Shown piece after piece: positions 1 through 46,863 of a stretch of DNA of 46,863 nt. How positions within the stretch are numbered: position 1 is the first letter of the stretch; every line of letters starts with the position of its first letter. Both the position numbers and the translations under genes were made by a program. Below the pieces are notes generated by a model, which had not been told where the DNA came from, did not search any database, and saw nothing but the letters and a program-made list of their open reading frames with translations. Source of the DNA: Promethearchaeota archaeon (lineage in GTDB: Archaea; Asgardarchaeota; Lokiarchaeia; Sigyniarchaeales; SOKP01); the NCBI GenBank assembly GCA_016930515.1, contig JAFGGO010000183.1, positions 1 through 46,863 on the forward strand. Direction: 5' to 3'.

Positions 1-127
1 ATAATATCATCAAATTATATCTTATATTGAAAGTAATTAATTTCTATTTTTCGATGCGTAAAATAATTAAAACATTTTAAACTATAATAATTAATTTAGA
101 TTGTTGAAATTGAGATGGATAGAAGTT

Positions 128-349
128 ATGGGAAAAAAAATTTATTGTAGCGTTTGTGACCAAGAAGTCACACTAAGACGTAAACAATTTGAGCACAAAT
201 ACCATGAGATTCTTTGCTTAACGATGATTGTTACATTTGGAATGTCTTATGTTGTTCTAAAATATATTAAAAAGAAAGACACATGTCCTAATTGTCAAAC
301 ACGCTTCGATCTTAAAAATTTACCTTTATCTTCTATTATAAGAGGTTAG
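128..349 (+). CDS. Small LITAF-like zinc-ribbon membrane protein (CxxC - hydrophobic segment - CxxC)
   Basis: CSVC, then hydrophobic ILCLTMIVTFGMSYVVL, then CPNC. ATG at 128 preferred over the TTG at 101. Confidence 0.6.
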   Translation: MGKKIYCSVCDQEVTLRRKQFEHKYHEILCLTMIVTFGMSYVVLKYIKKKDTCPNCQTRFDLKNLPLSSIIRG

Positions 350-573
350 ACCCTTTTAATCTTCATTTCTGAGTTACATCTTGGACAAATCTTATCCTTC
401 TCGTTAAGTTGTTTTTTCATTATTGTTTTCTGATAATTACAACTCTTTTTTGGGCATGATAAATTATATTTTTTGAAGTTTTTTGGCTCTTGCTCTACAT
501 TTTTAACGGGTTTTCCCTTCTTATCTCTATTCTGCTTCTTTTTATCTGGTTTTACCCACTTGTCTAAACTCAT
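346..573 (-). CDS. Small basic zinc-finger protein
   Basis: 75 aa Lys-rich ORF with CPKKSC and CPRC; ATG start; overlaps the neighbour tail-to-tail. Confidence 0.6.
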   Translation of the reverse strand: MSLDKWVKPDKKKQNRDKKGKPVKNVEQEPKNFKKYNLSCPKKSCNYQKTIMKKQLNEKDKICPRCNSEMKIKRV

Positions 574-883
574 GATGATGTCGCTAATATTATCTTAGAA
601 TTTTTTTTTCTTTAATATAGACAGATCCTATATTTACCATCAAGATATATAGATTCATCAAGTAATAAATAAAATTTTTTTCAAAATTTTTTAGTAATCA
701 ACAATTTATTGGAAATTTAAATTAGGATTTTATTTAATCCTTGAATTTTAAGCATGTAGGTTGAATTTTATTGTATTATTCTTTATTAAAAGATTTTAAA
801 GAAAAGCCAACTAAACACTTAAAAAATATTTATATTTATAAAAAAAAGAATTAAAAATAGTTATTACCAAATAGATAAGGATT

Positions 884-2119
884 TTAGAAGACTTGTACTT
901 TCCCAGCAATTAGCCTTTCTCTTAAATCAATTATGCTTTGCTTACTTAATTTTTCCGCGCTGACTTCTTCGGCGATTTTAGTTATATTATTAAAATTTAC
1001 ATTATCTGCTGGAATGAGACTAATTGAATTTACCCAAGGTTCGGTGATCGGGCTTCCGATTTTCGAAAGAAGCTTGACATGTGCTTCAATAATGTCTCCT
1101 TGACCCTTTTCTACTATATCTCTTGCGATCTCTGTACTTAAAACATTATAAATCTTTCCAACATGGTTAATTGGGTTTTTTCCACAGACGGCCTCTAAAC
1201 TCATTGTTCTACAGGGCGTTATTAATCCGTTGCTTCTATTTCCTCGTCCAACTTCTCCATCGTCTCCAGCTTCAGCGGAAGTTCCAGTAACGGTTAAATA
1301 AAGTAATCCCGCATCAACATTGTCCCCAACATTGACTGCGCAATTAACATTTCTCTCGGGAATGATTTTTGAGGCTAAATCTAATACAGCATCCTTCATT
1401 TGATTTGTAGCGTTAACATAGGAATCTTTATCGTTACAATATTTGCTAACCATGGCACCACAAATAGTAATTCCAACATCGTTATCTAAACGATTTACCA
1501 TTACTTTAATATCTTCACCCGATGCGGGGCATTTGTCCTTAAAAGCATCAGAATTTAGAAGTTTCTCCGCTTCTAACGCGATTTTCTCTACATCAGAATA
1601 TGGCGCATATCCTACTCCGAAACTTGTATCGTTTGCTAATGGTACGCTTTCCATTGCGTCCGATTCTTCGAATACTCCAGTTAAATCTATTGATCCTGGT
1701 CGAACAGCATAATCGAATTGGATGTGTTTGTTAGAACTCACATCTATATTTCTGAAAACATCTGAAACCACTTGTCGACAAGCGTCTAAACAAATCGTTG
1801 CAACTGGTATGTATTCCAATTTGCCCTCTTTCATGATTTGGTTAATTGCCCTTCCAACAATTAAGAAGTATTCGGGTTCTATTATCAATCCTCCCCCAAG
1901 TTCGGGCTTTGATATTCCCCCAACTAAAGCTGCTTTATCAACATTGTGATGGTAATACCTTCCAAAATTTTCGAAATAATACTTGCATAGTGCTCTCGAG
2001 CACGCATCTGCGGCCGCATCACAAACAGAGTCTGGATGTCCAACTCCTTTTCTTTCTACGATTTCGGGAAAGTCAGATTTTTCGATAGGATCAAATTTTG
2101 CTTTGTCAATTTTTAACAT
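884..2119 (-). CDS. mat: Archaeal-type S-adenosylmethionine synthetase
   Basis: Motifs [55 protein letters not shown]. Confidence 0.95.
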
Positions 2120-2326
2120 TTAATCCACTTCTTTGATTTAAAAGTTCATTTAAATATTATTTTTTAAATTAAACATGTCTTAAAAAAAATGTTATTTTGA
2201 AAAATAACAATTAAAATAGAGTAAATTAGCGATACCTTACGAAAAAAAGCAAATTTTATAAAAATGAAATAAAAGAATTCTTTTTTGATCAAAAAACCAA
2301 GATAAAAAGTAAGATTTTTTTACTAG

Positions 2327-3373
2327 ATGCTATTTTGTTCTAGTGGGAAAGTGCCAGTCGAAAATATAATTAAATCAATTGACGATTTGCTAAAGAAAGC
2401 TCATTATGAAACCTTTTCAGTTTTTGATAAGAATAAGTTTTGTTTTGATTTATTAGTGAAGAAAGAAAATTCAATTCTTTTAATAAAAGTCTTTTCAAAT
2501 ATTGACAATTTAAATGAGCATGTAATAAATGGTATAAAATCCATGTCCAATCTCTTGAAATCGAAACCAATTTTAATTGGTATTAAAAATCGATACCAAA
2601 AGCTTGAAGATAATACTATTTACATTAGAGAGGATTTGCCGTTTATTACATTTAACACCTTAAAAAATATCATTTTTAATGAGGAATATCCCTATATTCT
2701 TGCTAGGCGGGGTGGTGGGATTGTTTTTTTAGATGGTGCCGTCATGAAAGAAATAAGAGAAGAAAAAAGCATCTCGAGAAAAGAATTATCTGAAAAACTG
2801 GATATCACGAAAAGAACTATTTGCTCGTATGAAAACGAAAATATGAGACCCTCCCAAACAATTGCGGAAAAAATTTTAGATATTCTTGAAGATAAAACAC
2901 GAAGAATGTTTAAAAATATTAATATATTTGAGTGGAGTGTTAAATTCAATATTGATAGAAATAAGATAGGGGATGAACAAGAGCTCAATCCTTTTGAATC
3001 GCACCTTCAAGATATAATAAGTGATATTGGAATTAGTTCTTATTGGTACAAGAAAGATAAAGTCCCGTTCGAATTATCAATCCATTCTAAACACCTTTAT
3101 CCAGATTCTACTGAAGAAAAATTATTTCCAATATTTTCAAAGGTTCCAGAAGAAAATAAAAAAATAAACGATTTGAAATTCAACTATTTTCTATTTATAT
3201 TTACGCATTTATTTGATAGAAAAGGAATTTTCATAGTAAATAACGATTTTAAGCTTTCAGCCGCTTTTAAAAACAAACTTACTAAAACAATTCCTATTTT
3301 GAAAATTAAAAACCTCGAAGAAATCGATTCCGAGTCTGAATTCATAGACTTAATAAAAAAAAATGATAACTAA
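2327..3373 (+). CDS. Archaeal HTH (Xre/Cro-like) transcriptional regulator, MJ1164-like family
   Basis: CFDLLVKK...LLIKV..NID N-terminus, RRGG motif, HTH SRKELSEKLDITKRTICSYE. Confidence 0.8.
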   Translation: MLFCSSGKVPVENIIKSIDDLLKKAHYETFSVFDKNKFCFDLLVKKENSILLIKVFSNIDNLNEHVINGIKSMSNLLKSKPILIGIKNRYQKLEDNTIYIREDLPFITFNTLKNIIFNEEYPYILARRGGGIVFLDGAVMKEIREEKSISRKELSEKLDITKRTICSYENENMRPSQTIAEKILDILEDKTRRMFKNINIFEWSVKFNIDRNKIGDEQELNPFESHLQDIISDIGISSYWYKKDKVPFELSIHSKHLYPDSTEEKLFPIFSKVPEENKKINDLKFNYFLFIFTHLFDRKGIFIVNNDFKLSAAFKNKLTKTIPILKIKNLEEIDSESEFIDLIKKNDN

Positions 3374-3461
3374 TTAGCCCCAAAATTCTTTTTTTTAATC
3401 ACAAAGTTCACTTTTTTTTTTAAGACTTAAAAATTTAAAAGAATCGATCATTTGTTCACAA

Positions 3462-3902
3462 ATGGATGATCTAAAATTTTCACTCTTGTCTCTTGAGGAA
3501 TTTCAAGAATTGGACGACGAAGAAAAATGGAACTATGTCGAGGCGCTCGTTAAGCAATTGTATGAATATAAAGTTATGGCTGATAAGAATTGCGATGATT
3601 GCATGTATCGGCTTCAAACAAGTCGGGATGTTAATGTAGATCTTTATTTCGACGACTGGAGGGAATGTGCTAATCATTGCGACGAATGTGACCAAGAAAG
3701 TTTAAAAGAAATGTGTGAAGTTCAATTCCAAATAATGAATCACCTTGCCAATCTTGTGTTTGAAATTCAACTCCGACAAAACCGCCTGGTACAGTTTTTA
3801 TACAAGAAAGATCCAAAAGGGCAAGAGATTCTTGAAGAGATGAAAAAGGCAAAAGAAGAAGCCGAAAAAAGAGAGAAAAAGGCAAGCGATATGTTCTTAT
3901 AA
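3462..3902 (+). CDS. Hypothetical acidic protein with two CxxC motifs
   Basis: 146 aa ORF with CDDC and CDEC and a coiled C-terminus; ends 13 nt before the rnhB start. Confidence 0.7.
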   Translation: MDDLKFSLLSLEEFQELDDEEKWNYVEALVKQLYEYKVMADKNCDDCMYRLQTSRDVNVDLYFDDWRECANHCDECDQESLKEMCEVQFQIMNHLANLVFEIQLRQNRLVQFLYKKDPKGQEILEEMKKAKEEAEKREKKASDMFL

Positions 3903-3915
3903 GCCTTGAGCGCAT

Positions 3916-4617
3916 ATGAGTGAAATTAACGTGTGTGGCGTAGACGAGGCAGGTAGAACATAAATCGTATCGATTAAGGTGCCAAAAGGACCCGTCTTAG
4001 GCCCATTAGTGTTGTGTGGTGTATGTTTTTTAAAAAAAAATCTTGATTTCTTAAAATCAATTGGAGTTAAGGATTCTAAAAAGCTCACTGCAAAAAAAAG
4101 GAAGGAATTAGCGCAATTAATTATTTCTAACTGCCAATGTTACACCTTAATTGTTGTGTCTCCTAAGGAAATCGATGAGAGAGAAAGAAAAAATATGAGT
4201 CTTAACCGATTGGAAGAAATTAAAATGGCTGAGATATTAAATAACCTCAAGCCAGATGAAATATATTTAGACGCTGCAGATGTTAAAGAAGAGCGGTTCG
4301 GGAATTCTATTGAAGCACTTATCAATTTTACTCCTAAAAAAATAGTTTCAAAACACAAGGCAGATGACATTTATCCAATAGTATCCGCCGCTTCAATAAT
4401 TGCAAAAGATAAACGAGATGAATTGATGAAAAATTTAAGTATAAAACACGGAAATCTAGGATCGGGATATCCTTCTGACGAAAAAACGATTAATTTTCTT
4501 AAACAATGGGTAAAACAGCATAAAGAAGCCCCTCCTTTTGCCCGAAAAACTTGGAAAACAACAAGAAGAATCATTGAGGCAGAAATTTCTAATAGAAAGA
4601 TTACGGATTTTATTTAA
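3916..4617 (+). CDS. rnhB: Ribonuclease HII, interrupted by a 30-nt putative BHB intron (exon 1 3916-3956, exon 2 3987-4617; 223 aa after splicing)
   Basis: ATG 3916 reads MSEINVCGVDEAGR then ACA TAA. The same frame resumes GPVLGPLV, VKDSKKL, IYLDAAD, HKADD, VSAASIIAK, GSGYPSD. The ORF-track start at 3979 lacks the catalytic D-E residues. Confidence 0.92.
3957..3986 (+). other. Putative bulge-helix-bulge mRNA intron in rnhB
   Basis: Bulges AGA (3955-57) and AAA (3985-87); central helix AGGU/GCCA with one A-A mismatch; in-register intron stem with core AAUCG/CGAUU; in-frame UAA inside. Confidence 0.75.
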
Positions 4618-4650
4618 AGAATTTAATGAATTAAATTCCTAAAATAGAAT

Positions 4651-5337
4651 TTATTTTTTAATTATGAGCATAATATGCTTCTCTGCGTGTTTTTGGATAC
4701 TAATGCTTTCCAAAATTTCCATATTTGCTTTTCCTATCGCTTGTTTCTCTTGATTAAAGATTTTATCTAAATTGCCCACGCTATCAATCGATTGGCTTTT
4801 TATTGCGAGAATCACTATTCCCCCTTTTTTAAGGTAGTATTCGCTATTTTTTATCGCAATTTCGGCTTGATTTGGCTGTGCTACATCCTGATAAATTAAA
4901 TCAATTTTATTAAAGATTGTATTCGCATAATTTTCTGGTAAGTTAGCATCTCCCAAAATTGGGATTATATTATTTCGCTTTTCGCTGTTTTGAATTAACT
5001 GTCTAATGCTTCTAGGTGCAAACTCAACTCCATAAATTATTCCTTCTGTATTAATATCGGATAAATGTGATATAGTGGTTCCTGAAGAGGCTCCAAGATA
5101 CAAGCAATTGAATTTTTTTGAGAAAAAATTATGAATAGGATTTTTAATCAATAAAGCCGCAAGCTTGCTCCTATAAGGATCCCATTCTCGATATTCGAAA
5201 TCCCTAAATTGGATTAATCTTTCTCCGTAAACGCTTATTCCTGGAATTAAATTTTTAGTGAAAAGTTTTGGGTTTTCGGGATTTCCCGAAATATAAACAT
5301 TGTAAAATTTTGGATGGTTGCGTATTTCAAATTCCAT
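4651..5337 (-). CDS. flpA: Fibrillarin-like rRNA/tRNA 2'-O-methyltransferase
   Basis: VYGERL, YREWDPYRSKLAA, LYLGASSGTTISHLSD, YQDVAQPNQA. Confidence 0.95.
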   Translation of the reverse strand: MEFEIRNHPKFYNVYISGNPENPKLFTKNLIPGISVYGERLIQFRDFEYREWDPYRSKLAALLIKNPIHNFFSKKFNCLYLGASSGTTISHLSDINTEGIIYGVEFAPRSIRQLIQNSEKRNNIIPILGDANLPENYANTIFNKIDLIYQDVAQPNQAEIAIKNSEYYLKKGGIVILAIKSQSIDSVGNLDKIFNQEKQAIGKANMEILESISIQKHAEKHIMLIIKK

Positions 5338-5339
5338 TA

Positions 5340-6569
5340 CTATTTCCCTCGATTAGTTCCTTTTCTTGTTTTTTTTGGTTTGTTTTTCTGTACTTTTTGG
5401 ACTTTTTGCTGTTTTTTAGGTGGAATTGGATATTTTTCTTCGATTTCTTTGATTTTTTTCATCACATCTTTAGATATCTCGTTTCCTATAAAGTCTCCCT
5501 TAAAATAATCGATCTTTGCGGCAAGACCAATTTTTCCAGATACGATCCTGCTTATTTTTCCGCGTAAATGGCTCTTACTTCCCCGAATCATGTTCCATTG
5601 AAATATTAACCCGTGCTTTGGAATCCCCTTACCAGTTTTTAAAAACCTATAAAGAGCGGTCTCAGCACCAAGCAGTTGAATTCTTGAAGCTGGCATGTAG
5701 GCTAATTTTTTTAGTCCTCCAGCTTTAGTAATTAATTTTGCTCCAATCAAGCTTCCTACAATTGCTTTAAGGTTAGGCGCAATATCGTCCATTAATCCTT
5801 CTAGATTAGATTCTAAGTCTTCTCGAAAAGTATCTAAAGTGAGAATTTGTCTTGCGTAAGCTTGAACCAAGCTTAAATCGAAATCTGCACCCATTGAGGT
5901 AGAAGAGCTTTGGATTAAAAATTGAACTCTTTTCTCGTTTAACTCGAAATTATCTTTTAAATTCTCGCCAGTATAATTTTTTCTTAATCCTATAACATCA
6001 ACTAGCTTCGCTAAAAGAATATTATCCTCCAAGATCCTATCTGTCAATTCGGGAAAGTAAAGTCCGTACCATTCTCTCAAACGAGCCGAAAACAAGCTTA
6101 TAGATTTCTTAAGTGTATCTAAGGTCTCAATGATTTGTATCACTGCAATATCGCCCTGTTCTCCTACTTGACTGATTTGTTTTTTTATCAATTCTTGACT
6201 AACATTTTTGTGTTTCAAGGCAATATCTTCTTGAGATTTGTATATCCCAATGCTTTTTAGATGTTCCTCCAAGTTAAATCGATAACTTTTAAATTCTGGT
6301 GAATACTCGTTTAAGATCGAATCATATTTCTCCTGCTTTTTTAAAAGAGAATGTATTTTTTTATTATCAAAGATAAATTCTTTAAAGCCAGAGTTTATTA
6401 ATTCATTCAACAAATGTTCGAGTTCTTGAGGTACTATCTCATCTTCAATAGCTTTATAAAAATCAATAATTTTTTTGTTATCGTCGTTAAAATCGATAAA
6501 ATTTATCGAATTTCCAGATTCGTCAACAGCAAACAAACCACTTAAAGTATCGACAATATAGCAAATCAC
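5340..6569 (-). CDS. nop5: Nop5/Nop56-58 C/D box sRNP protein
   Basis: RLREWYGLYFPEL, APNLKAIVG, PASRIQLLGAE, PKHGLIF, RGKISR, Lys-rich tail. GTG at 6569 follows a GGAG SD; the ORF is open to 6599. Confidence 0.93.
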   Translation of the reverse strand: MICYIVDTLSGLFAVDESGNSINFIDFNDDNKKIIDFYKAIEDEIVPQELEHLLNELINSGFKEFIFDNKKIHSLLKKQEKYDSILNEYSPEFKSYRFNLEEHLKSIGIYKSQEDIALKHKNVSQELIKKQISQVGEQGDIAVIQIIETLDTLKKSISLFSARLREWYGLYFPELTDRILEDNILLAKLVDVIGLRKNYTGENLKDNFELNEKRVQFLIQSSSTSMGADFDLSLVQAYARQILTLDTFREDLESNLEGLMDDIAPNLKAIVGSLIGAKLITKAGGLKKLAYMPASRIQLLGAETALYRFLKTGKGIPKHGLIFQWNMIRGSKSHLRGKISRIVSGKIGLAAKIDYFKGDFIGNEISKDVMKKIKEIEEKYPIPPKKQQKVQKVQKNKPKKTRKGTNRGK

Positions 6570-6723
6570 TTTCCAAGCTCCTTCCTTATATATGTTCACT
6601 GAAAAAAGATTTCAGGAGACAAATAAATAAAATCAAGCCATGTGTAAAAATTTTTTCACTAGAAATCTAGCCTTCATTAGAAGCGAAAAACACATATAGA
6701 CGTAAAATTAATATTTTAATAAT

Positions 6724-7416
6724 ATGACAGATGATAATTTCCCATATTGCAAAGTTGATCTATACAAAAGTAATAAAAAAAGCGGAATATCAATTGGTGA
6801 ACAATTTCCCGAGTTGGAATTGCATTCAACAAAAGGATTTCTAAAATTACCAAAAGAATTCAAGAGAAAATGGTTTGTATTATTTACTTTAATAGCGGAT
6901 TTTACGCCCGTTTGTACAACTGAATTAGCAGGATTTAACGATATTTTCGAAAAGTTGGAAGAAATGGATTGTGTTCTTCTTTCACTATCATTCGACCAAG
7001 TATATTCTCATATCAAGTGGATAGAATGGATAAAGCAAAACTTGGAGATTGAAATAAAGTTTCCCATTTTAGCAGGTAACAATAAAACTGCCAATATGCT
7101 TGGACTTTTTAGCGAATTTGGAAATAATCTCGTAAGAGCGACCTATATTGTCGATCCTAAAGGTATTGTAAGATCGATTCATTTTTATCCACAAGAAATT
7201 GGTCGATTTCCAGAAGAAATAGTAAGGTCCATGAATGCCCTACAGGTTGCTATAGACGATGATGTTCTAATGCCAGTTAACTGGCCTGAAAACGCAATGC
7301 TTGGGAGAAAGGTGCTCATGCGCCCTCCTACTGACGAAGATTCAGCCCTTGAAGCTATGGAACAGCACGAAAATCACGATTGGTGGTTTTGTTATAAAAG
7401 TTTGGAGTACGAGTAA
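6724..7416 (+). CDS. Archaeal peroxiredoxin (Prx6-like)
   Basis: ADFTPVCTTE peroxidatic Cys, YPQEIGR, MPVNWP, C-terminal DWWFCY. Confidence 0.9.
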   Translation: MTDDNFPYCKVDLYKSNKKSGISIGEQFPELELHSTKGFLKLPKEFKRKWFVLFTLIADFTPVCTTELAGFNDIFEKLEEMDCVLLSLSFDQVYSHIKWIEWIKQNLEIEIKFPILAGNNKTANMLGLFSEFGNNLVRATYIVDPKGIVRSIHFYPQEIGRFPEEIVRSMNALQVAIDDDVLMPVNWPENAMLGRKVLMRPPTDEDSALEAMEQHENHDWWFCYKSLEYE

Positions 7417-7486
7417 TTTCGTATAAAATTTAAAATAAAAACAACCATTACTTAGCCTGAAATAACGAAAAAAAGCCGTATTTAGT

Positions 7487-8416
7487 ATGAAACTTAAAAT
7501 CGAAATAGCAGGTTTAAAGTTAAAATCGCCTTTAATACTAGCTTCGGGAGTCTTGGGAGTGTCATATTCTTCTATGAAGAGATTTATAGATGCTGGTGGG
7601 GGTGCGGTAACATCGAAATCGATTGGTCCAGAATCAAGAAGAGGATATAAAAATCCCTCAATAATAGAACTCAATCCCGGGACTTTTATCAATGCTGTGG
7701 GACTTGGAAATCCTGGTATTGACGAATTCCTTGCTGAAATAAAGAAAATCAAAGATTACCGAATACCATTAATAGTGAGCGTATTTGGAGATTCAAATGA
7801 CTCTTATTTGGAAGTTGCTTTAAAAGCGGAAAAAGCTGGTGCTGATGCGATTGAAATTAACATCTCTTGTCCTCACGCTGAAGTTTCTTCTATCGGAATT
7901 GACGCAAAACTTACTAAAGAACTCGTTTCGATAATGAAAAAACAACTCACGATACCATTGTTTGTAAAGTTAAATCCTAATGTTACTAACTTGAACGAGA
8001 TAGCATTAGCAGCCGAGGAAGGAGGTGCTGATGGCGTAGTTGCAATTAACACTATAAGTGCTATGGCTATAGATGTTAATACTATGCGTCCAATTCTTTC
8101 ACATGGGAGTGGAGGACTTTCAGGAAATGCAATTCATCCAATAGCGGTGAAAAAGATTTATGATCTCTACAATGTTTTAAAAATACCTATCATTGGATGT
8201 GGAGGCGTCTCTACTTGGAAGGATGTTATAGAATTCGTCCTTGCAGGCGCATCAGCGGTTCAAATAGGAAGTGCTTTATGCAATGGGATGGAAATTTTAG
8301 GTACAATTAACGAAGGAATTGAAGAATATATGAGAACACACGATTTTGGATCAATAAAAGAAATTAAAGGATTAGCTCACCAATTCCAATTGCAGGAGGT
8401 CCCTGATTTTGACTAA
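7487..8416 (+). CDS. pyrD: Dihydroorotate dehydrogenase family 1B, catalytic subunit
   Basis: ILASG, INAVGLGNPG, EINISCPH, VKLNPN, AINT, GGLSG, IIGCGG. Confidence 0.93.
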   Translation: MKLKIEIAGLKLKSPLILASGVLGVSYSSMKRFIDAGGGAVTSKSIGPESRRGYKNPSIIELNPGTFINAVGLGNPGIDEFLAEIKKIKDYRIPLIVSVFGDSNDSYLEVALKAEKAGADAIEINISCPHAEVSSIGIDAKLTKELVSIMKKQLTIPLFVKLNPNVTNLNEIALAAEEGGADGVVAINTISAMAIDVNTMRPILSHGSGGLSGNAIHPIAVKKIYDLYNVLKIPIIGCGGVSTWKDVIEFVLAGASAVQIGSALCNGMEILGTINEGIEEYMRTHDFGSIKEIKGLAHQFQLQEVPDFD

Positions 8417-9245
8417 TAACGCAATGCAAACCGTTCAAATAATCAGAATTGTTAATGAATGTGAAGGAATCAGAACGCTCTTTTTTAAAATGGAATATCA
8501 TCCGATTCCAGAACCAGGACAATTCGCAATGATTTGGGTTCCGGGAATAGACGAAATTCCTATGTCAATCTCTTTATGCGACGAAAGAGGGATTTGGGGG
8601 ATTACCGTTAAGTCCGTGGGTGACTGCACAAAGAAATTACATGCATTAAGAGTTGGAGACTATATTGGCGTCAGAGGGCCTCTCGGGAATTGTTTTCCAT
8701 CTCCAAAAGATGCAAATAAACAAATTTTTATCGTCGGAGGAGGGATGGGCATGGCTCCCTTGAAATTTTTAGCTCAAAAATTATCAGAATCGGAATTTAA
8801 ATATACAATCATAGAAGGCGCTAAAACTGATGACACATTGGTTTTTGTTGATGAAATTTATGAAATAACTCGCGATTCTAACGAATTCTTTTGCTGCACG
8901 GACGATGGGAGTTATGGCGAAAAAGGCACCTCAGTTGATGCGTTTAAGAAAATTATGAATGAAAGGGAAAATGATATAAAAAATATGATTGTTTATTCTT
9001 GTGGTCCAGAATCTATGATGTATGGCTTATTTTTAACATGCAAAGCGTTAAATATCGAATTATACGCAAGTCTAGAGCGAATAATGAGGTGTGGTTTTGG
9101 GTTATGTGGTTTATGTTCTTTAGATCCTATAGGCCTCTTGGTATGTAAGGACGGACCAATATTCAACCTTGAACAATTGAGTAAAATAAAAGATTTTGGT
9201 AAATACAAGAGAGATTTTACGGGAAAAAAAGTCCCGTTAGATTGA
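8409..9245 (+). CDS. pyrK: Dihydroorotate dehydrogenase electron-transfer subunit
   Basis: PGQFAMIW, GVRGPLGN, VGGGMGMAP, TDDGSYG, CGPE, 2Fe-2S motif CGFGLCGLC...CKDGP; overlaps pyrD. Confidence 0.92.
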   Translation: MTNNAMQTVQIIRIVNECEGIRTLFFKMEYHPIPEPGQFAMIWVPGIDEIPMSISLCDERGIWGITVKSVGDCTKKLHALRVGDYIGVRGPLGNCFPSPKDANKQIFIVGGGMGMAPLKFLAQKLSESEFKYTIIEGAKTDDTLVFVDEIYEITRDSNEFFCCTDDGSYGEKGTSVDAFKKIMNERENDIKNMIVYSCGPESMMYGLFLTCKALNIELYASLERIMRCGFGLCGLCSLDPIGLLVCKDGPIFNLEQLSKIKDFGKYKRDFTGKKVPLD

Positions 9246-9271
9246 AAACACATCTTTAAAATTGAATCTTC

Positions 9272-9526
9272 ATGTCCAAATTAACCCTTCCAAGATTTTT
9301 CATATTTGGTCGAAGACCCGTAAAATTTATTGGTACTCCAGATGGAGGAATGGATGTTTTAGTTTTTGATTGGGAATCGGGTGGTTTTAAAAGGGATTTA
9401 AATTACTTGTCCAAATATTTTGAGCATTCCCCTGAAATAGAGGAAGTTTCAGAAGAACACTTCATTGCTTTTGTAAAACACTTGTTGTATAATCTTAAAA
9501 ATCCCAATCAAAAAGAGGGAGAATAA
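9272..9526 (+). CDS. Small hypothetical protein
   Basis: 84 aa ORF with ATG start directly after pyrK; globular-looking composition. Confidence 0.6.
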   Translation: MSKLTLPRFFIFGRRPVKFIGTPDGGMDVLVFDWESGGFKRDLNYLSKYFEHSPEIEEVSEEHFIAFVKHLLYNLKNPNQKEGE

Positions 9527-9642
9527 ATTATTTTAAAGAAATACGATATTTAATCAGTTAGCTTAGCTTCTAACATAAATTTTAAGTCGTATTAATGATT
9601 ATAATACCTGAATTATTCTAAAACGATTTTCCTCCTGATTTT

Positions 9643-11265
9643 ATGAGCCAAGTAAATGATATCAACAAGGTTAAACAAATAGCAAGAGCCACTATTGATT
9701 ATATTATAAATCATCCGAATATTAATAAATCAAAAATAACAAATGTAAAAGCAAAATTTGCCAAAAAATTTTCTTTTAATGGTGTAATAAAAAACGCAAC
9801 GATCCTGGAGATGGCAACCAAAGAAGAAAGGAAAGTAATAACCCAAATATTAAAAAGAAGGAAAACGAGGACATTATCTGGAGTTAGTGTTATAGCAATA
9901 ATGACGAAACCACTACCCTGTCCAGGGGGGTGTATTTTTTGTCCAGGAAAAGAATCTCAACCTGAGCACCACGCAGCTCAATCTTATACCGGTAAAGAAC
10001 CCGCAGCAATGCGCTCAATTTATTGCAATTACGATCCGTACGAACAGGTTAAATGTCGAATCAGTGATCTAGAAGCTATAGGTCACAATGTAGATAAGAT
10101 AGAACTTATCCTTATGGGTGGCACTTTGCTTTCGGCAGATCTTAAGTATCAAAAACAATTCGTTCAAGGTGCCATAGAAGGCGTTTTAGATAAGCGAGTT
10201 GAAACACTTGAGGAAGGAAAATTTTTGGCTGAAAAATCAAAAAGAAGGATAGTCGGAATTACTGTGGAAACAAGACCTGACTTTTGTAAAGAACGCGATA
10301 TCGATCTAATGTTGTCGTATGGAACAACGAGGGTAGAAATTGGAGTTCAGACCATTTACGACGATATTTATCACATAGTTCAAAGAGGTCATACAACAAT
10401 CGATAGTATCGAAGCTATAAGAATCGCTAAAGACGCTGGATTAAAAATTAACGCTCACTTGATGCCGAATCTCCCAGGTTCAAGTTACGAAAGGGATATT
10501 GAGACTTTCAATACAATTTTTACAAATCCCAATTACAAACCCGATATGTTAAAGATTTATCCATGTCTAGTTATAAAAGGAACTCGCTTGTGGGAATTAT
10601 GGAAAAATGATGAATATAAACCCTACTCTGTAGATGAATTGGTTAATTTATTAGCAGAAGTAAAACAGAATATACCGTCTTATATGCGCGTTCAAAGAAT
10701 AATGAGAGATATTCCCGCAACTTTAATAGAAGCTGGATGTAAAAATAGTAATTTAAGACAACTCGTTCTGGAAAGGTTAAAAGAACAGCAAAAAAAGTGT
10801 AATTGTATTAGATGCAGGGAATATGGAGTAGGTAATCGTAAAATTGAATCTAATAATATTAATTTTGAAAATATTGAATTATATCGGCAAGAGTATGAGG
10901 CATCTCAAGGACAAGAAATATTTTTATCCTACGAAAATAAAATTGAAGGCTACTTGCTTGGGTATTTAAGGCTTAGAAAACCATCTGAACGCGCTCATAG
11001 GAAGGAATTAAATGATGGAAAAACCTCTATCGTGAGAGAAATAAAGATTGTCGGTGAATTGGTTCCAAAAAATGCAAAAGCGAGCAGAGCGACTCAAATC
11101 CAACATAGAGGTTATGGGAGATTGTTAATGGAGAATGCGGAAAAATTATCGAAAGAAGTGTTTGATTCAAAAAAAATTGCTGTTATTAGCGGAATTGGGG
11201 TTAGAGATTGGTTTTACGAGCAAAACTACAAACCAGACGGCCCTTATGTGTCAAAAAGGATATAA
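9643..11265 (+). CDS. elp3: Elongator Elp3, tRNA U34 acetyltransferase (radical SAM + KAT)
   Basis: RTLSGVSVIAIM, CPGGCIFCPG, QSYTGKEP, ITVETRPD, QHRGYGRLL, ISGIGVR. Confidence 0.95.
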   Translation: MSQVNDINKVKQIARATIDYIINHPNINKSKITNVKAKFAKKFSFNGVIKNATILEMATKEERKVITQILKRRKTRTLSGVSVIAIMTKPLPCPGGCIFCPGKESQPEHHAAQSYTGKEPAAMRSIYCNYDPYEQVKCRISDLEAIGHNVDKIELILMGGTLLSADLKYQKQFVQGAIEGVLDKRVETLEEGKFLAEKSKRRIVGITVETRPDFCKERDIDLMLSYGTTRVEIGVQTIYDDIYHIVQRGHTTIDSIEAIRIAKDAGLKINAHLMPNLPGSSYERDIETFNTIFTNPNYKPDMLKIYPCLVIKGTRLWELWKNDEYKPYSVDELVNLLAEVKQNIPSYMRVQRIMRDIPATLIEAGCKNSNLRQLVLERLKEQQKKCNCIRCREYGVGNRKIESNNINFENIELYRQEYEASQGQEIFLSYENKIEGYLLGYLRLRKPSERAHRKELNDGKTSIVREIKIVGELVPKNAKASRATQIQHRGYGRLLMENAEKLSKEVFDSKKIAVISGIGVRDWFYEQNYKPDGPYVSKRI

Positions 11266-11366
11266 AAAAACAATTAATTACTATTGAATATGATTCATAA
11301 CTATAAAGGATAAGGTTAAAAACTGATATAGTATTGTAATTTACATCAACGAAAAAAGTGTTTTAT

Positions 11367-11522
11367 ATGATTTGTGAAAAATGTGGACGAACGATGTCAA
11401 GAACGAGAGTTCGTCATGTAAATATATGTCAAAAAGTAACCACGCATGTGTTTTGCTCAAAAGAATGTAAAGATCATTGGTGTTTTGATATTCAAAAAGG
11501 AAAAATTAAAATTGAGAATTAA
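11367..11522 (+). CDS. 51-aa TRASH/MYM-type metal-binding protein (below the ORF-track cutoff)
   Basis: MICEKCGRTMSRTRVRHVNICQKVTTHVFCSKECKDHWCFDIQKGKIKIEN: CxxC...FCSxxC signature. Confidence 0.75.
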   Translation: MICEKCGRTMSRTRVRHVNICQKVTTHVFCSKECKDHWCFDIQKGKIKIEN

Positions 11523-11575
11523 TTTCCTCCCTTTTTAACTTTATTCACTTAATCCCTAAAAGAGAATGATTTATT

Positions 11576-13498
11576 ATGGTAAAACTCGATTATCAAAAGA
11601 TTGGACTTAAGTGCGGCTTGGAAATCCACCAGCAACTCGACTCAAAAACAAAGCTTTTTTGTAGATGCCCTAACGAGCTTCAAGGCACTCGGGAACCCGA
11701 CTTTACTGTTAAACGTACAATGAGACCTGTTTTAGGAGAAATGGGAAAATACGACGAGGCGATGCTCACTGAATATCAGAAAGGTTTGGGTATCGTATAC
11801 GAATGTTATAACGATGTTATTTGTACCTACGAATTAGACGAAACCCCTCCCTTTTTATGCAGTATTGAAGCAAAACATATAGCACTAGAAATAGCACTCC
11901 TTTTAAATTCTAAAATTATAGAAGAAATGCATGTCTGTAGGAAAAATTATCTGGATGGAAGCGTTCCATGTGGCTTTCAAAGGACTATGATTTTAGCGAA
12001 AGACGGCTTTATATCGCTAGAAAATGGAAAGAAGATAAGTATTGATATAGTTTGCTTGGAAGAAGACGCTGCACGTAAGACTAAATTCGAAAAAGGTAAT
12101 AATTATTATCGCTTGGATAGGTTAGGCATTCCATTGGTAGAGATTACAACAAATCCCGATATTAGTCATCCTGAGGAATGTCGAGAATGCGCAGAAAGGC
12201 TAGGATTATTATTATGGTCGACAAAAGTAAAGAAAGTACTTGGTTCGATTAGGCAAGACATTAATGTTAGCATAACCGGTGGCACCCGTATCGAAATAAA
12301 GGGAGTTCAAAAATTGGACTGGATTCCCTTGCTTATTGATAGAGAGATAGAACGGCAACAAGGCTTGCTTTGGGTATCGAGTGAAATAAAAAAAAGAGGC
12401 CTTAATATATTGGATGTTCCCGAAAAACCTATTGATTTGTCTCGAAAATTGGTAAAATCAACATCTAAATTTATTTCTAATGGTATTAAAAATGGGAAAA
12501 AAATTTATGGGGTTAATTTTCCTGGATTTAAAGGCTTGTTTGGGAAAGAATTGATGACTGATTATCGATTCGGAACGGAAGTTAGCAGCAAGGTTAAAGC
12601 CATTTCTGGATTAAAGGGAATCATCCATTCTGATGAAAATTTAGATAAATACAAGTTCACTGAAGCAGATATAAAGACATTAAAGGAGAATTTATTTGTT
12701 CAAGAAGGTGATTGTTTCTTGCTAGTTCTTGGAAATAAAGAAGAAGTCGAAAAAGCAATTGATGTTGCTATTGAACGAATTAAAAAAGCCTTTCAAGGTG
12801 TACCTCCCGAAACCCGAAGAGCTCTTGAAGATGGAAGAACAGAATTCTTAAGGGAACTTCATGGGGGTGCTAGATTATATCCTGATACTGATTCGCAAGC
12901 AATATATAACGAGGATAAAGAAATATTGGAGTTAAAGAAAAAACTTCCTGCGTATCCATGGGACACTATCAAGAATTATTCTAAAAAATTCCATCAAGAT
13001 GAAAATATGATAAAAGATCTCATATTCAGCGATAATCTTGGTTTATTTGAAATTCTAATTAAAATTTATCCAGATAATCCTACTAAAATCGTTACTACCT
13101 TATTACAGACAACAACTGCCCTTAGAAGGGACGGTAAGCAAATAGAAAATATAGGAAACAATGATTTTATCGACATATTTACTCTTTTAAAAAACGGAGA
13201 AATAAGTAACGAAGCCGTGGAGGAATTGATGATCGCAAAAGCAGATAATCCCAACTTGTCAATAAGAGAATTAAAAGGAAAATTGAACATTGAAATCCCA
13301 TCGGAAGAAGAGATAGAAAAAAAAATAAAATCTGAAGTGAATAACAACGAAGATTTAATCAAAAACCGCAAAATGGGCGCTCTTGGACCTTTAATGGGAC
13401 CGTTAATGAAAGAATTCAGAAATAAAATAGATGGTAAAATCATCTCTGAGATGCTCAAGAAACACCTTCAAAAGAAGATAAAGGAGTTAGGATTATAA
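11576..13498 (+). CDS. gatE: Glu-tRNA(Gln) amidotransferase subunit E
   Basis: GLKCGLEIHQQL, KLFCRCP, GFQRT, CLEEDAAR, LDRLGIPLVEI, IRQDINVSI, RLYPDTD. Confidence 0.96.
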   Translation: MVKLDYQKIGLKCGLEIHQQLDSKTKLFCRCPNELQGTREPDFTVKRTMRPVLGEMGKYDEAMLTEYQKGLGIVYECYNDVICTYELDETPPFLCSIEAKHIALEIALLLNSKIIEEMHVCRKNYLDGSVPCGFQRTMILAKDGFISLENGKKISIDIVCLEEDAARKTKFEKGNNYYRLDRLGIPLVEITTNPDISHPEECRECAERLGLLLWSTKVKKVLGSIRQDINVSITGGTRIEIKGVQKLDWIPLLIDREIERQQGLLWVSSEIKKRGLNILDVPEKPIDLSRKLVKSTSKFISNGIKNGKKIYGVNFPGFKGLFGKELMTDYRFGTEVSSKVKAISGLKGIIHSDENLDKYKFTEADIKTLKENLFVQEGDCFLLVLGNKEEVEKAIDVAIERIKKAFQGVPPETRRALEDGRTEFLRELHGGARLYPDTDSQAIYNEDKEILELKKKLPAYPWDTIKNYSKKFHQDENMIKDLIFSDNLGLFEILIKIYPDNPTKIVTTLLQTTTALRRDGKQIENIGNNDFIDIFTLLKNGEISNEAVEELMIAKADNPNLSIRELKGKLNIEIPSEEEIEKKIKSEVNNNEDLIKNRKMGALGPLMGPLMKEFRNKIDGKIISEMLKKHLQKKIKELGL

Positions 13499-14863
13499 AT
13501 GGACGAACAACATTTAAGAGGTTACAAAGGAAAATCAAGAGAAGTATTGGAAGAAAATCAAATCGATACTTGGGATATTTTAAAGATATCGTCAAACCAA
13601 GGTGAATTCGAAGGTGTCCTGCTTCCAAGAAGCGAATATTCTCATCCAAACTTTATTGAATTAAAGTTAAAAAATAATTATAATGTTGGAATTGATGTTC
13701 TAAAAATAACCAATATAAAAAAAATTGGGACCAAGAAAGCTTCATATAAAATTCCAGAAAAGAAATTCCCAAAAAACAAGAAACTTCCAAACTTAAAATT
13801 ATTGGGTACGGGAGGAACGGTGGCTTCCCGGCTAGATTACACCACGGGTGCAGTTATTCCATCATTTACTCCAGGAGAATTATTTAGTTCTGTCCCCGAA
13901 CTCGCAGAAATATGCAATTTAGAAACTGAAATAGTGTTTGAAATCTTATCGGAGAATATGAAACCAGAATATTGGCAGGAATTAGCGAAAAAAGTAGAAA
14001 AGGCAGCTAATGACGGAAAAGACGGCATTGTAATAGGACACGGAACTGATACAATGGGCTTTACAGGCGCCGCGCTATCTTTTATGTTAAAGGATCTTTC
14101 AATTCCCGTGGTACTGGTCGGAAGTCAAAGGAGTTCCGACCGTCCCTCTTCTGACGCGGCCCTTAATTTGATTAACGCAGCAGTTGTTGCCACCTCTGAT
14201 TTAGCAGAAGTAGTAGTTACGATGTTAGGCTCAACTCAACACGAATATGGACTCATTCATCGTGGTGCATTAGTCCGAAAAATGCATTCTTCGGTTAGGC
14301 ATACTTTTAGAACCATTAATGACATTCCATTGGGAATGGTTAAAGATAGAAAGATTAGAATGTTTAAGCAGGATTATAAAAAGCGGTCAAAAAGTTCAGA
14401 AACAATTGCTCTTACGAATTTTGAGAAAAAAATAGCCCTAGTAAACACTTACCCTGGAATGAGTAACGAGGTAGTAAATTTTTATATTGATAAGAATTAT
14501 AAGGGCATCGTTTTTGCAGGAACGGGTTTAGGACACCTTAATACGGAATTATACAAATCGATAAAATCGGCTATTGAACAAGATATAATAGTGGTGATGA
14601 CCTTACAAACATTACATGGGTTTACTGGTATGAATGTTTATTCGACTGGAAGGGAATTACTCAATATTGGTGTAATACCTGGAAAAAATTTACTTCCCGA
14701 AACCGCTTATGTTAAGCTCGGTTGGGTTCTCGGTCAAAAAAACGACCCAAAAGAAGTAAGGGAGTTATTTCTTGCTAATATAGCCTCCGAATTTATCGAA
14801 AGAGAGATTCCAATCGCATTTAATTACGATATTGACAATCTTTTAAGGGATAATATTATTTAA
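13499..14863 (+). CDS. gatD: Glu-tRNA(Gln) amidotransferase subunit D
   Basis: GTGGTVASRLDY, HGTDTM, GSQRSSDRPSSDA, RKMHSS; abuts gatE. Confidence 0.96.
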   Translation: MDEQHLRGYKGKSREVLEENQIDTWDILKISSNQGEFEGVLLPRSEYSHPNFIELKLKNNYNVGIDVLKITNIKKIGTKKASYKIPEKKFPKNKKLPNLKLLGTGGTVASRLDYTTGAVIPSFTPGELFSSVPELAEICNLETEIVFEILSENMKPEYWQELAKKVEKAANDGKDGIVIGHGTDTMGFTGAALSFMLKDLSIPVVLVGSQRSSDRPSSDAALNLINAAVVATSDLAEVVVTMLGSTQHEYGLIHRGALVRKMHSSVRHTFRTINDIPLGMVKDRKIRMFKQDYKKRSKSSETIALTNFEKKIALVNTYPGMSNEVVNFYIDKNYKGIVFAGTGLGHLNTELYKSIKSAIEQDIIVVMTLQTLHGFTGMNVYSTGRELLNIGVIPGKNLLPETAYVKLGWVLGQKNDPKEVRELFLANIASEFIEREIPIAFNYDIDNLLRDNII

Positions 14864-15429
14864 TGCTTCTCAATTCGAAGAAAATCAATTATACCCTTCC
14901 CTCGACACTTTCCTTGGGCGTCTATATACAAGAGTAATGCGTGTTCGGAACAATCCTTGCTTGAATGGATGTTTATATAAGAAAAAGGATATTTTTTAAT
15001 CTGGGACGCATCAAAATTAATACTGTTAATTTTTTTTTTACATTTTGGACACATAGCAATAAATTTATTTTTCATTCCATCCTCGTTGATTTCGTTAATT
15101 TGATCGATTTCTCGCAGTTGCTTGAAGTAATTTTTTTTTAGATCCAATTTAGCTAGGTGCTTTGCTCGCATGTTTATTTCTCGAATAATAACACTAAAAT
15201 TAGTAGCAAAATACGCTTCAAAATCGCTTCTCAAGCACTCAAGGACATAATCTACTTCTTCTTCGGATTCTGGACAGAACTGCCCGTTCATGATGTAATT
15301 AGAAGATTGGAATCCCGTTATGAAAAAGTCCAACATAATGGATTTTATGACCTTATAAGCAGAATCGGTTTCATTAAAAATATACAAGTCGTTCCGTTTC
15401 TTTTTCATGTTTATCATTTTTATATTCAA
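14860..15429 (-). CDS. Hypothetical protein with C-terminal CxxC...H...H putative Zn domain
   Basis: CPKC...YPFSYINIH...EHALLLYIDAQG; start codon uncertain. Confidence 0.65.
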   Translation of the reverse strand: MNIKMINMKKKRNDLYIFNETDSAYKVIKSIMLDFFITGFQSSNYIMNGQFCPESEEEVDYVLECLRSDFEAYFATNFSVIIREINMRAKHLAKLDLKKNYFKQLREIDQINEINEDGMKNKFIAMCPKCKKKINSINFDASQIKKYPFSYINIHSSKDCSEHALLLYIDAQGKCRGKGIIDFLRIEKH

Positions 15430-15593
15430 AAAATTTGATATGAATTTTTTCCAATATGAATTTTATTACTAGATATGATTTTAAAGTCCTCACCTTAATA
15501 CAACACAAATCACTTGAATTTAAAAGAAATTTCGCAAAAAATTTAAGGATTCATTAATTTCATAATATATCATTTTAGTACTAGTGAACGAAA

Positions 15594-16325
15594 ATGGGAA
15601 AAAGAATACTCGTACAGAGAAAAGGCCGAGGAAACCTCTGGGCTCGTTCTCCAAGCCATAGGCATGTTGGTGAAGTAAAATACCGCCCTTTTGTAAAGAA
15701 AGAAAAGGAGTTCAAATTTAAAGTTATGGAACTCTTGCATGCCCCTGGAAGGGGTGCTCCCGTTGCTGTTATCAAATACGAAGATAACAACTCGACTTCC
15801 TTATGGCTTCCACCGGAAGGAGTATACGAGGGTCAGGAATTCGTACAACATCGAACAGGCTATGGTCAAGAAGTTACTGTTGGAAATGTAATGCCCTTGA
15901 AAAAAATGCCTTTAGGAACGCTTGTTTTCAACATTGAAGGCACGCCACAAGACGGTGGAAAATTTGCAAGAGCCTCTGGAGTTGCTGCCGTGGTTAAAAA
16001 TAAAACTGGAGAAAAAGTTGAGGTTCTATTCCGATCAAAAAAATCGAAATGGTTCGATAGCAAATGCCTATGTACTGTAGGAGTGGTTGCTGGAGGGGGA
16101 AGGACAGATAAACCTTTCTTAAAAGCGGGTAATAAGCATTATTATATTCGTTCAAAAGCAAAGAAATGGCCTATAGTAAGAGGTGTCACAATGAATGCCG
16201 CATCTCACCCATATGGTGGGGGTGCCAAACAATCTCCGCACAAATCTACTACTACCAGTCGCAATGCGCCCCCTGGAAGAAAAGTTGGACAAATAGCCGC
16301 GCGAAGAACAGGACACCAAAATTAA
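15594..16325 (+). CDS. rpl2: 50S ribosomal protein uL2
   Basis: MGKRILVQRKGRG, HAPGRGAP, DGGKFARASG, GGGRTDKPFLKAG, WPIVRGVTMN..HPYGGG. Confidence 0.97.
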   Translation: MGKRILVQRKGRGNLWARSPSHRHVGEVKYRPFVKKEKEFKFKVMELLHAPGRGAPVAVIKYEDNNSTSLWLPPEGVYEGQEFVQHRTGYGQEVTVGNVMPLKKMPLGTLVFNIEGTPQDGGKFARASGVAAVVKNKTGEKVEVLFRSKKSKWFDSKCLCTVGVVAGGGRTDKPFLKAGNKHYYIRSKAKKWPIVRGVTMNAASHPYGGGAKQSPHKSTTTSRNAPPGRKVGQIAARRTGHQN

Positions 16326-16470
16326 ATAACATATAGATTTCTTTCATATTTTTACTTCTATAGTTAATTTTCTTCCAATATACAATGTATTCATGTTTTT
16401 CTATGCTAAATTCAAATGATTATAATTTAAACAATCAAAAAAAGAAGAAAAATAAAGTAAATATAAATGT

Positions 16471-17352
16471 TTAAAAAGAAAAACTTATATTCCTTAAAAG
16501 ATCCTTATACCTCGAACGCAAGGTTACTTCGGTCACGCTGATAATATTCGAAATTTCTTTTTGACTTACTTTTTTATTTTTGAGTTTTGCCACCAGATAA
16601 ATAGCTCCGGCACATAAACCCTTAGGATCTTTACCGCAAATTGAAGTTTTATCAATAAAATTTTGGAGGATTTTTATTGCTTCTTTTTCAACTTCGATGT
16701 CCAAGCCCAAATCTGCGCAATACCTTGGAATGAGTGAAACAGGATCCACGTGTTGTGATTTTAAATTCAATTCTCTCACCAAAATCTTGTAGCATTTCTT
16801 TACGATGTTGGCGTTAATGGAAGCCTCGTCTAAAATTTCTTGGAGTGTTATTGGTACCTTTTCTTCCTTGCATACAAAATAAGAGCACGCAGCGACCATT
16901 CCGTTAATAGATCGACCACGCAAGAGCTTTCGCTTGAATACTTCCTTATAAAGGCGAATCGCTGCCTTTTTTACTCGTTCGGGAAAATTTAAATTACCTC
17001 CTATGCGTTTTAATTCGGTAATTGCAATTAACATGTTTCGCTTTTCCCATGTTAAGTGAGTGTTCCATTTTGCAGCTCGCCTTAAATCTGGATTTTTAAT
17101 TTTTGCCCTATCGATGATGGTGCTTAACCCGATATCGGGCATTAAAATCGAAATCGGACACCCCGTTCTCTCTTTTTTGTCCTTTTCTTGTTTTGTATAA
17201 GCTCTAATTCCGCTATGAGAAATATCTAATCCTTTTTCACCTACTACAAGTCCGCAGTGCTTGCAGACCGTCTCACCTCTTTCTTGAATGGAGATCGTAT
17301 CGCCACCACACTCAGGACAAAGACTCGTAAAAACTCCCAGTTCTACAACCAT
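16471..17352 (-). CDS. tfb: Transcription initiation factor IIB (TFB) paralog
   Basis: Zn ribbon CPECG...CKHCG, two cyclin repeats (RGRSING, GKDPKGLCAGAIY), VTEVTLRSRY. ATG 17352 follows GGGGAG. Confidence 0.93.
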   Translation of the reverse strand: MVVELGVFTSLCPECGGDTISIQERGETVCKHCGLVVGEKGLDISHSGIRAYTKQEKDKKERTGCPISILMPDIGLSTIIDRAKIKNPDLRRAAKWNTHLTWEKRNMLIAITELKRIGGNLNFPERVKKAAIRLYKEVFKRKLLRGRSINGMVAACSYFVCKEEKVPITLQEILDEASINANIVKKCYKILVRELNLKSQHVDPVSLIPRYCADLGLDIEVEKEAIKILQNFIDKTSICGKDPKGLCAGAIYLVAKLKNKKVSQKEISNIISVTEVTLRSRYKDLLRNISFSF

Positions 17353-18059
17353 TTTTTTTTCTCCCCTACACCCTATTATAAAAAATTTAATCAATTTCTT
17401 TGTGTGTAAAGAACTTTTTTACAACAACAACAATCGTTTTTATTACAAAAGTCACTTTTTTACAACAAAAAATTAATTAGTTGATAGTAAAATAGATGAT
17501 TATTAAGTATTTAAATGTTTTTGTGTGTACTTTTACTTAATTATTCTTTTGAATAAAACAATTTGGGAGTACAAAAGGGTAAATCGTATTTCTCTCCGAA
17601 GGATCCCTTAAAAATGTTTCTATTTGACGCCTACTCTTGGTTTACAAAATATGAGCGTTAATGGGTTAATAAAATTCTTAAAATTCTAATAGAATAGGCG
17701 AAGAGCCTTTAAAATGGAAGAGCATGTGTTTTTGTTCGTGTCGCGCGTACGAACATTTTTTACCAAAATAATTACAAAATGTTAACAAATCCGACAAAAA
17801 AGTCCCCAAATTTTTTTTTATCTTGAATTGAAAATAGAGTTGTTTGATATCGTAAAAAAAATTCTAAAAGTAATAATAATAATACCTGTTTTTTATAAGA
17901 ATAAATTTAAATTGTACTTTTTTTATATAGGTTTTGTTAACATTTCCGTTAAATCAGTCTTTATTTAATTAAGATACACTTAAAACAAAATTAAAATTAT
18001 TCTAACAACTAATTGAATCTGAGCCGATCTTCAATATCTTATGGGAGGATACTTGGGTA

Positions 18060-19079
18060 ATGGTAAAAAACAGCGAAAAACCAGAGAAAAGTAAAAAATA
18101 TGAGGTTGAAGAAGACGAAAATGAAGATATTGAGGAAGATGATCCAGAAAAATCCAAAAACAAGAAATTAAGGGGAGAAGACATTAACGACGACGAAGAT
18201 GATGAATTTAATGAAGATGATCAAGAAAAAACCGAAGAAATGATAAGGTACGAAAAAGAAACGGGTAAGTATGCCATATGGCGGGGTATTATCACCGAAG
18301 GTTTTAAAAAGTGGAAAAAAGGGGAAAAAGTATATAACAGGGACAAGGAACGAATATCCTTGTATGTGTCCGACGAAACTAAGAATATGTGGCAAGATTT
18401 TATAAAGGAAAGTAATTATTCAACCATTTCGAGATTAATTAGGGATAGTGTTGATGCCTTTATATCACATAAATCTGAAGTGAACGAAAGCATTAATCGA
18501 TTAAATCCTGATACGATTGCAAACATGTCACACGCCTTAAAAGAACCTTTGACTTCAATCAAGGGGTATTCTCAATTATTGATCGAAAATTATAAAACCG
18601 AGTTAAGTAACAATGTTCTGGACACGATTAAAAACATTTTTGAACAAAGTATATTGCTTGAAAATAAAATCATAAGCTTTTTAGACGATATACAAGTTCA
18701 AACTCCAGAATACGATGTATTGCTCGTAGAAGACGACCTAGCGACGATAAGATTGATTACAAGTTATTTCGAAGGTAAGGGATATGCGTGTAAGGGTGTA
18801 GCTAGTGGTTCAAAGGGGATCGAAGAATTAAGAAATGCCACACCAAAGTTGATCTTGCTCGATATCATCCTACCAGACTTGTCGGGATATGAAATTTGTA
18901 AAACTCTGAAATCGGATAATGTTTATAAGAACATACCCGTCTATTTCTTGACTGCTATTTCTGGAAGCGAGGTAGAAAAAAAAATGAAGGAAACTGGTGC
19001 CAACGGATATATATTAAAACCGTTTAATTTTTCTGATTTTGATGTGATTTTTGACATCATTAAAAAGAAAAAAAGCTAA
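18060..19079 (+). CDS. Acidic N-terminus + RHH + HisKA-like + receiver domain protein (paralog 1)
   Basis: ERISLYVS...TISRLIRDSV (RHH), SHALKEPLTSIKG (H-box), VEDD/LLDIILPD/LTA/LKPF (REC); no HATPase domain. Confidence 0.85.
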   Translation: MVKNSEKPEKSKKYEVEEDENEDIEEDDPEKSKNKKLRGEDINDDEDDEFNEDDQEKTEEMIRYEKETGKYAIWRGIITEGFKKWKKGEKVYNRDKERISLYVSDETKNMWQDFIKESNYSTISRLIRDSVDAFISHKSEVNESINRLNPDTIANMSHALKEPLTSIKGYSQLLIENYKTELSNNVLDTIKNIFEQSILLENKIISFLDDIQVQTPEYDVLLVEDDLATIRLITSYFEGKGYACKGVASGSKGIEELRNATPKLILLDIILPDLSGYEICKTLKSDNVYKNIPVYFLTAISGSEVEKKMKETGANGYILKPFNFSDFDVIFDIIKKKKS

Positions 19080-19315
19080 AATTTCTGTCATCAACCTTAG
19101 ATAGTTTAATTTTTATAAGTTATTATATTAGATGAATTGAGGTTAGTTATTAACGAGTTAAGAGATACAAAGAATTTAGTACTTATCTTTATTTTAGATA
19201 TCACCCCGATAAATAATAATTTTTATATAAAATCTAAACAAATATTTAAATGGTAGAAAAAAAAATTCATGTATGATGATATCATCCAATTCACCAAGGG
19301 TTAAAGTTCTAAAAG

Positions 19316-20215
19316 ATGAATGAACTAATGATAGATGGAGAAGATAGAGAAGAAGAGGAAGAACCCGAAGTAGAGAAAACGGAAGAAATGATCCGCTACG
19401 AGGAAGAAACGGGAAAGTACGCCGTTTGGCGAGGGTCGGTAACTGAGGCTTTTAAAAAATGGGCAAAAGGAGAAAAAATATACGATAGGGACAAGGAACG
19501 AATATCCTTGTATGTATCCGAAAATACAAAAACTGAATGGCAGGAGTTTATCAAGAAACACAGTTATTCAACGATTTCTAAACTCATAAGGGAAAGCGTG
19601 AGGTATTTTATAGAAAAAAATTCAAAATTACACGGGAAGGCTGCCTCTCAATTGGACGAAGACTCTTTGGCAAGTATGTCGCATGCTTTAAAGGAACCAC
19701 TAACTTCAATAAAAGGTTTTAGCCAATTATTGCTTGAAACGCATAAAGACGAATTAAGCGAGGAGGTTTATTCAACTATAAAAAATATCTTCGACCAGAG
19801 CATCCTTCTTGAAAACAAGATCATTAACATCTTGGACAACATTAAGGTAGAGCAGGAATCGGTTGATATTTTATTAATCGAAGACGATATAGCGACTATC
19901 AAGTTATTGCGAAGCTATTTCAAGGGTAAGGGATACACCTGCAAGGGCGTGGTAAGTGGTACGAAAGGCATTGAAGAATTGCGCGTTGTAACTCCGAAAG
20001 TCATCCTTCTTGATATTATCCTGCCTGATCTATCGGGTTATGAATTATGCAAGATGATCAAGTCGGAAAAACGATTTGAAAACATACCAATCTTCCTGCT
20101 TACGGCCATACCTGGTTCTGAGGTTAAAAAAAGGCTCGAAGATACGCACGCAGATGGCTATATTCTAAAACCATTTGATTTTTCAGATTTTGAGGTTGTT
20201 CTACAAACTATTTAA
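19316..20215 (+). CDS. RHH + HisKA-like + receiver domain protein (paralog 2)
   Basis: Same architecture and clear alignment to 18060..19079. Confidence 0.85.
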   Translation: MNELMIDGEDREEEEEPEVEKTEEMIRYEEETGKYAVWRGSVTEAFKKWAKGEKIYDRDKERISLYVSENTKTEWQEFIKKHSYSTISKLIRESVRYFIEKNSKLHGKAASQLDEDSLASMSHALKEPLTSIKGFSQLLLETHKDELSEEVYSTIKNIFDQSILLENKIINILDNIKVEQESVDILLIEDDIATIKLLRSYFKGKGYTCKGVVSGTKGIEELRVVTPKVILLDIILPDLSGYELCKMIKSEKRFENIPIFLLTAIPGSEVKKRLEDTHADGYILKPFDFSDFEVVLQTI

Positions 20216-20367
20216 ATCTCATCAATGGAAAACCTCAGATAAAATTTAAAGTCAAAAATAATAAAACTGTTTTAATTTCGTTATTAAGAAGAATAGTCAT
20301 TTCAACCAAAATTGTTCTTGTCCTGTCCAAGATCTTTTCCAGTTACGGTCCATCTTTTATCTCTAGA

Positions 20368-22338
20368 TCAGATCTGCCAGGCCGCTTGGGCGCCTTCTTC
20401 GGTCGCCTCGATGATACGGCGTGGTTCATTGGTATCTCCAACGATAAAATGGCGGATCCCTTTCTTTTTGAGAAACGCCTTGAGGTCATTTCTTGGGGTG
20501 ACTCCAACTGCTACTATCACCTGGTTGATGGGTTCGAGTTTTTGTTCTTTCCCGTCGCTAATTACAACGACAGATGCAGTCTCGATCTTTTGGACTTTGG
20601 TATTGAATATGAGTTTTGCTCCCGCAGCAGCTAACCGCCTGTATAACATTGTACCGTGAGCAGAAACGGGAAGCACGGGTGGTTTGGATAGCATCTCGAC
20701 CAGTGTCACATCCTTTATCCCTTTTCCGCACAAGAAATCCGCAGTTTCCATGCCAACCAATCCTCCGCCGATCACCAGAGCGTGGTTTTTCGGTTTGACT
20801 TCACCATTCAAAATCTGCCAAGCATCGCACACGACCGAATTTGTGATCCCATCCGCGGGACATTCGGCTTTATCCGCACCACTGGCCAGAATGACGATTT
20901 CTGGCTTGCCTTGTTCAATCATCTTTTCGGTTAGTTCTACTCCTGTTTTGATGATCGCGCCATTTTTTGTACATCTGCGGGTAAGCGTGTCGATCCACCT
21001 TCCGTATACCGCTTTGTGAGGCGCTAGTTGGGCGTATTGAATCTGCCCGCCGGTATTTCTTTCCCGCTCGAACAGGGTGACCTCGTGTCCCAGTCGAGCA
21101 GCCTCAGATGCTGCCATCAAACCGGCCGGACCCCCGCCCACAACCCATACCGTACGACTCTTGTCGGCCCGTTTTTGAGGATAGATAGTTTCTTGCCCGG
21201 TTTCGGGATTAATAGCGCAGCGAACTGATTTATTCTCGATTGCCTCTCGTTCAATGCACCCCTGATTGCAAGCAAGGCACTCAAAAGTGTCTTCAGGATG
21301 ACCCTCCAGGGCGTTTTTCAGGAAATCTGGATCTGCAAGGTGTTGGCGCCCCACTGCAACGAAATCTGCATCCCCCCGCTCGATTACCTTGTCCATAAAA
21401 TAAGGATCTGTAAAACGGCCTACCGTAATAACTGGAACCTTGGTGACTTGCTTGATCTGGCGAGCGAGATCTACCTTGAATCCTTGCTCGTATTCCACTG
21501 GAGCGCTCGCGTTCGGAGTGCCAGTGCTGACTTTAATGTTTGCGTGGGTGCTAAATGATGCGTGAATGATGTCCGCGCCTGCGCTTACCAAGTCCGGGAT
21601 TATGGTCTTGATGTCGCTGATGGTGTATCCGTCCACGATACACTCCTCGCCCGATAAACGGATAGAAATTGGGAAGTCGTTACCTACCTGCTTTCGCACT
21701 TCACGTACGCACTCGATCATGAAGCGAGCCCGTGCTTTGAAATCCCCGCCATACTCATCGGTGCGTTTATTGGACTGTGCTGACAAGAACTGCATGAGTA
21801 GGTAGCCGTGCGCTCCATGGAGTTCGACCATGTCAAAGCCAGCAGCAACCGCTCGCTTGGCTGCCGCTCCGAAGGATGCGATGGCTTCCTGTATTTCTTC
21901 CAGAGTCATCTCGCGAGGGCTGCCCAAAAATCCGTAAATATAGCTTGGCACTGCGGATGGACCAATAGCGGTATGAGTTTTTGTCTTCAAATAGCTTTCA
22001 CGACCACAGTGGTGAAGCTGCATGGCAACCTTCCCTCCCCCCGCATGTGCTGCGGCAGCCAGCTTGCTTAACCCTGGAATAAACTTGTCGTCCCATACAC
22101 CTAAACAGACGGGACTCACCGATCCCAAGGGATGGACTTCCGTGATCTCGGTAATGATGAGCCCTGCACCGCTCTTAGCCCTGCGTTTCATATAGGCAAT
22201 ATTTGCTTCACTTACCGTGCCGTCTGGATTTCCGAGCCCTGTTCCCATTGGTGGCATTACCAAGCGATTTGGAATCTCTAAAGACCTGATTTTAATTGGA
22301 TTTAATAAATGTTCCAATGTGTTCATGTAAACATTCAC
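20368..22338 (-). CDS. NADH:flavin oxidoreductase (Old Yellow Enzyme family with Fe-S and FAD domains)
   Basis: NRLVMPPM, ELHGAHGYLL, NKRTDEYGG, CLACNQGC, CAINP, VVGGGPAG, IGGGLVGME; visibly GC-richer than its flanks. Confidence 0.92.
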   Translation of the reverse strand: MNVYMNTLEHLLNPIKIRSLEIPNRLVMPPMGTGLGNPDGTVSEANIAYMKRRAKSGAGLIITEITEVHPLGSVSPVCLGVWDDKFIPGLSKLAAAAHAGGGKVAMQLHHCGRESYLKTKTHTAIGPSAVPSYIYGFLGSPREMTLEEIQEAIASFGAAAKRAVAAGFDMVELHGAHGYLLMQFLSAQSNKRTDEYGGDFKARARFMIECVREVRKQVGNDFPISIRLSGEECIVDGYTISDIKTIIPDLVSAGADIIHASFSTHANIKVSTGTPNASAPVEYEQGFKVDLARQIKQVTKVPVITVGRFTDPYFMDKVIERGDADFVAVGRQHLADPDFLKNALEGHPEDTFECLACNQGCIEREAIENKSVRCAINPETGQETIYPQKRADKSRTVWVVGGGPAGLMAASEAARLGHEVTLFERERNTGGQIQYAQLAPHKAVYGRWIDTLTRRCTKNGAIIKTGVELTEKMIEQGKPEIVILASGADKAECPADGITNSVVCDAWQILNGEVKPKNHALVIGGGLVGMETADFLCGKGIKDVTLVEMLSKPPVLPVSAHGTMLYRRLAAAGAKLIFNTKVQKIETASVVVISDGKEQKLEPINQVIVAVGVTPRNDLKAFLKKKGIRHFIVGDTNEPRRIIEATEEGAQAAWQI

Positions 22339-22568
22339 CCATTTTTACTAAAAGAGTATATTTTTTAAATTTTTAAAAATATTTTATTTGCCAAAATAAA
22401 TCGAATATTAAATAAAAATTATTGTATTCATTTTCTTAAATCGATAGATATTTGTTCAATTGGGATTCACCATGATATTTTAAGTTCCTGTTTTTAATAA
22501 ATTATCTTTCATGTATTAAAAAATGAAAAATATATTACTTTATTTATAGAATTCTTTTATTTTACATC

Positions 22569-23408
22569 ATGACTTATTCAAATAAAGTTATATTGATTAC
22601 GGGTGCAAGTACGGGTATTGGTCGGGCTTGTACTGAGTTTTTAGCTCTTAAGGAATTCAGGATCTATGCTGGAGCGAGAAAAAAGGCTGATCTGAACGAA
22701 TTAAGCAATATCAAAAATGTTAAAGGCTTAGATATTAATGTAACTAACGAGGAAAGCGTTCAGAAAGCACTCAAATTCGTTAAAGAAGAAGGTTATGGTT
22801 TACACGCCATTGTTAACAATGCAGGTATTGCGAAGGTAGGTCCGCTCATGGATCTAAGCACTGAAACCTTCTCTGATCAGTTTAATGTAAATTTATTTGG
22901 TGTTCATAGGGTTACTAAAGCATTTTTTCCTCTCATATTAGAATCTAAGGGTAGAATTATTATGATGAGCAGCAATTCGGGATTTATATCGACCCCCTTT
23001 TTTGGACCATATTGTTCAAGTAAGTTTGCCTTGGAGGGATATGCAGATGCCCTAAGGAGGGAAGTTATGCTATACGACATTAAGGTAGTTATCGTCCAAC
23101 CAGGCAGAATCAAGACTCCTATTTGGACAAAAGGTGAAGAAACACTGCCTACATACCATGGCTCTATGTTTGAAAAAGAGGCGATGGGAGTGGGAAGTTA
23201 CGCAATTGAAAAAGGCAAGAGCGACTCTTTAAATCCCATCGAGGTTGCTAAAGTCGTTTATAAAGCTATCACGAAAAAAAAACCCAAAACCAGGTACATG
23301 ATAGTTCCTGACAAGTTCAGAAACAAGCTAATGAAAATCTTGCCAGATAAGACAATAGATAGAGTTGTAAGAAAAGAATTGGAAAAATTCAAAATTAAAG
23401 AGAGATAA
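22569..23408 (+). CDS. Short-chain dehydrogenase/reductase
   Basis: TGASTGIG, VNNAG, YCSSK (YxxxK), QPG. Confidence 0.93.
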   Translation: MTYSNKVILITGASTGIGRACTEFLALKEFRIYAGARKKADLNELSNIKNVKGLDINVTNEESVQKALKFVKEEGYGLHAIVNNAGIAKVGPLMDLSTETFSDQFNVNLFGVHRVTKAFFPLILESKGRIIMMSSNSGFISTPFFGPYCSSKFALEGYADALRREVMLYDIKVVIVQPGRIKTPIWTKGEETLPTYHGSMFEKEAMGVGSYAIEKGKSDSLNPIEVAKVVYKAITKKKPKTRYMIVPDKFRNKLMKILPDKTIDRVVRKELEKFKIKER

Positions 23409-23593
23409 ATAACCAATAAAGATTATCCTTGTTTTTATTATCAATCCTAATCGAAAATAACGATCCTCTCCCGAAGGATATTATTATACTTGGGGTGCTT
23501 CAGGCTATATTACCAAATAAGAATGGAGGAAAAGCCTTAAATACTCGATTGAACTAATATCCTCAACTCTATTAATAAAAATAGGGTGAAAAC

Positions 23594-23701
23594 ATGTCAA
23601 AAAAATTCGAGTCAAAGAAGAAAATCAAGAAAGAACCTGAAAAACACAAGGAAGAAAAGAAACCAGTTTCTTCGCCTAGTTCTGCTCCAAAAAGTCAATA
23701 A
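23594..23701 (+). CDS. 35-aa Lys-rich micropeptide
   Basis: MSKKFESKKKIKKEPEKHKEEKKPVSSPSSAPKSQ; archaeal SD GGTGA just upstream of the ATG. Confidence 0.5.
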   Translation: MSKKFESKKKIKKEPEKHKEEKKPVSSPSSAPKSQ

Positions 23702-23984
23702 AATCTTATGCATTGACTCTAGAGAAATAAAGAGCCTTCATCGCTCCGAAATTCTTTAATCCTGCTACTTACGTTATCGTCAAGGATGCTTATTATTTTT
23801 TTATTTACTCGAATTGTGGCTAATTTTCTAATATTTTAAAATAAATGCTTTTATGTAATTTTAAAAAGATAAATATTTATTTTAGTGATGAGAAGATTGA
23901 TTTTATACAATATGATGAGATTTTCCATTTCACATGAAATCGATTAATTTAATCAAGGAGTATATTCTAAAGTTAAATTAAGTC

Positions 23985-24929
23985 TTAACTTACAGGAACT
24001 CTCTTTTTGAAAATTTGCAGCACCTGTGATCCGCTAAATTTTATCCACTTCTTTAAAAAGTTCTTAAAATTAATTCCATTTCGTTTATCCACATTTAATT
24101 CTACAAAAAAATAAATTTTTGGATATTGCAATATTTTCTTGATGGTTCCAAAAAAATTTTCAAATAGAAAGCTTATCTTCCATTTGTTTTTCTGACTTTT
24201 AATTGTTTTGATGTAGGAAAAATATGCATCTTGGTCGAAAAAATCTTTAGAATTAAATATTAATGCTAAAGTGTGATAATAACTCTTTGAATGTTTAGAA
24301 TTTTTCAAATAAGGGCCATACATGTCGTCTCTCTTGTGCTTTCTTAACTCCAACCACATTTCTTCGTCTAAATGTTTAAATGCATTCACATACGATGTAT
24401 CGTCAGTAAAAAAAATGTTTTTGAAGATCCTTTCCATCCATGTTCTATGATTGGATTCTTTATCCATGTCGTGAATAAAAACAGCTTTTACAAAGGAATT
24501 CTTCATGATTCTAACCGCAAGTTTGATGGCTGCATCGTCTTTTGGGCCATCTATTAAAACGCAACATTCTCTATTTATTAATTTCGGAATGATCTTATTA
24601 GAATCTCCATAAATTAAATGAAGATTCTTATATCCAAATAAATTCTCATGAGATTGTATCGAATCTTTTGTATATTTCAGGTATTCAATACTATAAATTT
24701 CTTGATTAGAAGAATTGAAATTAGCAGCTATTATTTTAGTACTGTATCCGCTTGCTCTACCACTTTCAATAATTAACTTGACTTGAAAGTATTGAATTAT
24801 AGATACAAATAATAACATTTCACTATTGCAAATTCCCTTCAATTCATAACCGATATTAGCAACATTCTTTTCAAAAATAGGAAGATATTTTTGACAGATT
24901 TCTATTATATCGTCATTTTTTAATTCCAT
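23985..24929 (-). CDS. Putative class I SAM-dependent methyltransferase
   Basis: IIESGRASGYST, YSIE, GDS, VLIDGPK, FIHD. Confidence 0.7.
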   Translation of the reverse strand: MELKNDDIIEICQKYLPIFEKNVANIGYELKGICNSEMLLFVSIIQYFQVKLIIESGRASGYSTKIIAANFNSSNQEIYSIEYLKYTKDSIQSHENLFGYKNLHLIYGDSNKIIPKLINRECCVLIDGPKDDAAIKLAVRIMKNSFVKAVFIHDMDKESNHRTWMERIFKNIFFTDDTSYVNAFKHLDEEMWLELRKHKRDDMYGPYLKNSKHSKSYYHTLALIFNSKDFFDQDAYFSYIKTIKSQKNKWKISFLFENFFGTIKKILQYPKIYFFVELNVDKRNGINFKNFLKKWIKFSGSQVLQIFKKRVPVS

Positions 24930-25026
24930 AACTTTAAAAGAAGTGATACAAAATATTAAAAATTTTGTACGTAGTTAATTATCTTTACAAGCTTGTTTAG
25001 ATGTTAAATTGATTTTACAAAAATAA

Positions 25027-25133
25027 TGGCGGGCTATGAGGGATATTCGCCTCCATCCTTGTTGGATGGAAGTATCGAACCCCCGACCGTCAGGTTAAGA
25101 GCCTGCTGCGCTACCTGCCTGCGCTAATAGCCC
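25027..25133 (-). tRNA. tRNA-Lys(CUU) with a 30-nt BHB intron at non-canonical position 59/60 (intron 25044-25073); CCA encoded
   Basis: Acceptor GGGCTAT/ATAGCCC, anticodon loop CT-CTT-AA, T-arm GGGGG TTCG AT^...^T CCCTC. BHB helix TTCG/CGAA, bulges ATA and TAT, intron stem CTTCCATCC/GGATGGAGG. Confidence 0.92.
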
Positions 25134-25167
25134 ATATTACGAAAAATGATGTTTTAGTGCCTAAAAA

Positions 25168-25280
25168 CGCAGATGGAGGGACTTGAACCCCCGAGCGCTT
25201 GCGCGCACTGGCTTTCGTGCGTTCGCGGTTCTTTCGATGCGTGCCTCAAGGCCAGCGTCTTACCACTAGGCTACATCTGC
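25168..25280 (-). tRNA. tRNA-Ser(UGA), class II, with a ~31-nt intron at 37/38 (25214-25244); CCA not encoded
   Basis: Acceptor GCAGATG/CATCTGC, discriminator G73, anticodon stem CTGGC/GCCAG, variable arm GCGC-GCAA-GCGC, T-loop TTCAAGT. Relaxed BHB: CTTG/CACG with one mismatch. Confidence 0.85.
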
Positions 25281-25643
25281 TTTTTTAAAATGATGGACGG
25301 CTTAAATCTTTTTCCAATACTAGATTCAAAAAATGCATTGTGGTATTTTATCTTTACGAATTCGACTTGAGAACTAATGGAACAAAGATGGAAAGAAATA
25401 ATGGTTGCTTGATCGAATATGAAGCGTGAAATTCTTAGCGAAAATTTACTTGAAACGACTTCTGTTCTTGATCTAAGCGCGAATCGTTCTCAACTTTGAA
25501 GCATGAGTGATAATGTTTTTATAAAAAATTGTTTTAGTATATCATGCCCCCGAATTTATTGAGTTCGCCGACGATTTAGCGTAAAATATAAATTTTACCG
25601 AGCATTAATTAACGCGAGCTTACTACACATATCTCAGAGGTTT

Positions 25644-26138
25644 GTGAAAATTAGCACTAATAGCGCAGAAAATTTTAGGTATTTAATACCCCAGAAAATA
25701 TTTAACGAGATTACCGAGAAAGCCAAGGAGGAAATACCCTACATCATCCACGGCTGGATTTTTGCTGACCGAAAGGAAAATTTTGGCATCGTCAGCAAGT
25801 TTATCATGAATCCCGACTTGCGAAAGACCAAAGTACACACCAAGCCGAGAAGTTGGATGCGATACAAGAAATCCAAGATTATCAACATGCGAAAATTCAA
25901 GCAGGAATTGGGAGTGGATATCGCCTGGCAATTTCACACGCATCCGTCGGGAAACGAAAAATTGCACAACATCGACAAGCGTATCTTGAAATACTTGAGC
26001 AACGGCGTCATGATCATCGTGGTTCCCGAAGTACCCGAAAAACAACAAAAACCGCATCTCGTTGGATGGTATTACGATAAACGATACACGAAAAAACCGA
26101 TCATCGAAAAAATGGTTTTTGAAATCATTTCCGATTAA
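25644..26138 (+). CDS. JAB/MPN (Mov34-like) domain protein, atypical active site
   Basis: PYIIHGWIF and FHTHPSG...LHNID, matching the JAMM HxHx10D spacing. Confidence 0.7.
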   Translation: MKISTNSAENFRYLIPQKIFNEITEKAKEEIPYIIHGWIFADRKENFGIVSKFIMNPDLRKTKVHTKPRSWMRYKKSKIINMRKFKQELGVDIAWQFHTHPSGNEKLHNIDKRILKYLSNGVMIIVVPEVPEKQQKPHLVGWYYDKRYTKKPIIEKMVFEIISD

Positions 26139-26224
26139 TTTTTTGTCCTTTCGTTTTCTTTTCTTTTTTATACTAAGATGCGACATGAAAAAATATTAAA
26201 GTCTCGATTCGTTATCGTGTCTGA

Positions 26225-29200
26225 TCATTTCTTAGCTTCAAATTTTTTCGTTAACTTTTTCAACTCGTCCTTGGACAATTTCTTCAATTCTTCCATTCTT
26301 TTTTTAGCTTGATACAAGTTAGTCGCAGTTTCCAGGTAACCAAGCTTGACGTCTTTCTTGTCAAAGAGAGAATCCTCGTCCTCGCTCTCAAAACCAACGA
26401 GAGAACCTCTTCGGAGGTTTTTTGTTATTGATATGATGTGATCAATTTCTCCAGATTGATCCGTCGTTTCAAGTACGTAAATGTGGAATAAACCTTCTTT
26501 CTTGATGGAATCAATGCGAATATTCGCCTCGCGTAGTAAATCCACAAATCTTTTCCGTTCCTGAGCCCTTTTATAATTAGTCGTGGTGCCAAACTTTTTT
26601 ATCTCAGAAGAGAAGTAAGATTTAGCCCTTTCGTAACACTCAAGGGCCTTGTCGAATTCGTCAAGGTGTTCGTAGCAAGTTCCTAAATACATGTCAACAT
26701 CGTCTTTCATCGCTGCTTTTTTCATGGATAATCGCAATATCTCCAGTGCTTTCTCGTAATGCTCGAACTTGATAAGTATTTTACCGTACGAGTGGTAGTG
26801 TTCTCCCTTGAATAATTCCGTGAGCTCGATCGCGTTTTCAATCGCTTTAATGGCCTCGTGTTCCATGTCGTTTTCTGCGAAATATCGTGCTTTTGCGTCG
26901 AAGATATCTGCTTTTGTATTGTTATAACTTGAACTGGAATGATCGCTTTCGGTAAAACGGTGTTTATTATTTTCAAGAACCTTGAAGGCCTCGTCGAACT
27001 CTTTCAATTGGATCAAGATCAAGATTTTCAAGTAGTAAGACTCGAAATCTTCGGGGTTCGTCTCGATTGCCTTGTTAACGGTTTCGAGGGCAACGTCGTA
27101 TCGCTTCAGGTAATGCAGCATGTCGGCTTTCTCGTGATATATTCCCGTGTAATTCGCTCCCTTTTCAAGAGCTTCTTTAATTCCTTCTAAAGCATCAGGA
27201 TACCTGCCGAGCGTGCTCAATATCAAGTTTCTCAATTCGTAAAAATCAAGGTAGTTCGGAAATAGGTCAAATCCTTGGTTAACAACATCTAAAGCCTCTT
27301 CGGAACGACCGAGAAAATAAAGGATTCGTGCCTTAGTGTAATAATTTTCAGGGACGTTCGATCCGTAGGTCATTGCAGTATTTAACGCGTCAAGGGCGTC
27401 AGCAAGTCTGTCACTTTCAAACAAGATCGAAGATTTAATACGGTAATATTTCGATTCCTTGTAATCCAGCTTGATTGCGGCGTTAATTTGTCGCAATGCA
27501 TCCTTGTATTTCTTTTCCTTGAAATATGCAATTGCCTTGTATTGATAAGCTATTGCTGCAGGTGACGGGGTCGATTTAATGAGGTTTTCTAAAAGATCTA
27601 GTGCTTCTTGATTCTTGTCCAGCAATAGCAAAATCCTAGCCTTATGAACTCGAAAATTGTAATGCGGAATGATTTCGGGGTCATGATTTATGGAGGAATG
27701 CATTGCTTCAGCAGGATATTTAGGAAATTCTTCAATCGCTTGATCGACAATTATTAATGCTTCTTGTAAAGAGTTTAATCCAATTAAGGCAAAAATTTGA
27801 TATTCTACTAATTTGGGATTCTTTAATTCCAAGTACTGAGAGTTAAAAAATTGGTATTTTTTTACAGTACTCAAGGCTCTCTCGTATTCTCTGTCTTTAA
27901 GCGAGTAATATATGTAATTTTCAAAATAATCGTCCATCATTTCTGTCATCTCTATGGGATACGGTCCTGAATACGCTAATGTAAAGACTTCAAAAGCAAG
28001 GTCGTATTCTTCACTCAAGATTAATACTTCAGAAGCGTGAGGAAATATCTCTGAAAAACCGTGATCTTCATATTCTAAGTCAGATTCGTATTCTTTTATC
28101 AAGTCGAAAATAGCAACAAATTCCTGCATGTCATTTAGGATATTTATTTTTATAATAATAAATTCGTCAAACGACATGATGCTATTAGCCTCGTCAATAG
28201 CTTCCAAGGCTTCTTTATATCTCTTTAATCCGAGAAAAACCTCTGCTTTTAAACCAAAATACAAGGGATTTAAATATCGTTCCATTTCCATTGAAATTTT
28301 ATCTAATATTTCAAGAGCAGCATCATATTGTCTTTTGTTTTTTAACGCATCTGCTTTTTCAAAAAGAAATGTAGTAATATTTGATTCGTTTAAATCCCTT
28401 CGCTTTATTATTTTATCAACAAAATCTATGATGAAATCATCGTATCCGTTGCCTTTAATAAACCAAATTATTTGTACTAGATCTGAGATATCATAACTGT
28501 TAATCTCTTTATCAAACCCAATTTTCATTGCTAACTCAAAATTTATTCTTGCATCATTTATTCGATTAAAAAATGTCCTTAAAATATTGCCTTTTAAAAG
28601 GTAGTATTTAGCTTTTCCTTCGATTTCAATTGCTTTATTAATTACCATTAATGCATCTTCGGGTCTGCTATTTTGTTTTAATAATTGTTCTGCACGATCA
28701 TATAATTCTTCGCCATATTTCGACCTTGAAATTAGATTCTTAGATAACTTTTCAGCTTCATCCAGTCTACCTAAAATAATTAAAAATCTCAATTTTTTTT
28801 GGTATAAATCCTTACCATCATCAAATTTTAAAGCCATCTCAACAGCGTTTAACCCTTTCTCAGCAATTTCTACCTCTTTTGGATTTCCCCCTCTTATAAA
28901 ATCGTCTAATTCTCTTAACAAAATTTCAGCTTTCAATCGATAAAAATTATATCCATTTGGTATTGGATCGATTTCTATGCCTTTTTCAATAACATTAAGG
29001 GCATTATCTTTGTCTAACAAGTATAAGCCTAATATCTTTGCCTTCCAATAATAAAATTTAGCGTTGTTTTCCGTTGTCATGAGCTTGTCGATTTCCAATA
29101 TAGCGTTCTTATAATCTTGTTTCTCAATTAAATTCCAAATTAGTTCTGTTTTATCGTCTTTTAAATCATTATTAAAATCTATAGCTAATTTCTCGCCCTT

Positions 29201-30358
29201 ATTATATGACATATAATTACTATATATGTTAAAATATTCTCTAAAAGTGTCGAGAGACTCTTTATCTATAGTGTTCTCCAGAAAAAAAGTATTTTTTTCT
29301 GAAAGTGATTGAAATTTAAATAGATTTAGATATTTTTCAAAGAGAGAACTTTCTTGAGTTATTTCTTCTCGGTACATCATCTTTTTCGGTTGTGTCAGTT
29401 CGATTGTCTTTGCAATTTCTTGATATTCTGGCTTTCCTTGATTGATATTTTGTGTCATGACTTTTCGAAAGTTTTCAATTAGGGGATAAAGGGCGTCCCC
29501 TAGCTTTTTATCGAACAAGCGATTTTTTTCCGTAAGAGTTAGAATGATTTCTTTATATGCATTATCTAATTCTTCTCGATTGAGATCGATTTTCCCAAGA
29601 CTTGCCTTTTGAGCTAATTTTATCAATTTAGAATCGACGTGGAGTTGAAAATGCCTGCCTAAATCGCTTCCTTCGCTAAAATAAAGGTTTAGATCCTCTG
29701 ATTTTAAAACTAATTTGTGAAATCGAATCCCATACTCTCCTTTTTCTAATCGTTCAAGGAACAGTTGCAATTCGGTTCTTGAAATAATCTTTTCGGAAAT
29801 TAGAAAATCCTCTATGGAAATCGAATATTTTGGATAGAGATTGGGGTGATTATAAGCTAAAAATAACAAAACGGTTTCGAATTTTTTTATATCTGGAATT
29901 AACCCCGATACTAGATTGAAAGGTATTGACGATGTGATGTTAACATATTCGAGCATTAATTTATCACTCGTGATATTCCTATCCTTGAAAAAAGGTTTGA
30001 GTTGGTTAATTACATTTCGTCCCATTTTAATTTCGCGATCGAATATTGTCTCAGAATCAATATCGTATTCCTCCAATCTTTTTGTAAGGTAGATCTCTCC
30101 TGCGGGAGTTATGCGATACTTGACTTTCCTTCTATTAGATTTGTCGATCTCGGTGTCTACAAATCCATTTTCAGTTAGTTTTCCGAAATACTTGTAAAAC
30201 GTGGTTTTACGAAATCCCTCGGGCTCTCCAAACTCCTTAATGAAGAAAGACGGTCCTAAAGGAACACTACTTTGACTCAGAGCGTATAATACAATGTCTT
30301 CGACTTCTCCTTTTCCTTTATCCCAGATCTTTTCGTGAACTAACTCCTTTAGGCTCAT
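26225..30358 (-). CDS. 1377-aa winged-helix + TPR array + degenerate GIY-YIG-like C-terminal protein
   Basis: N-terminal KTTFYKYFGKLTENGFV...KVKYRITPAG (wHTH); many TPRs; C-terminal HIYVLE...ITKNLRR...VKLGYLE...AKKRMEELKKLSKDE. Confidence 0.8.
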   Translation of the reverse strand: MSLKELVHEKIWDKGKGEVEDIVLYALSQSSVPLGPSFFIKEFGEPEGFRKTTFYKYFGKLTENGFVDTEIDKSNRRKVKYRITPAGEIYLTKRLEEYDIDSETIFDREIKMGRNVINQLKPFFKDRNITSDKLMLEYVNITSSIPFNLVSGLIPDIKKFETVLLFLAYNHPNLYPKYSISIEDFLISEKIISRTELQLFLERLEKGEYGIRFHKLVLKSEDLNLYFSEGSDLGRHFQLHVDSKLIKLAQKASLGKIDLNREELDNAYKEIILTLTEKNRLFDKKLGDALYPLIENFRKVMTQNINQGKPEYQEIAKTIELTQPKKMMYREEITQESSLFEKYLNLFKFQSLSEKNTFFLENTIDKESLDTFREYFNIYSNYMSYNKGEKLAIDFNNDLKDDKTELIWNLIEKQDYKNAILEIDKLMTTENNAKFYYWKAKILGLYLLDKDNALNVIEKGIEIDPIPNGYNFYRLKAEILLRELDDFIRGGNPKEVEIAEKGLNAVEMALKFDDGKDLYQKKLRFLIILGRLDEAEKLSKNLISRSKYGEELYDRAEQLLKQNSRPEDALMVINKAIEIEGKAKYYLLKGNILRTFFNRINDARINFELAMKIGFDKEINSYDISDLVQIIWFIKGNGYDDFIIDFVDKIIKRRDLNESNITTFLFEKADALKNKRQYDAALEILDKISMEMERYLNPLYFGLKAEVFLGLKRYKEALEAIDEANSIMSFDEFIIIKINILNDMQEFVAIFDLIKEYESDLEYEDHGFSEIFPHASEVLILSEEYDLAFEVFTLAYSGPYPIEMTEMMDDYFENYIYYSLKDREYERALSTVKKYQFFNSQYLELKNPKLVEYQIFALIGLNSLQEALIIVDQAIEEFPKYPAEAMHSSINHDPEIIPHYNFRVHKARILLLLDKNQEALDLLENLIKSTPSPAAIAYQYKAIAYFKEKKYKDALRQINAAIKLDYKESKYYRIKSSILFESDRLADALDALNTAMTYGSNVPENYYTKARILYFLGRSEEALDVVNQGFDLFPNYLDFYELRNLILSTLGRYPDALEGIKEALEKGANYTGIYHEKADMLHYLKRYDVALETVNKAIETNPEDFESYYLKILILIQLKEFDEAFKVLENNKHRFTESDHSSSSYNNTKADIFDAKARYFAENDMEHEAIKAIENAIELTELFKGEHYHSYGKILIKFEHYEKALEILRLSMKKAAMKDDVDMYLGTCYEHLDEFDKALECYERAKSYFSSEIKKFGTTTNYKRAQERKRFVDLLREANIRIDSIKKEGLFHIYVLETTDQSGEIDHIISITKNLRRGSLVGFESEDEDSLFDKKDVKLGYLETATNLYQAKKRMEELKKLSKDELKKLTKKFEAKK

Positions 30359-30400
30359 GATTAAAATAAATGCGGATTCGTATTTAAGCGTTTGCTAATT

Positions 30401-30414
30401 GCGAACCAGTTCGC
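30401..30414. promoter_or_regulatory. Palindromic operator candidate GCGAAC-CA-GTTCGC in the divergent promoter
   Basis: Perfect 6-bp inverted repeat in the 115-bp gap between the wHTH-TPR gene and the NYN gene. Confidence 0.5.
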
Positions 30415-30473
30415 GAAATATGAACTAAAATAGAATGGTTTTCTATATTAATTTATAGGTTGGTGAAAAAAAA

Positions 30474-31082
30474 ATGTGCCTGGAAAATAATCTTGAAAGA
30501 ATCCTTGGAATAAATGAATTAGAGATTTTTATTGACGTTAACAATGTCGTCCATAATCGACATAATATGGAACAAAACCCGCAACTTGGGGATTTTTTGA
30601 TAATGATGGATCGTTTAATTAACGATTTGGGATTCCAACCAGCAAAAATCATTTCGATTTGCGATCCTGGTTTGAAATATCATATTGATAAGCCTAACGA
30701 ATTTGAAGCCCTGATTAAAGAAGGGGTTATCAGAGAGGCCCCAAAAGTGGCTGACGAGTTCATCTTGTCGTTCGCATTGCGCAAGAAATATTGCCTTATC
30801 GTAAGCAACGATAAATTTCGTGAGTATTTAGATCAATTACCGAGCAAGGATTGGTTAAAACAACGCAGGGTAACATTTATGTTCTTGGGCAACGATGTTG
30901 TCTTGAGTCCAAATTTTGATGAAAAAAAAATGAAAAAGAATATCCAAGGAGAAAAACCAATGAGTAAAGGAGACGATGTTAATTGTTCGGAAGAACCGAT
31001 AGAAAAGAGCTTTGAAAAATCTACATTGGAAGTATTAAAAAATTCAATAGAACGAGTAGAGGGTGAATTTGATCTTTTTTGA
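30474..31082 (+). CDS. NYN/PIN-domain ribonuclease (Zc3h12a/Regnase-like)
   Basis: IFIDVNNVVH, ICDPGLKYHID, ADEFIL, IVSNDKFREY: acidic active-site residues present. Confidence 0.82.
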   Translation: MCLENNLERILGINELEIFIDVNNVVHNRHNMEQNPQLGDFLIMMDRLINDLGFQPAKIISICDPGLKYHIDKPNEFEALIKEGVIREAPKVADEFILSFALRKKYCLIVSNDKFREYLDQLPSKDWLKQRRVTFMFLGNDVVLSPNFDEKKMKKNIQGEKPMSKGDDVNCSEEPIEKSFEKSTLEVLKNSIERVEGEFDLF

Positions 31083-31153
31083 TCACTCAAGTTATTTCAC
31101 TTTATATCTAACAGAAAATTTAAAACAAAAAAATAAGGAGGTAAACAAAAAAA

Positions 31154-33493
31154 ATGGAAAAATCCAAAAGAACGGTAAGCGGGTTGCTCGACAAGGGCTA
31201 CGGCAGGAGAGCGCTCAAGTTAGGCGGCGTCAAGGGAAGGGTCCTTCACGAGGCACAGGCTCGCTACTACCGTCAAGTGTTTAAAAGGCCCGAGCGGCGA
31301 AGCAAATTGAGCCAAAGGGTCTTTAGCAAGTGGTTGACCGAGGAAAAAGTCAACGTGCTTGCCGACCTCGAGAAAAGTCCCGATTCCGCCCTGTATCACG
31401 AGGACGCCAAGCTTCTTCTCGAGGCTGCCTTGAAAGCGATCAGGTACGCCTCGAAGCGGATCGCCGCTAAAAACGGGGGCGTGGTCGTTCCTGAAGACGT
31501 GGAACGGGAAGCGTTCGGAGGAGAGCTCTGGATCGAAGAGGGAACGACCGGCAAGATCGGGGGAATAAAAATATCGGGCAGGACTGATTACCTGATCGAG
31601 CTTGATCTCGCATCCTTTGTCGTTCGCGATTTCAAGTCGTTCGGAAAGGGAGATGTTGCCGATCCAACCGACCCCGAATCGCCGCTTCACAGGGAGTTCA
31701 TGCAGGCGTGCCTTTACGCCGTCCTGTTCGAGAAGTCTCGAAGACAGGCCTGCGTTGCGATTCAGGTCCAATATTTTCCTTGCGAGATCGTCAGCCACGA
31801 GTTCACCACGGAATTGCGCCAACGAGCCATGAAGTACGCAAAGGACCAAGCTTTCGAGGGATACGACGGCGTGTCCTTTAACTATTCGCCTTCCGACGGA
31901 CCGGAAAGCGACGACGACGATGGCGGCGAGACCGCGGGAGTAATGCCGGCGATAAAACAATCGAGCGAAGGCGCAAGTGGGGTGTCTGAAGATCGAGGAA
32001 GCGACGCCGCCTTCCATCCAAGACAGAAAGACGACCTGGGATTCTTGAGCACGATCAAGGGAAAACCCCTGGAGTTGGTGCTCGGAGGGGACAACAAGAT
32101 GGAAGGATACTTGTTCCCGAGCGAGGCTCACAGGATTCGGGAAGGGCATTGCGTGGTGGTGGAAGACCAGGACACGGCCGTTCGAATCCTGTGCGTCGTG
32201 AAAAAGATCGAGTGCTCGGAAGACCAATTTCCGGGAGAAACTTCGAGCCACAAGGAGGAAAACTACAAGATAGCGCTCGTTCCCGAGGGGCAGTTCGGAC
32301 CGGAAGGATACCAGGAATTGCGACCCCAGACCGTCATCGGGGGCAGGATCAAGGTGGCCACGCAGCACGAGTATTGCGCCTACAAGCGTGTTCCCGTCAA
32401 CGGCATGCCCATCGGCACGGTTCAAGGGCTTAACGAGGGAATTCCCTATCCCCTCGATAGGTCGATCGTGTACCAGAGCGTGTTCGTGAGCGGCCAACAA
32501 GGCACGGGAAAGACAAGTTTCGTGAAATGTTTCGTTCTTGGCACGGCCAGCCAAAAGGATGCGCCCGCGCAGGTAATCCTCGATCACGAGGGTGAATACG
32601 AGAATCTCGTGGACATTCCCACCAACGAGCGTTCGAGAACGGTCCTCGAAAAGATTGGGGCCAAGGGGCTCGATCCGGACAAGTTCAAGGTAATCACGCT
32701 TGGACCACGCTCCGGGCGCTGCCTTTCGCTCGAGGCGATCGATTCGTTCGATCTTCCAAACTTTCTACACGAGCTCACGCCGATTTCTCACGACACGTTC
32801 GAAGCGATCGTGTACGATCTGAAACAAGAGCACGACAAGGAGGCGTTTTTGTTTCCGGAACTCAAATCGCTCGTGCTAAGCCGCCTGGAAAGCTCAAAAT
32901 ACGGGGCGACCAGCGCCACGCAGGGTGCCATCAAGAGAGCGCTCAATTCGGTGGCTCTCAAGATATTTGATGTTCCTGGATCAGAACCGATCGACGTCGA
33001 TTTCATGCTCGAGCCGGGACGCGTGACCGTCGTGAACACGTACAACCTGAGAGGAGACCTTCAAAGGATCGTGGGACTGTACTTGCTGGCGGTCCTTCAC
33101 GGTCGCGCTCTCAAGGGCAAGAAGCGCGTCAAGACGATCCTCTACCTGGACGAGATCCAGCGACTCGTTCCGAAGTCGAACTCGCAGGCAGAAACCGAGT
33201 ATTTGAGGAGGATCATAAAATATCTCGACGAGGTGGTCCACAGGGGTAGGAAGCGCGATTACGGCGTTTTCTTCGCAACGCAGAGCGTCGGTGACGTCAA
33301 GAAGGACATCATCGATCTGTGCAACACCAAGTTCTTCATGCAGGCGCAGGGAAGCGGGGCTGCTCGCGTGAAGGATTACTTTACCAACAAGGCGGACTTG
33401 GAACGGTTAAAAAAGCTTCCGAAGGGACACGCCTTCGTCACCAGCGAGGGCAAGCACGAGCCCGTGGAGATCAAGTTTCCTTTCGTCGATTGA
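31154..33493 (+). CDS. PD-(D/E)xK nuclease fused to a HerA/FtsK-family ATPase
   Basis: ISGRTDYL...VRDFKS...QACLY nuclease; acidic linker; beta-rich barrel-like region; Walker A GQQGTGKT, LDHEGEY, Walker B LYLDEIQ, GRK...FATQ. Confidence 0.85.
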   Translation: MEKSKRTVSGLLDKGYGRRALKLGGVKGRVLHEAQARYYRQVFKRPERRSKLSQRVFSKWLTEEKVNVLADLEKSPDSALYHEDAKLLLEAALKAIRYASKRIAAKNGGVVVPEDVEREAFGGELWIEEGTTGKIGGIKISGRTDYLIELDLASFVVRDFKSFGKGDVADPTDPESPLHREFMQACLYAVLFEKSRRQACVAIQVQYFPCEIVSHEFTTELRQRAMKYAKDQAFEGYDGVSFNYSPSDGPESDDDDGGETAGVMPAIKQSSEGASGVSEDRGSDAAFHPRQKDDLGFLSTIKGKPLELVLGGDNKMEGYLFPSEAHRIREGHCVVVEDQDTAVRILCVVKKIECSEDQFPGETSSHKEENYKIALVPEGQFGPEGYQELRPQTVIGGRIKVATQHEYCAYKRVPVNGMPIGTVQGLNEGIPYPLDRSIVYQSVFVSGQQGTGKTSFVKCFVLGTASQKDAPAQVILDHEGEYENLVDIPTNERSRTVLEKIGAKGLDPDKFKVITLGPRSGRCLSLEAIDSFDLPNFLHELTPISHDTFEAIVYDLKQEHDKEAFLFPELKSLVLSRLESSKYGATSATQGAIKRALNSVALKIFDVPGSEPIDVDFMLEPGRVTVVNTYNLRGDLQRIVGLYLLAVLHGRALKGKKRVKTILYLDEIQRLVPKSNSQAETEYLRRIIKYLDEVVHRGRKRDYGVFFATQSVGDVKKDIIDLCNTKFFMQAQGSGAARVKDYFTNKADLERLKKLPKGHAFVTSEGKHEPVEIKFPFVD

Positions 33494-33849
33494 TCGGAAT
33501 ATTCAGCGTCATTTTTTTTCGATTAAAATTTTTTTTTTTTTTATTTTCCATTTTTAACCCGTTTCCCTCATTTAGAGGGCGAAAGGGAAAAAAAAAGAGC
33601 AACATCGAAGTCGCTTTTGCCGCAATAAGGGCAAAAAAAAGGGGCGATTAAGAGGGTTTTGGGGATGCCAATATAGATTGATCGTTATCTCTCGACAAAA
33701 AAGCGGCCAAAAGGGTCTTCGACAATCGTTATACAAGTATCGTTCGAAATTTATAAATAAAAAATCCACGGTTTTTTTCGCATTCTTTTTGTTTTTATAG
33801 GTTGGGCGTAAATGAAGGTAACAACCTTAAAAAACCGTCTCGATGCAAT

Positions 33850-35607
33850 ATGCAAAAAATCGTGAGCGAAAAAACGTTCGAGATAAACGAGCACCTGTCG
33901 GTTGCCCTTCGGCAAGGCGAAACGATCGTCTTGGTGTGCGGCAGGCCGTTCCGGCAGTGCAAGTACCTGGCCTTTAGCTTTCCCGCAGAACAAGCAAGAT
34001 CGTACGATTCGGTCCAGTCCATTGACGATCTGGAGAGGCTCGACCGCTCGAAGCAATACGGAACCTTGGATATCGATCCCGAGACCGAGTTCTGGGGGCA
34101 CTGTTCAAACTTGCAAGCGTGGGCCGAGCGCGGCTACGACACGCGCCTTCTCCACCGCAACCTGGCCTTTCCGCTCCTCAAGAAACTTTCCGAAGCGGGC
34201 GATACCGCTGCCAAAAGGGCGTTCAAGGACGAGGTGGCGCGCAGGTTTTCGAGCGGGTCGCTTTCGGTGGTGGAGTATCTCTTGGAAGAGGGATATCTCG
34301 AGATGTTTAAGCCCGAAGAGCTCGACTCTCTATTCGCGAACTTCGAATACGGTCCCATCATGGCTCTCGAGCTGGACGAGCGGTTGTTCTGCCTGGAACG
34401 GCTTGCAAAAACGGGCGCCCCTGCCGCCATGATCGAGTTCAAGCAGGAGCTCTTTCGAGTCCTGGACGAGGGAAGCAAGGAGGACGTCAAGTTGCTGTTC
34501 GATCGGGCGTTTACCGTCTATTTCTCCAGGGACCAGATCGTGGGCCTTGCTCCCGCGCTCGGTCTTGCTAGCAACGCTCTCCTCACCTGGGGTTGCGCCA
34601 AGGGAGCGCCATGGGACTTTTACTGGTGCGATACGGGCACGGAAGAGCGCTTGGGTCTTGCCACCTGGGGGGCGATCAATCGGGCACCATCCGGCTTTTT
34701 TCGTCGTTTCGAGACCGTCCTTGAGAACATCGAGCTTTCCAAGACGGCCGTTCGCCTTGGCGCTTCCAGATGCTTTTTCGAGCGCCTTCCTGAGTTGTTG
34801 ACCAATAAGAGCCTTGCCAGGTGGGGGGCTTTCCACCGAGCACCGAAGGCTTTTTACGAGGATTTTGCAGTCATCTCGACCAATCCTGCCCTTGCCAAGT
34901 GGGGCGTTCTCAATCGAGTTGGCCCGTCCTTCTGGACCAATTTTTCCACCCTTTCCGAAAAGATGGACTATCACGGGTGGAAGCGGGACCCTTCCGACTT
35001 GGGAGGCGCCTTGCGAGGGTACGGGGCGATCTTGGGAGAAAAAAAGCGCCTTGACGAGGCAATGGGGCTGTATCTCGACGCAATCCTCGTTCACGAATGG
35101 CTCGACGATTTGGAAGAGTTGGCCCTTGACCTGAACCACGTGGGCGTCTTGATGGTAGAAAAGGGCGACCTTGACGAGGCGCTCAAGTATCACCGGTGGG
35201 CGCTCGAACTCCACCAGGGGCAGGGCAACCTGACCTTGGAGGCCCTGGACCTCGAGAACCTCGGGGACGTCTTGGTTACCAAGCGAGATGGCGCTGGAGC
35301 CCGAACGTGGTTCGAAAAAGCGCTTGCCGTCCTCGAGCGAACGGGGGATCTCTCCCGAAAGGGCAAGTGCCAGTTCAAGCTGGCGTCGATATCGTTTGAA
35401 GAGGGAAAAATAGACGAGGCCATTGAACGGTGCCAAGAAAGTCTTAAAATTTCCGAACGGTTAGGCGACCTTGCTGGTGTCAAGACAAACCTCAAGTGCA
35501 TTGGCATTGCCCTGGAGCGAAAGGGCGAGTTCGAGCAGGCACAAATTTACCACGAACGCCTGGAGGAGCTTCTCGAAGAGGGAGAAGAATTTTCGATCAA
35601 ATTATAA
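33850..35607 (+). CDS. Loki-type N-terminal domain + five 26-aa repeats + TPR protein
   Basis: FRQCKYL...EFWGHCSNLQAW...LLHRNLAFPLLKKL N-domain; repeats at 34579-34968; C-terminal TPRs. ORF is open from 33802. Confidence 0.8.
   Translation: MQKIVSEKTFEINEHLSVALRQGETIVLVCGRPFRQCKYLAFSFPAEQARSYDSVQSIDDLERLDRSKQYGTLDIDPETEFWGHCSNLQAWAERGYDTRLLHRNLAFPLLKKLSEAGDTAAKRAFKDEVARRFSSGSLSVVEYLLEEGYLEMFKPEELDSLFANFEYGPIMALELDERLFCLERLAKTGAPAAMIEFKQELFRVLDEGSKEDVKLLFDRAFTVYFSRDQIVGLAPALGLASNALLTWGCAKGAPWDFYWCDTGTEERLGLATWGAINRAPSGFFRRFETVLENIELSKTAVRLGASRCFFERLPELLTNKSLARWGAFHRAPKAFYEDFAVISTNPALAKWGVLNRVGPSFWTNFSTLSEKMDYHGWKRDPSDLGGALRGYGAILGEKKRLDEAMGLYLDAILVHEWLDDLEELALDLNHVGVLMVEKGDLDEALKYHRWALELHQGQGNLTLEALDLENLGDVLVTKRDGAGARTWFEKALAVLERTGDLSRKGKCQFKLASISFEEGKIDEAIERCQESLKISERLGDLAGVKTNLKCIGIALERKGEFEQAQIYHERLEELLEEGEEFSIKL
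34579..34968 (+). repeat. Five tandem 26-aa protein repeats, consensus LAxWGxxxRAPxxFxxxF
   Basis: Units begin LLTWG, LATWG, LSKTA, LARWG, LAKWG at exact 78-nt spacing. Confidence 0.75.
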
Positions 35608-35731
35608 TCGAATTGACGATACTCTTTTCCTGATAGAAGCTAAAAAATCCCGCTCCTGACAAAAACCAAGGAGTTTAAATCGTAAAAAAAGTAGTAGTAA
35701 CGTGAAAACAAAAAACAAAAAAAGGTAAACC

Positions 35732-36184
35732 ATGATGGGATACATTATCGTGGCACGGGACGAGAACGAAAACCGCATTGCCTCGTTCGAAGGACCTGCC
35801 GGAATATTCAAAACACTTCAAACCACGGGGTACGATTGGTTCGGGTATCTCAACGCCTGGGAGTGCGATGGCGGTGCGTCCGGAACGGGCGTGAGAAAGA
35901 CGATTGCCTTGAAGGATGTGAAAACTGCGCTCGAACGACTGGTCTTGCAATGGGAAAAGGGAACCATGAAAGACCAACTCGAAAGGAAAACAAGATTGCA
36001 CGCTTTATCGGACGACGCTTTCCATCAAGGAATCAACTTTTCCGATCTTGTCCTGCAAAAAAGCCTCGAGGGTGCGTTTTTATCGGCTTTAGATCTCGTG
36101 CCCGAGCTGTTAGGCTTCATGAACGGCGTCGTTAAATGGTGCGAAACTAATTCAAAAAAGGAAGTGGTGATCGATTTTGGGTGA
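35732..36184 (+). CDS. Hypothetical protein
   Basis: 150 aa ORF with AAGGT SD-like sequence upstream. Confidence 0.65.
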   Translation: MMGYIIVARDENENRIASFEGPAGIFKTLQTTGYDWFGYLNAWECDGGASGTGVRKTIALKDVKTALERLVLQWEKGTMKDQLERKTRLHALSDDAFHQGINFSDLVLQKSLEGAFLSALDLVPELLGFMNGVVKWCETNSKKEVVIDFG

Positions 36185-36195
36185 ACTTGCGAAGG

Positions 36196-39100
36196 TTACT
36201 CGTTATCAAAGATGCTGGGGAGCACGCTCTGGAAAGGAGACACTCTCGTGCCCTTTTGCTTCAATCGTTCTAATATGTTTTTTGACTCTTGGTCTTGAAC
36301 GATTGCGACGGGATTGTCAGAGAGCGTTACCACTCTCAAGTTCGGCATTTCCAAAAACGCAGGGCTCAAGGTCTTGAATTGATTGTGGTCCAGATCTAAT
36401 ATCATCAAGTTTTTTAATTTATTCATCGAATCGGGAAGGCGAGTCAGGGCGTTTCGCTCTGCGCTGAGATTCCATAAGAACTCAAAATCTCCTACGAACT
36501 CGGGAAGTTCGGCAAGTTCGTTTTTTCTCAAGACAAGCACATTGAGCATGGAAAACACTTTCACGCCCTCGGGTACTTTTTTGAGACCGCAATTTATCAG
36601 GCCAAGGTCGGTTATCCTGTTTCCTTTCACGGCAAATTCAAGGTGTTCGATCTCCTCGACTTTTACCGAATAAGCTTCGGGACGGGGTCTGATGTCCTCG
36701 ACCAGCTTGAATTGCTTTCCAGTGTCTTGTTCGATACGCTCCAACACGCTTGCTTCCTTCTTGGGAATTCTTGCTTCCTTGAAGGTCACCAACTCTTCTT
36801 CTCGTATTTCTGGTGTAAAGGTGGATTTCGACTGGTATTCTTCGAGTTGGGCTTGATGCACGGAACTCAAGATGCTCTTTCGCAGTTCAAGCGACTCCTC
36901 GCTGTTTGACAGGATGGTCAGGGACTTGTCCAAGGAAAGAAGGGCGTCGACAGGACGTTTCAGGTCGTTTAACGCCCTTGCTTTAAAGAACCAATAGCGA
37001 GAGGTGTCTGGAGAGCGCTTGAGTAGTTCCAATGCGCATTCCAACTCTTTTTCGTTATCGTTGCGAGCCCTGTGGACTGTAACCGCAATTTCCAGGTCTT
37101 CGAGGCTTGTGTGCTGCTTGTTCTCGAGGAAATCGTCATTTAAAACCCTTACTACTTTTTGTTTTACGAGGTCTTTTACGCTTTTTAGAGGGTCTTTAAA
37201 CCCGCCAGGGGGAGCTGTTGCTCTTGGGGGTGTTTGTGTGATTTGCTTTAGTTTCTTCATTTTTTCAGCCATTTCTTCGGGAGTAGACCGTCTTATCGAT
37301 CCTGTGGCGGACGGAGCGTTTTTTAATATGCTGTCGGAAATTGCGTCGACCATAGTCTTTATGCTCAGTCCTTCTCTTGCCACTTTTTCGCCAAAACCGG
37401 TCATGTCTATTCCGAGCGATTCAAACTTGTCGGTAATCGTATTTACCACCGTCTTTTGGCGCAACTCTTGCAACTGGTTCATTAATCGTTGGTGGCGAAA
37501 GTAATTCACGGCGTCGTAATCCTCGTTTCCACTTTTCTCCAGGTTTCCCTTATAAAAGGCGTGCTTGTCGTCATAAACGCGTCCGGACTTGGACTCGAGG
37601 TTTTTCTCAAGTTTTTTAAAACGCTCGTCCTCGGGCCACAACGCAAGTCCTTCGACAATGGCGTCGTGAGCGGCTTCAAACCGGTCTAGATCGACGTAGA
37701 AAAGAACGAGCGACGCAAGCGCCTCCTTGTTAATGGGCACTCGATCGAGGGCTAACTCGTACAGTTTAAAGGCGTCCGTCAGATTTCCCATTTTATGGCG
37801 CGCCCACCCTTTCAAGGACAAGGCTTCTGCGTGATTTTCGTCGATCGATAAGCACTCGGTAAAAATTTCACTTGCCTTATCGTATTCGTCTCGTTCGACA
37901 TGTTCTTTTCCCTTCACGAGTAATTGTTGAATTTCTTTTTCTCGTGCGTTCTCGAGCATTTCTTTCGCTTGGTTCTCGTGAAATTTTTTTTCGAAAAATT
38001 CTCTTCCCGTATAGTCCCTGGTAACATCATCTTTAGGGCTAAACGCTGCCACCTTGACGTTATCGATGTTCGTCCCTTCTGAACCCACATTTATCTTCCA
38101 CTCCTTCAAGCCCCCTGGATGGGACATGTCTAACTCGTCCAATATTTCCTTTCGCAATTCAATATATTCTGTTGCGGGAATTGAAACGACTGCGCGATTA
38201 ATGGCGTCCAAGGCTTGTTCGTATTGCTTTAAGGCGAACAAGGTTTTTGCCTTGAAATAATGCGTGGTCTCTGCTTTCGGATCCAAGAGGAGGGATTTCT
38301 CGTATAAGTCCATTGCCTCGTCGTGGTTTCCTTCCAACGACAGGGCGCGACCAAGGTGAGCTAACGCGCTTGCGTGATTCGGGTTGATTTTCAAGCATTC
38401 TTTCAAGCACGCTTTTGCCTCGTTAACGTCTTCTAATCCGAGCCACGCTTGACCCTGGTTAAAACTAACTTCCGCACGGATCTGCTTGAAATTCGGGTGC
38501 TGGGGGTGATTTAGCACCATCCTTTTCGCTTCTTGAAAGCACTCGAGCGCGCCTTGATATCGCTCCGTGGCAAGGAACGCAAGTCCCTTGGACGCAATTA
38601 GGGGAAGACCGGCGTCTCTTTCTTCTCGAGGGATCGCGTTCAAACCCTCGTCGAAAATCGTGATGCTTTCTTCAAATTCCCCGTTTGAAAATTTTTTCAT
38701 GCCTCGGCCATGACATTCTAATATTTTTTCTTTAATTTTAAAGAATGAATCCCTTATCGCGTTAATTTTCACGCCCAAGGGCGCGAGAAATATCTCCTTG
38801 AGTTCGAGATTTTCGGTAGAATCAAGGCCGTAACCAGAAGAAATCGCCTCGTTTAACGCCTCGACGTTCTTTTGACCGCTATCTTGCTCAAAAAGCGCGC
38901 CAAGCGGAAAGAATTGGGCATCCCCGTATCTTAAGTCGATCTTTTTGGCCGATTCGAACGCCTCCAAGGCTTTTGATCGATTTCCCTTCATGAGGTGAGA
39001 AACTGCCAGCCACGCAAGGATTCTTGGGTGCTCCTTGCGATAGTGGGCGGTTAAGAAACTCTTTATCGCTTTCTTGTAGTTCTTTGCCCCGAGCCACGCC

Positions 39101-39387
39101 TGTCCCGTGGTAAAATGCAAGAAAGATGCCAATCGCCTGTTATTCAAGTAAGATACCGGAAGCCTGAGGGTGCTTTTAAGACTCTTTAACGCCGCAGCGT
39201 TGTCGCCGGATCGCAACAGGCACGCGCCTCCCAGCGCGAGAAACATCGCCTTGACGATCGGGAGAAAACCTTCGGAGGCTCGCGACCCAATGTCGCACAT
39301 CAAGCTTGCCTCGGTGAATTTTTTCTGCTCTATCAAGTCGAAAGCGTTTTTCATCAATTCGATTATTTTTGCCTGTTCTGAATGCAT
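36196..39387 (-). CDS. TPR + C-terminal leucine-rich-repeat protein
   Basis: Several TPR blocks; LRRs LVLRKNELAELP, LSAERNALTRLP, LDLDHNQF, LSDNP. Confidence 0.85.
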   Translation of the reverse strand: MHSEQAKIIELMKNAFDLIEQKKFTEASLMCDIGSRASEGFLPIVKAMFLALGGACLLRSGDNAAALKSLKSTLRLPVSYLNNRRLASFLHFTTGQAWLGAKNYKKAIKSFLTAHYRKEHPRILAWLAVSHLMKGNRSKALEAFESAKKIDLRYGDAQFFPLGALFEQDSGQKNVEALNEAISSGYGLDSTENLELKEIFLAPLGVKINAIRDSFFKIKEKILECHGRGMKKFSNGEFEESITIFDEGLNAIPREERDAGLPLIASKGLAFLATERYQGALECFQEAKRMVLNHPQHPNFKQIRAEVSFNQGQAWLGLEDVNEAKACLKECLKINPNHASALAHLGRALSLEGNHDEAMDLYEKSLLLDPKAETTHYFKAKTLFALKQYEQALDAINRAVVSIPATEYIELRKEILDELDMSHPGGLKEWKINVGSEGTNIDNVKVAAFSPKDDVTRDYTGREFFEKKFHENQAKEMLENAREKEIQQLLVKGKEHVERDEYDKASEIFTECLSIDENHAEALSLKGWARHKMGNLTDAFKLYELALDRVPINKEALASLVLFYVDLDRFEAAHDAIVEGLALWPEDERFKKLEKNLESKSGRVYDDKHAFYKGNLEKSGNEDYDAVNYFRHQRLMNQLQELRQKTVVNTITDKFESLGIDMTGFGEKVAREGLSIKTMVDAISDSILKNAPSATGSIRRSTPEEMAEKMKKLKQITQTPPRATAPPGGFKDPLKSVKDLVKQKVVRVLNDDFLENKQHTSLEDLEIAVTVHRARNDNEKELECALELLKRSPDTSRYWFFKARALNDLKRPVDALLSLDKSLTILSNSEESLELRKSILSSVHQAQLEEYQSKSTFTPEIREEELVTFKEARIPKKEASVLERIEQDTGKQFKLVEDIRPRPEAYSVKVEEIEHLEFAVKGNRITDLGLINCGLKKVPEGVKVFSMLNVLVLRKNELAELPEFVGDFEFLWNLSAERNALTRLPDSMNKLKNLMILDLDHNQFKTLSPAFLEMPNLRVVTLSDNPVAIVQDQESKNILERLKQKGTRVSPFQSVLPSIFDNE

Positions 39388-39514
39388 GGTTTGGTAACTC
39401 GTTTGATTTTTTTATATGGATATTGTCGCATTGCAATTAAATCTTGGTCATTTCTATTTTTTTTTGGTTCTATCGATTTTCGCGCTTGCATGAGTCTTCT
39501 CCTTGAATTATTAT

Positions 39515-40465
39515 TTAAAGACTCAAGACGGGGCCGATCACCGCTGCTAAAACGCCTGCCGACTTTACCAGGCCTTCGAACTTGAGGTGTTTAAAGTGTT
39601 TTTCAACTATCCGTTTCACGCGGGATTGGACCGTGCTCATGCGAATCCCGAGCCTTTTACAGACCTGGTTGACCGAAAGGTCCGTCCTGTCCTGGTGATA
39701 ACACAGCAGGGCAAGCGAGGCCGCAACGCCGGCAATGGCGTCGTCGGTCGTGCAGGCCATCGAGGAGTAAAACTTGTACAGCAGGGCCTTGGAGCGGAAA
39801 AAAAAGGACGGTCCGAGACCGAAGTGCTCCGATACTTCCAAGATCCTTCTCAAGACGTACTCGATGCGGTTGCGCCGGGCGTGCTCGGGCATGAAATTGG
39901 CGACCTGGAGCTTGAAGGCGTTGTACTCCTTTTTCGTTATTTTCGAGACCTCGAGCAGGGCTTTCTCGTCGATCGGCACGCTTCTTAGCTTGAGCGAAAA
40001 GTAAATGGAAAGGGGCGCGAGCTTTTCGGGATTTCGGTACTTGGTGCCGGGCCTCAGAGCCGCCCGAAACGCCTGAAATCGGCAAAAGCAGATTTCCTTG
40101 TAGGCGGGAGGGAGGTCGAGCGCTTCGAAAATTCTCCTGATCTCGAACCGCGCCCGTAGCAGGGCCGCTTCTTGGGAGTCCTTGATGGAATCGAGCCGGC
40201 TCAAGGCCTCGAGCCTGTGGAACCTTCCAGAATAGAGCCGCTCTTTCCTGGTCCCGAGCGTAGTGCCCGCTCCAACGGCGTTTTGAACCCTTCTCCCGTC
40301 GTACGGGCGGCAGGACGCGAGCACGGGAGCTTCGAGCACGAGACCGCACGCCTCGCAGACCATGCCGCGCTCGTGGGGTACCAAGGGGTTCGAGCCGCAG
40401 GAATCGCAGGATCGGGTGTTTTCACGGTTCTTGGGGGACTTGTTAAACTTTTCTAATGTTGCCAT
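39515..40465 (-). CDS. Divergent TFB/TFIIB-like paralog
   Basis: CDSCG...MVCEACG Zn ribbon, cyclin-like helices, C-terminal HTH SVNQVCKRLGIRMSTVQSR. Confidence 0.75.
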   Translation of the reverse strand: MATLEKFNKSPKNRENTRSCDSCGSNPLVPHERGMVCEACGLVLEAPVLASCRPYDGRRVQNAVGAGTTLGTRKERLYSGRFHRLEALSRLDSIKDSQEAALLRARFEIRRIFEALDLPPAYKEICFCRFQAFRAALRPGTKYRNPEKLAPLSIYFSLKLRSVPIDEKALLEVSKITKKEYNAFKLQVANFMPEHARRNRIEYVLRRILEVSEHFGLGPSFFFRSKALLYKFYSSMACTTDDAIAGVAASLALLCYHQDRTDLSVNQVCKRLGIRMSTVQSRVKRIVEKHFKHLKFEGLVKSAGVLAAVIGPVLSL

Positions 40466-40798
40466 TTTTTTTCACGCACCTTATTATTGAAATACTAATA
40501 AGAACTATATAGGGGGGAGTGTGACTTTTAAAGTTAACGGTTAGGATCGAGATCGAGGACTTCGAGCCTCGAATCCTTTTTTTTCACCTTATGATCTTTA
40601 CTAATTTAGGACGAAAAGTGCGACTTTTTTTACATTAGCACAAAACTGGTTCTGGGAAAATGGCGATCAAGGGTAATTAAACGAATATTTATGCTCGATA
40701 GACCGTGGACTATTTTTAAGGGATGATAATTTCGATAAAAGCGTAAAATACACGAGATAAATTTATTCGATCAATAATTGCAGAATTCAAGAACTTGT

Positions 40799-41905
40799 TC
40801 ATTCTGGAAATATTTTTCTTCTTATAAAAGTCTTATATAATGGCAAAATTTTTAAAATTGAAGTATTTTCTTCTAAACAATCTTTTAAACAGAGATAAAC
40901 AGAATTTGGTAGGTTTTCTTTTAACTTTAATCCTTTCTTGATAAAGGAATTTTGCATTAATAGTGTTTGCATCGCAATGAAATTTTGAAAAGTTTCTTGG
41001 TCACAATTTAATTCTTCAGGAATCCATTGTAGTGACTTTTGCGAGGGATATTTCAAAATTTTTTTATTGCTTGCATATAAAATGTTCCCAATTAGCGTTT
41101 CTTTTGAAGGAAAAATCGTTTCATATTGACTTAAACCATAATAGGAATTAACTAGCGGATCTTGTCGAACACTTGGAGGTATTATTGATTGGAATACTTC
41201 TGAACATTTGGCATTATAACCATGGTCAATGAAAGGATAAATAAAAGAACTATTGGGATTTTTTAAAATTAAAAACTCGCGATCAGAAGCGTATTCAGGA
41301 TTCACAAGAGGAAAAGGTAATCCTAACGCTTTATGAAGCATGAATGAATAACTCATATTAATAAATCCAACATTATTCACGATCGTTCCGATACAAATCG
41401 GATAATGCATTATAAAGCTCAATCCGACTCCGAATACATTAAGACATTCAAAATCCTGTTTCGTTCTGTAAATGAGAAGAAGTCGATCGTTTCTCATTGC
41501 TCCCGTATTAATGTAGTAATGAGGTGCTTTATTGTGAACGTTTTGCGTGTGATACATTGAAGCAAAAGCGGATCCTATCCTGATTTTATCGAACCAAGCC
41601 AAAAGCAGGTTGAGATCTTTCGGATCTAATGGTCTTTTATCGATAATATCTTGCATTATTTGTCTTGCTTTTCCTTCAATTTGTTCTCCAAAATCTTTAT
41701 TACATTGATAACATGCTGGAAGAACAAATGTTTTGAAAGGAAATTTCTTGATTTCAACGATTCCATCATTAATAAAAGGACCAAATGTACCTTGCCTATT
41801 AATGCTTCCAGTAAGTTCTAATAACCATTTTGGGAGCAGGTGCTCGTTATTCTTATCTACGGGAGGCTTTCCACAAAAAATACAAAATCTTTCCATTAAA
41901 ATCAC
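40799..41905 (-). CDS. Hypothetical protein with N-terminal HNH-like Zn-nuclease motif
   Basis: CIFCG...EHLLPKWL...PACYQCN; low GC. Confidence 0.55.
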   Translation of the reverse strand: MILMERFCIFCGKPPVDKNNEHLLPKWLLELTGSINRQGTFGPFINDGIVEIKKFPFKTFVLPACYQCNKDFGEQIEGKARQIMQDIIDKRPLDPKDLNLLLAWFDKIRIGSAFASMYHTQNVHNKAPHYYINTGAMRNDRLLLIYRTKQDFECLNVFGVGLSFIMHYPICIGTIVNNVGFINMSYSFMLHKALGLPFPLVNPEYASDREFLILKNPNSSFIYPFIDHGYNAKCSEVFQSIIPPSVRQDPLVNSYYGLSQYETIFPSKETLIGNILYASNKKILKYPSQKSLQWIPEELNCDQETFQNFIAMQTLLMQNSFIKKGLKLKENLPNSVYLCLKDCLEENTSILKILPLYKTFIRRKIFPE

Positions 41906-41914
41906 AATTTTCTA

Positions 41915-42570
41915 TCATATTATATTAATTATGATCAAGAAATTCCAAAAATATAAAAAGATATGATTTAATTGTTTCCATACATGGTTATGCTGAAAAA
42001 CATTATCTTTACCATATTTTATCGAGAATTCAAGACAACAAGAAGCACATATAATCTTACACTCTGCTTCAATAGCGTAAAAAATTTGATTCAATAAACC
42101 TCCAATGAGCCCCATGTGGTTGTTATAATTTTTAAATAAATCGCTTTGTATTTTACAAATTATTGCTTGGTCTTCTTTTGGTAACAATTTAATATCTTCT
42201 TGAATTAACGACCGGATTTTTTTTTATCCAAAAACTCTTGAAGAGACGCCTTGATCCTTGACTCTTCGGTTAAATATTCCTGATTTATGTTTTTAATATT
42301 AAACCTAACTGATTCTATTCTAGTATTAACTAAGTTTTTATGAACTTGAATTCTTTTTGACAAATTATTTCTTAAATTTCTGTTTGCGATTTCCTGTTCA
42401 ATTTTTTTATATCTCTCAATAAAACCATTATTATCTGAATAATCGTTGATAAAACTTTCACAAATGTCTTTACAATCCTTTAAAATTATTTTAAGATCAG
42501 ATATTGAATTAATATGACTGATCGTTTTTGGTTGTAAGCCATTCAATAAGTCTATAGAGATCTTGTTCAA
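41915..42570 (-). pseudogene. Probable single gene split by a frameshift in an A9 tract (42217-42225)
   Basis: A -1 shift at GAT AAA AAA AAA joins ...EFLDKK to IRSLIQEDIKLLPKEDQ...; no ATG start found. Confidence 0.5.
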
Positions 42571-42811
42571 ATTGATCGGAATCTTGTTTAAATGAAAACT
42601 AAATTAAATTATGAAATATATTTAAATATTCACGATATTTGATTAAATATAATTTATCTTAGATTGATAGCTTTAACTACAGATGTTTTCAAAAAAAAAG
42701 CAAACTCTCTCATATTAGATTGTTTTGCTTTAGGAATTTCATTTGTTTTTCGCGATTTAATTTCACGAACTTCATGTTTCCATCGTGTTGTCTTAATGAT
42801 GTTTTTGTTTC

Positions 42812-43633
42812 TTAAGTTTCTTGATCCTTAAAAGCACTTAAAATGTCTCCAAGATCTTTCTCGTTAACTTTTCTGAGGTAACGCCTTGACACGTGACCCA
42901 AACGTTCCACGAGAGGAACGTTTAATTTTTCGATACGCGTGGACTGGCGCTTGGCGTTTACCAGTTTCCGATACCTCTCATGGATGCCCATGCCCAAGAA
43001 CACGACGACCTGAGGTCGCAAGATTTCAATTTCTCGCCTGAGCCAATTATTCACGCAATTTTTTATGACATCTCTTGGAAACTTGCTCGCGGGCATGTCT
43101 TTTTCGATGCTGCTGCATTTCACAAAATTCGTGTAGGCACAGAAGTCAAACACGTCTGTTGTGGTTTTTTCGAAGTATGTTTTAAATCCCCATGTGAAGA
43201 GCCTGACGAGTTCGTCGTTGAAGGTGTTTTCCATTCCCAAGGTTACGTTTTCAAGAAAGTGATATTCGAGATTTTCTTGCTTGATGGTTCGATTGATGTC
43301 GCTTACGAACTTCTCGTCGGCCTTGAAGGCGTTCTTTTTCGCAATGTCGAACATTCTCTTGGTGTAAAGCAAGTATCCCTTCGATAAATTTCTTTCGTTG
43401 CCGGTGCTCACGAATTCCTTGACCATTGCTTCTTCTTTTTTAGCTGGAGTGCCGGGATTTTGTGCCACTAATAGGAATTTCACGGGAACATTCTTGAAGT
43501 AAAAACCACGCGGAACATATCCCGTTTTCGGATCGATTTTGAATCGTTCCTTGAATTTTGTAATGCCTTTACATGCCCTACATTCCACGCATTCTTGATA
43601 CAAGGCTTCGAGTTTTTCTTTACTTGTCATCAA
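42812..43633 (-). CDS. Uracil-DNA glycosylase superfamily protein (Fe-S type)
   Basis: CRAC, LLVAQNPG, YTNFVKC, C...WLRREIEILRPQVVVFLG, HVS. Confidence 0.75.
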   Translation of the reverse strand: MMTSKEKLEALYQECVECRACKGITKFKERFKIDPKTGYVPRGFYFKNVPVKFLLVAQNPGTPAKKEEAMVKEFVSTGNERNLSKGYLLYTKRMFDIAKKNAFKADEKFVSDINRTIKQENLEYHFLENVTLGMENTFNDELVRLFTWGFKTYFEKTTTDVFDFCAYTNFVKCSSIEKDMPASKFPRDVIKNCVNNWLRREIEILRPQVVVFLGMGIHERYRKLVNAKRQSTRIEKLNVPLVERLGHVSRRYLRKVNEKDLGDILSAFKDQET

Positions 43634-43701
43634 CGATCAACTTGTTCTTTAACAATAAAATAATAAGAGCGTGTTTTTAAAAATCTAATGTAGTGAAAAA
43701 A

Positions 43702-44266
43702 TTAGAAATCAACTTCTCTTGAACGATATTTTGGTTTAAACTCGATCCCATTCAAGGTCGTGGCAAGCTCGTATTCGACTGTCTCTGCCAGTTCTTCTAC
43801 CAAGGACTCGAACGTGTCGGCGTCCACGAGGTCCGAAATTGCCTCTAAATCCTTTTTTGCGCCTTTTTTGACGCCCTCAACGATTTTTTCGATCGTTCTC
43901 GATTTTGAAATTGTGGAAGTATCGTTCCTTTCGATCGATGGGTTTTCAGAAGGAGTTCTTTTCGTGATCTCGATGAGTGCAAGCGTTTTTTTCACGGGAT
44001 CCAGGACTTTTTTTTGCAAGACCTCTTTTCCTTTCGATGATATGTTAATGGGTCTGTTGTGTCCACCGTTTCACTCGACGAGTCCTTCCTTCTTGAGCGA
44101 GGAAAGGGCCCTGGATACCTGTCCCTTGTCGCGCTTGAGGATATTTACGGTTTCGCTAAATGTAATTGTTCGGTTTTTTATCAGTAATAACAATACCTTG
44201 CTTGAAAGATCGAGTCCTCTCGCTTGTATCGCCTTTTATCGTGGTTCTTGACGGTCCGTCAACCAT
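43702..44266 (-). pseudogene. Decayed winged-helix (MarR/ArsR-like) regulator
   Basis: The frame upstream of the 105-aa ORF reads ...TITFSETVNILKRDKGQVSRALSSLKKEGLVE*NGGHNRPINISSKG with TGA at 44071-73. The ATG at 44266 is out of frame with it (shift near 44235). Confidence 0.7.
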
Positions 44267-44330
44267 TGTTGTGCACTTATCAACGTCCACGAGTTGACGA
44301 TCCGTCAATGTTTGTTGATGAGATGTCAAC
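44248..44330. promoter_or_regulatory. Array of four palindromic operator boxes, consensus GTTGA-N7-TCAAC
   Basis: TTGACGGTCCGTCAA (44248), GTTGTGCACTTATCAAC (44268), GTTGACGATCCGTCAA (44293), GTTGATGAGATGTCAAC (44314); spacing 21/25/21 bp. Confidence 0.75.
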
Positions 44331-44381
44331 GGTTGTATTAAAAGAAAAAAAAGACCAAGAAAACATGGAGTTGCTAAGATT

Positions 44382-45170
44382 TTAAGAATGCCTTGCGTTT
44401 AAGGATCTTACCTTCTTCGAAAGAGGCTCTAAATAGTCGAGATTACAACGACCTTCGATCGTGATCAATTTTAGGTTCGGACACGAGCGCGTGAAAGCGT
44501 CAATATCGCCCGAGAAACGGGTATTTAGCTCTCGAACCTGAACTGCTGCGATCTTGGGCCCTAGCTTGCTTATAAATTCTGCTTTCAAGCGTGAATCGGC
44601 GTGATCCAGGTCAAGGTTGACGAGAGCAGGAGCGCTAAAGGCTTGAAGAACGAGGTGCATTCTCGAGGGGCCGTTCACGAGCGTGCGATCGGCGGCGTGT
44701 TGCACGTTTTCGATTAAAAACATCACGCTCGCCTCTTCGGCTTGTTGTTCAATCATTTCAAATCCCGGTAAGAACGCATTTCGAGCGTCGTGTCCTTCGC
44801 TCAGGGCAAATTCCAATTCTTCTTCGGACTTGGCGTAGTGAACCGGGTGCAAGGTAACGCTCGGGATTCCGAATCGAGCAGCAAGGCTTATCGTGGCATT
44901 GAGCACACCAATTCGCTTTCGGAAGCTAAACGAGTCGTCTCCTCTTAACATGGGCGCGTGAAGGTTCAAGCACTCCATCGACAAATCGGCGACCAAACGC
45001 AGGACCTCTCTCATGCCAGAATCGTTCACGCTCCCGTCAAACCGCGAAACGATCGAGTCAGGTGATATGTAAATCTCGATCTCGTTAACGCCTGCCCTTC
45101 CAAAATGCTCGATCGCTTCCCTCACGCCGTGCTCGGGCCATAGAATCCCCGTGGACGCGACGATTTTCAC
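44382..45170 (-). CDS. Sugar-phosphate isomerase/AP endonuclease 2-like TIM barrel protein
   Basis: NLHAP, VTLHP, LIEN, NLDLDHA metal motifs; GGAGG SD upstream. Confidence 0.7.
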   Translation of the reverse strand: MKIVASTGILWPEHGVREAIEHFGRAGVNEIEIYISPDSIVSRFDGSVNDSGMREVLRLVADLSMECLNLHAPMLRGDDSFSFRKRIGVLNATISLAARFGIPSVTLHPVHYAKSEEELEFALSEGHDARNAFLPGFEMIEQQAEEASVMFLIENVQHAADRTLVNGPSRMHLVLQAFSAPALVNLDLDHADSRLKAEFISKLGPKIAAVQVRELNTRFSGDIDAFTRSCPNLKLITIEGRCNLDYLEPLSKKVRSLNARHS

Positions 45171-45194
45171 GCGATCAGGCCTCCATTTAAGATT

Positions 45195-46361
45195 TTATTT
45201 TACTCTTTTCTGATAGACCACGTACCTTCTCGCCGTCTTGGAGTGCGGAAAGATGGACCGCACGGCCGCCTCGTTGTCGTACCAAATGGAGGTACCTTCG
45301 AAATAGGCGGCACCGAACAGGCGGGCGGTCAACTGTCCTAAGTTATTAAGGGCCGAAAATAGACCCTTTCCCCTGAAATCTGCGCCCACTAAGGCCGTGT
45401 CCACGTTGATTCGCGTCAACGGATTTCCAAGGGCCGTCTCGTACAGGTCGGGAACTCCCAAGAGTAGTCCTGCGATCCTTCCCGTCGAGCGCTCGATTGC
45501 CAAGGGCGCAAGAGGTGCGATCGATTCGAGGTCGCACGAGTTCCACGCCTCGATAAACAACGGATCGACCTTTTTCACGTTAATGGCACCAAAGCCCTTG
45601 AACTGAAACGCCTCTTTCGGGACCGTTTCTTGGAACGAAAGGATCTCGTCGAACCTGTCCGTTCCTCCGGAAGAATCGGGAAGAACCGCGTAAAACGACC
45701 CCTTTGCAAGGTCCAGGATCTCGTCCTTTTTCTCTCGCAACTCGTCAAGGGACAGGTATTCGAACCTAAACTTGTTGGAAACATTCTTAGCAGACTTCCA
45801 GGTGGACTCGGACACTTCCATGGAGGCGTACGTGGCATCGGGAGCGTATCCTAACCTTTCCAGGTATCGCCTGACGGGGGACCTCGCTCGCCCGAACGGC
45901 ACGCCGTAAAGCATCTGGCGGTTAAAGCCTTGGACCTGGATTCCGTACCCGCCAACGCCTTTTGGGAAGGCAACGGGACCCCTGAGCTTTCGAGACTTGA
46001 TATTTTTCGCAAAATCCTCGCACTCTATCATTAACGCCTGGCACGTCTCGAAATCGGAAGCGACCAGCCAACCGAACGTGGCGCACGCCCTTCCGTGGCT
46101 CTTGTAGAACGGGTCGAGCTGGCACGAGACGAAGCCCGTTGGAGTTCCGTTCCTGAGGACCATAAAAGCCTTTACCTGGAAGGTGCCTTCAGAATATTTC
46201 GATTCGAGGTAAGTGGCGATTTCCCTTGCCACAAGCGGCTTTAAACGGTCGTTTGGCACTTCCAGCACGTCGTTCAGTGCTTTTTCGATCCAGGAGCGGT
46301 CGGTCGCCTCGACCACGGTAATTCTGGGCAGTGATCCGATTCCTAAAGTCGTTGATTGCAT
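45195..46361 (-). CDS. Tandem GNAT-fold protein (YghO-like)
   Basis: ATFGW...ALMIECE...LRGPV, GVPDLYE, FRGKGL acetyl-CoA motif, TSIWYDN, RRYVVYQK. Confidence 0.7.
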   Translation of the reverse strand: MQSTTLGIGSLPRITVVEATDRSWIEKALNDVLEVPNDRLKPLVAREIATYLESKYSEGTFQVKAFMVLRNGTPTGFVSCQLDPFYKSHGRACATFGWLVASDFETCQALMIECEDFAKNIKSRKLRGPVAFPKGVGGYGIQVQGFNRQMLYGVPFGRARSPVRRYLERLGYAPDATYASMEVSESTWKSAKNVSNKFRFEYLSLDELREKKDEILDLAKGSFYAVLPDSSGGTDRFDEILSFQETVPKEAFQFKGFGAINVKKVDPLFIEAWNSCDLESIAPLAPLAIERSTGRIAGLLLGVPDLYETALGNPLTRINVDTALVGADFRGKGLFSALNNLGQLTARLFGAAYFEGTSIWYDNEAAVRSIFPHSKTARRYVVYQKRVK

Positions 46362-46592
46362 TTTCGATTAACCCTGCGTTTTTTTTTGCGCAAAAGACGA
46401 CGGTCGGATCGAAGGCCTTGGAGATACTTTTCTTCCAAGGGTTCACATCGAATCGTTTTCATGGAAGTGACTAATAAGGCCACGTCGATCTTCTCGTCGT
46501 CTGCATCTCAATTCATCGAACGTATATAAAGAAAAAAAGAGCTTGAAAACTTGAAAATGAATATTTAATAAGACAATTATAAATTAATGTGT

Positions 46593-46863
46593 TCATATTT
46601 TCTCATTTAAGTTGTTCCTATTTTTATGCAATGTAATTATTGAAATTATTCCTAGGCCAACTAAGACCGCGATCATGTCAAATCCAAGGATTTGATTTCT
46701 TGGCAGATCAGTTGAAGCTTCTTCGTCATAAAAGACTATTTTTCTGACGATTATATCTTCTTGACAGGTATTGTCGAGCGTGTCGTTTGCGAAAAACGAG
46801 ACAGTCACTAAGGTACCGTTCGCAAATGTGCCCCACTCAGAGGCGTCTATCGTACCGTTTTCC
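46593..46863 (-). CDS. C-terminal part of a surface protein with a membrane anchor (runs off the window)
   Basis: NGTLVTVSFFANDTLDN (N-glycosylation sequons), then ILGFD, a hydrophobic helix and a basic tail. Confidence 0.65.
   Translation of the reverse strand, partial: ENGTIDASEWGTFANGTLVTVSFFANDTLDNTCQEDIIVRKIVFYDEEASTDLPRNQILGFDMIAVLVGLGIISIITLHKNRNNLNEKI

What the first reader, a model, noticed from the sequence alone, without database searches (positions are those of the whole stretch)
3916..4000. Candidate tRNA-type (bulge-helix-bulge) intron in the RNase HII mRNA, splitting the catalytic DEAGRGP motif
Seen: rnhB reads M-S-E-I-N-V-C-G-V-D-E-A-G-R, then 30 extra nt containing an in-frame UAA, then G-P-V-L-G-P. 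Folding by hand gives a 5' bulge A3955-G3956-A3957 and a 3' bulge A3985-A3986-A3987. The central helix pairs G3952-C3983, G3953-C3982 and U3954-G3981, with an A3951/A3984 mismatch. The intron stem is in register: A3958-U3980, C3959-G3979, U3961-A3977, AAUCG/CGAUU with a UAU loop. The exon side closes with C3950-G3988 plus AGACG/CGUCU pairing. Cutting after the second nt of each bulge (the EndA rule) removes 3957-3986 and gives GGU AG|A GGA CCC = G-R-G-P. Established: archaeal mRNA introns processed by EndA/RtcB are very rare, the classic case being crenarchaeal cbf5. The rest of the gene is intact, so ordinary decay is unlikely. Inference: this Asgard archaeon splices a protein-coding mRNA, linking ribonucleotide excision repair to the tRNA-splicing machinery. 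Automatic annotation would hide it by starting at GTG 3979.
Basis: partly seen in the sequence, partly recalled or inferred. Interest (0 to 1): 0.95.

Follow-up and report, generated by a model that had tools for sequence, protein, structure and literature searches.

The report
tRNA-type mini-intron in Asgard RNase HII gene
The only RNase HII (DNA-repair) gene of this Asgard archaeon is split inside its catalytic motif by a 30-base insert shaped like the introns that archaea cut out of tRNAs; 81 related species keep it at the same spot, so the mRNA is very probably spliced, which in print is confirmed in archaea for a single coding sequence (cbf5).

Summary
Observation confirmed. rnhB (window 3916-4617, +) reads MSEINVCGVDEAGR, then 30 nt with an in-frame TAA, then GPVLGP. 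It is the only RNase HII locus found in the genome, which is 94% complete.

The insert is not decay or an assembly error. An insert of 28-31 nt sits at exactly this site in 82 of 400 Asgard (Promethearchaeota) species genomes. All 82 lie in one family and none in 33 other families.

- **Coding state:** all 81 copies examined have stops in the insert. Four have lengths that break the frame. All but one (shorter, cause not checked) give a full-length ORF once the insert is removed.
- **Selection:** dN/dS is 0.18, against 0.16 for intron-less orthologues.
- **Structure:** 76 distinct copies fit an hBHBh' motif. 92.7% of cells pair, against 29-45% with slid partners, and 10 pairs show compensatory changes.
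- **Cut site:** three copies with an AGU first bulge show that only a cut after the second bulge base restores Arg.
- **Machinery:** an alpha and a beta EndA paralogue are present. RtcB was not found here but is present in 24 of 26 genomes searched (G000 included).

No RNA data could be obtained, so splicing is inferred. The regulatory "link to repair" is speculation. This scan has noted similar introns before on other DNA. I checked two in this genome (PFK and a Rab-like GTPase).

The parts
3916..3956 (+). rnhB exon 1: MSEINVCGVDEAG plus the first two bases (AG) of the Arg codon. It carries the Asp-Glu pair of the DEAGRG motif.
   Evidence: Exon 2 aligns from residue 12 of Thermococcus RNase HII, so DEAGR corresponds to residues 7-11. 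78 of 81 intron-bearing copies have an in-frame ATG upstream.
3957..3986 (+). 30-nt intron with an in-frame TAA at 3961-3963. It is built as 1 nt (third base of bulge 1) + 9-bp stem + 5-nt loop + 4 nt (3' strand of the central helix) + 2 nt (first two bases of bulge 2).
   Evidence: Insert lengths across 81 species are 77 x 30, 2 x 29, 1 x 28 and 1 x 31.
3987..4617 (+). rnhB exon 2: the third base of the Arg codon, then GPVLGP... to the stop codon. It keeps the equivalents of Asp105 and Asp135.
   Evidence: Pfam RNase_HII E = 3.3e-43, profile positions 8-199. PDB alignment to 2dfh/1io2, E about 1e-47.
3943..3950 (+). Outer helix h, 5' arm (GACGAGGC, with A3947 bulged). All of it is exon.
   Evidence: Pairs 4-11 with 50-58 of alignment A1: 98.3% of cells paired, varying only by wobble changes.
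3951..3954 (+). Central helix H, 5' strand (AGGU), in exon 1.
   Evidence: Columns 12-15 pair with 43-46: 93.4% paired, and 2 of 4 pairs show changes on both sides. Column pair 15:43 reads UG 40, CG 13, GC 13, UA 9. In this copy A3951/A3984 is a mismatch.
3955..3957 (+). Bulge 1 (AGA). The predicted 5' cut lies between G3956 and A3957.
   Evidence: Copies with AGU here give Arg only if the cut falls after the second base.
3958..3980 (+). Intron hairpin h': a 9-position stem (7 canonical pairs in this copy) closing a 5-nt loop.
   Evidence: Columns 19-28 pair with 34-42: 88.1% paired, and 8 of 9 pairs show changes on both sides.
3981..3984 (+). Central helix H, 3' strand (GCCA), in the intron.
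3985..3987 (+). Bulge 2 (AAA). The predicted 3' cut lies between A3986 and A3987.
   Evidence: Variants ACA, AUA, GUA, AAG, AGG and ACG in relatives all give Arg (AGA or AGG) after the same cut.
3988..3996 (+). Outer helix h, 3' arm (GGACCCGUC, with G3989 and A3990 unpaired). All of it is exon.
   Evidence: RNAalifold pairs C3950 with G3989 rather than G3988.

Best explanation
The 30 nt at 3957-3986 are a bulge-helix-bulge (tRNA-type) intron in the rnhB pre-mRNA.

**Proposed mechanism.**
1. The transcript folds so that exon bases 3943-3954 and 3988-3996, together with the intron, form an hBHBh' motif.
2. The heteromeric splicing endonuclease EndA (alpha plus beta subunit) cuts after the second base of each 3-nt bulge: AG|A at the 5' site and AA|A at the 3' site.
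3. An RtcB-type ligase joins the exons to give GGU AGA GGA CCC.
4. This restores the catalytic and substrate-recognition motif D-E-A-G-R-G-P of RNase HII.

Without splicing, translation from ATG 3916 stops after 15 residues. A product started at GTG 3979 would lack the Asp-Glu pair.

**Shown:** the interruption, its conservation, the covarying structure, the cut register, intact purifying selection, and the presence of EndA genes.

**Inferred:** that cutting and joining happen in the cell, and which enzymes do it.
For: 1. **Sole copy.** This is the only RNase HII locus found in G000 (94% complete). The profile match 1-199 runs across the insert.
2. **Distribution.** A same-site insert occurs in 82 of 400 phylum genomes: 81 of 134 in family f1 plus G000, across 8 genera, and 0 of 265 in 33 other families. 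The reversed control pattern gave one hit.
3. **Not translatable as is.** All 81 copies examined meet 1-2 in-frame stops (TAA, TAG and TGA all occur). Four have lengths of 28, 29 or 31 nt, which break the frame.
4. **Intact after removal.** Eighty of the 81 copies then give a 213-221-aa ORF from DEAG, the same range as intron-less orthologues (213-222); the remaining copy reads only 126 aa, cause not checked.
5. **Selection.** Median dN/dS is 0.179 (1390 pairs), against 0.160 for intron-less family members.
6. **Structure on 76 distinct copies.** 92.7% of cells pair, against 29-45% when partners are slid. Ten pairs have compensatory changes, and 0 of 500 shuffles reach the observed covariation score. 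RNAalifold finds the same three helices.
7. **Cut register.** L026, L045 and L086 have bulge 1 = AGU and restore AGA only under the canonical cut. Copies with bulge 2 ending in G give AGG.
8. **Silent exon sites that pair are constrained.**
   - Third base of the Glu codon: G in 80 of 81, against 27 of 43 in intron-less family members.
   - Third base of the Pro/Ser codon: pyrimidine in 80 of 81, against 27 of 43.
   - Arg codon: never CGN in the 81 intron-bearing copies (3 of 43 intron-less are CGN).
9. **Machinery.** There are two EndA paralogues. One has the Tyr/His/Lys positions and one lacks the His, consistent with the (alpha-beta)2 broad-specificity type reported for Asgard archaea (PMC5829648). 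RtcB is present in 24 of the 26 genomes searched (G000 included), three of them congeners with full-length matches.
10. **Same build elsewhere in this genome.** A tRNA-Lys intron in this window has the same 30-nt build, with a 9-bp stem and 5-nt loop. The PFK gene and a Rab-like GTPase gene carry 31- and 30-nt inserts with perfect 4-bp central helices.
Against: - There is no RNA evidence of any kind for the junction or for an excised or circular intron.
- In this particular copy the central helix has one A/A mismatch, and the inner stem has two non-canonical positions.
- The motif is not the minimum-free-energy fold (-5.1 against -10.8 kcal/mol).
- The outer helix is irregular: a single C-G pair next to bulge 2, then two unpaired bases.
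- The outer helix shows only wobble-type variation, because it is coding sequence. Its pairing is therefore compatible with the model rather than proven by covariation.
- RtcB and archease were not found in G000 itself.
- The related sequences share ancestry, so the shuffle statistics overstate independence.
Confidence: 0.88

Rival explanations
1. The insert stays in the mRNA. The cell makes an N-terminally truncated RNase HII from the internal start (GTG 3979), with or without the separate 15-residue exon-1 peptide.
For: An ORF starts at GTG 3979. 51 of 81 copies have an in-frame ATG, GTG or TTG three codons before the GGN codon at the start of exon 2.
Against: - 27 of 81 copies have no in-frame start inside the insert.
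- The frequent ATG coincides with bases that pair in the stem and central helix.
- Exon 1 keeps D-E-A-G-R/K in all 81 copies despite silent variation. The truncated product would lack two of the four active-site carboxylates (active-site roles from PMC4132731 and from memory of Tk-RNase HII Asp7/Glu8).
- This rival does not explain the covarying BHB geometry.
Confidence: 0.05
2. Translational recoding: stop-codon read-through, an alternative genetic code, or ribosome hopping over the insert.
For: Most inserts are 30 nt, a multiple of three. A hairpin follows the take-off region, as in phage T4 gene 60 (from memory).
Against: - All three stop codons occur in the inserts, and 19 copies have two stops.
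- Lengths of 28, 29 and 31 nt break the frame.
- Read-through would place 10 variable residues inside the GRG substrate-recognition motif.
- There is no matching take-off and landing codon pair: landing of tRNA-Arg on AGG 3987-3989 would leave the wrong frame (sequence).
- The compensatory changes fit the 3-4-3 BHB geometry specifically.
Confidence: 0.03
3. The insert is removed at the RNA level, but by enzymes other than EndA and RtcB.
For: RtcB and archease were not found in G000. No enzymology exists for this lineage.
Against: - 30 nt is far too short for a self-splicing ribozyme.
- The geometry is exactly that recognised by EndA, and tRNA introns of the same build lie in the same window.
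- The missing RtcB is best explained by the 94% complete assembly, since three congeners have full-length matches.
Confidence: 0.03
4. rnhB is a decaying pseudogene, or the insert is an assembly artefact.
For: There is an in-frame stop in the only copy of the gene.
Against: - 81 independently assembled species genomes carry an insert at the same site.
- Eighty of the 81 copies have intact ORFs after removal (one is shorter, cause not checked).
- dN/dS is 0.18, equal to that of intron-less orthologues.
- No second rnhB was found.
Confidence: 0.01

Closest known systems
BHB intron in the cbf5 (pseudouridine synthase) pre-mRNA of Crenarchaeota (Watanabe 2002; Yoshinari 2006; Yokobori 2009, PMC2738675)
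   Same: - A bulge-helix-bulge intron inside a protein-coding sequence.
- The host has a heteromeric (alpha-beta)2 EndA.
- The distribution among relatives is patchy, implying gain and precise loss.
- Gene callers mis-annotate the gene.
   Different: - The host gene (rnhB) and the lineage (one Asgard family) differ.
- The intron here is a uniform 30-nt mini-intron that sits inside the catalytic DEAGRG motif.
- cbf5 splicing was shown experimentally. This case is inferred from comparative sequence only.
Non-canonical tRNA introns of Asgard and TACK archaea, including the tRNA-Lys (30 nt, T-loop) and tRNA-Ser (31 nt) introns at window 25027-25280
   Same: - The same motif and the same size.
- For tRNA-Lys, the same internal build (9-bp stem, 5-nt loop).
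- Presumably the same EndA and ligase.
   Different: - The exon half of the motif is coding sequence rather than tRNA.
- The product is therefore an mRNA, and the intron constrains silent codon positions.
BHB intron in the 5' UTR of Haloferax volcanii HVO_1309 (PMC7714728)
   Same: An mRNA substrate of the archaeal splicing endonuclease. It was shown by circRNA-seq and in vitro cleavage.
   Different: It lies in the untranslated leader and is 46 nt long, so it does not interrupt a reading frame. The host has a homodimeric EndA.
Unconventional HAC1/XBP1 mRNA splicing in eukaryotes (Ire1 cleavage, with tRNA ligase or RtcB joining)
   Same: An mRNA intron removed by a protein endonuclease at stem-loop sites and joined by the tRNA ligase. 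Splicing is needed to make the active protein.
   Different: The endonuclease (Ire1) and the recognition motif differ, and the event is regulated by stress. There is no evidence of regulation here. This comparison is from memory.

Membership tests
Archaeal bulge-helix-bulge (EndA-type) intron | [quoted passage not shown] | tested here: met
   Bulges at 3955-3957 and 3985-3987. Helix 3951-3954 with 3981-3984 (3 pairs plus an A/A mismatch in this copy). Across 76 copies 93.4% of cells pair, and 2 of 4 pairs show compensatory change.
Archaeal bulge-helix-bulge (EndA-type) intron | Flanking helices h (exon-exon) and h' (within the intron) | tested here: met
   h': 9 pairs, 8 of them with compensatory changes. 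h: 7 pairs, 98.3% paired, but with wobble-only variation and a 2-nt interruption.
Archaeal bulge-helix-bulge (EndA-type) intron | Cuts at the symmetric positions (after the second bulge base) give a functional product | tested here: met
   The cut restores GGU AGA GGA = G-R-G. Copies with an AGU bulge restore Arg only in this register. All but one of the 81 copies give a full-length ORF (one is shorter, cause not checked).
Archaeal bulge-helix-bulge (EndA-type) intron | The host encodes a splicing endonuclease able to take non-tRNA or relaxed motifs | tested here: met
   Two PF01974 paralogues (E = 3.7e-30 and 9.7e-20). One has Tyr/His/Lys and one lacks the His. The broad specificity of this enzyme type is taken from PMC5829648 and was not assayed here.
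Archaeal bulge-helix-bulge (EndA-type) intron | The host encodes an RNA ligase (RtcB) to join the exons | tested here: inconclusive
   Not found in G000, which is 94% complete. Present in 24 of the 26 genomes searched (G000 included), with full-length matches in congeners G002, G003 and G005.
Archaeal bulge-helix-bulge (EndA-type) intron | The spliced RNA or the excised (circular) intron is observed | not testable with these tools
   No RNA data were available for this stretch.
RNase HII (type 2 RNase H, PF01351) | Full-length match to the family profile, including the N-terminal DEAGRG motif | tested here: met
   E = 4.5e-44, profile positions 1-199 read across the insert. Exon 2 alone covers positions 8-199.
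RNase HII (type 2 RNase H, PF01351) | Four active-site carboxylates and the GRG junction-recognition motif are present | tested here: met
   The D-E pair is in exon 1. The equivalents of Asp105 and Asp135 are kept in exon 2 in the alignment to 2dfh. The role of the GRG motif is from PMC4132731. The residue roles in Tk-RNase HII are from memory.

The most novel reading that the evidence does not exclude
The rnhB intron is one member of a family-wide set of uniform introns of about 30 nt in ordinary protein-coding genes of this Asgard family. At least rnhB, PFK and a Rab-like GTPase carry one in this genome. On this reading, EndA/RtcB splicing of mRNAs is routine in close prokaryotic relatives of eukaryotes. 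Core enzymes would then depend on it, because the introns sit in catalytic motifs. The rnhB intron would have been gained once at the base of the family and lost precisely at least seven times.
Probability: 0.55. Interest if true: 0.85.

Novelty: new member of a known kind. Interest (0 to 1): 0.72.

Why it matters
- **State of the literature.** In the papers I could search, endonuclease-mediated splicing of an archaeal coding sequence is confirmed only for cbf5. PMC7714728 says so explicitly as of 2020. PMC2738675 says introns in other protein genes were only predicted. No searched paper on Asgard introns mentions mRNAs.
- **What this case adds.** It is a very well-supported comparative case in a core DNA-repair enzyme: 81 species, covariation, intact selection and a resolved cut register. 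The lineage is the group closest to eukaryotes, and the same genome holds further examples.
- **A testable question.** It makes it possible to ask whether protein-gene splicing by the tRNA machinery is common in Asgard archaea.
- **Annotation.** Gene callers will report a truncated RNase HII that lacks its catalytic Asp-Glu, or a pseudogene, in about 60% of the species of this family.

Tried and rejected
- **Single-sequence folding.** Not informative (z = -0.28).
- **Search for RNA runs.** No RNA holder was listed. Three metatranscriptomes from the same study hold next to none of the stretch, and nothing could be laid on 3700-4300.
- **Spliced-junction pattern in metagenome contigs.** The two hits are distant RNase HII genes that naturally read DEAGRGSV (about 70% nucleotide identity), not spliced forms.
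- **Genome-wide BHB scan with an ORF-restoration filter.** It did not discriminate: 523 hits with true geometry against 510-526 with mis-registered decoys. Only the strictest subset (13 hits) held a clear case, the Rab-like GTPase on C175. No genome-wide count of mRNA introns can be given.
- **Covariance model of the intron (R1) against G000.** Only the rnhB copy is significant (E = 8e-8). The next hits (E of 0.7 or more) lie inside intact ORFs or between genes. There is therefore no sign that this intron sequence has spread to other sites.
- **Phylum-wide Pfam search.** The listing was truncated, so it could not show inserts at other sites or of other lengths outside the family. The pattern scan covers only this site with 26-34 nt.
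- **Alternative genetic code, read-through, hopping, pseudogene and assembly error.** Considered and rejected; see the rival explanations.

Full report
**1. What is in the sequence.**

On the + strand an ORF starts at ATG 3916 and reads M-S-E-I-N-V-C-G-V-D-E-A-G-R. It then runs into ACA TAA (stop at 3961-3963). Thirty bases after the Arg codon the frame resumes as G-P-V-L-G-P and continues to a stop codon ending at 4617.

Exon 2 alone matches Pfam RNase_HII over profile positions 8-199 (E = 3.3e-43). A six-frame search of the whole assembly matches positions 1-199 across the insert with one TAA inside. It finds no other RNase HII locus in this 94% complete genome.

Exon 2 aligns from residue 12 of Thermococcus RNase HII (2dfh/1io2, E about 1e-47). 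DEAGR therefore corresponds to residues 7-11. The insert thus splits the Asp-Glu pair of the active site, together with the first Gly and the Arg of the GRG motif, from the rest of the enzyme. The GRG motif recognises the RNA-DNA junction in type 2 RNases H (PMC4132731). The equivalents of Asp105 and Asp135 are intact in exon 2.

**2.

The 5' bulge is A3955-G3956-A3957 and the 3' bulge is A3985-A3987. The central helix pairs 3952-3954 with 3981-3983 and has an A3951/A3984 mismatch. The inner stem starts at A3958-U3980, and the exon-exon helix closes the motif.

This single sequence is not convincing by thermodynamics. The MFE z-score is -0.28. The proposed structure scores -5.1 kcal/mol on its canonical pairs, against -10.8 for the MFE fold. 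The case rests on comparison with relatives.

**3. Relatives.**

Close relatives are named Promethearchaeota, the NCBI name for the Asgard phylum.

- In the window's own family (135 species genomes), RNase HII matches with internal stops and about 30 extra bases are common.
- A pattern for "DEAG-AR, 26-34 nt, GGN YCN GT" hits 82 of 400 genomes of the phylum. All are in this one family (81 of 134 plus G000, in 8 of its 13 genera). None of 265 genomes in 33 other families is hit. The reversed control pattern gave a single hit.
- I fetched the loci. The insert is 30 nt in 77 species, 29 nt in two, 28 nt in one and 31 nt in one.
- Read through from exon 1, all 81 copies meet one or two stops, and TAA, TAG and TGA all occur.
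- After the insert is removed, all but one of the 81 copies give an ORF of 213-221 residues from DEAG. Intron-less orthologues give 213-222. One copy reads only 126 residues, and the cause was not checked.
- Median pairwise dN/dS is 0.179 for intron-bearing genes and 0.160 for intron-less genes of the same family.

This excludes decay, assembly error, read-through and an alternative genetic code.

**4. Structure.**

An alignment of 76 distinct copies (A1) was scored against the hBHBh' structure.

- 92.7% of cells form standard pairs, against 29-45% when the 3' partners are slid by 1-3 columns.
- Ten of 20 pairs have changes on both sides.
- None of 500 shuffles reaches the observed covariation score.
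- In the central helix, the pair next to bulge 1 reads U-G (40), C-G (13), G-C (13) and U-A (9).
- Eight of the nine inner-stem pairs show compensatory changes.
- RNAalifold, given no structure, returns the same outer helix, the same 4-bp central helix and the core of the hairpin.

The outer helix lies in coding sequence and varies only by wobble changes. Even so, its silent positions are constrained in intron-bearing genes relative to intron-less family members:

| Site | Intron-bearing | Intron-less, same family |
|---|---|---|
| Third base of the Glu codon is G | 80 of 81 | 27 of 43 |
| Third base of the Pro/Ser codon is a pyrimidine | 80 of 81 | 27 of 43 |
| Arg codon is CGN | never (0 of 81) | 3 of 43 |

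These species are related, so the counts are not independent events.

**5. Cut register.**

Two registers give the same product in the window copy. Relatives decide between them.

- L026, L045 and L086 have AGU as the first bulge and AAA as the second. Only a cut after the second base of each bulge gives AG+A = Arg. The other register would give Ser and a different length.
- Copies whose second bulge ends in G give AGG, which is still Arg.

This is the canonical EndA rule.

**6. Machinery.**

G000 has two EndA-family genes. One product keeps the Tyr, His and Lys positions of the catalytic subunit. The other lacks the His, as expected for a structural beta subunit (motif reading from memory of the M. 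jannaschii enzyme). Asgard archaea are reported to have the (alpha-beta)2 type with the loop that confers broad substrate range (PMC5829648).

RtcB and archease were not found in G000. RtcB is present in 24 of the 26 genomes searched (G000 included), with full-length matches in three congeners. In one of these it lies 26 kb from rnhB on the same contig. I therefore read the absence as an assembly gap.

**7. The same kind of intron elsewhere in this genome.**

- Two tRNA genes at window 25027-25280 (-) are interrupted. The tRNA-Lys T-loop intron has a 9-bp stem and a 5-nt loop, exactly the 1+9+5+9+4+2 = 30-nt build of the rnhB intron.
- Earlier notes of this scan pointed to other interrupted protein genes. 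I checked two myself.
  - The only PFK gene (C126) has a 31-nt frame-breaking insert whose removal restores TGGGDCPGLN. Its central helix is GCGG/CCGC.
  - A Rab-like GTPase (C175) has a 30-nt insert with two stops in switch I.
- The rnhB intron sequence itself has no other significant copy in the genome.

**8. History.**

On an RNase HII tree of 135 sequences, presence or absence of the intron needs 14 changes by parsimony and at least 7 on well-supported branches. Several sister pairs differ only by a precise absence. The protein is short and many forks are weak.

The site is identical, the intron core is shared across genera (the closing C-G pair and a loop U are near-invariant), and all other families lack the insert. 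A single gain near the base of the family followed by repeated precise loss is therefore the simplest reading. It is not proven.

**9. What is not shown.**

No RNA data could be obtained: no RNA holder was listed, nothing could be laid on the stretch, and the junction search in metagenome contigs found only unrelated genes. Splicing, the enzymes responsible and any regulatory role are inferences.

**10. Comparison with what is known.**

The thing is a BHB intron in a coding sequence. In print that kind is confirmed for cbf5 of Crenarchaeota (PMC2738675). One further mRNA case lies in a Haloferax 5' UTR (PMC7714728). The papers I could search on Asgard introns treat tRNA genes only.

It is therefore a new member of a known kind, in a new gene and a new lineage. 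This scan has reported similar Asgard cases before on other DNA. Those notes were leads, not evidence.

Noticed in passing
window 25027-25280 (-): Two tandem tRNA genes are both interrupted. tRNA-Ser(UGA) has an insert of about 31 nt at the anticodon loop. tRNA-Lys(CUU) has a 30-nt T-loop intron whose 9-bp stem and 5-nt loop match the build of the rnhB intron. ARAGORN found neither gene, and Rfam aligned the second one badly.
   Followed up: partly
L154 2478-2560 (-) = G000:C126, about 40943-41025: The only PFK gene of the genome has a 31-nt frame-breaking insert inside TGGG|DCPGLN. It has a perfect 4-bp central helix (GCGG/CCGC) and bulges AGU and ACA.
   Followed up: partly
G000:C175, about 12663-12692 (+): A Rab-like small GTPase gene has a 30-nt insert with two stops in switch I (...NIFNPSE | RLTIGVDFH...). 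It passes the strictest BHB filter, with 4 of 4 central pairs and 7 of 7 stem pairs.
   Followed up: partly
G000, whole assembly: RtcB (PF01139) and archease (PF01951) were not found in this 94% complete genome, although RtcB is present in 24 of the 26 genomes searched (G000 included).
   Followed up: partly
G058:C9, G067:C18, G140:C1: Some family members hold a second, weaker RNase HII-like match (profile positions 1-165) inside long open frames of 558-587 aa. This suggests a fused paralogue. It occurs in intron-bearing genomes, and similar but shorter matches occur in intron-less ones.
   Followed up: no
window 4651-6599 (-): A 228-aa and a 419-aa ORF lie immediately downstream of rnhB on the other strand. 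By eye they read like fibrillarin and Nop5 (box C/D RNP proteins), an ordinary archaeal pair; no family search was run on them.
   Followed up: no
alignment A1, columns 41-43 (window 3979-3981): 51 of 81 introns carry an in-frame ATG, GTG or TTG three codons before exon 2. These bases also pair in the stem and central helix. This explains why gene callers start the gene there. Whether the start codon has any use is unknown.
   Followed up: partly

What the first reader, a model, noticed from the sequence alone, without database searches (positions are those of the whole stretch)
25644..33493. Candidate undescribed defence or stress module: JAB + wHTH-TPR-GIY-YIG-like regulator, divergent from NYN RNase + PD-(D/E)xK-HerA
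Seen: a 1377-aa wHTH/TPR protein is transcribed divergently across 115 bp, containing a palindrome, from a two-gene unit encoding an intact NYN RNase and a nuclease-HerA fusion. A JAB gene converges on its 3' end. Established: HerA paired with an effector (Sir2-HerA, DUF4297-HerA) forms anti-phage systems; TPR arrays act as sensors; JAB proteins accompany CBASS and ubiquitin-like systems. No nurA, mre11 or rad50 is nearby, so this is not the core repair operon. Inference: a sensor-regulated RNase plus DNase/translocase immune module.
Basis: partly seen in the sequence, partly recalled or inferred. Interest (0 to 1): 0.75.

Follow-up and report, generated by a model that had tools for sequence, protein, structure and literature searches.

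The report
Asgard nuclease-HerA candidate defence cassette
An Asgard archaeon carries a rare three-gene cassette (a DNA-binding TPR protein, an RNase, and a DNA-cutting enzyme fused to a HerA DNA motor) that is probably an uncharacterised antiviral module of a known general type; the neighbouring JAB gene is an unrelated housekeeping gene.

Summary
The three-gene core recurs in about 10 independent Promethearchaeota loci: wHTH-TPR (26225-30358, -), divergent across 115 bp from NYN RNase (30474-31082) and a Cas4-like-nuclease/HerA fusion (31154-33493).

The fusion is the invariant part. It is sporadic (8 of 400 genomes in the phylum). In other loci it pairs with defence-type partners: DpdB plus a BrxP-like reductase, a mad3/PtuA-type ABC ATPase, or a pAgo. 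This supports a defence role by association only.

NYN is optional. NYN and the unrelated small protein that replaces it share one unique 20-residue C-terminal tail, probably a docking peptide for the fusion.

The GC-rich intergenic palindrome is unique in the genome and conserved in the closest locus, so it is probably the operator.

Two claims are not supported. The JAB-like gene is a core gene, 73-95% conserved across Asgard archaea, and never accompanies the module. The "GIY-YIG-like" tail is specific to this window and matches no family.

Unexplained: the HerA gene alone is GC-rich (GC3 0.70, against 0.35 for NYN and 0.22-0.33 for all homologues).

Verdict: a new variant of the known HerA-nuclease / "HerA-FtsK capture" kind. 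This scan had noted the same fusion only on this same stretch.

The parts
26225..30358 (-). wHTH-TPR protein (1377 aa). Two N-terminal winged-helix units and a helical stalk (aa 1-306 = nt 29441-30358), a long TPR/helical-repeat array (to about aa 1288), and a window-specific ~90-aa C-terminal extension (nt ~26228-26497). Predicted operator-binding regulator or sensor.
   Evidence: TPR Pfam hits. PadR hits below or at threshold. AF2 model and PadR/MarR fold matches. Homologues sit divergent from the HerA fusion in about 17 loci. C-terminal extension absent from homologues, with no family hit.
30359..30473 (.). 115-bp divergent promoter region. Holds the GC-rich palindrome GCGAAC-CA-GTTCGC (30401-30414) followed by TATGAAC. 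Candidate operator.
   Evidence: Sequence. Conserved in L048: 77% identity over the spacer, while the wHTH N-domains are only 41-47% identical. Unique in the genome, and 0 of 2000 shuffles give a GC-rich 6-nt palindrome. Other loci have their own dyad or direct repeats at the equivalent place.
30474..31082 (+). NYN (Zc3h12a-like, PIN-fold) RNase, 202 aa. NYN core aa 1-148, variable linker, conserved C-terminal tail aa 183-202 (nt 31020-31079).
   Evidence: PF11977 at 48.5 bits. Catalytic residues invariant in 13 homologues. Found immediately upstream of the fusion in about 18 loci.
31020..31079 (+). C-terminal tail STLEVLKNSIERVEGEFDLF. Predicted docking peptide shared by NYN proteins and the unrelated c4 proteins.
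   Evidence: All 16 NYN and all 8 c4 proteins end in this motif; none of the other roughly 456 ORFs in the loci does. HHalign finds only this segment in common (probability 91%, E 1e-6). Single occurrence in 8 million six-frame residues of the genome.
31154..33493 (+). Cas4/RecB-like PD-(D/E)xK nuclease (aa 1-235, nt 31154-31858), acidic disordered linker (aa 236-292), HAS-type beta-barrel (aa 293-403), HerA/FtsK-class ATPase (aa 404-779). Predicted self-contained hexameric DNA translocase-nuclease. This is the invariant core of the cassette.
   Evidence: Pfam PDDEXK_1 and DUF87. PADLOC mad8 2e-18 and HerA 1e-14. AF2 pLDDT 79.5. Foldseek top hits are all HerA. VIA: DndH C-domain Z 27.7, HerA 4d2i Z 26.4, Cas4 Z 11.8. 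Invariant E117, D145, (D/E)159-x-K161, Q184xxxY188, Walker A and B, and Arg cluster.
25644..26138 (+). JAB/MPN-like 164-aa ORF. A flanking Asgard core gene, NOT part of the cassette.
   Evidence: 73-95% identical across Promethearchaeota, Hodarchaeota and Thorarchaeota. Present in 14 of 15 relatives. Absent from all module loci. Syntenic with the tRNAs and the RHH-HisKA-REC genes in relatives that lack the module.

Best explanation
This is an Asgard-lineage anti-invader (defence) cassette of the HerA-plus-nuclease kind.

Shown: the invariant component is one polypeptide that joins an intact Cas4/RecB-type nuclease, through a disordered linker, to a HerA barrel and ATPase.

Inferred: like HerA with NurA or DUF4297, it forms a hexameric ring that pumps DNA by ATP hydrolysis. 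Because the nuclease is tethered on the barrel face, the ring feeds that DNA to its own nucleases, so it acts as a cis version of the two-protein HerA-nuclease machines.

Shown: the NYN RNase is an optional add-on. It carries a 20-residue C-terminal tail that it shares only with the unrelated small protein that replaces it in other loci.

Inferred: the tail docks these interchangeable accessories onto the fusion, adding RNA cleavage to DNA degradation.

Shown: the divergent wHTH-TPR protein comes from a large Loki-type family, and a GC-rich, locus-specific, conserved palindrome lies in the shared promoter.

Inferred: its winged helices bind that operator and keep the operon repressed or poised. 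The fast-evolving TPR array senses an infection-linked protein or signal, then releases expression or recruits the effector.

JAB is not involved.
For: The core layout recurs in about 10 loci with the full wHTH-TPR <-> NYN > fusion arrangement. In others the partner is swapped.

The fusion family has about 70 clusters at 39-55% identity, and the named ones are Promethearchaeota or Heimdall MAGs. Catalytic residues of nuclease, ATPase and NYN are invariant.

Fold: true HerA with a HAS barrel, closest to HerA of the NurA, DUF4297 and SIR2 complexes and to the DndH C-domain and TdpAB; the N-domain is Cas4/AdnA/MGME1-like.

Distribution is patchy: 8 of 400 genomes in the phylum, and none of the other five same-genus genomes searched. 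The region downstream of JAB is non-syntenic with the same-genus genome G005.

Defence-type neighbours occur in independent architectures: DpdB 7e-29, BrxP-like 2e-51, a TGT-like gene, a mad3/PtuA/GajA-like ABC ATPase 3e-26, and pAgo 5e-36. The best defence-library hit is MADS mad8. MAD7/MAD8 is described as an ATPase-nuclease module needed for defence (PMC13662399).

Tail evidence. Operator evidence.

Published frame: 'HerA/FtsK capture' systems combine fast-evolving wHTH domains, nucleases and HerA/FtsK (PMC10853773, PMC12839542).
Against: There is no experimental or expression evidence. The defence role rests on guilt by association, and the window's own neighbours (TPR and LRR proteins, unknowns) are not recognised defence genes.

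The wHTH-TPR family has hundreds of paralogues that mostly neighbour other genes, so its link to the module is not exclusive. NYN is absent from 6-7 loci with close HerA relatives, so it is not essential.

The HerA gene's GC and amino-acid make-up differ sharply from NYN's. The two were not inherited together for long, and compatibility of this particular pair is untested.

The fold resemblance to repair HerA and to conjugative VirB4/TrwB ATPases is about as strong as to defence HerAs.
Confidence: 0.55

Rival explanations
1. A specialised DNA repair or recombination machine. It would be a paralogue of the archaeal HerA-NurA end-resection complex in which a RecB/AddB-type nuclease replaces NurA in cis, with the wHTH-TPR protein as a damage-responsive regulator.
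For: Top structural matches include HerA-NurA complexes (9x1m, 4d2i, 7f6d). The N-domain resembles the AdnA, Cas4 and MGME1 end-processing nucleases.
Against: Present in only 8 of 400 genomes of the phylum, and in none of the other five same-genus genomes searched. The genome has a separate NurA (C139) and seven other DUF87 genes. No mre11, rad50 or nurA lies adjacent. The context varies and often includes DpdB, pAgo or PtuA-like genes. It lies in a non-syntenic region.
Confidence: 0.12
2. A function of a mobile genetic element (integrated plasmid or provirus). It would be a DNA pump-nuclease for transfer, packaging, partition or exclusion, carried in an island. The wHTH protein would be the element's repressor.
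For: The ATPase core matches VirB4, TrwB, FtsK and a viral packaging NTPase nearly as well as it matches HerA. There are weak PHROG hits to a terminase-like ATPase C-terminus. The region downstream of JAB and the tRNAs is non-syntenic and compositionally mosaic.
Against: No integrase, replication, capsid, conjugation or membrane components were detected in the window's variable region. No relative was found in IMG/VR viral contigs. The HAS barrel places it in the HerA clade proper, not with the coupling proteins. The neighbourhoods differ between loci, where a conserved element backbone would be expected.
Confidence: 0.12
3. The first reader's four-gene system, in which the JAB peptidase works with the wHTH-TPR regulator, NYN and HerA (for example a ubiquitin-like or CBASS-like regulated module).
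For: Physical adjacency only: JAB converges on the TPR gene with an 86-bp gap. JAB proteins accompany some defence systems (general knowledge).
Against: No JAB homologue was found in any of about 80 loci. JAB is 73-95% conserved across Asgard classes and present in 14 of 15 relatives, of which only G000 carries the fusion. In relatives it sits beside the same tRNAs and RHH-HisKA-REC genes without the module.
Confidence: 0.02
4. The NYN-HerA junction in this window is an artefact (a chimeric contig from an AT-rich and a GC-rich organism), or the locus is a recently scrambled, non-functional mosaic.
For: The GC content switches sharply at the HerA start codon. The HerA gene has GC3 0.70 and a GC-type amino-acid make-up, unlike NYN and unlike all 70 relatives. 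C58 is the most GC-mosaic contig of the genome.
Against: An independently built Logan contig of 11,877 nt spans 28943-40819 with no differences and even depth, although it comes from the probable source run. A different study's metagenome holds 100%-identical fragments of both the AT-rich NYN gene and the GC-rich genes. The gene order equals the conserved order, all ORFs and motifs are intact, and the spacers keep native-like start contexts.
Confidence: 0.07

Closest known systems
HerA-DUF4297 (Hailong-type) and SIR2-HerA (Nezha) anti-phage complexes (PMC11291478, PMC11472057, PMC11514289)
   Same: A HerA hexameric ATPase with a HAS barrel is coupled to an effector enzyme. In HerA-DUF4297 the effector is a PD-(D/E)xK-type (Cap4-like) nuclease. 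These are among the top structural matches (8xav, 9c1m, 8wod, 8j4u).
   Different: Here the nuclease is Cas4/RecB-type and is fused in cis to the N-terminus of HerA. There is no DUF4297 or SIR2. Extras are a NYN RNase with a docking-like tail and a divergent wHTH-TPR gene. The hosts are archaeal (Asgard). Sequence identity is only 12-16%, with no profile hit to any PDB sequence.
Archaeal HerA-NurA end-resection complex
   Same: Same HerA fold, including the barrel. The nuclease is placed on the barrel face of a DNA-pumping ring (9x1m, 4d2i, 7f6d).
   Different: The nuclease is unrelated (RecB/Cas4 fold, not NurA). There is no mre11-rad50 operon. Distribution is sporadic, and the genome keeps a separate NurA.
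'HerA/FtsK capture' counter-invader systems, including DndH of DndFGH (PMC10853773; PMC12839542)
   Same: The concept is the same: a restriction-type nuclease plus a HerA/FtsK translocase plus fast-evolving wHTH proteins. The best match of the ATPase core is the DndH C-domain (7es4, Z 27.7). Some family members neighbour DpdB, PAPS-reductase or TGT modification genes.
   Different: None of the DndH-specific N-terminal domains is present, and there is no DndF or DndG. The barrel marks it as HerA proper. The NYN, TPR and Asgard versions are not mentioned in those papers.
MADS MAD7-MAD8 ATPase-nuclease module (PMC13662399)
   Same: The best PADLOC hit of the ATPase half is mad8 (2e-18, covering 30-298 of 314 profile positions). 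MAD7/MAD8 is described as an ATPase-nuclease module required for defence. Type A' loci also carry a mad3-like ABC ATPase.
   Different: No mad1, 2, 4, 5 or 6 homologues or methyltransferase were detected in the window. The nuclease and ATPase are fused, and the hosts are archaeal.
wHTH regulators of defence operons such as BrxR/CapW (from general knowledge; not tested here)
   Same: A divergently transcribed winged-helix protein with a palindromic operator in the shared promoter of an immune operon.
   Different: PadR-like double wHTH, not wHTH-WYL. It is fused to a >1000-aa TPR array and belongs to a Loki-specific family with 5 to 14 or more copies per genome.

Membership tests
HerA clade of HerA/FtsK ATPases | RecA-like P-loop core with Walker A and B and an arginine finger, preceded by a HAS beta-barrel | tested here: met
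   DUF87 36 bits against a cut-off of 23.2. Foldseek E 2e-20 to HerA chains. VIA alignment spans 293-779 on 4d2i, Z 26.4. GQQGTGKT, LDE and HRGRKR are invariant.
HerA clade of HerA/FtsK ATPases | Hexameric ring that translocates DNA | not testable with these tools
   Only a monomer model was made. Oligomeric state and activity need biochemistry.
HerA-NurA repair system | Adjacent NurA (and usually mre11-rad50), with near-universal presence in the lineage | tested here: not met
   The only NurA hit is on contig C139. No such genes were found among the scanned ORFs flanking the module from 20.4 kb to the contig end. The fusion is in 8 of 400 genomes.
HerA-DUF4297 / SIR2-HerA defence systems | A separate DUF4297 or SIR2 effector gene next to HerA | tested here: not met
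   No such Pfam or PADLOC hits in the window's genes. The anti-phage HerA models hit only weakly: PDLC04105 at 9e-5 and NF042943 at 19.8 bits against a cut-off of 800.
DndFGH (DndH) | DndH N-terminal domains (inactive SWI2/SNF2, DAM-like, REase) plus DndF and DndG partners | tested here: not met
   The PADLOC DndH hit covers only the P-loop (E 0.004, aa 421-482). No DndF or DndG hits. Structurally only the C-domain matches.
MADS | Eight-gene mad1-mad8 operon with a methyltransferase | tested here: not met
   Only the mad8-like ATPase region matches. No other mad hits appear among the eight window proteins scanned.
Cas4/RecB-family PD-(D/E)xK nucleases | D...(D/E)xK catalytic core and the QxxxY motif | tested here: met
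   PDDEXK_1 39.7 bits against a cut-off of 22. E117, D145, D159-F-K161 and Q184xxxY188 are present and conserved. Cas4 7mi4 Z 11.8.
Cas4/RecB-family PD-(D/E)xK nucleases | Four-cysteine Fe-S cluster of Cas4/AddB | not tested
   Only C200 (invariant) and C186 (near invariant) were noticed in this domain. The cysteine set was not examined.
NYN (Zc3h12a-like) RNases | PIN-like fold with the conserved acidic residues (D..N, D, D/E, SxD) | tested here: met
   PF11977 48.5 bits against a cut-off of 23. D21, N24, D64, D72, D94, E95 and S111-N112-D113 are invariant in 13 sequences.
JAB/MPN+ (JAMM) metallopeptidases | E...HxHx7Sx2D zinc site, and a match to the family profile | tested here: inconclusive
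   The motif reads H-T-H-P-x6-H-x2-D, with His where Ser is expected. No Pfam, NCBIfam or PADLOC hit even at E 5. Atlas neighbours are JAB and Prok-JAB clusters at 0.94-0.96. JGI names homologues RPN8/RPN11.
GIY-YIG nucleases | GIY...YIG motifs with catalytic Arg and Glu, and a profile match | tested here: not met
   No Pfam hit at E <= 5 for aa 1280-1377. The segment is absent from all homologues. The sequence reads HIY...IIS.
PadR-type winged-helix regulators | wHTH with a beta-hairpin wing, a profile match, and dimeric binding to a palindromic operator | tested here: inconclusive
   PadR 19-21 bits, below the cut-off of 27, in the window; 27.5 bits in the G020 homologue. The best fold matches are PadR/MarR but E is 0.04-0.2. 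A conserved palindrome is present. DNA binding is untested.

The most novel reading that the evidence does not exclude
A modular Asgard immune platform. A single-chain Cas4-HerA motor-nuclease recruits interchangeable accessory proteins (the NYN RNase, or the small c4 protein) through one shared C-terminal docking peptide. It is wired to interchangeable sensors (wHTH-TPR, PtuA/mad3-like ABC ATPase, DpdB-type modification module, pAgo). Whole components can be swapped in place between lineages of very different GC content, as the GC-rich HerA behind an AT-rich NYN suggests.
Probability: 0.3. Interest if true: 0.75.

Novelty: new variant of a known kind. Interest (0 to 1): 0.55.

Why it matters
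HerA-based immune machines (SIR2-HerA, HerA-DUF4297, DndH-type capture systems) have been worked out in bacteria. The two Asgard defensome surveys checked here do not mention HerA or NYN in their main text.

If this cassette is immune, it adds an archaeal, single-chain version of the motor-plus-nuclease principle. It also offers a concrete, testable recruitment mechanism: a 20-residue tail shared by unrelated accessory proteins. And it links a large Loki-specific wHTH-TPR family to the control of variable gene cassettes.

It also offers a simple biochemical target: one protein with nuclease and ATPase activities, a peptide partner and a defined operator. The gene-confined GC anomaly is a separate puzzle about how such cassettes are exchanged.

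Tried and rejected
Neighbourhoods therefore came from the search for related loci and the genome search.

Complex prediction on NYN plus the fusion gave 'no answer' (score 0.00, controls not run). This is neither for nor against binding. Two earlier submissions failed because the machine was busy.

A profile search of A1 against PDB sequences gave 0 hits. Only fold searches placed the protein.

A scan of IMG/VR viral contigs found no relative.

ARAGORN found no tRNA, but Rfam found two at 25063-25133 and 25168-25280.

HHalign of the wHTH N-domain against the N-termini of the SMC-like (c11) and DpdB-like (c3) partners found no shared domain.

Pfam, PHROGs and PADLOC gave nothing for the c4 protein, the C-terminal extension of the TPR protein, ORF150, ORF316, ORF368 or ORF314.

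No direct or inverted repeats of 12 nt or more were found at the edges of the GC-rich block. There is only a shared A8-ATG-G start context.

I considered that the tail might bind the TPR array, since TPRs often bind C-terminal peptides. I judged this less likely. Tail-bearing proteins occur with DpdB or ABC-ATPase partners where no TPR gene was seen, and TPR partners occur without any tail-bearing protein. The only constant neighbour of the tail is the fusion.

The Cas4 phylogenomics paper and the two Asgard defensome papers do not mention this architecture in their main text.


Full report
**What is there.** The window is contig C58 of a 4.0-Mb, 94%-complete Asgard (Promethearchaeota-type) MAG.

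- The 1377-aa protein (26225-30358, -) has a strong TPR array. Its N-terminus gives sub-threshold PadR and winged-helix hits. The G020 homologue reaches the PadR cut-off. An AF2 model of residues 1-400 (pLDDT 73) shows two winged-helix units and a helical stalk. Its best PDB matches are all PadR/MarR regulators, at weak E-values.
- Across a 115-bp spacer lie an NYN RNase (PF11977) and a 779-aa protein with PDDEXK_1 and DUF87/HerA domains.
- The AF2 model of that protein (pLDDT 79.5) has four parts: nuclease (aa ~30-235), acidic disordered linker (236-292), beta-barrel (293-403) and ATPase (404-779).
- Foldseek returns only HerA chains at the top, from HerA-NurA, HerA-DUF4297 and SIR2-HerA complexes (E about 1e-17 to 2e-20, 12-16% identity).
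- An independent aligner gives DndH C-domain Z 27.7, VirB4 Z 26.5, HerA 4d2i Z 26.4 (including the barrel) and TdpAB Z 22.3. For the N-domain it gives Cas4 Z 11.8, AdnA Z 11.6 and MGME1 Z 11.2.
- All catalytic residues are present here and conserved in the family.

**Is the gene set conserved?** Yes for three of the four genes. The fusion defines a family of about 70 clusters at 39-55% identity, and the named ones come from Promethearchaeota or Heimdall MAGs. I fetched 6 genome loci and 74 metagenome loci plus further genome loci, and clustered all ORFs. Immediately upstream of the fusion there is one of the following:

- an NYN homologue (about 18 loci, including relatives at only 35% HerA identity);
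- an unrelated 111-144-aa protein, 'c4' (9 loci, counting one partial, L029);
- nothing (6-7 loci).

The divergent partner is one of these:

- a wHTH-TPR homologue (about 17 loci);
- an SMC-like ABC ATPase that matches mad3, PtuA, GajA and LmuB models (4 loci);
- a DpdB homologue next to a BrxP/SspD-like PAPS reductase, with a TGT-like gene and a DUF5591 gene nearby (8-9 loci).

In one locus a pAgo gene directly precedes NYN and the fusion. In the HerA tree the DpdB-type loci form one clade, but NYN-plus, NYN-minus, TPR-type and ABC-type loci interleave. Partners are therefore exchanged often. Downstream genes vary.

**JAB and GIY-YIG.** No JAB homologue occurs in any module locus. The JAB-like ORF is 73-95% identical across Promethearchaeota, Hodarchaeota and Thorarchaeota. 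It is present in 14 of 15 relatives. In relatives that lack the module it sits next to the same tRNAs and RHH-HisKA-REC paralogues. It is a core gene at the edge of a variable region. Its JAB nature is plausible, but no profile library recognises it. The 'GIY-YIG-like' segment is a ~90-aa extension found only in this window's protein, with no family hit at E <= 5.

**Not housekeeping; in a variable region.** The fusion is in 8 of 400 genomes of the phylum, and in none of the other five genomes of the same genus that were searched. The genome has a separate NurA and seven other DUF87 genes. In same-genus G005 the genes downstream of JAB are collinear with a different contig of this genome (C126:45-59 kb). 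So window 26.2-46.8 kb is an insertion or rearrangement relative to that genome. No integrase, replication, capsid or conjugation genes were detected there. No relative was found in viral contigs.

**A shared tail.** All 16 NYN proteins and all 8 c4 proteins end with [ST]T[LI](D/E)[VI]L..I...(E/K)G.(F/L).L(F/Y)-COOH. None of the other roughly 456 ORFs in the loci does. Profile-profile comparison finds only these 26 columns in common (probability 91%, E 1e-6). The motif occurs once in 8 million six-frame residues of this genome. The only constant neighbour of tail-bearing proteins is the fusion, so I infer that the tail docks interchangeable accessories onto it. A complex prediction gave no verdict, so binding remains an inference.

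**Operator.** The spacer holds GCGAAC-CA-GTTCGC (30401-30414). Any 6-nt palindrome arises in 34% of shuffles, so the palindrome alone is weak evidence. But a GC-rich one arose in 0 of 2000 shuffles, and this one is unique in the genome. It is conserved, with its flanks including TATGAAC, in L048, the locus with the closest wHTH-TPR protein. The spacers are 77% identical, while the wHTH N-domains are 41-47% identical. Other loci show their own dyads or direct repeats at the same place. This fits an operator that co-evolves with its winged helix. The wHTH N-domain family is very large: 109 of 135 genomes of the taxonomic family, often with 5 to 14 or more copies. Only 3 of 29 sampled members neighbour NYN or HerA. 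The protein is therefore one branch of a general Loki regulator or sensor family, not a dedicated subunit.

**Wider relatives.** An exhaustive profile search found 67 representatives at E <= 1e-30. Some distant, longer proteins (795-1027 aa) keep the Cas4/PDDEXK plus DUF87 architecture. One is from a Pseudomonadota MAG and is named 'Dna2/Cas4 domain-containing protein'. Others have only the barrel and ATPase, or an unrecognised N-terminus. The fusion architecture is therefore rare but not unique to Asgard archaea. I found no paper describing it. The closest concept is the 'HerA/FtsK capture' systems of PMC10853773 and PMC12839542, which mention no Asgard, NYN or TPR versions. The Cas4 phylogenomics paper does not mention HerA or DUF87. 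MADS MAD7/MAD8 is described as an ATPase-nuclease module needed for defence, and mad8 is the best PADLOC match.

**Unexplained GC anomaly.**
- The HerA gene has GC 0.556 and GC3 0.70. NYN has 0.35 and 0.35. All 26 full-length homologous genes have GC 0.32-0.37 and GC3 0.22-0.33.
- Its protein is shifted too. GARP/FYMINK content is 0.26/0.24 against 0.185 +/- 0.012 and 0.362 +/- 0.019 in 70 relatives. It sits on a long branch of the tree.
- The switch falls at the start codon. A GC-rich block runs to 40465 with AT-rich spacers. The genes at both edges keep the same native-looking A8-ATG-G start context as NYN.
- A Logan contig built independently (though from the probable source run) spans 28943-40819 without a difference. 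An unrelated metagenome has 100%-identical fragments of both the AT-rich and the GC-rich parts. Mis-assembly is therefore unlikely.
- I read this as replacement of the HerA gene in place by a version from a GC-rich lineage. The mechanism is unknown.

**Verdict.** The module is best filed as a new variant of the HerA-nuclease / HerA-FtsK-capture kind of defence system. It is supported by conservation, patchy distribution and defence-type neighbours, and has no functional evidence so far.

Noticed in passing
window 31154-40465 (also 20368-22338 and 42812-46361): Gene-confined GC mosaic. Coding sequences have GC 0.47-0.57 (GC3 up to 0.73), separated by AT-rich spacers with native-like A8-ATG starts, in a genome of 35% GC. 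C58 is the genome's most extreme contig (22% of its 1-kb windows exceed 0.47 GC). Supported as real by an independent contig and a second metagenome.
   Followed up: partly
window 29441-30358; loci L124-L152: The double-wHTH N-domain of the TPR protein defines a very large paralogous family in this taxonomic family: 109 of 135 genomes, often 5 to 14 or more copies, with proteins of about 565, 640, 840 or 1000 aa. Most members are divergent from small unknown genes (for example a 68-, 123- and 125-aa trio). What they control is unknown.
   Followed up: partly
window 25644-26138: The JAB/MPN-like 164-aa protein is 73-95% identical across several Asgard classes, yet no Pfam, NCBIfam or PADLOC profile recognises it. 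Its zinc motif has His where JAMM enzymes have Ser. It appears to be a conserved Asgard core protein of unknown role.
   Followed up: partly
They lie between the conserved RHH-HisKA-REC genes and JAB, at the edge of the variable region.
   Followed up: partly
window 20368-24929: About 4.6 kb that same-genus relatives lack between the RHH-HisKA-REC genes and the tRNAs. It holds a GC-rich Oxidored_FMN + Pyr_redox_2 oxidoreductase (656 aa), a short-chain dehydrogenase and a 314-aa unknown.
   Followed up: no
L056:2117-6630: A metagenome contig with pAgo (Piwi; PADLOC PprPIWI 5e-36), then NYN, then the Cas4-HerA fusion, all on one strand. This may be a pAgo-associated version of the cassette.
   Followed up: partly
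L021:2239-12863 and L023 (Promethearchaeota Loki_b32): Type C loci combine DpdB, a BrxP/SspD-like PAPS reductase with a 4Fe-4S domain, two unknown proteins, the c4 protein, the fusion, a divergent TGT-like gene and a DUF5591 gene. This looks like a Dpd- or Dnd-like DNA-modification island in Loki archaea.
   Followed up: partly
L018:2324-7769 (G020) and L076: Downstream of the fusion in G020 lie an 1133-aa protein kinase fused to an Upf1-like SF1 helicase (AAA_11/AAA_12) and a 680-aa unknown. The pair recurs in L076.
   Followed up: no
window 39515-40465; L018:18753-19925; G000 C137:67332-68258: The GC-rich ORF316 (no family hit) has a 38%-identical homologue about 4.6 kb from the G020 module and a 51%-identical paralogue elsewhere in this genome. 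The link to the module may be loose, or it may be coincidence.
   Followed up: no
L041:1875-6140: The SMC-like divergent partner in one locus is a 1421-aa protein. It joins a mad3/PtuA-like ABC ATPase to a C-terminal DUF87/HerA-like P-loop, so that cassette has a second HerA-type domain.
   Followed up: no
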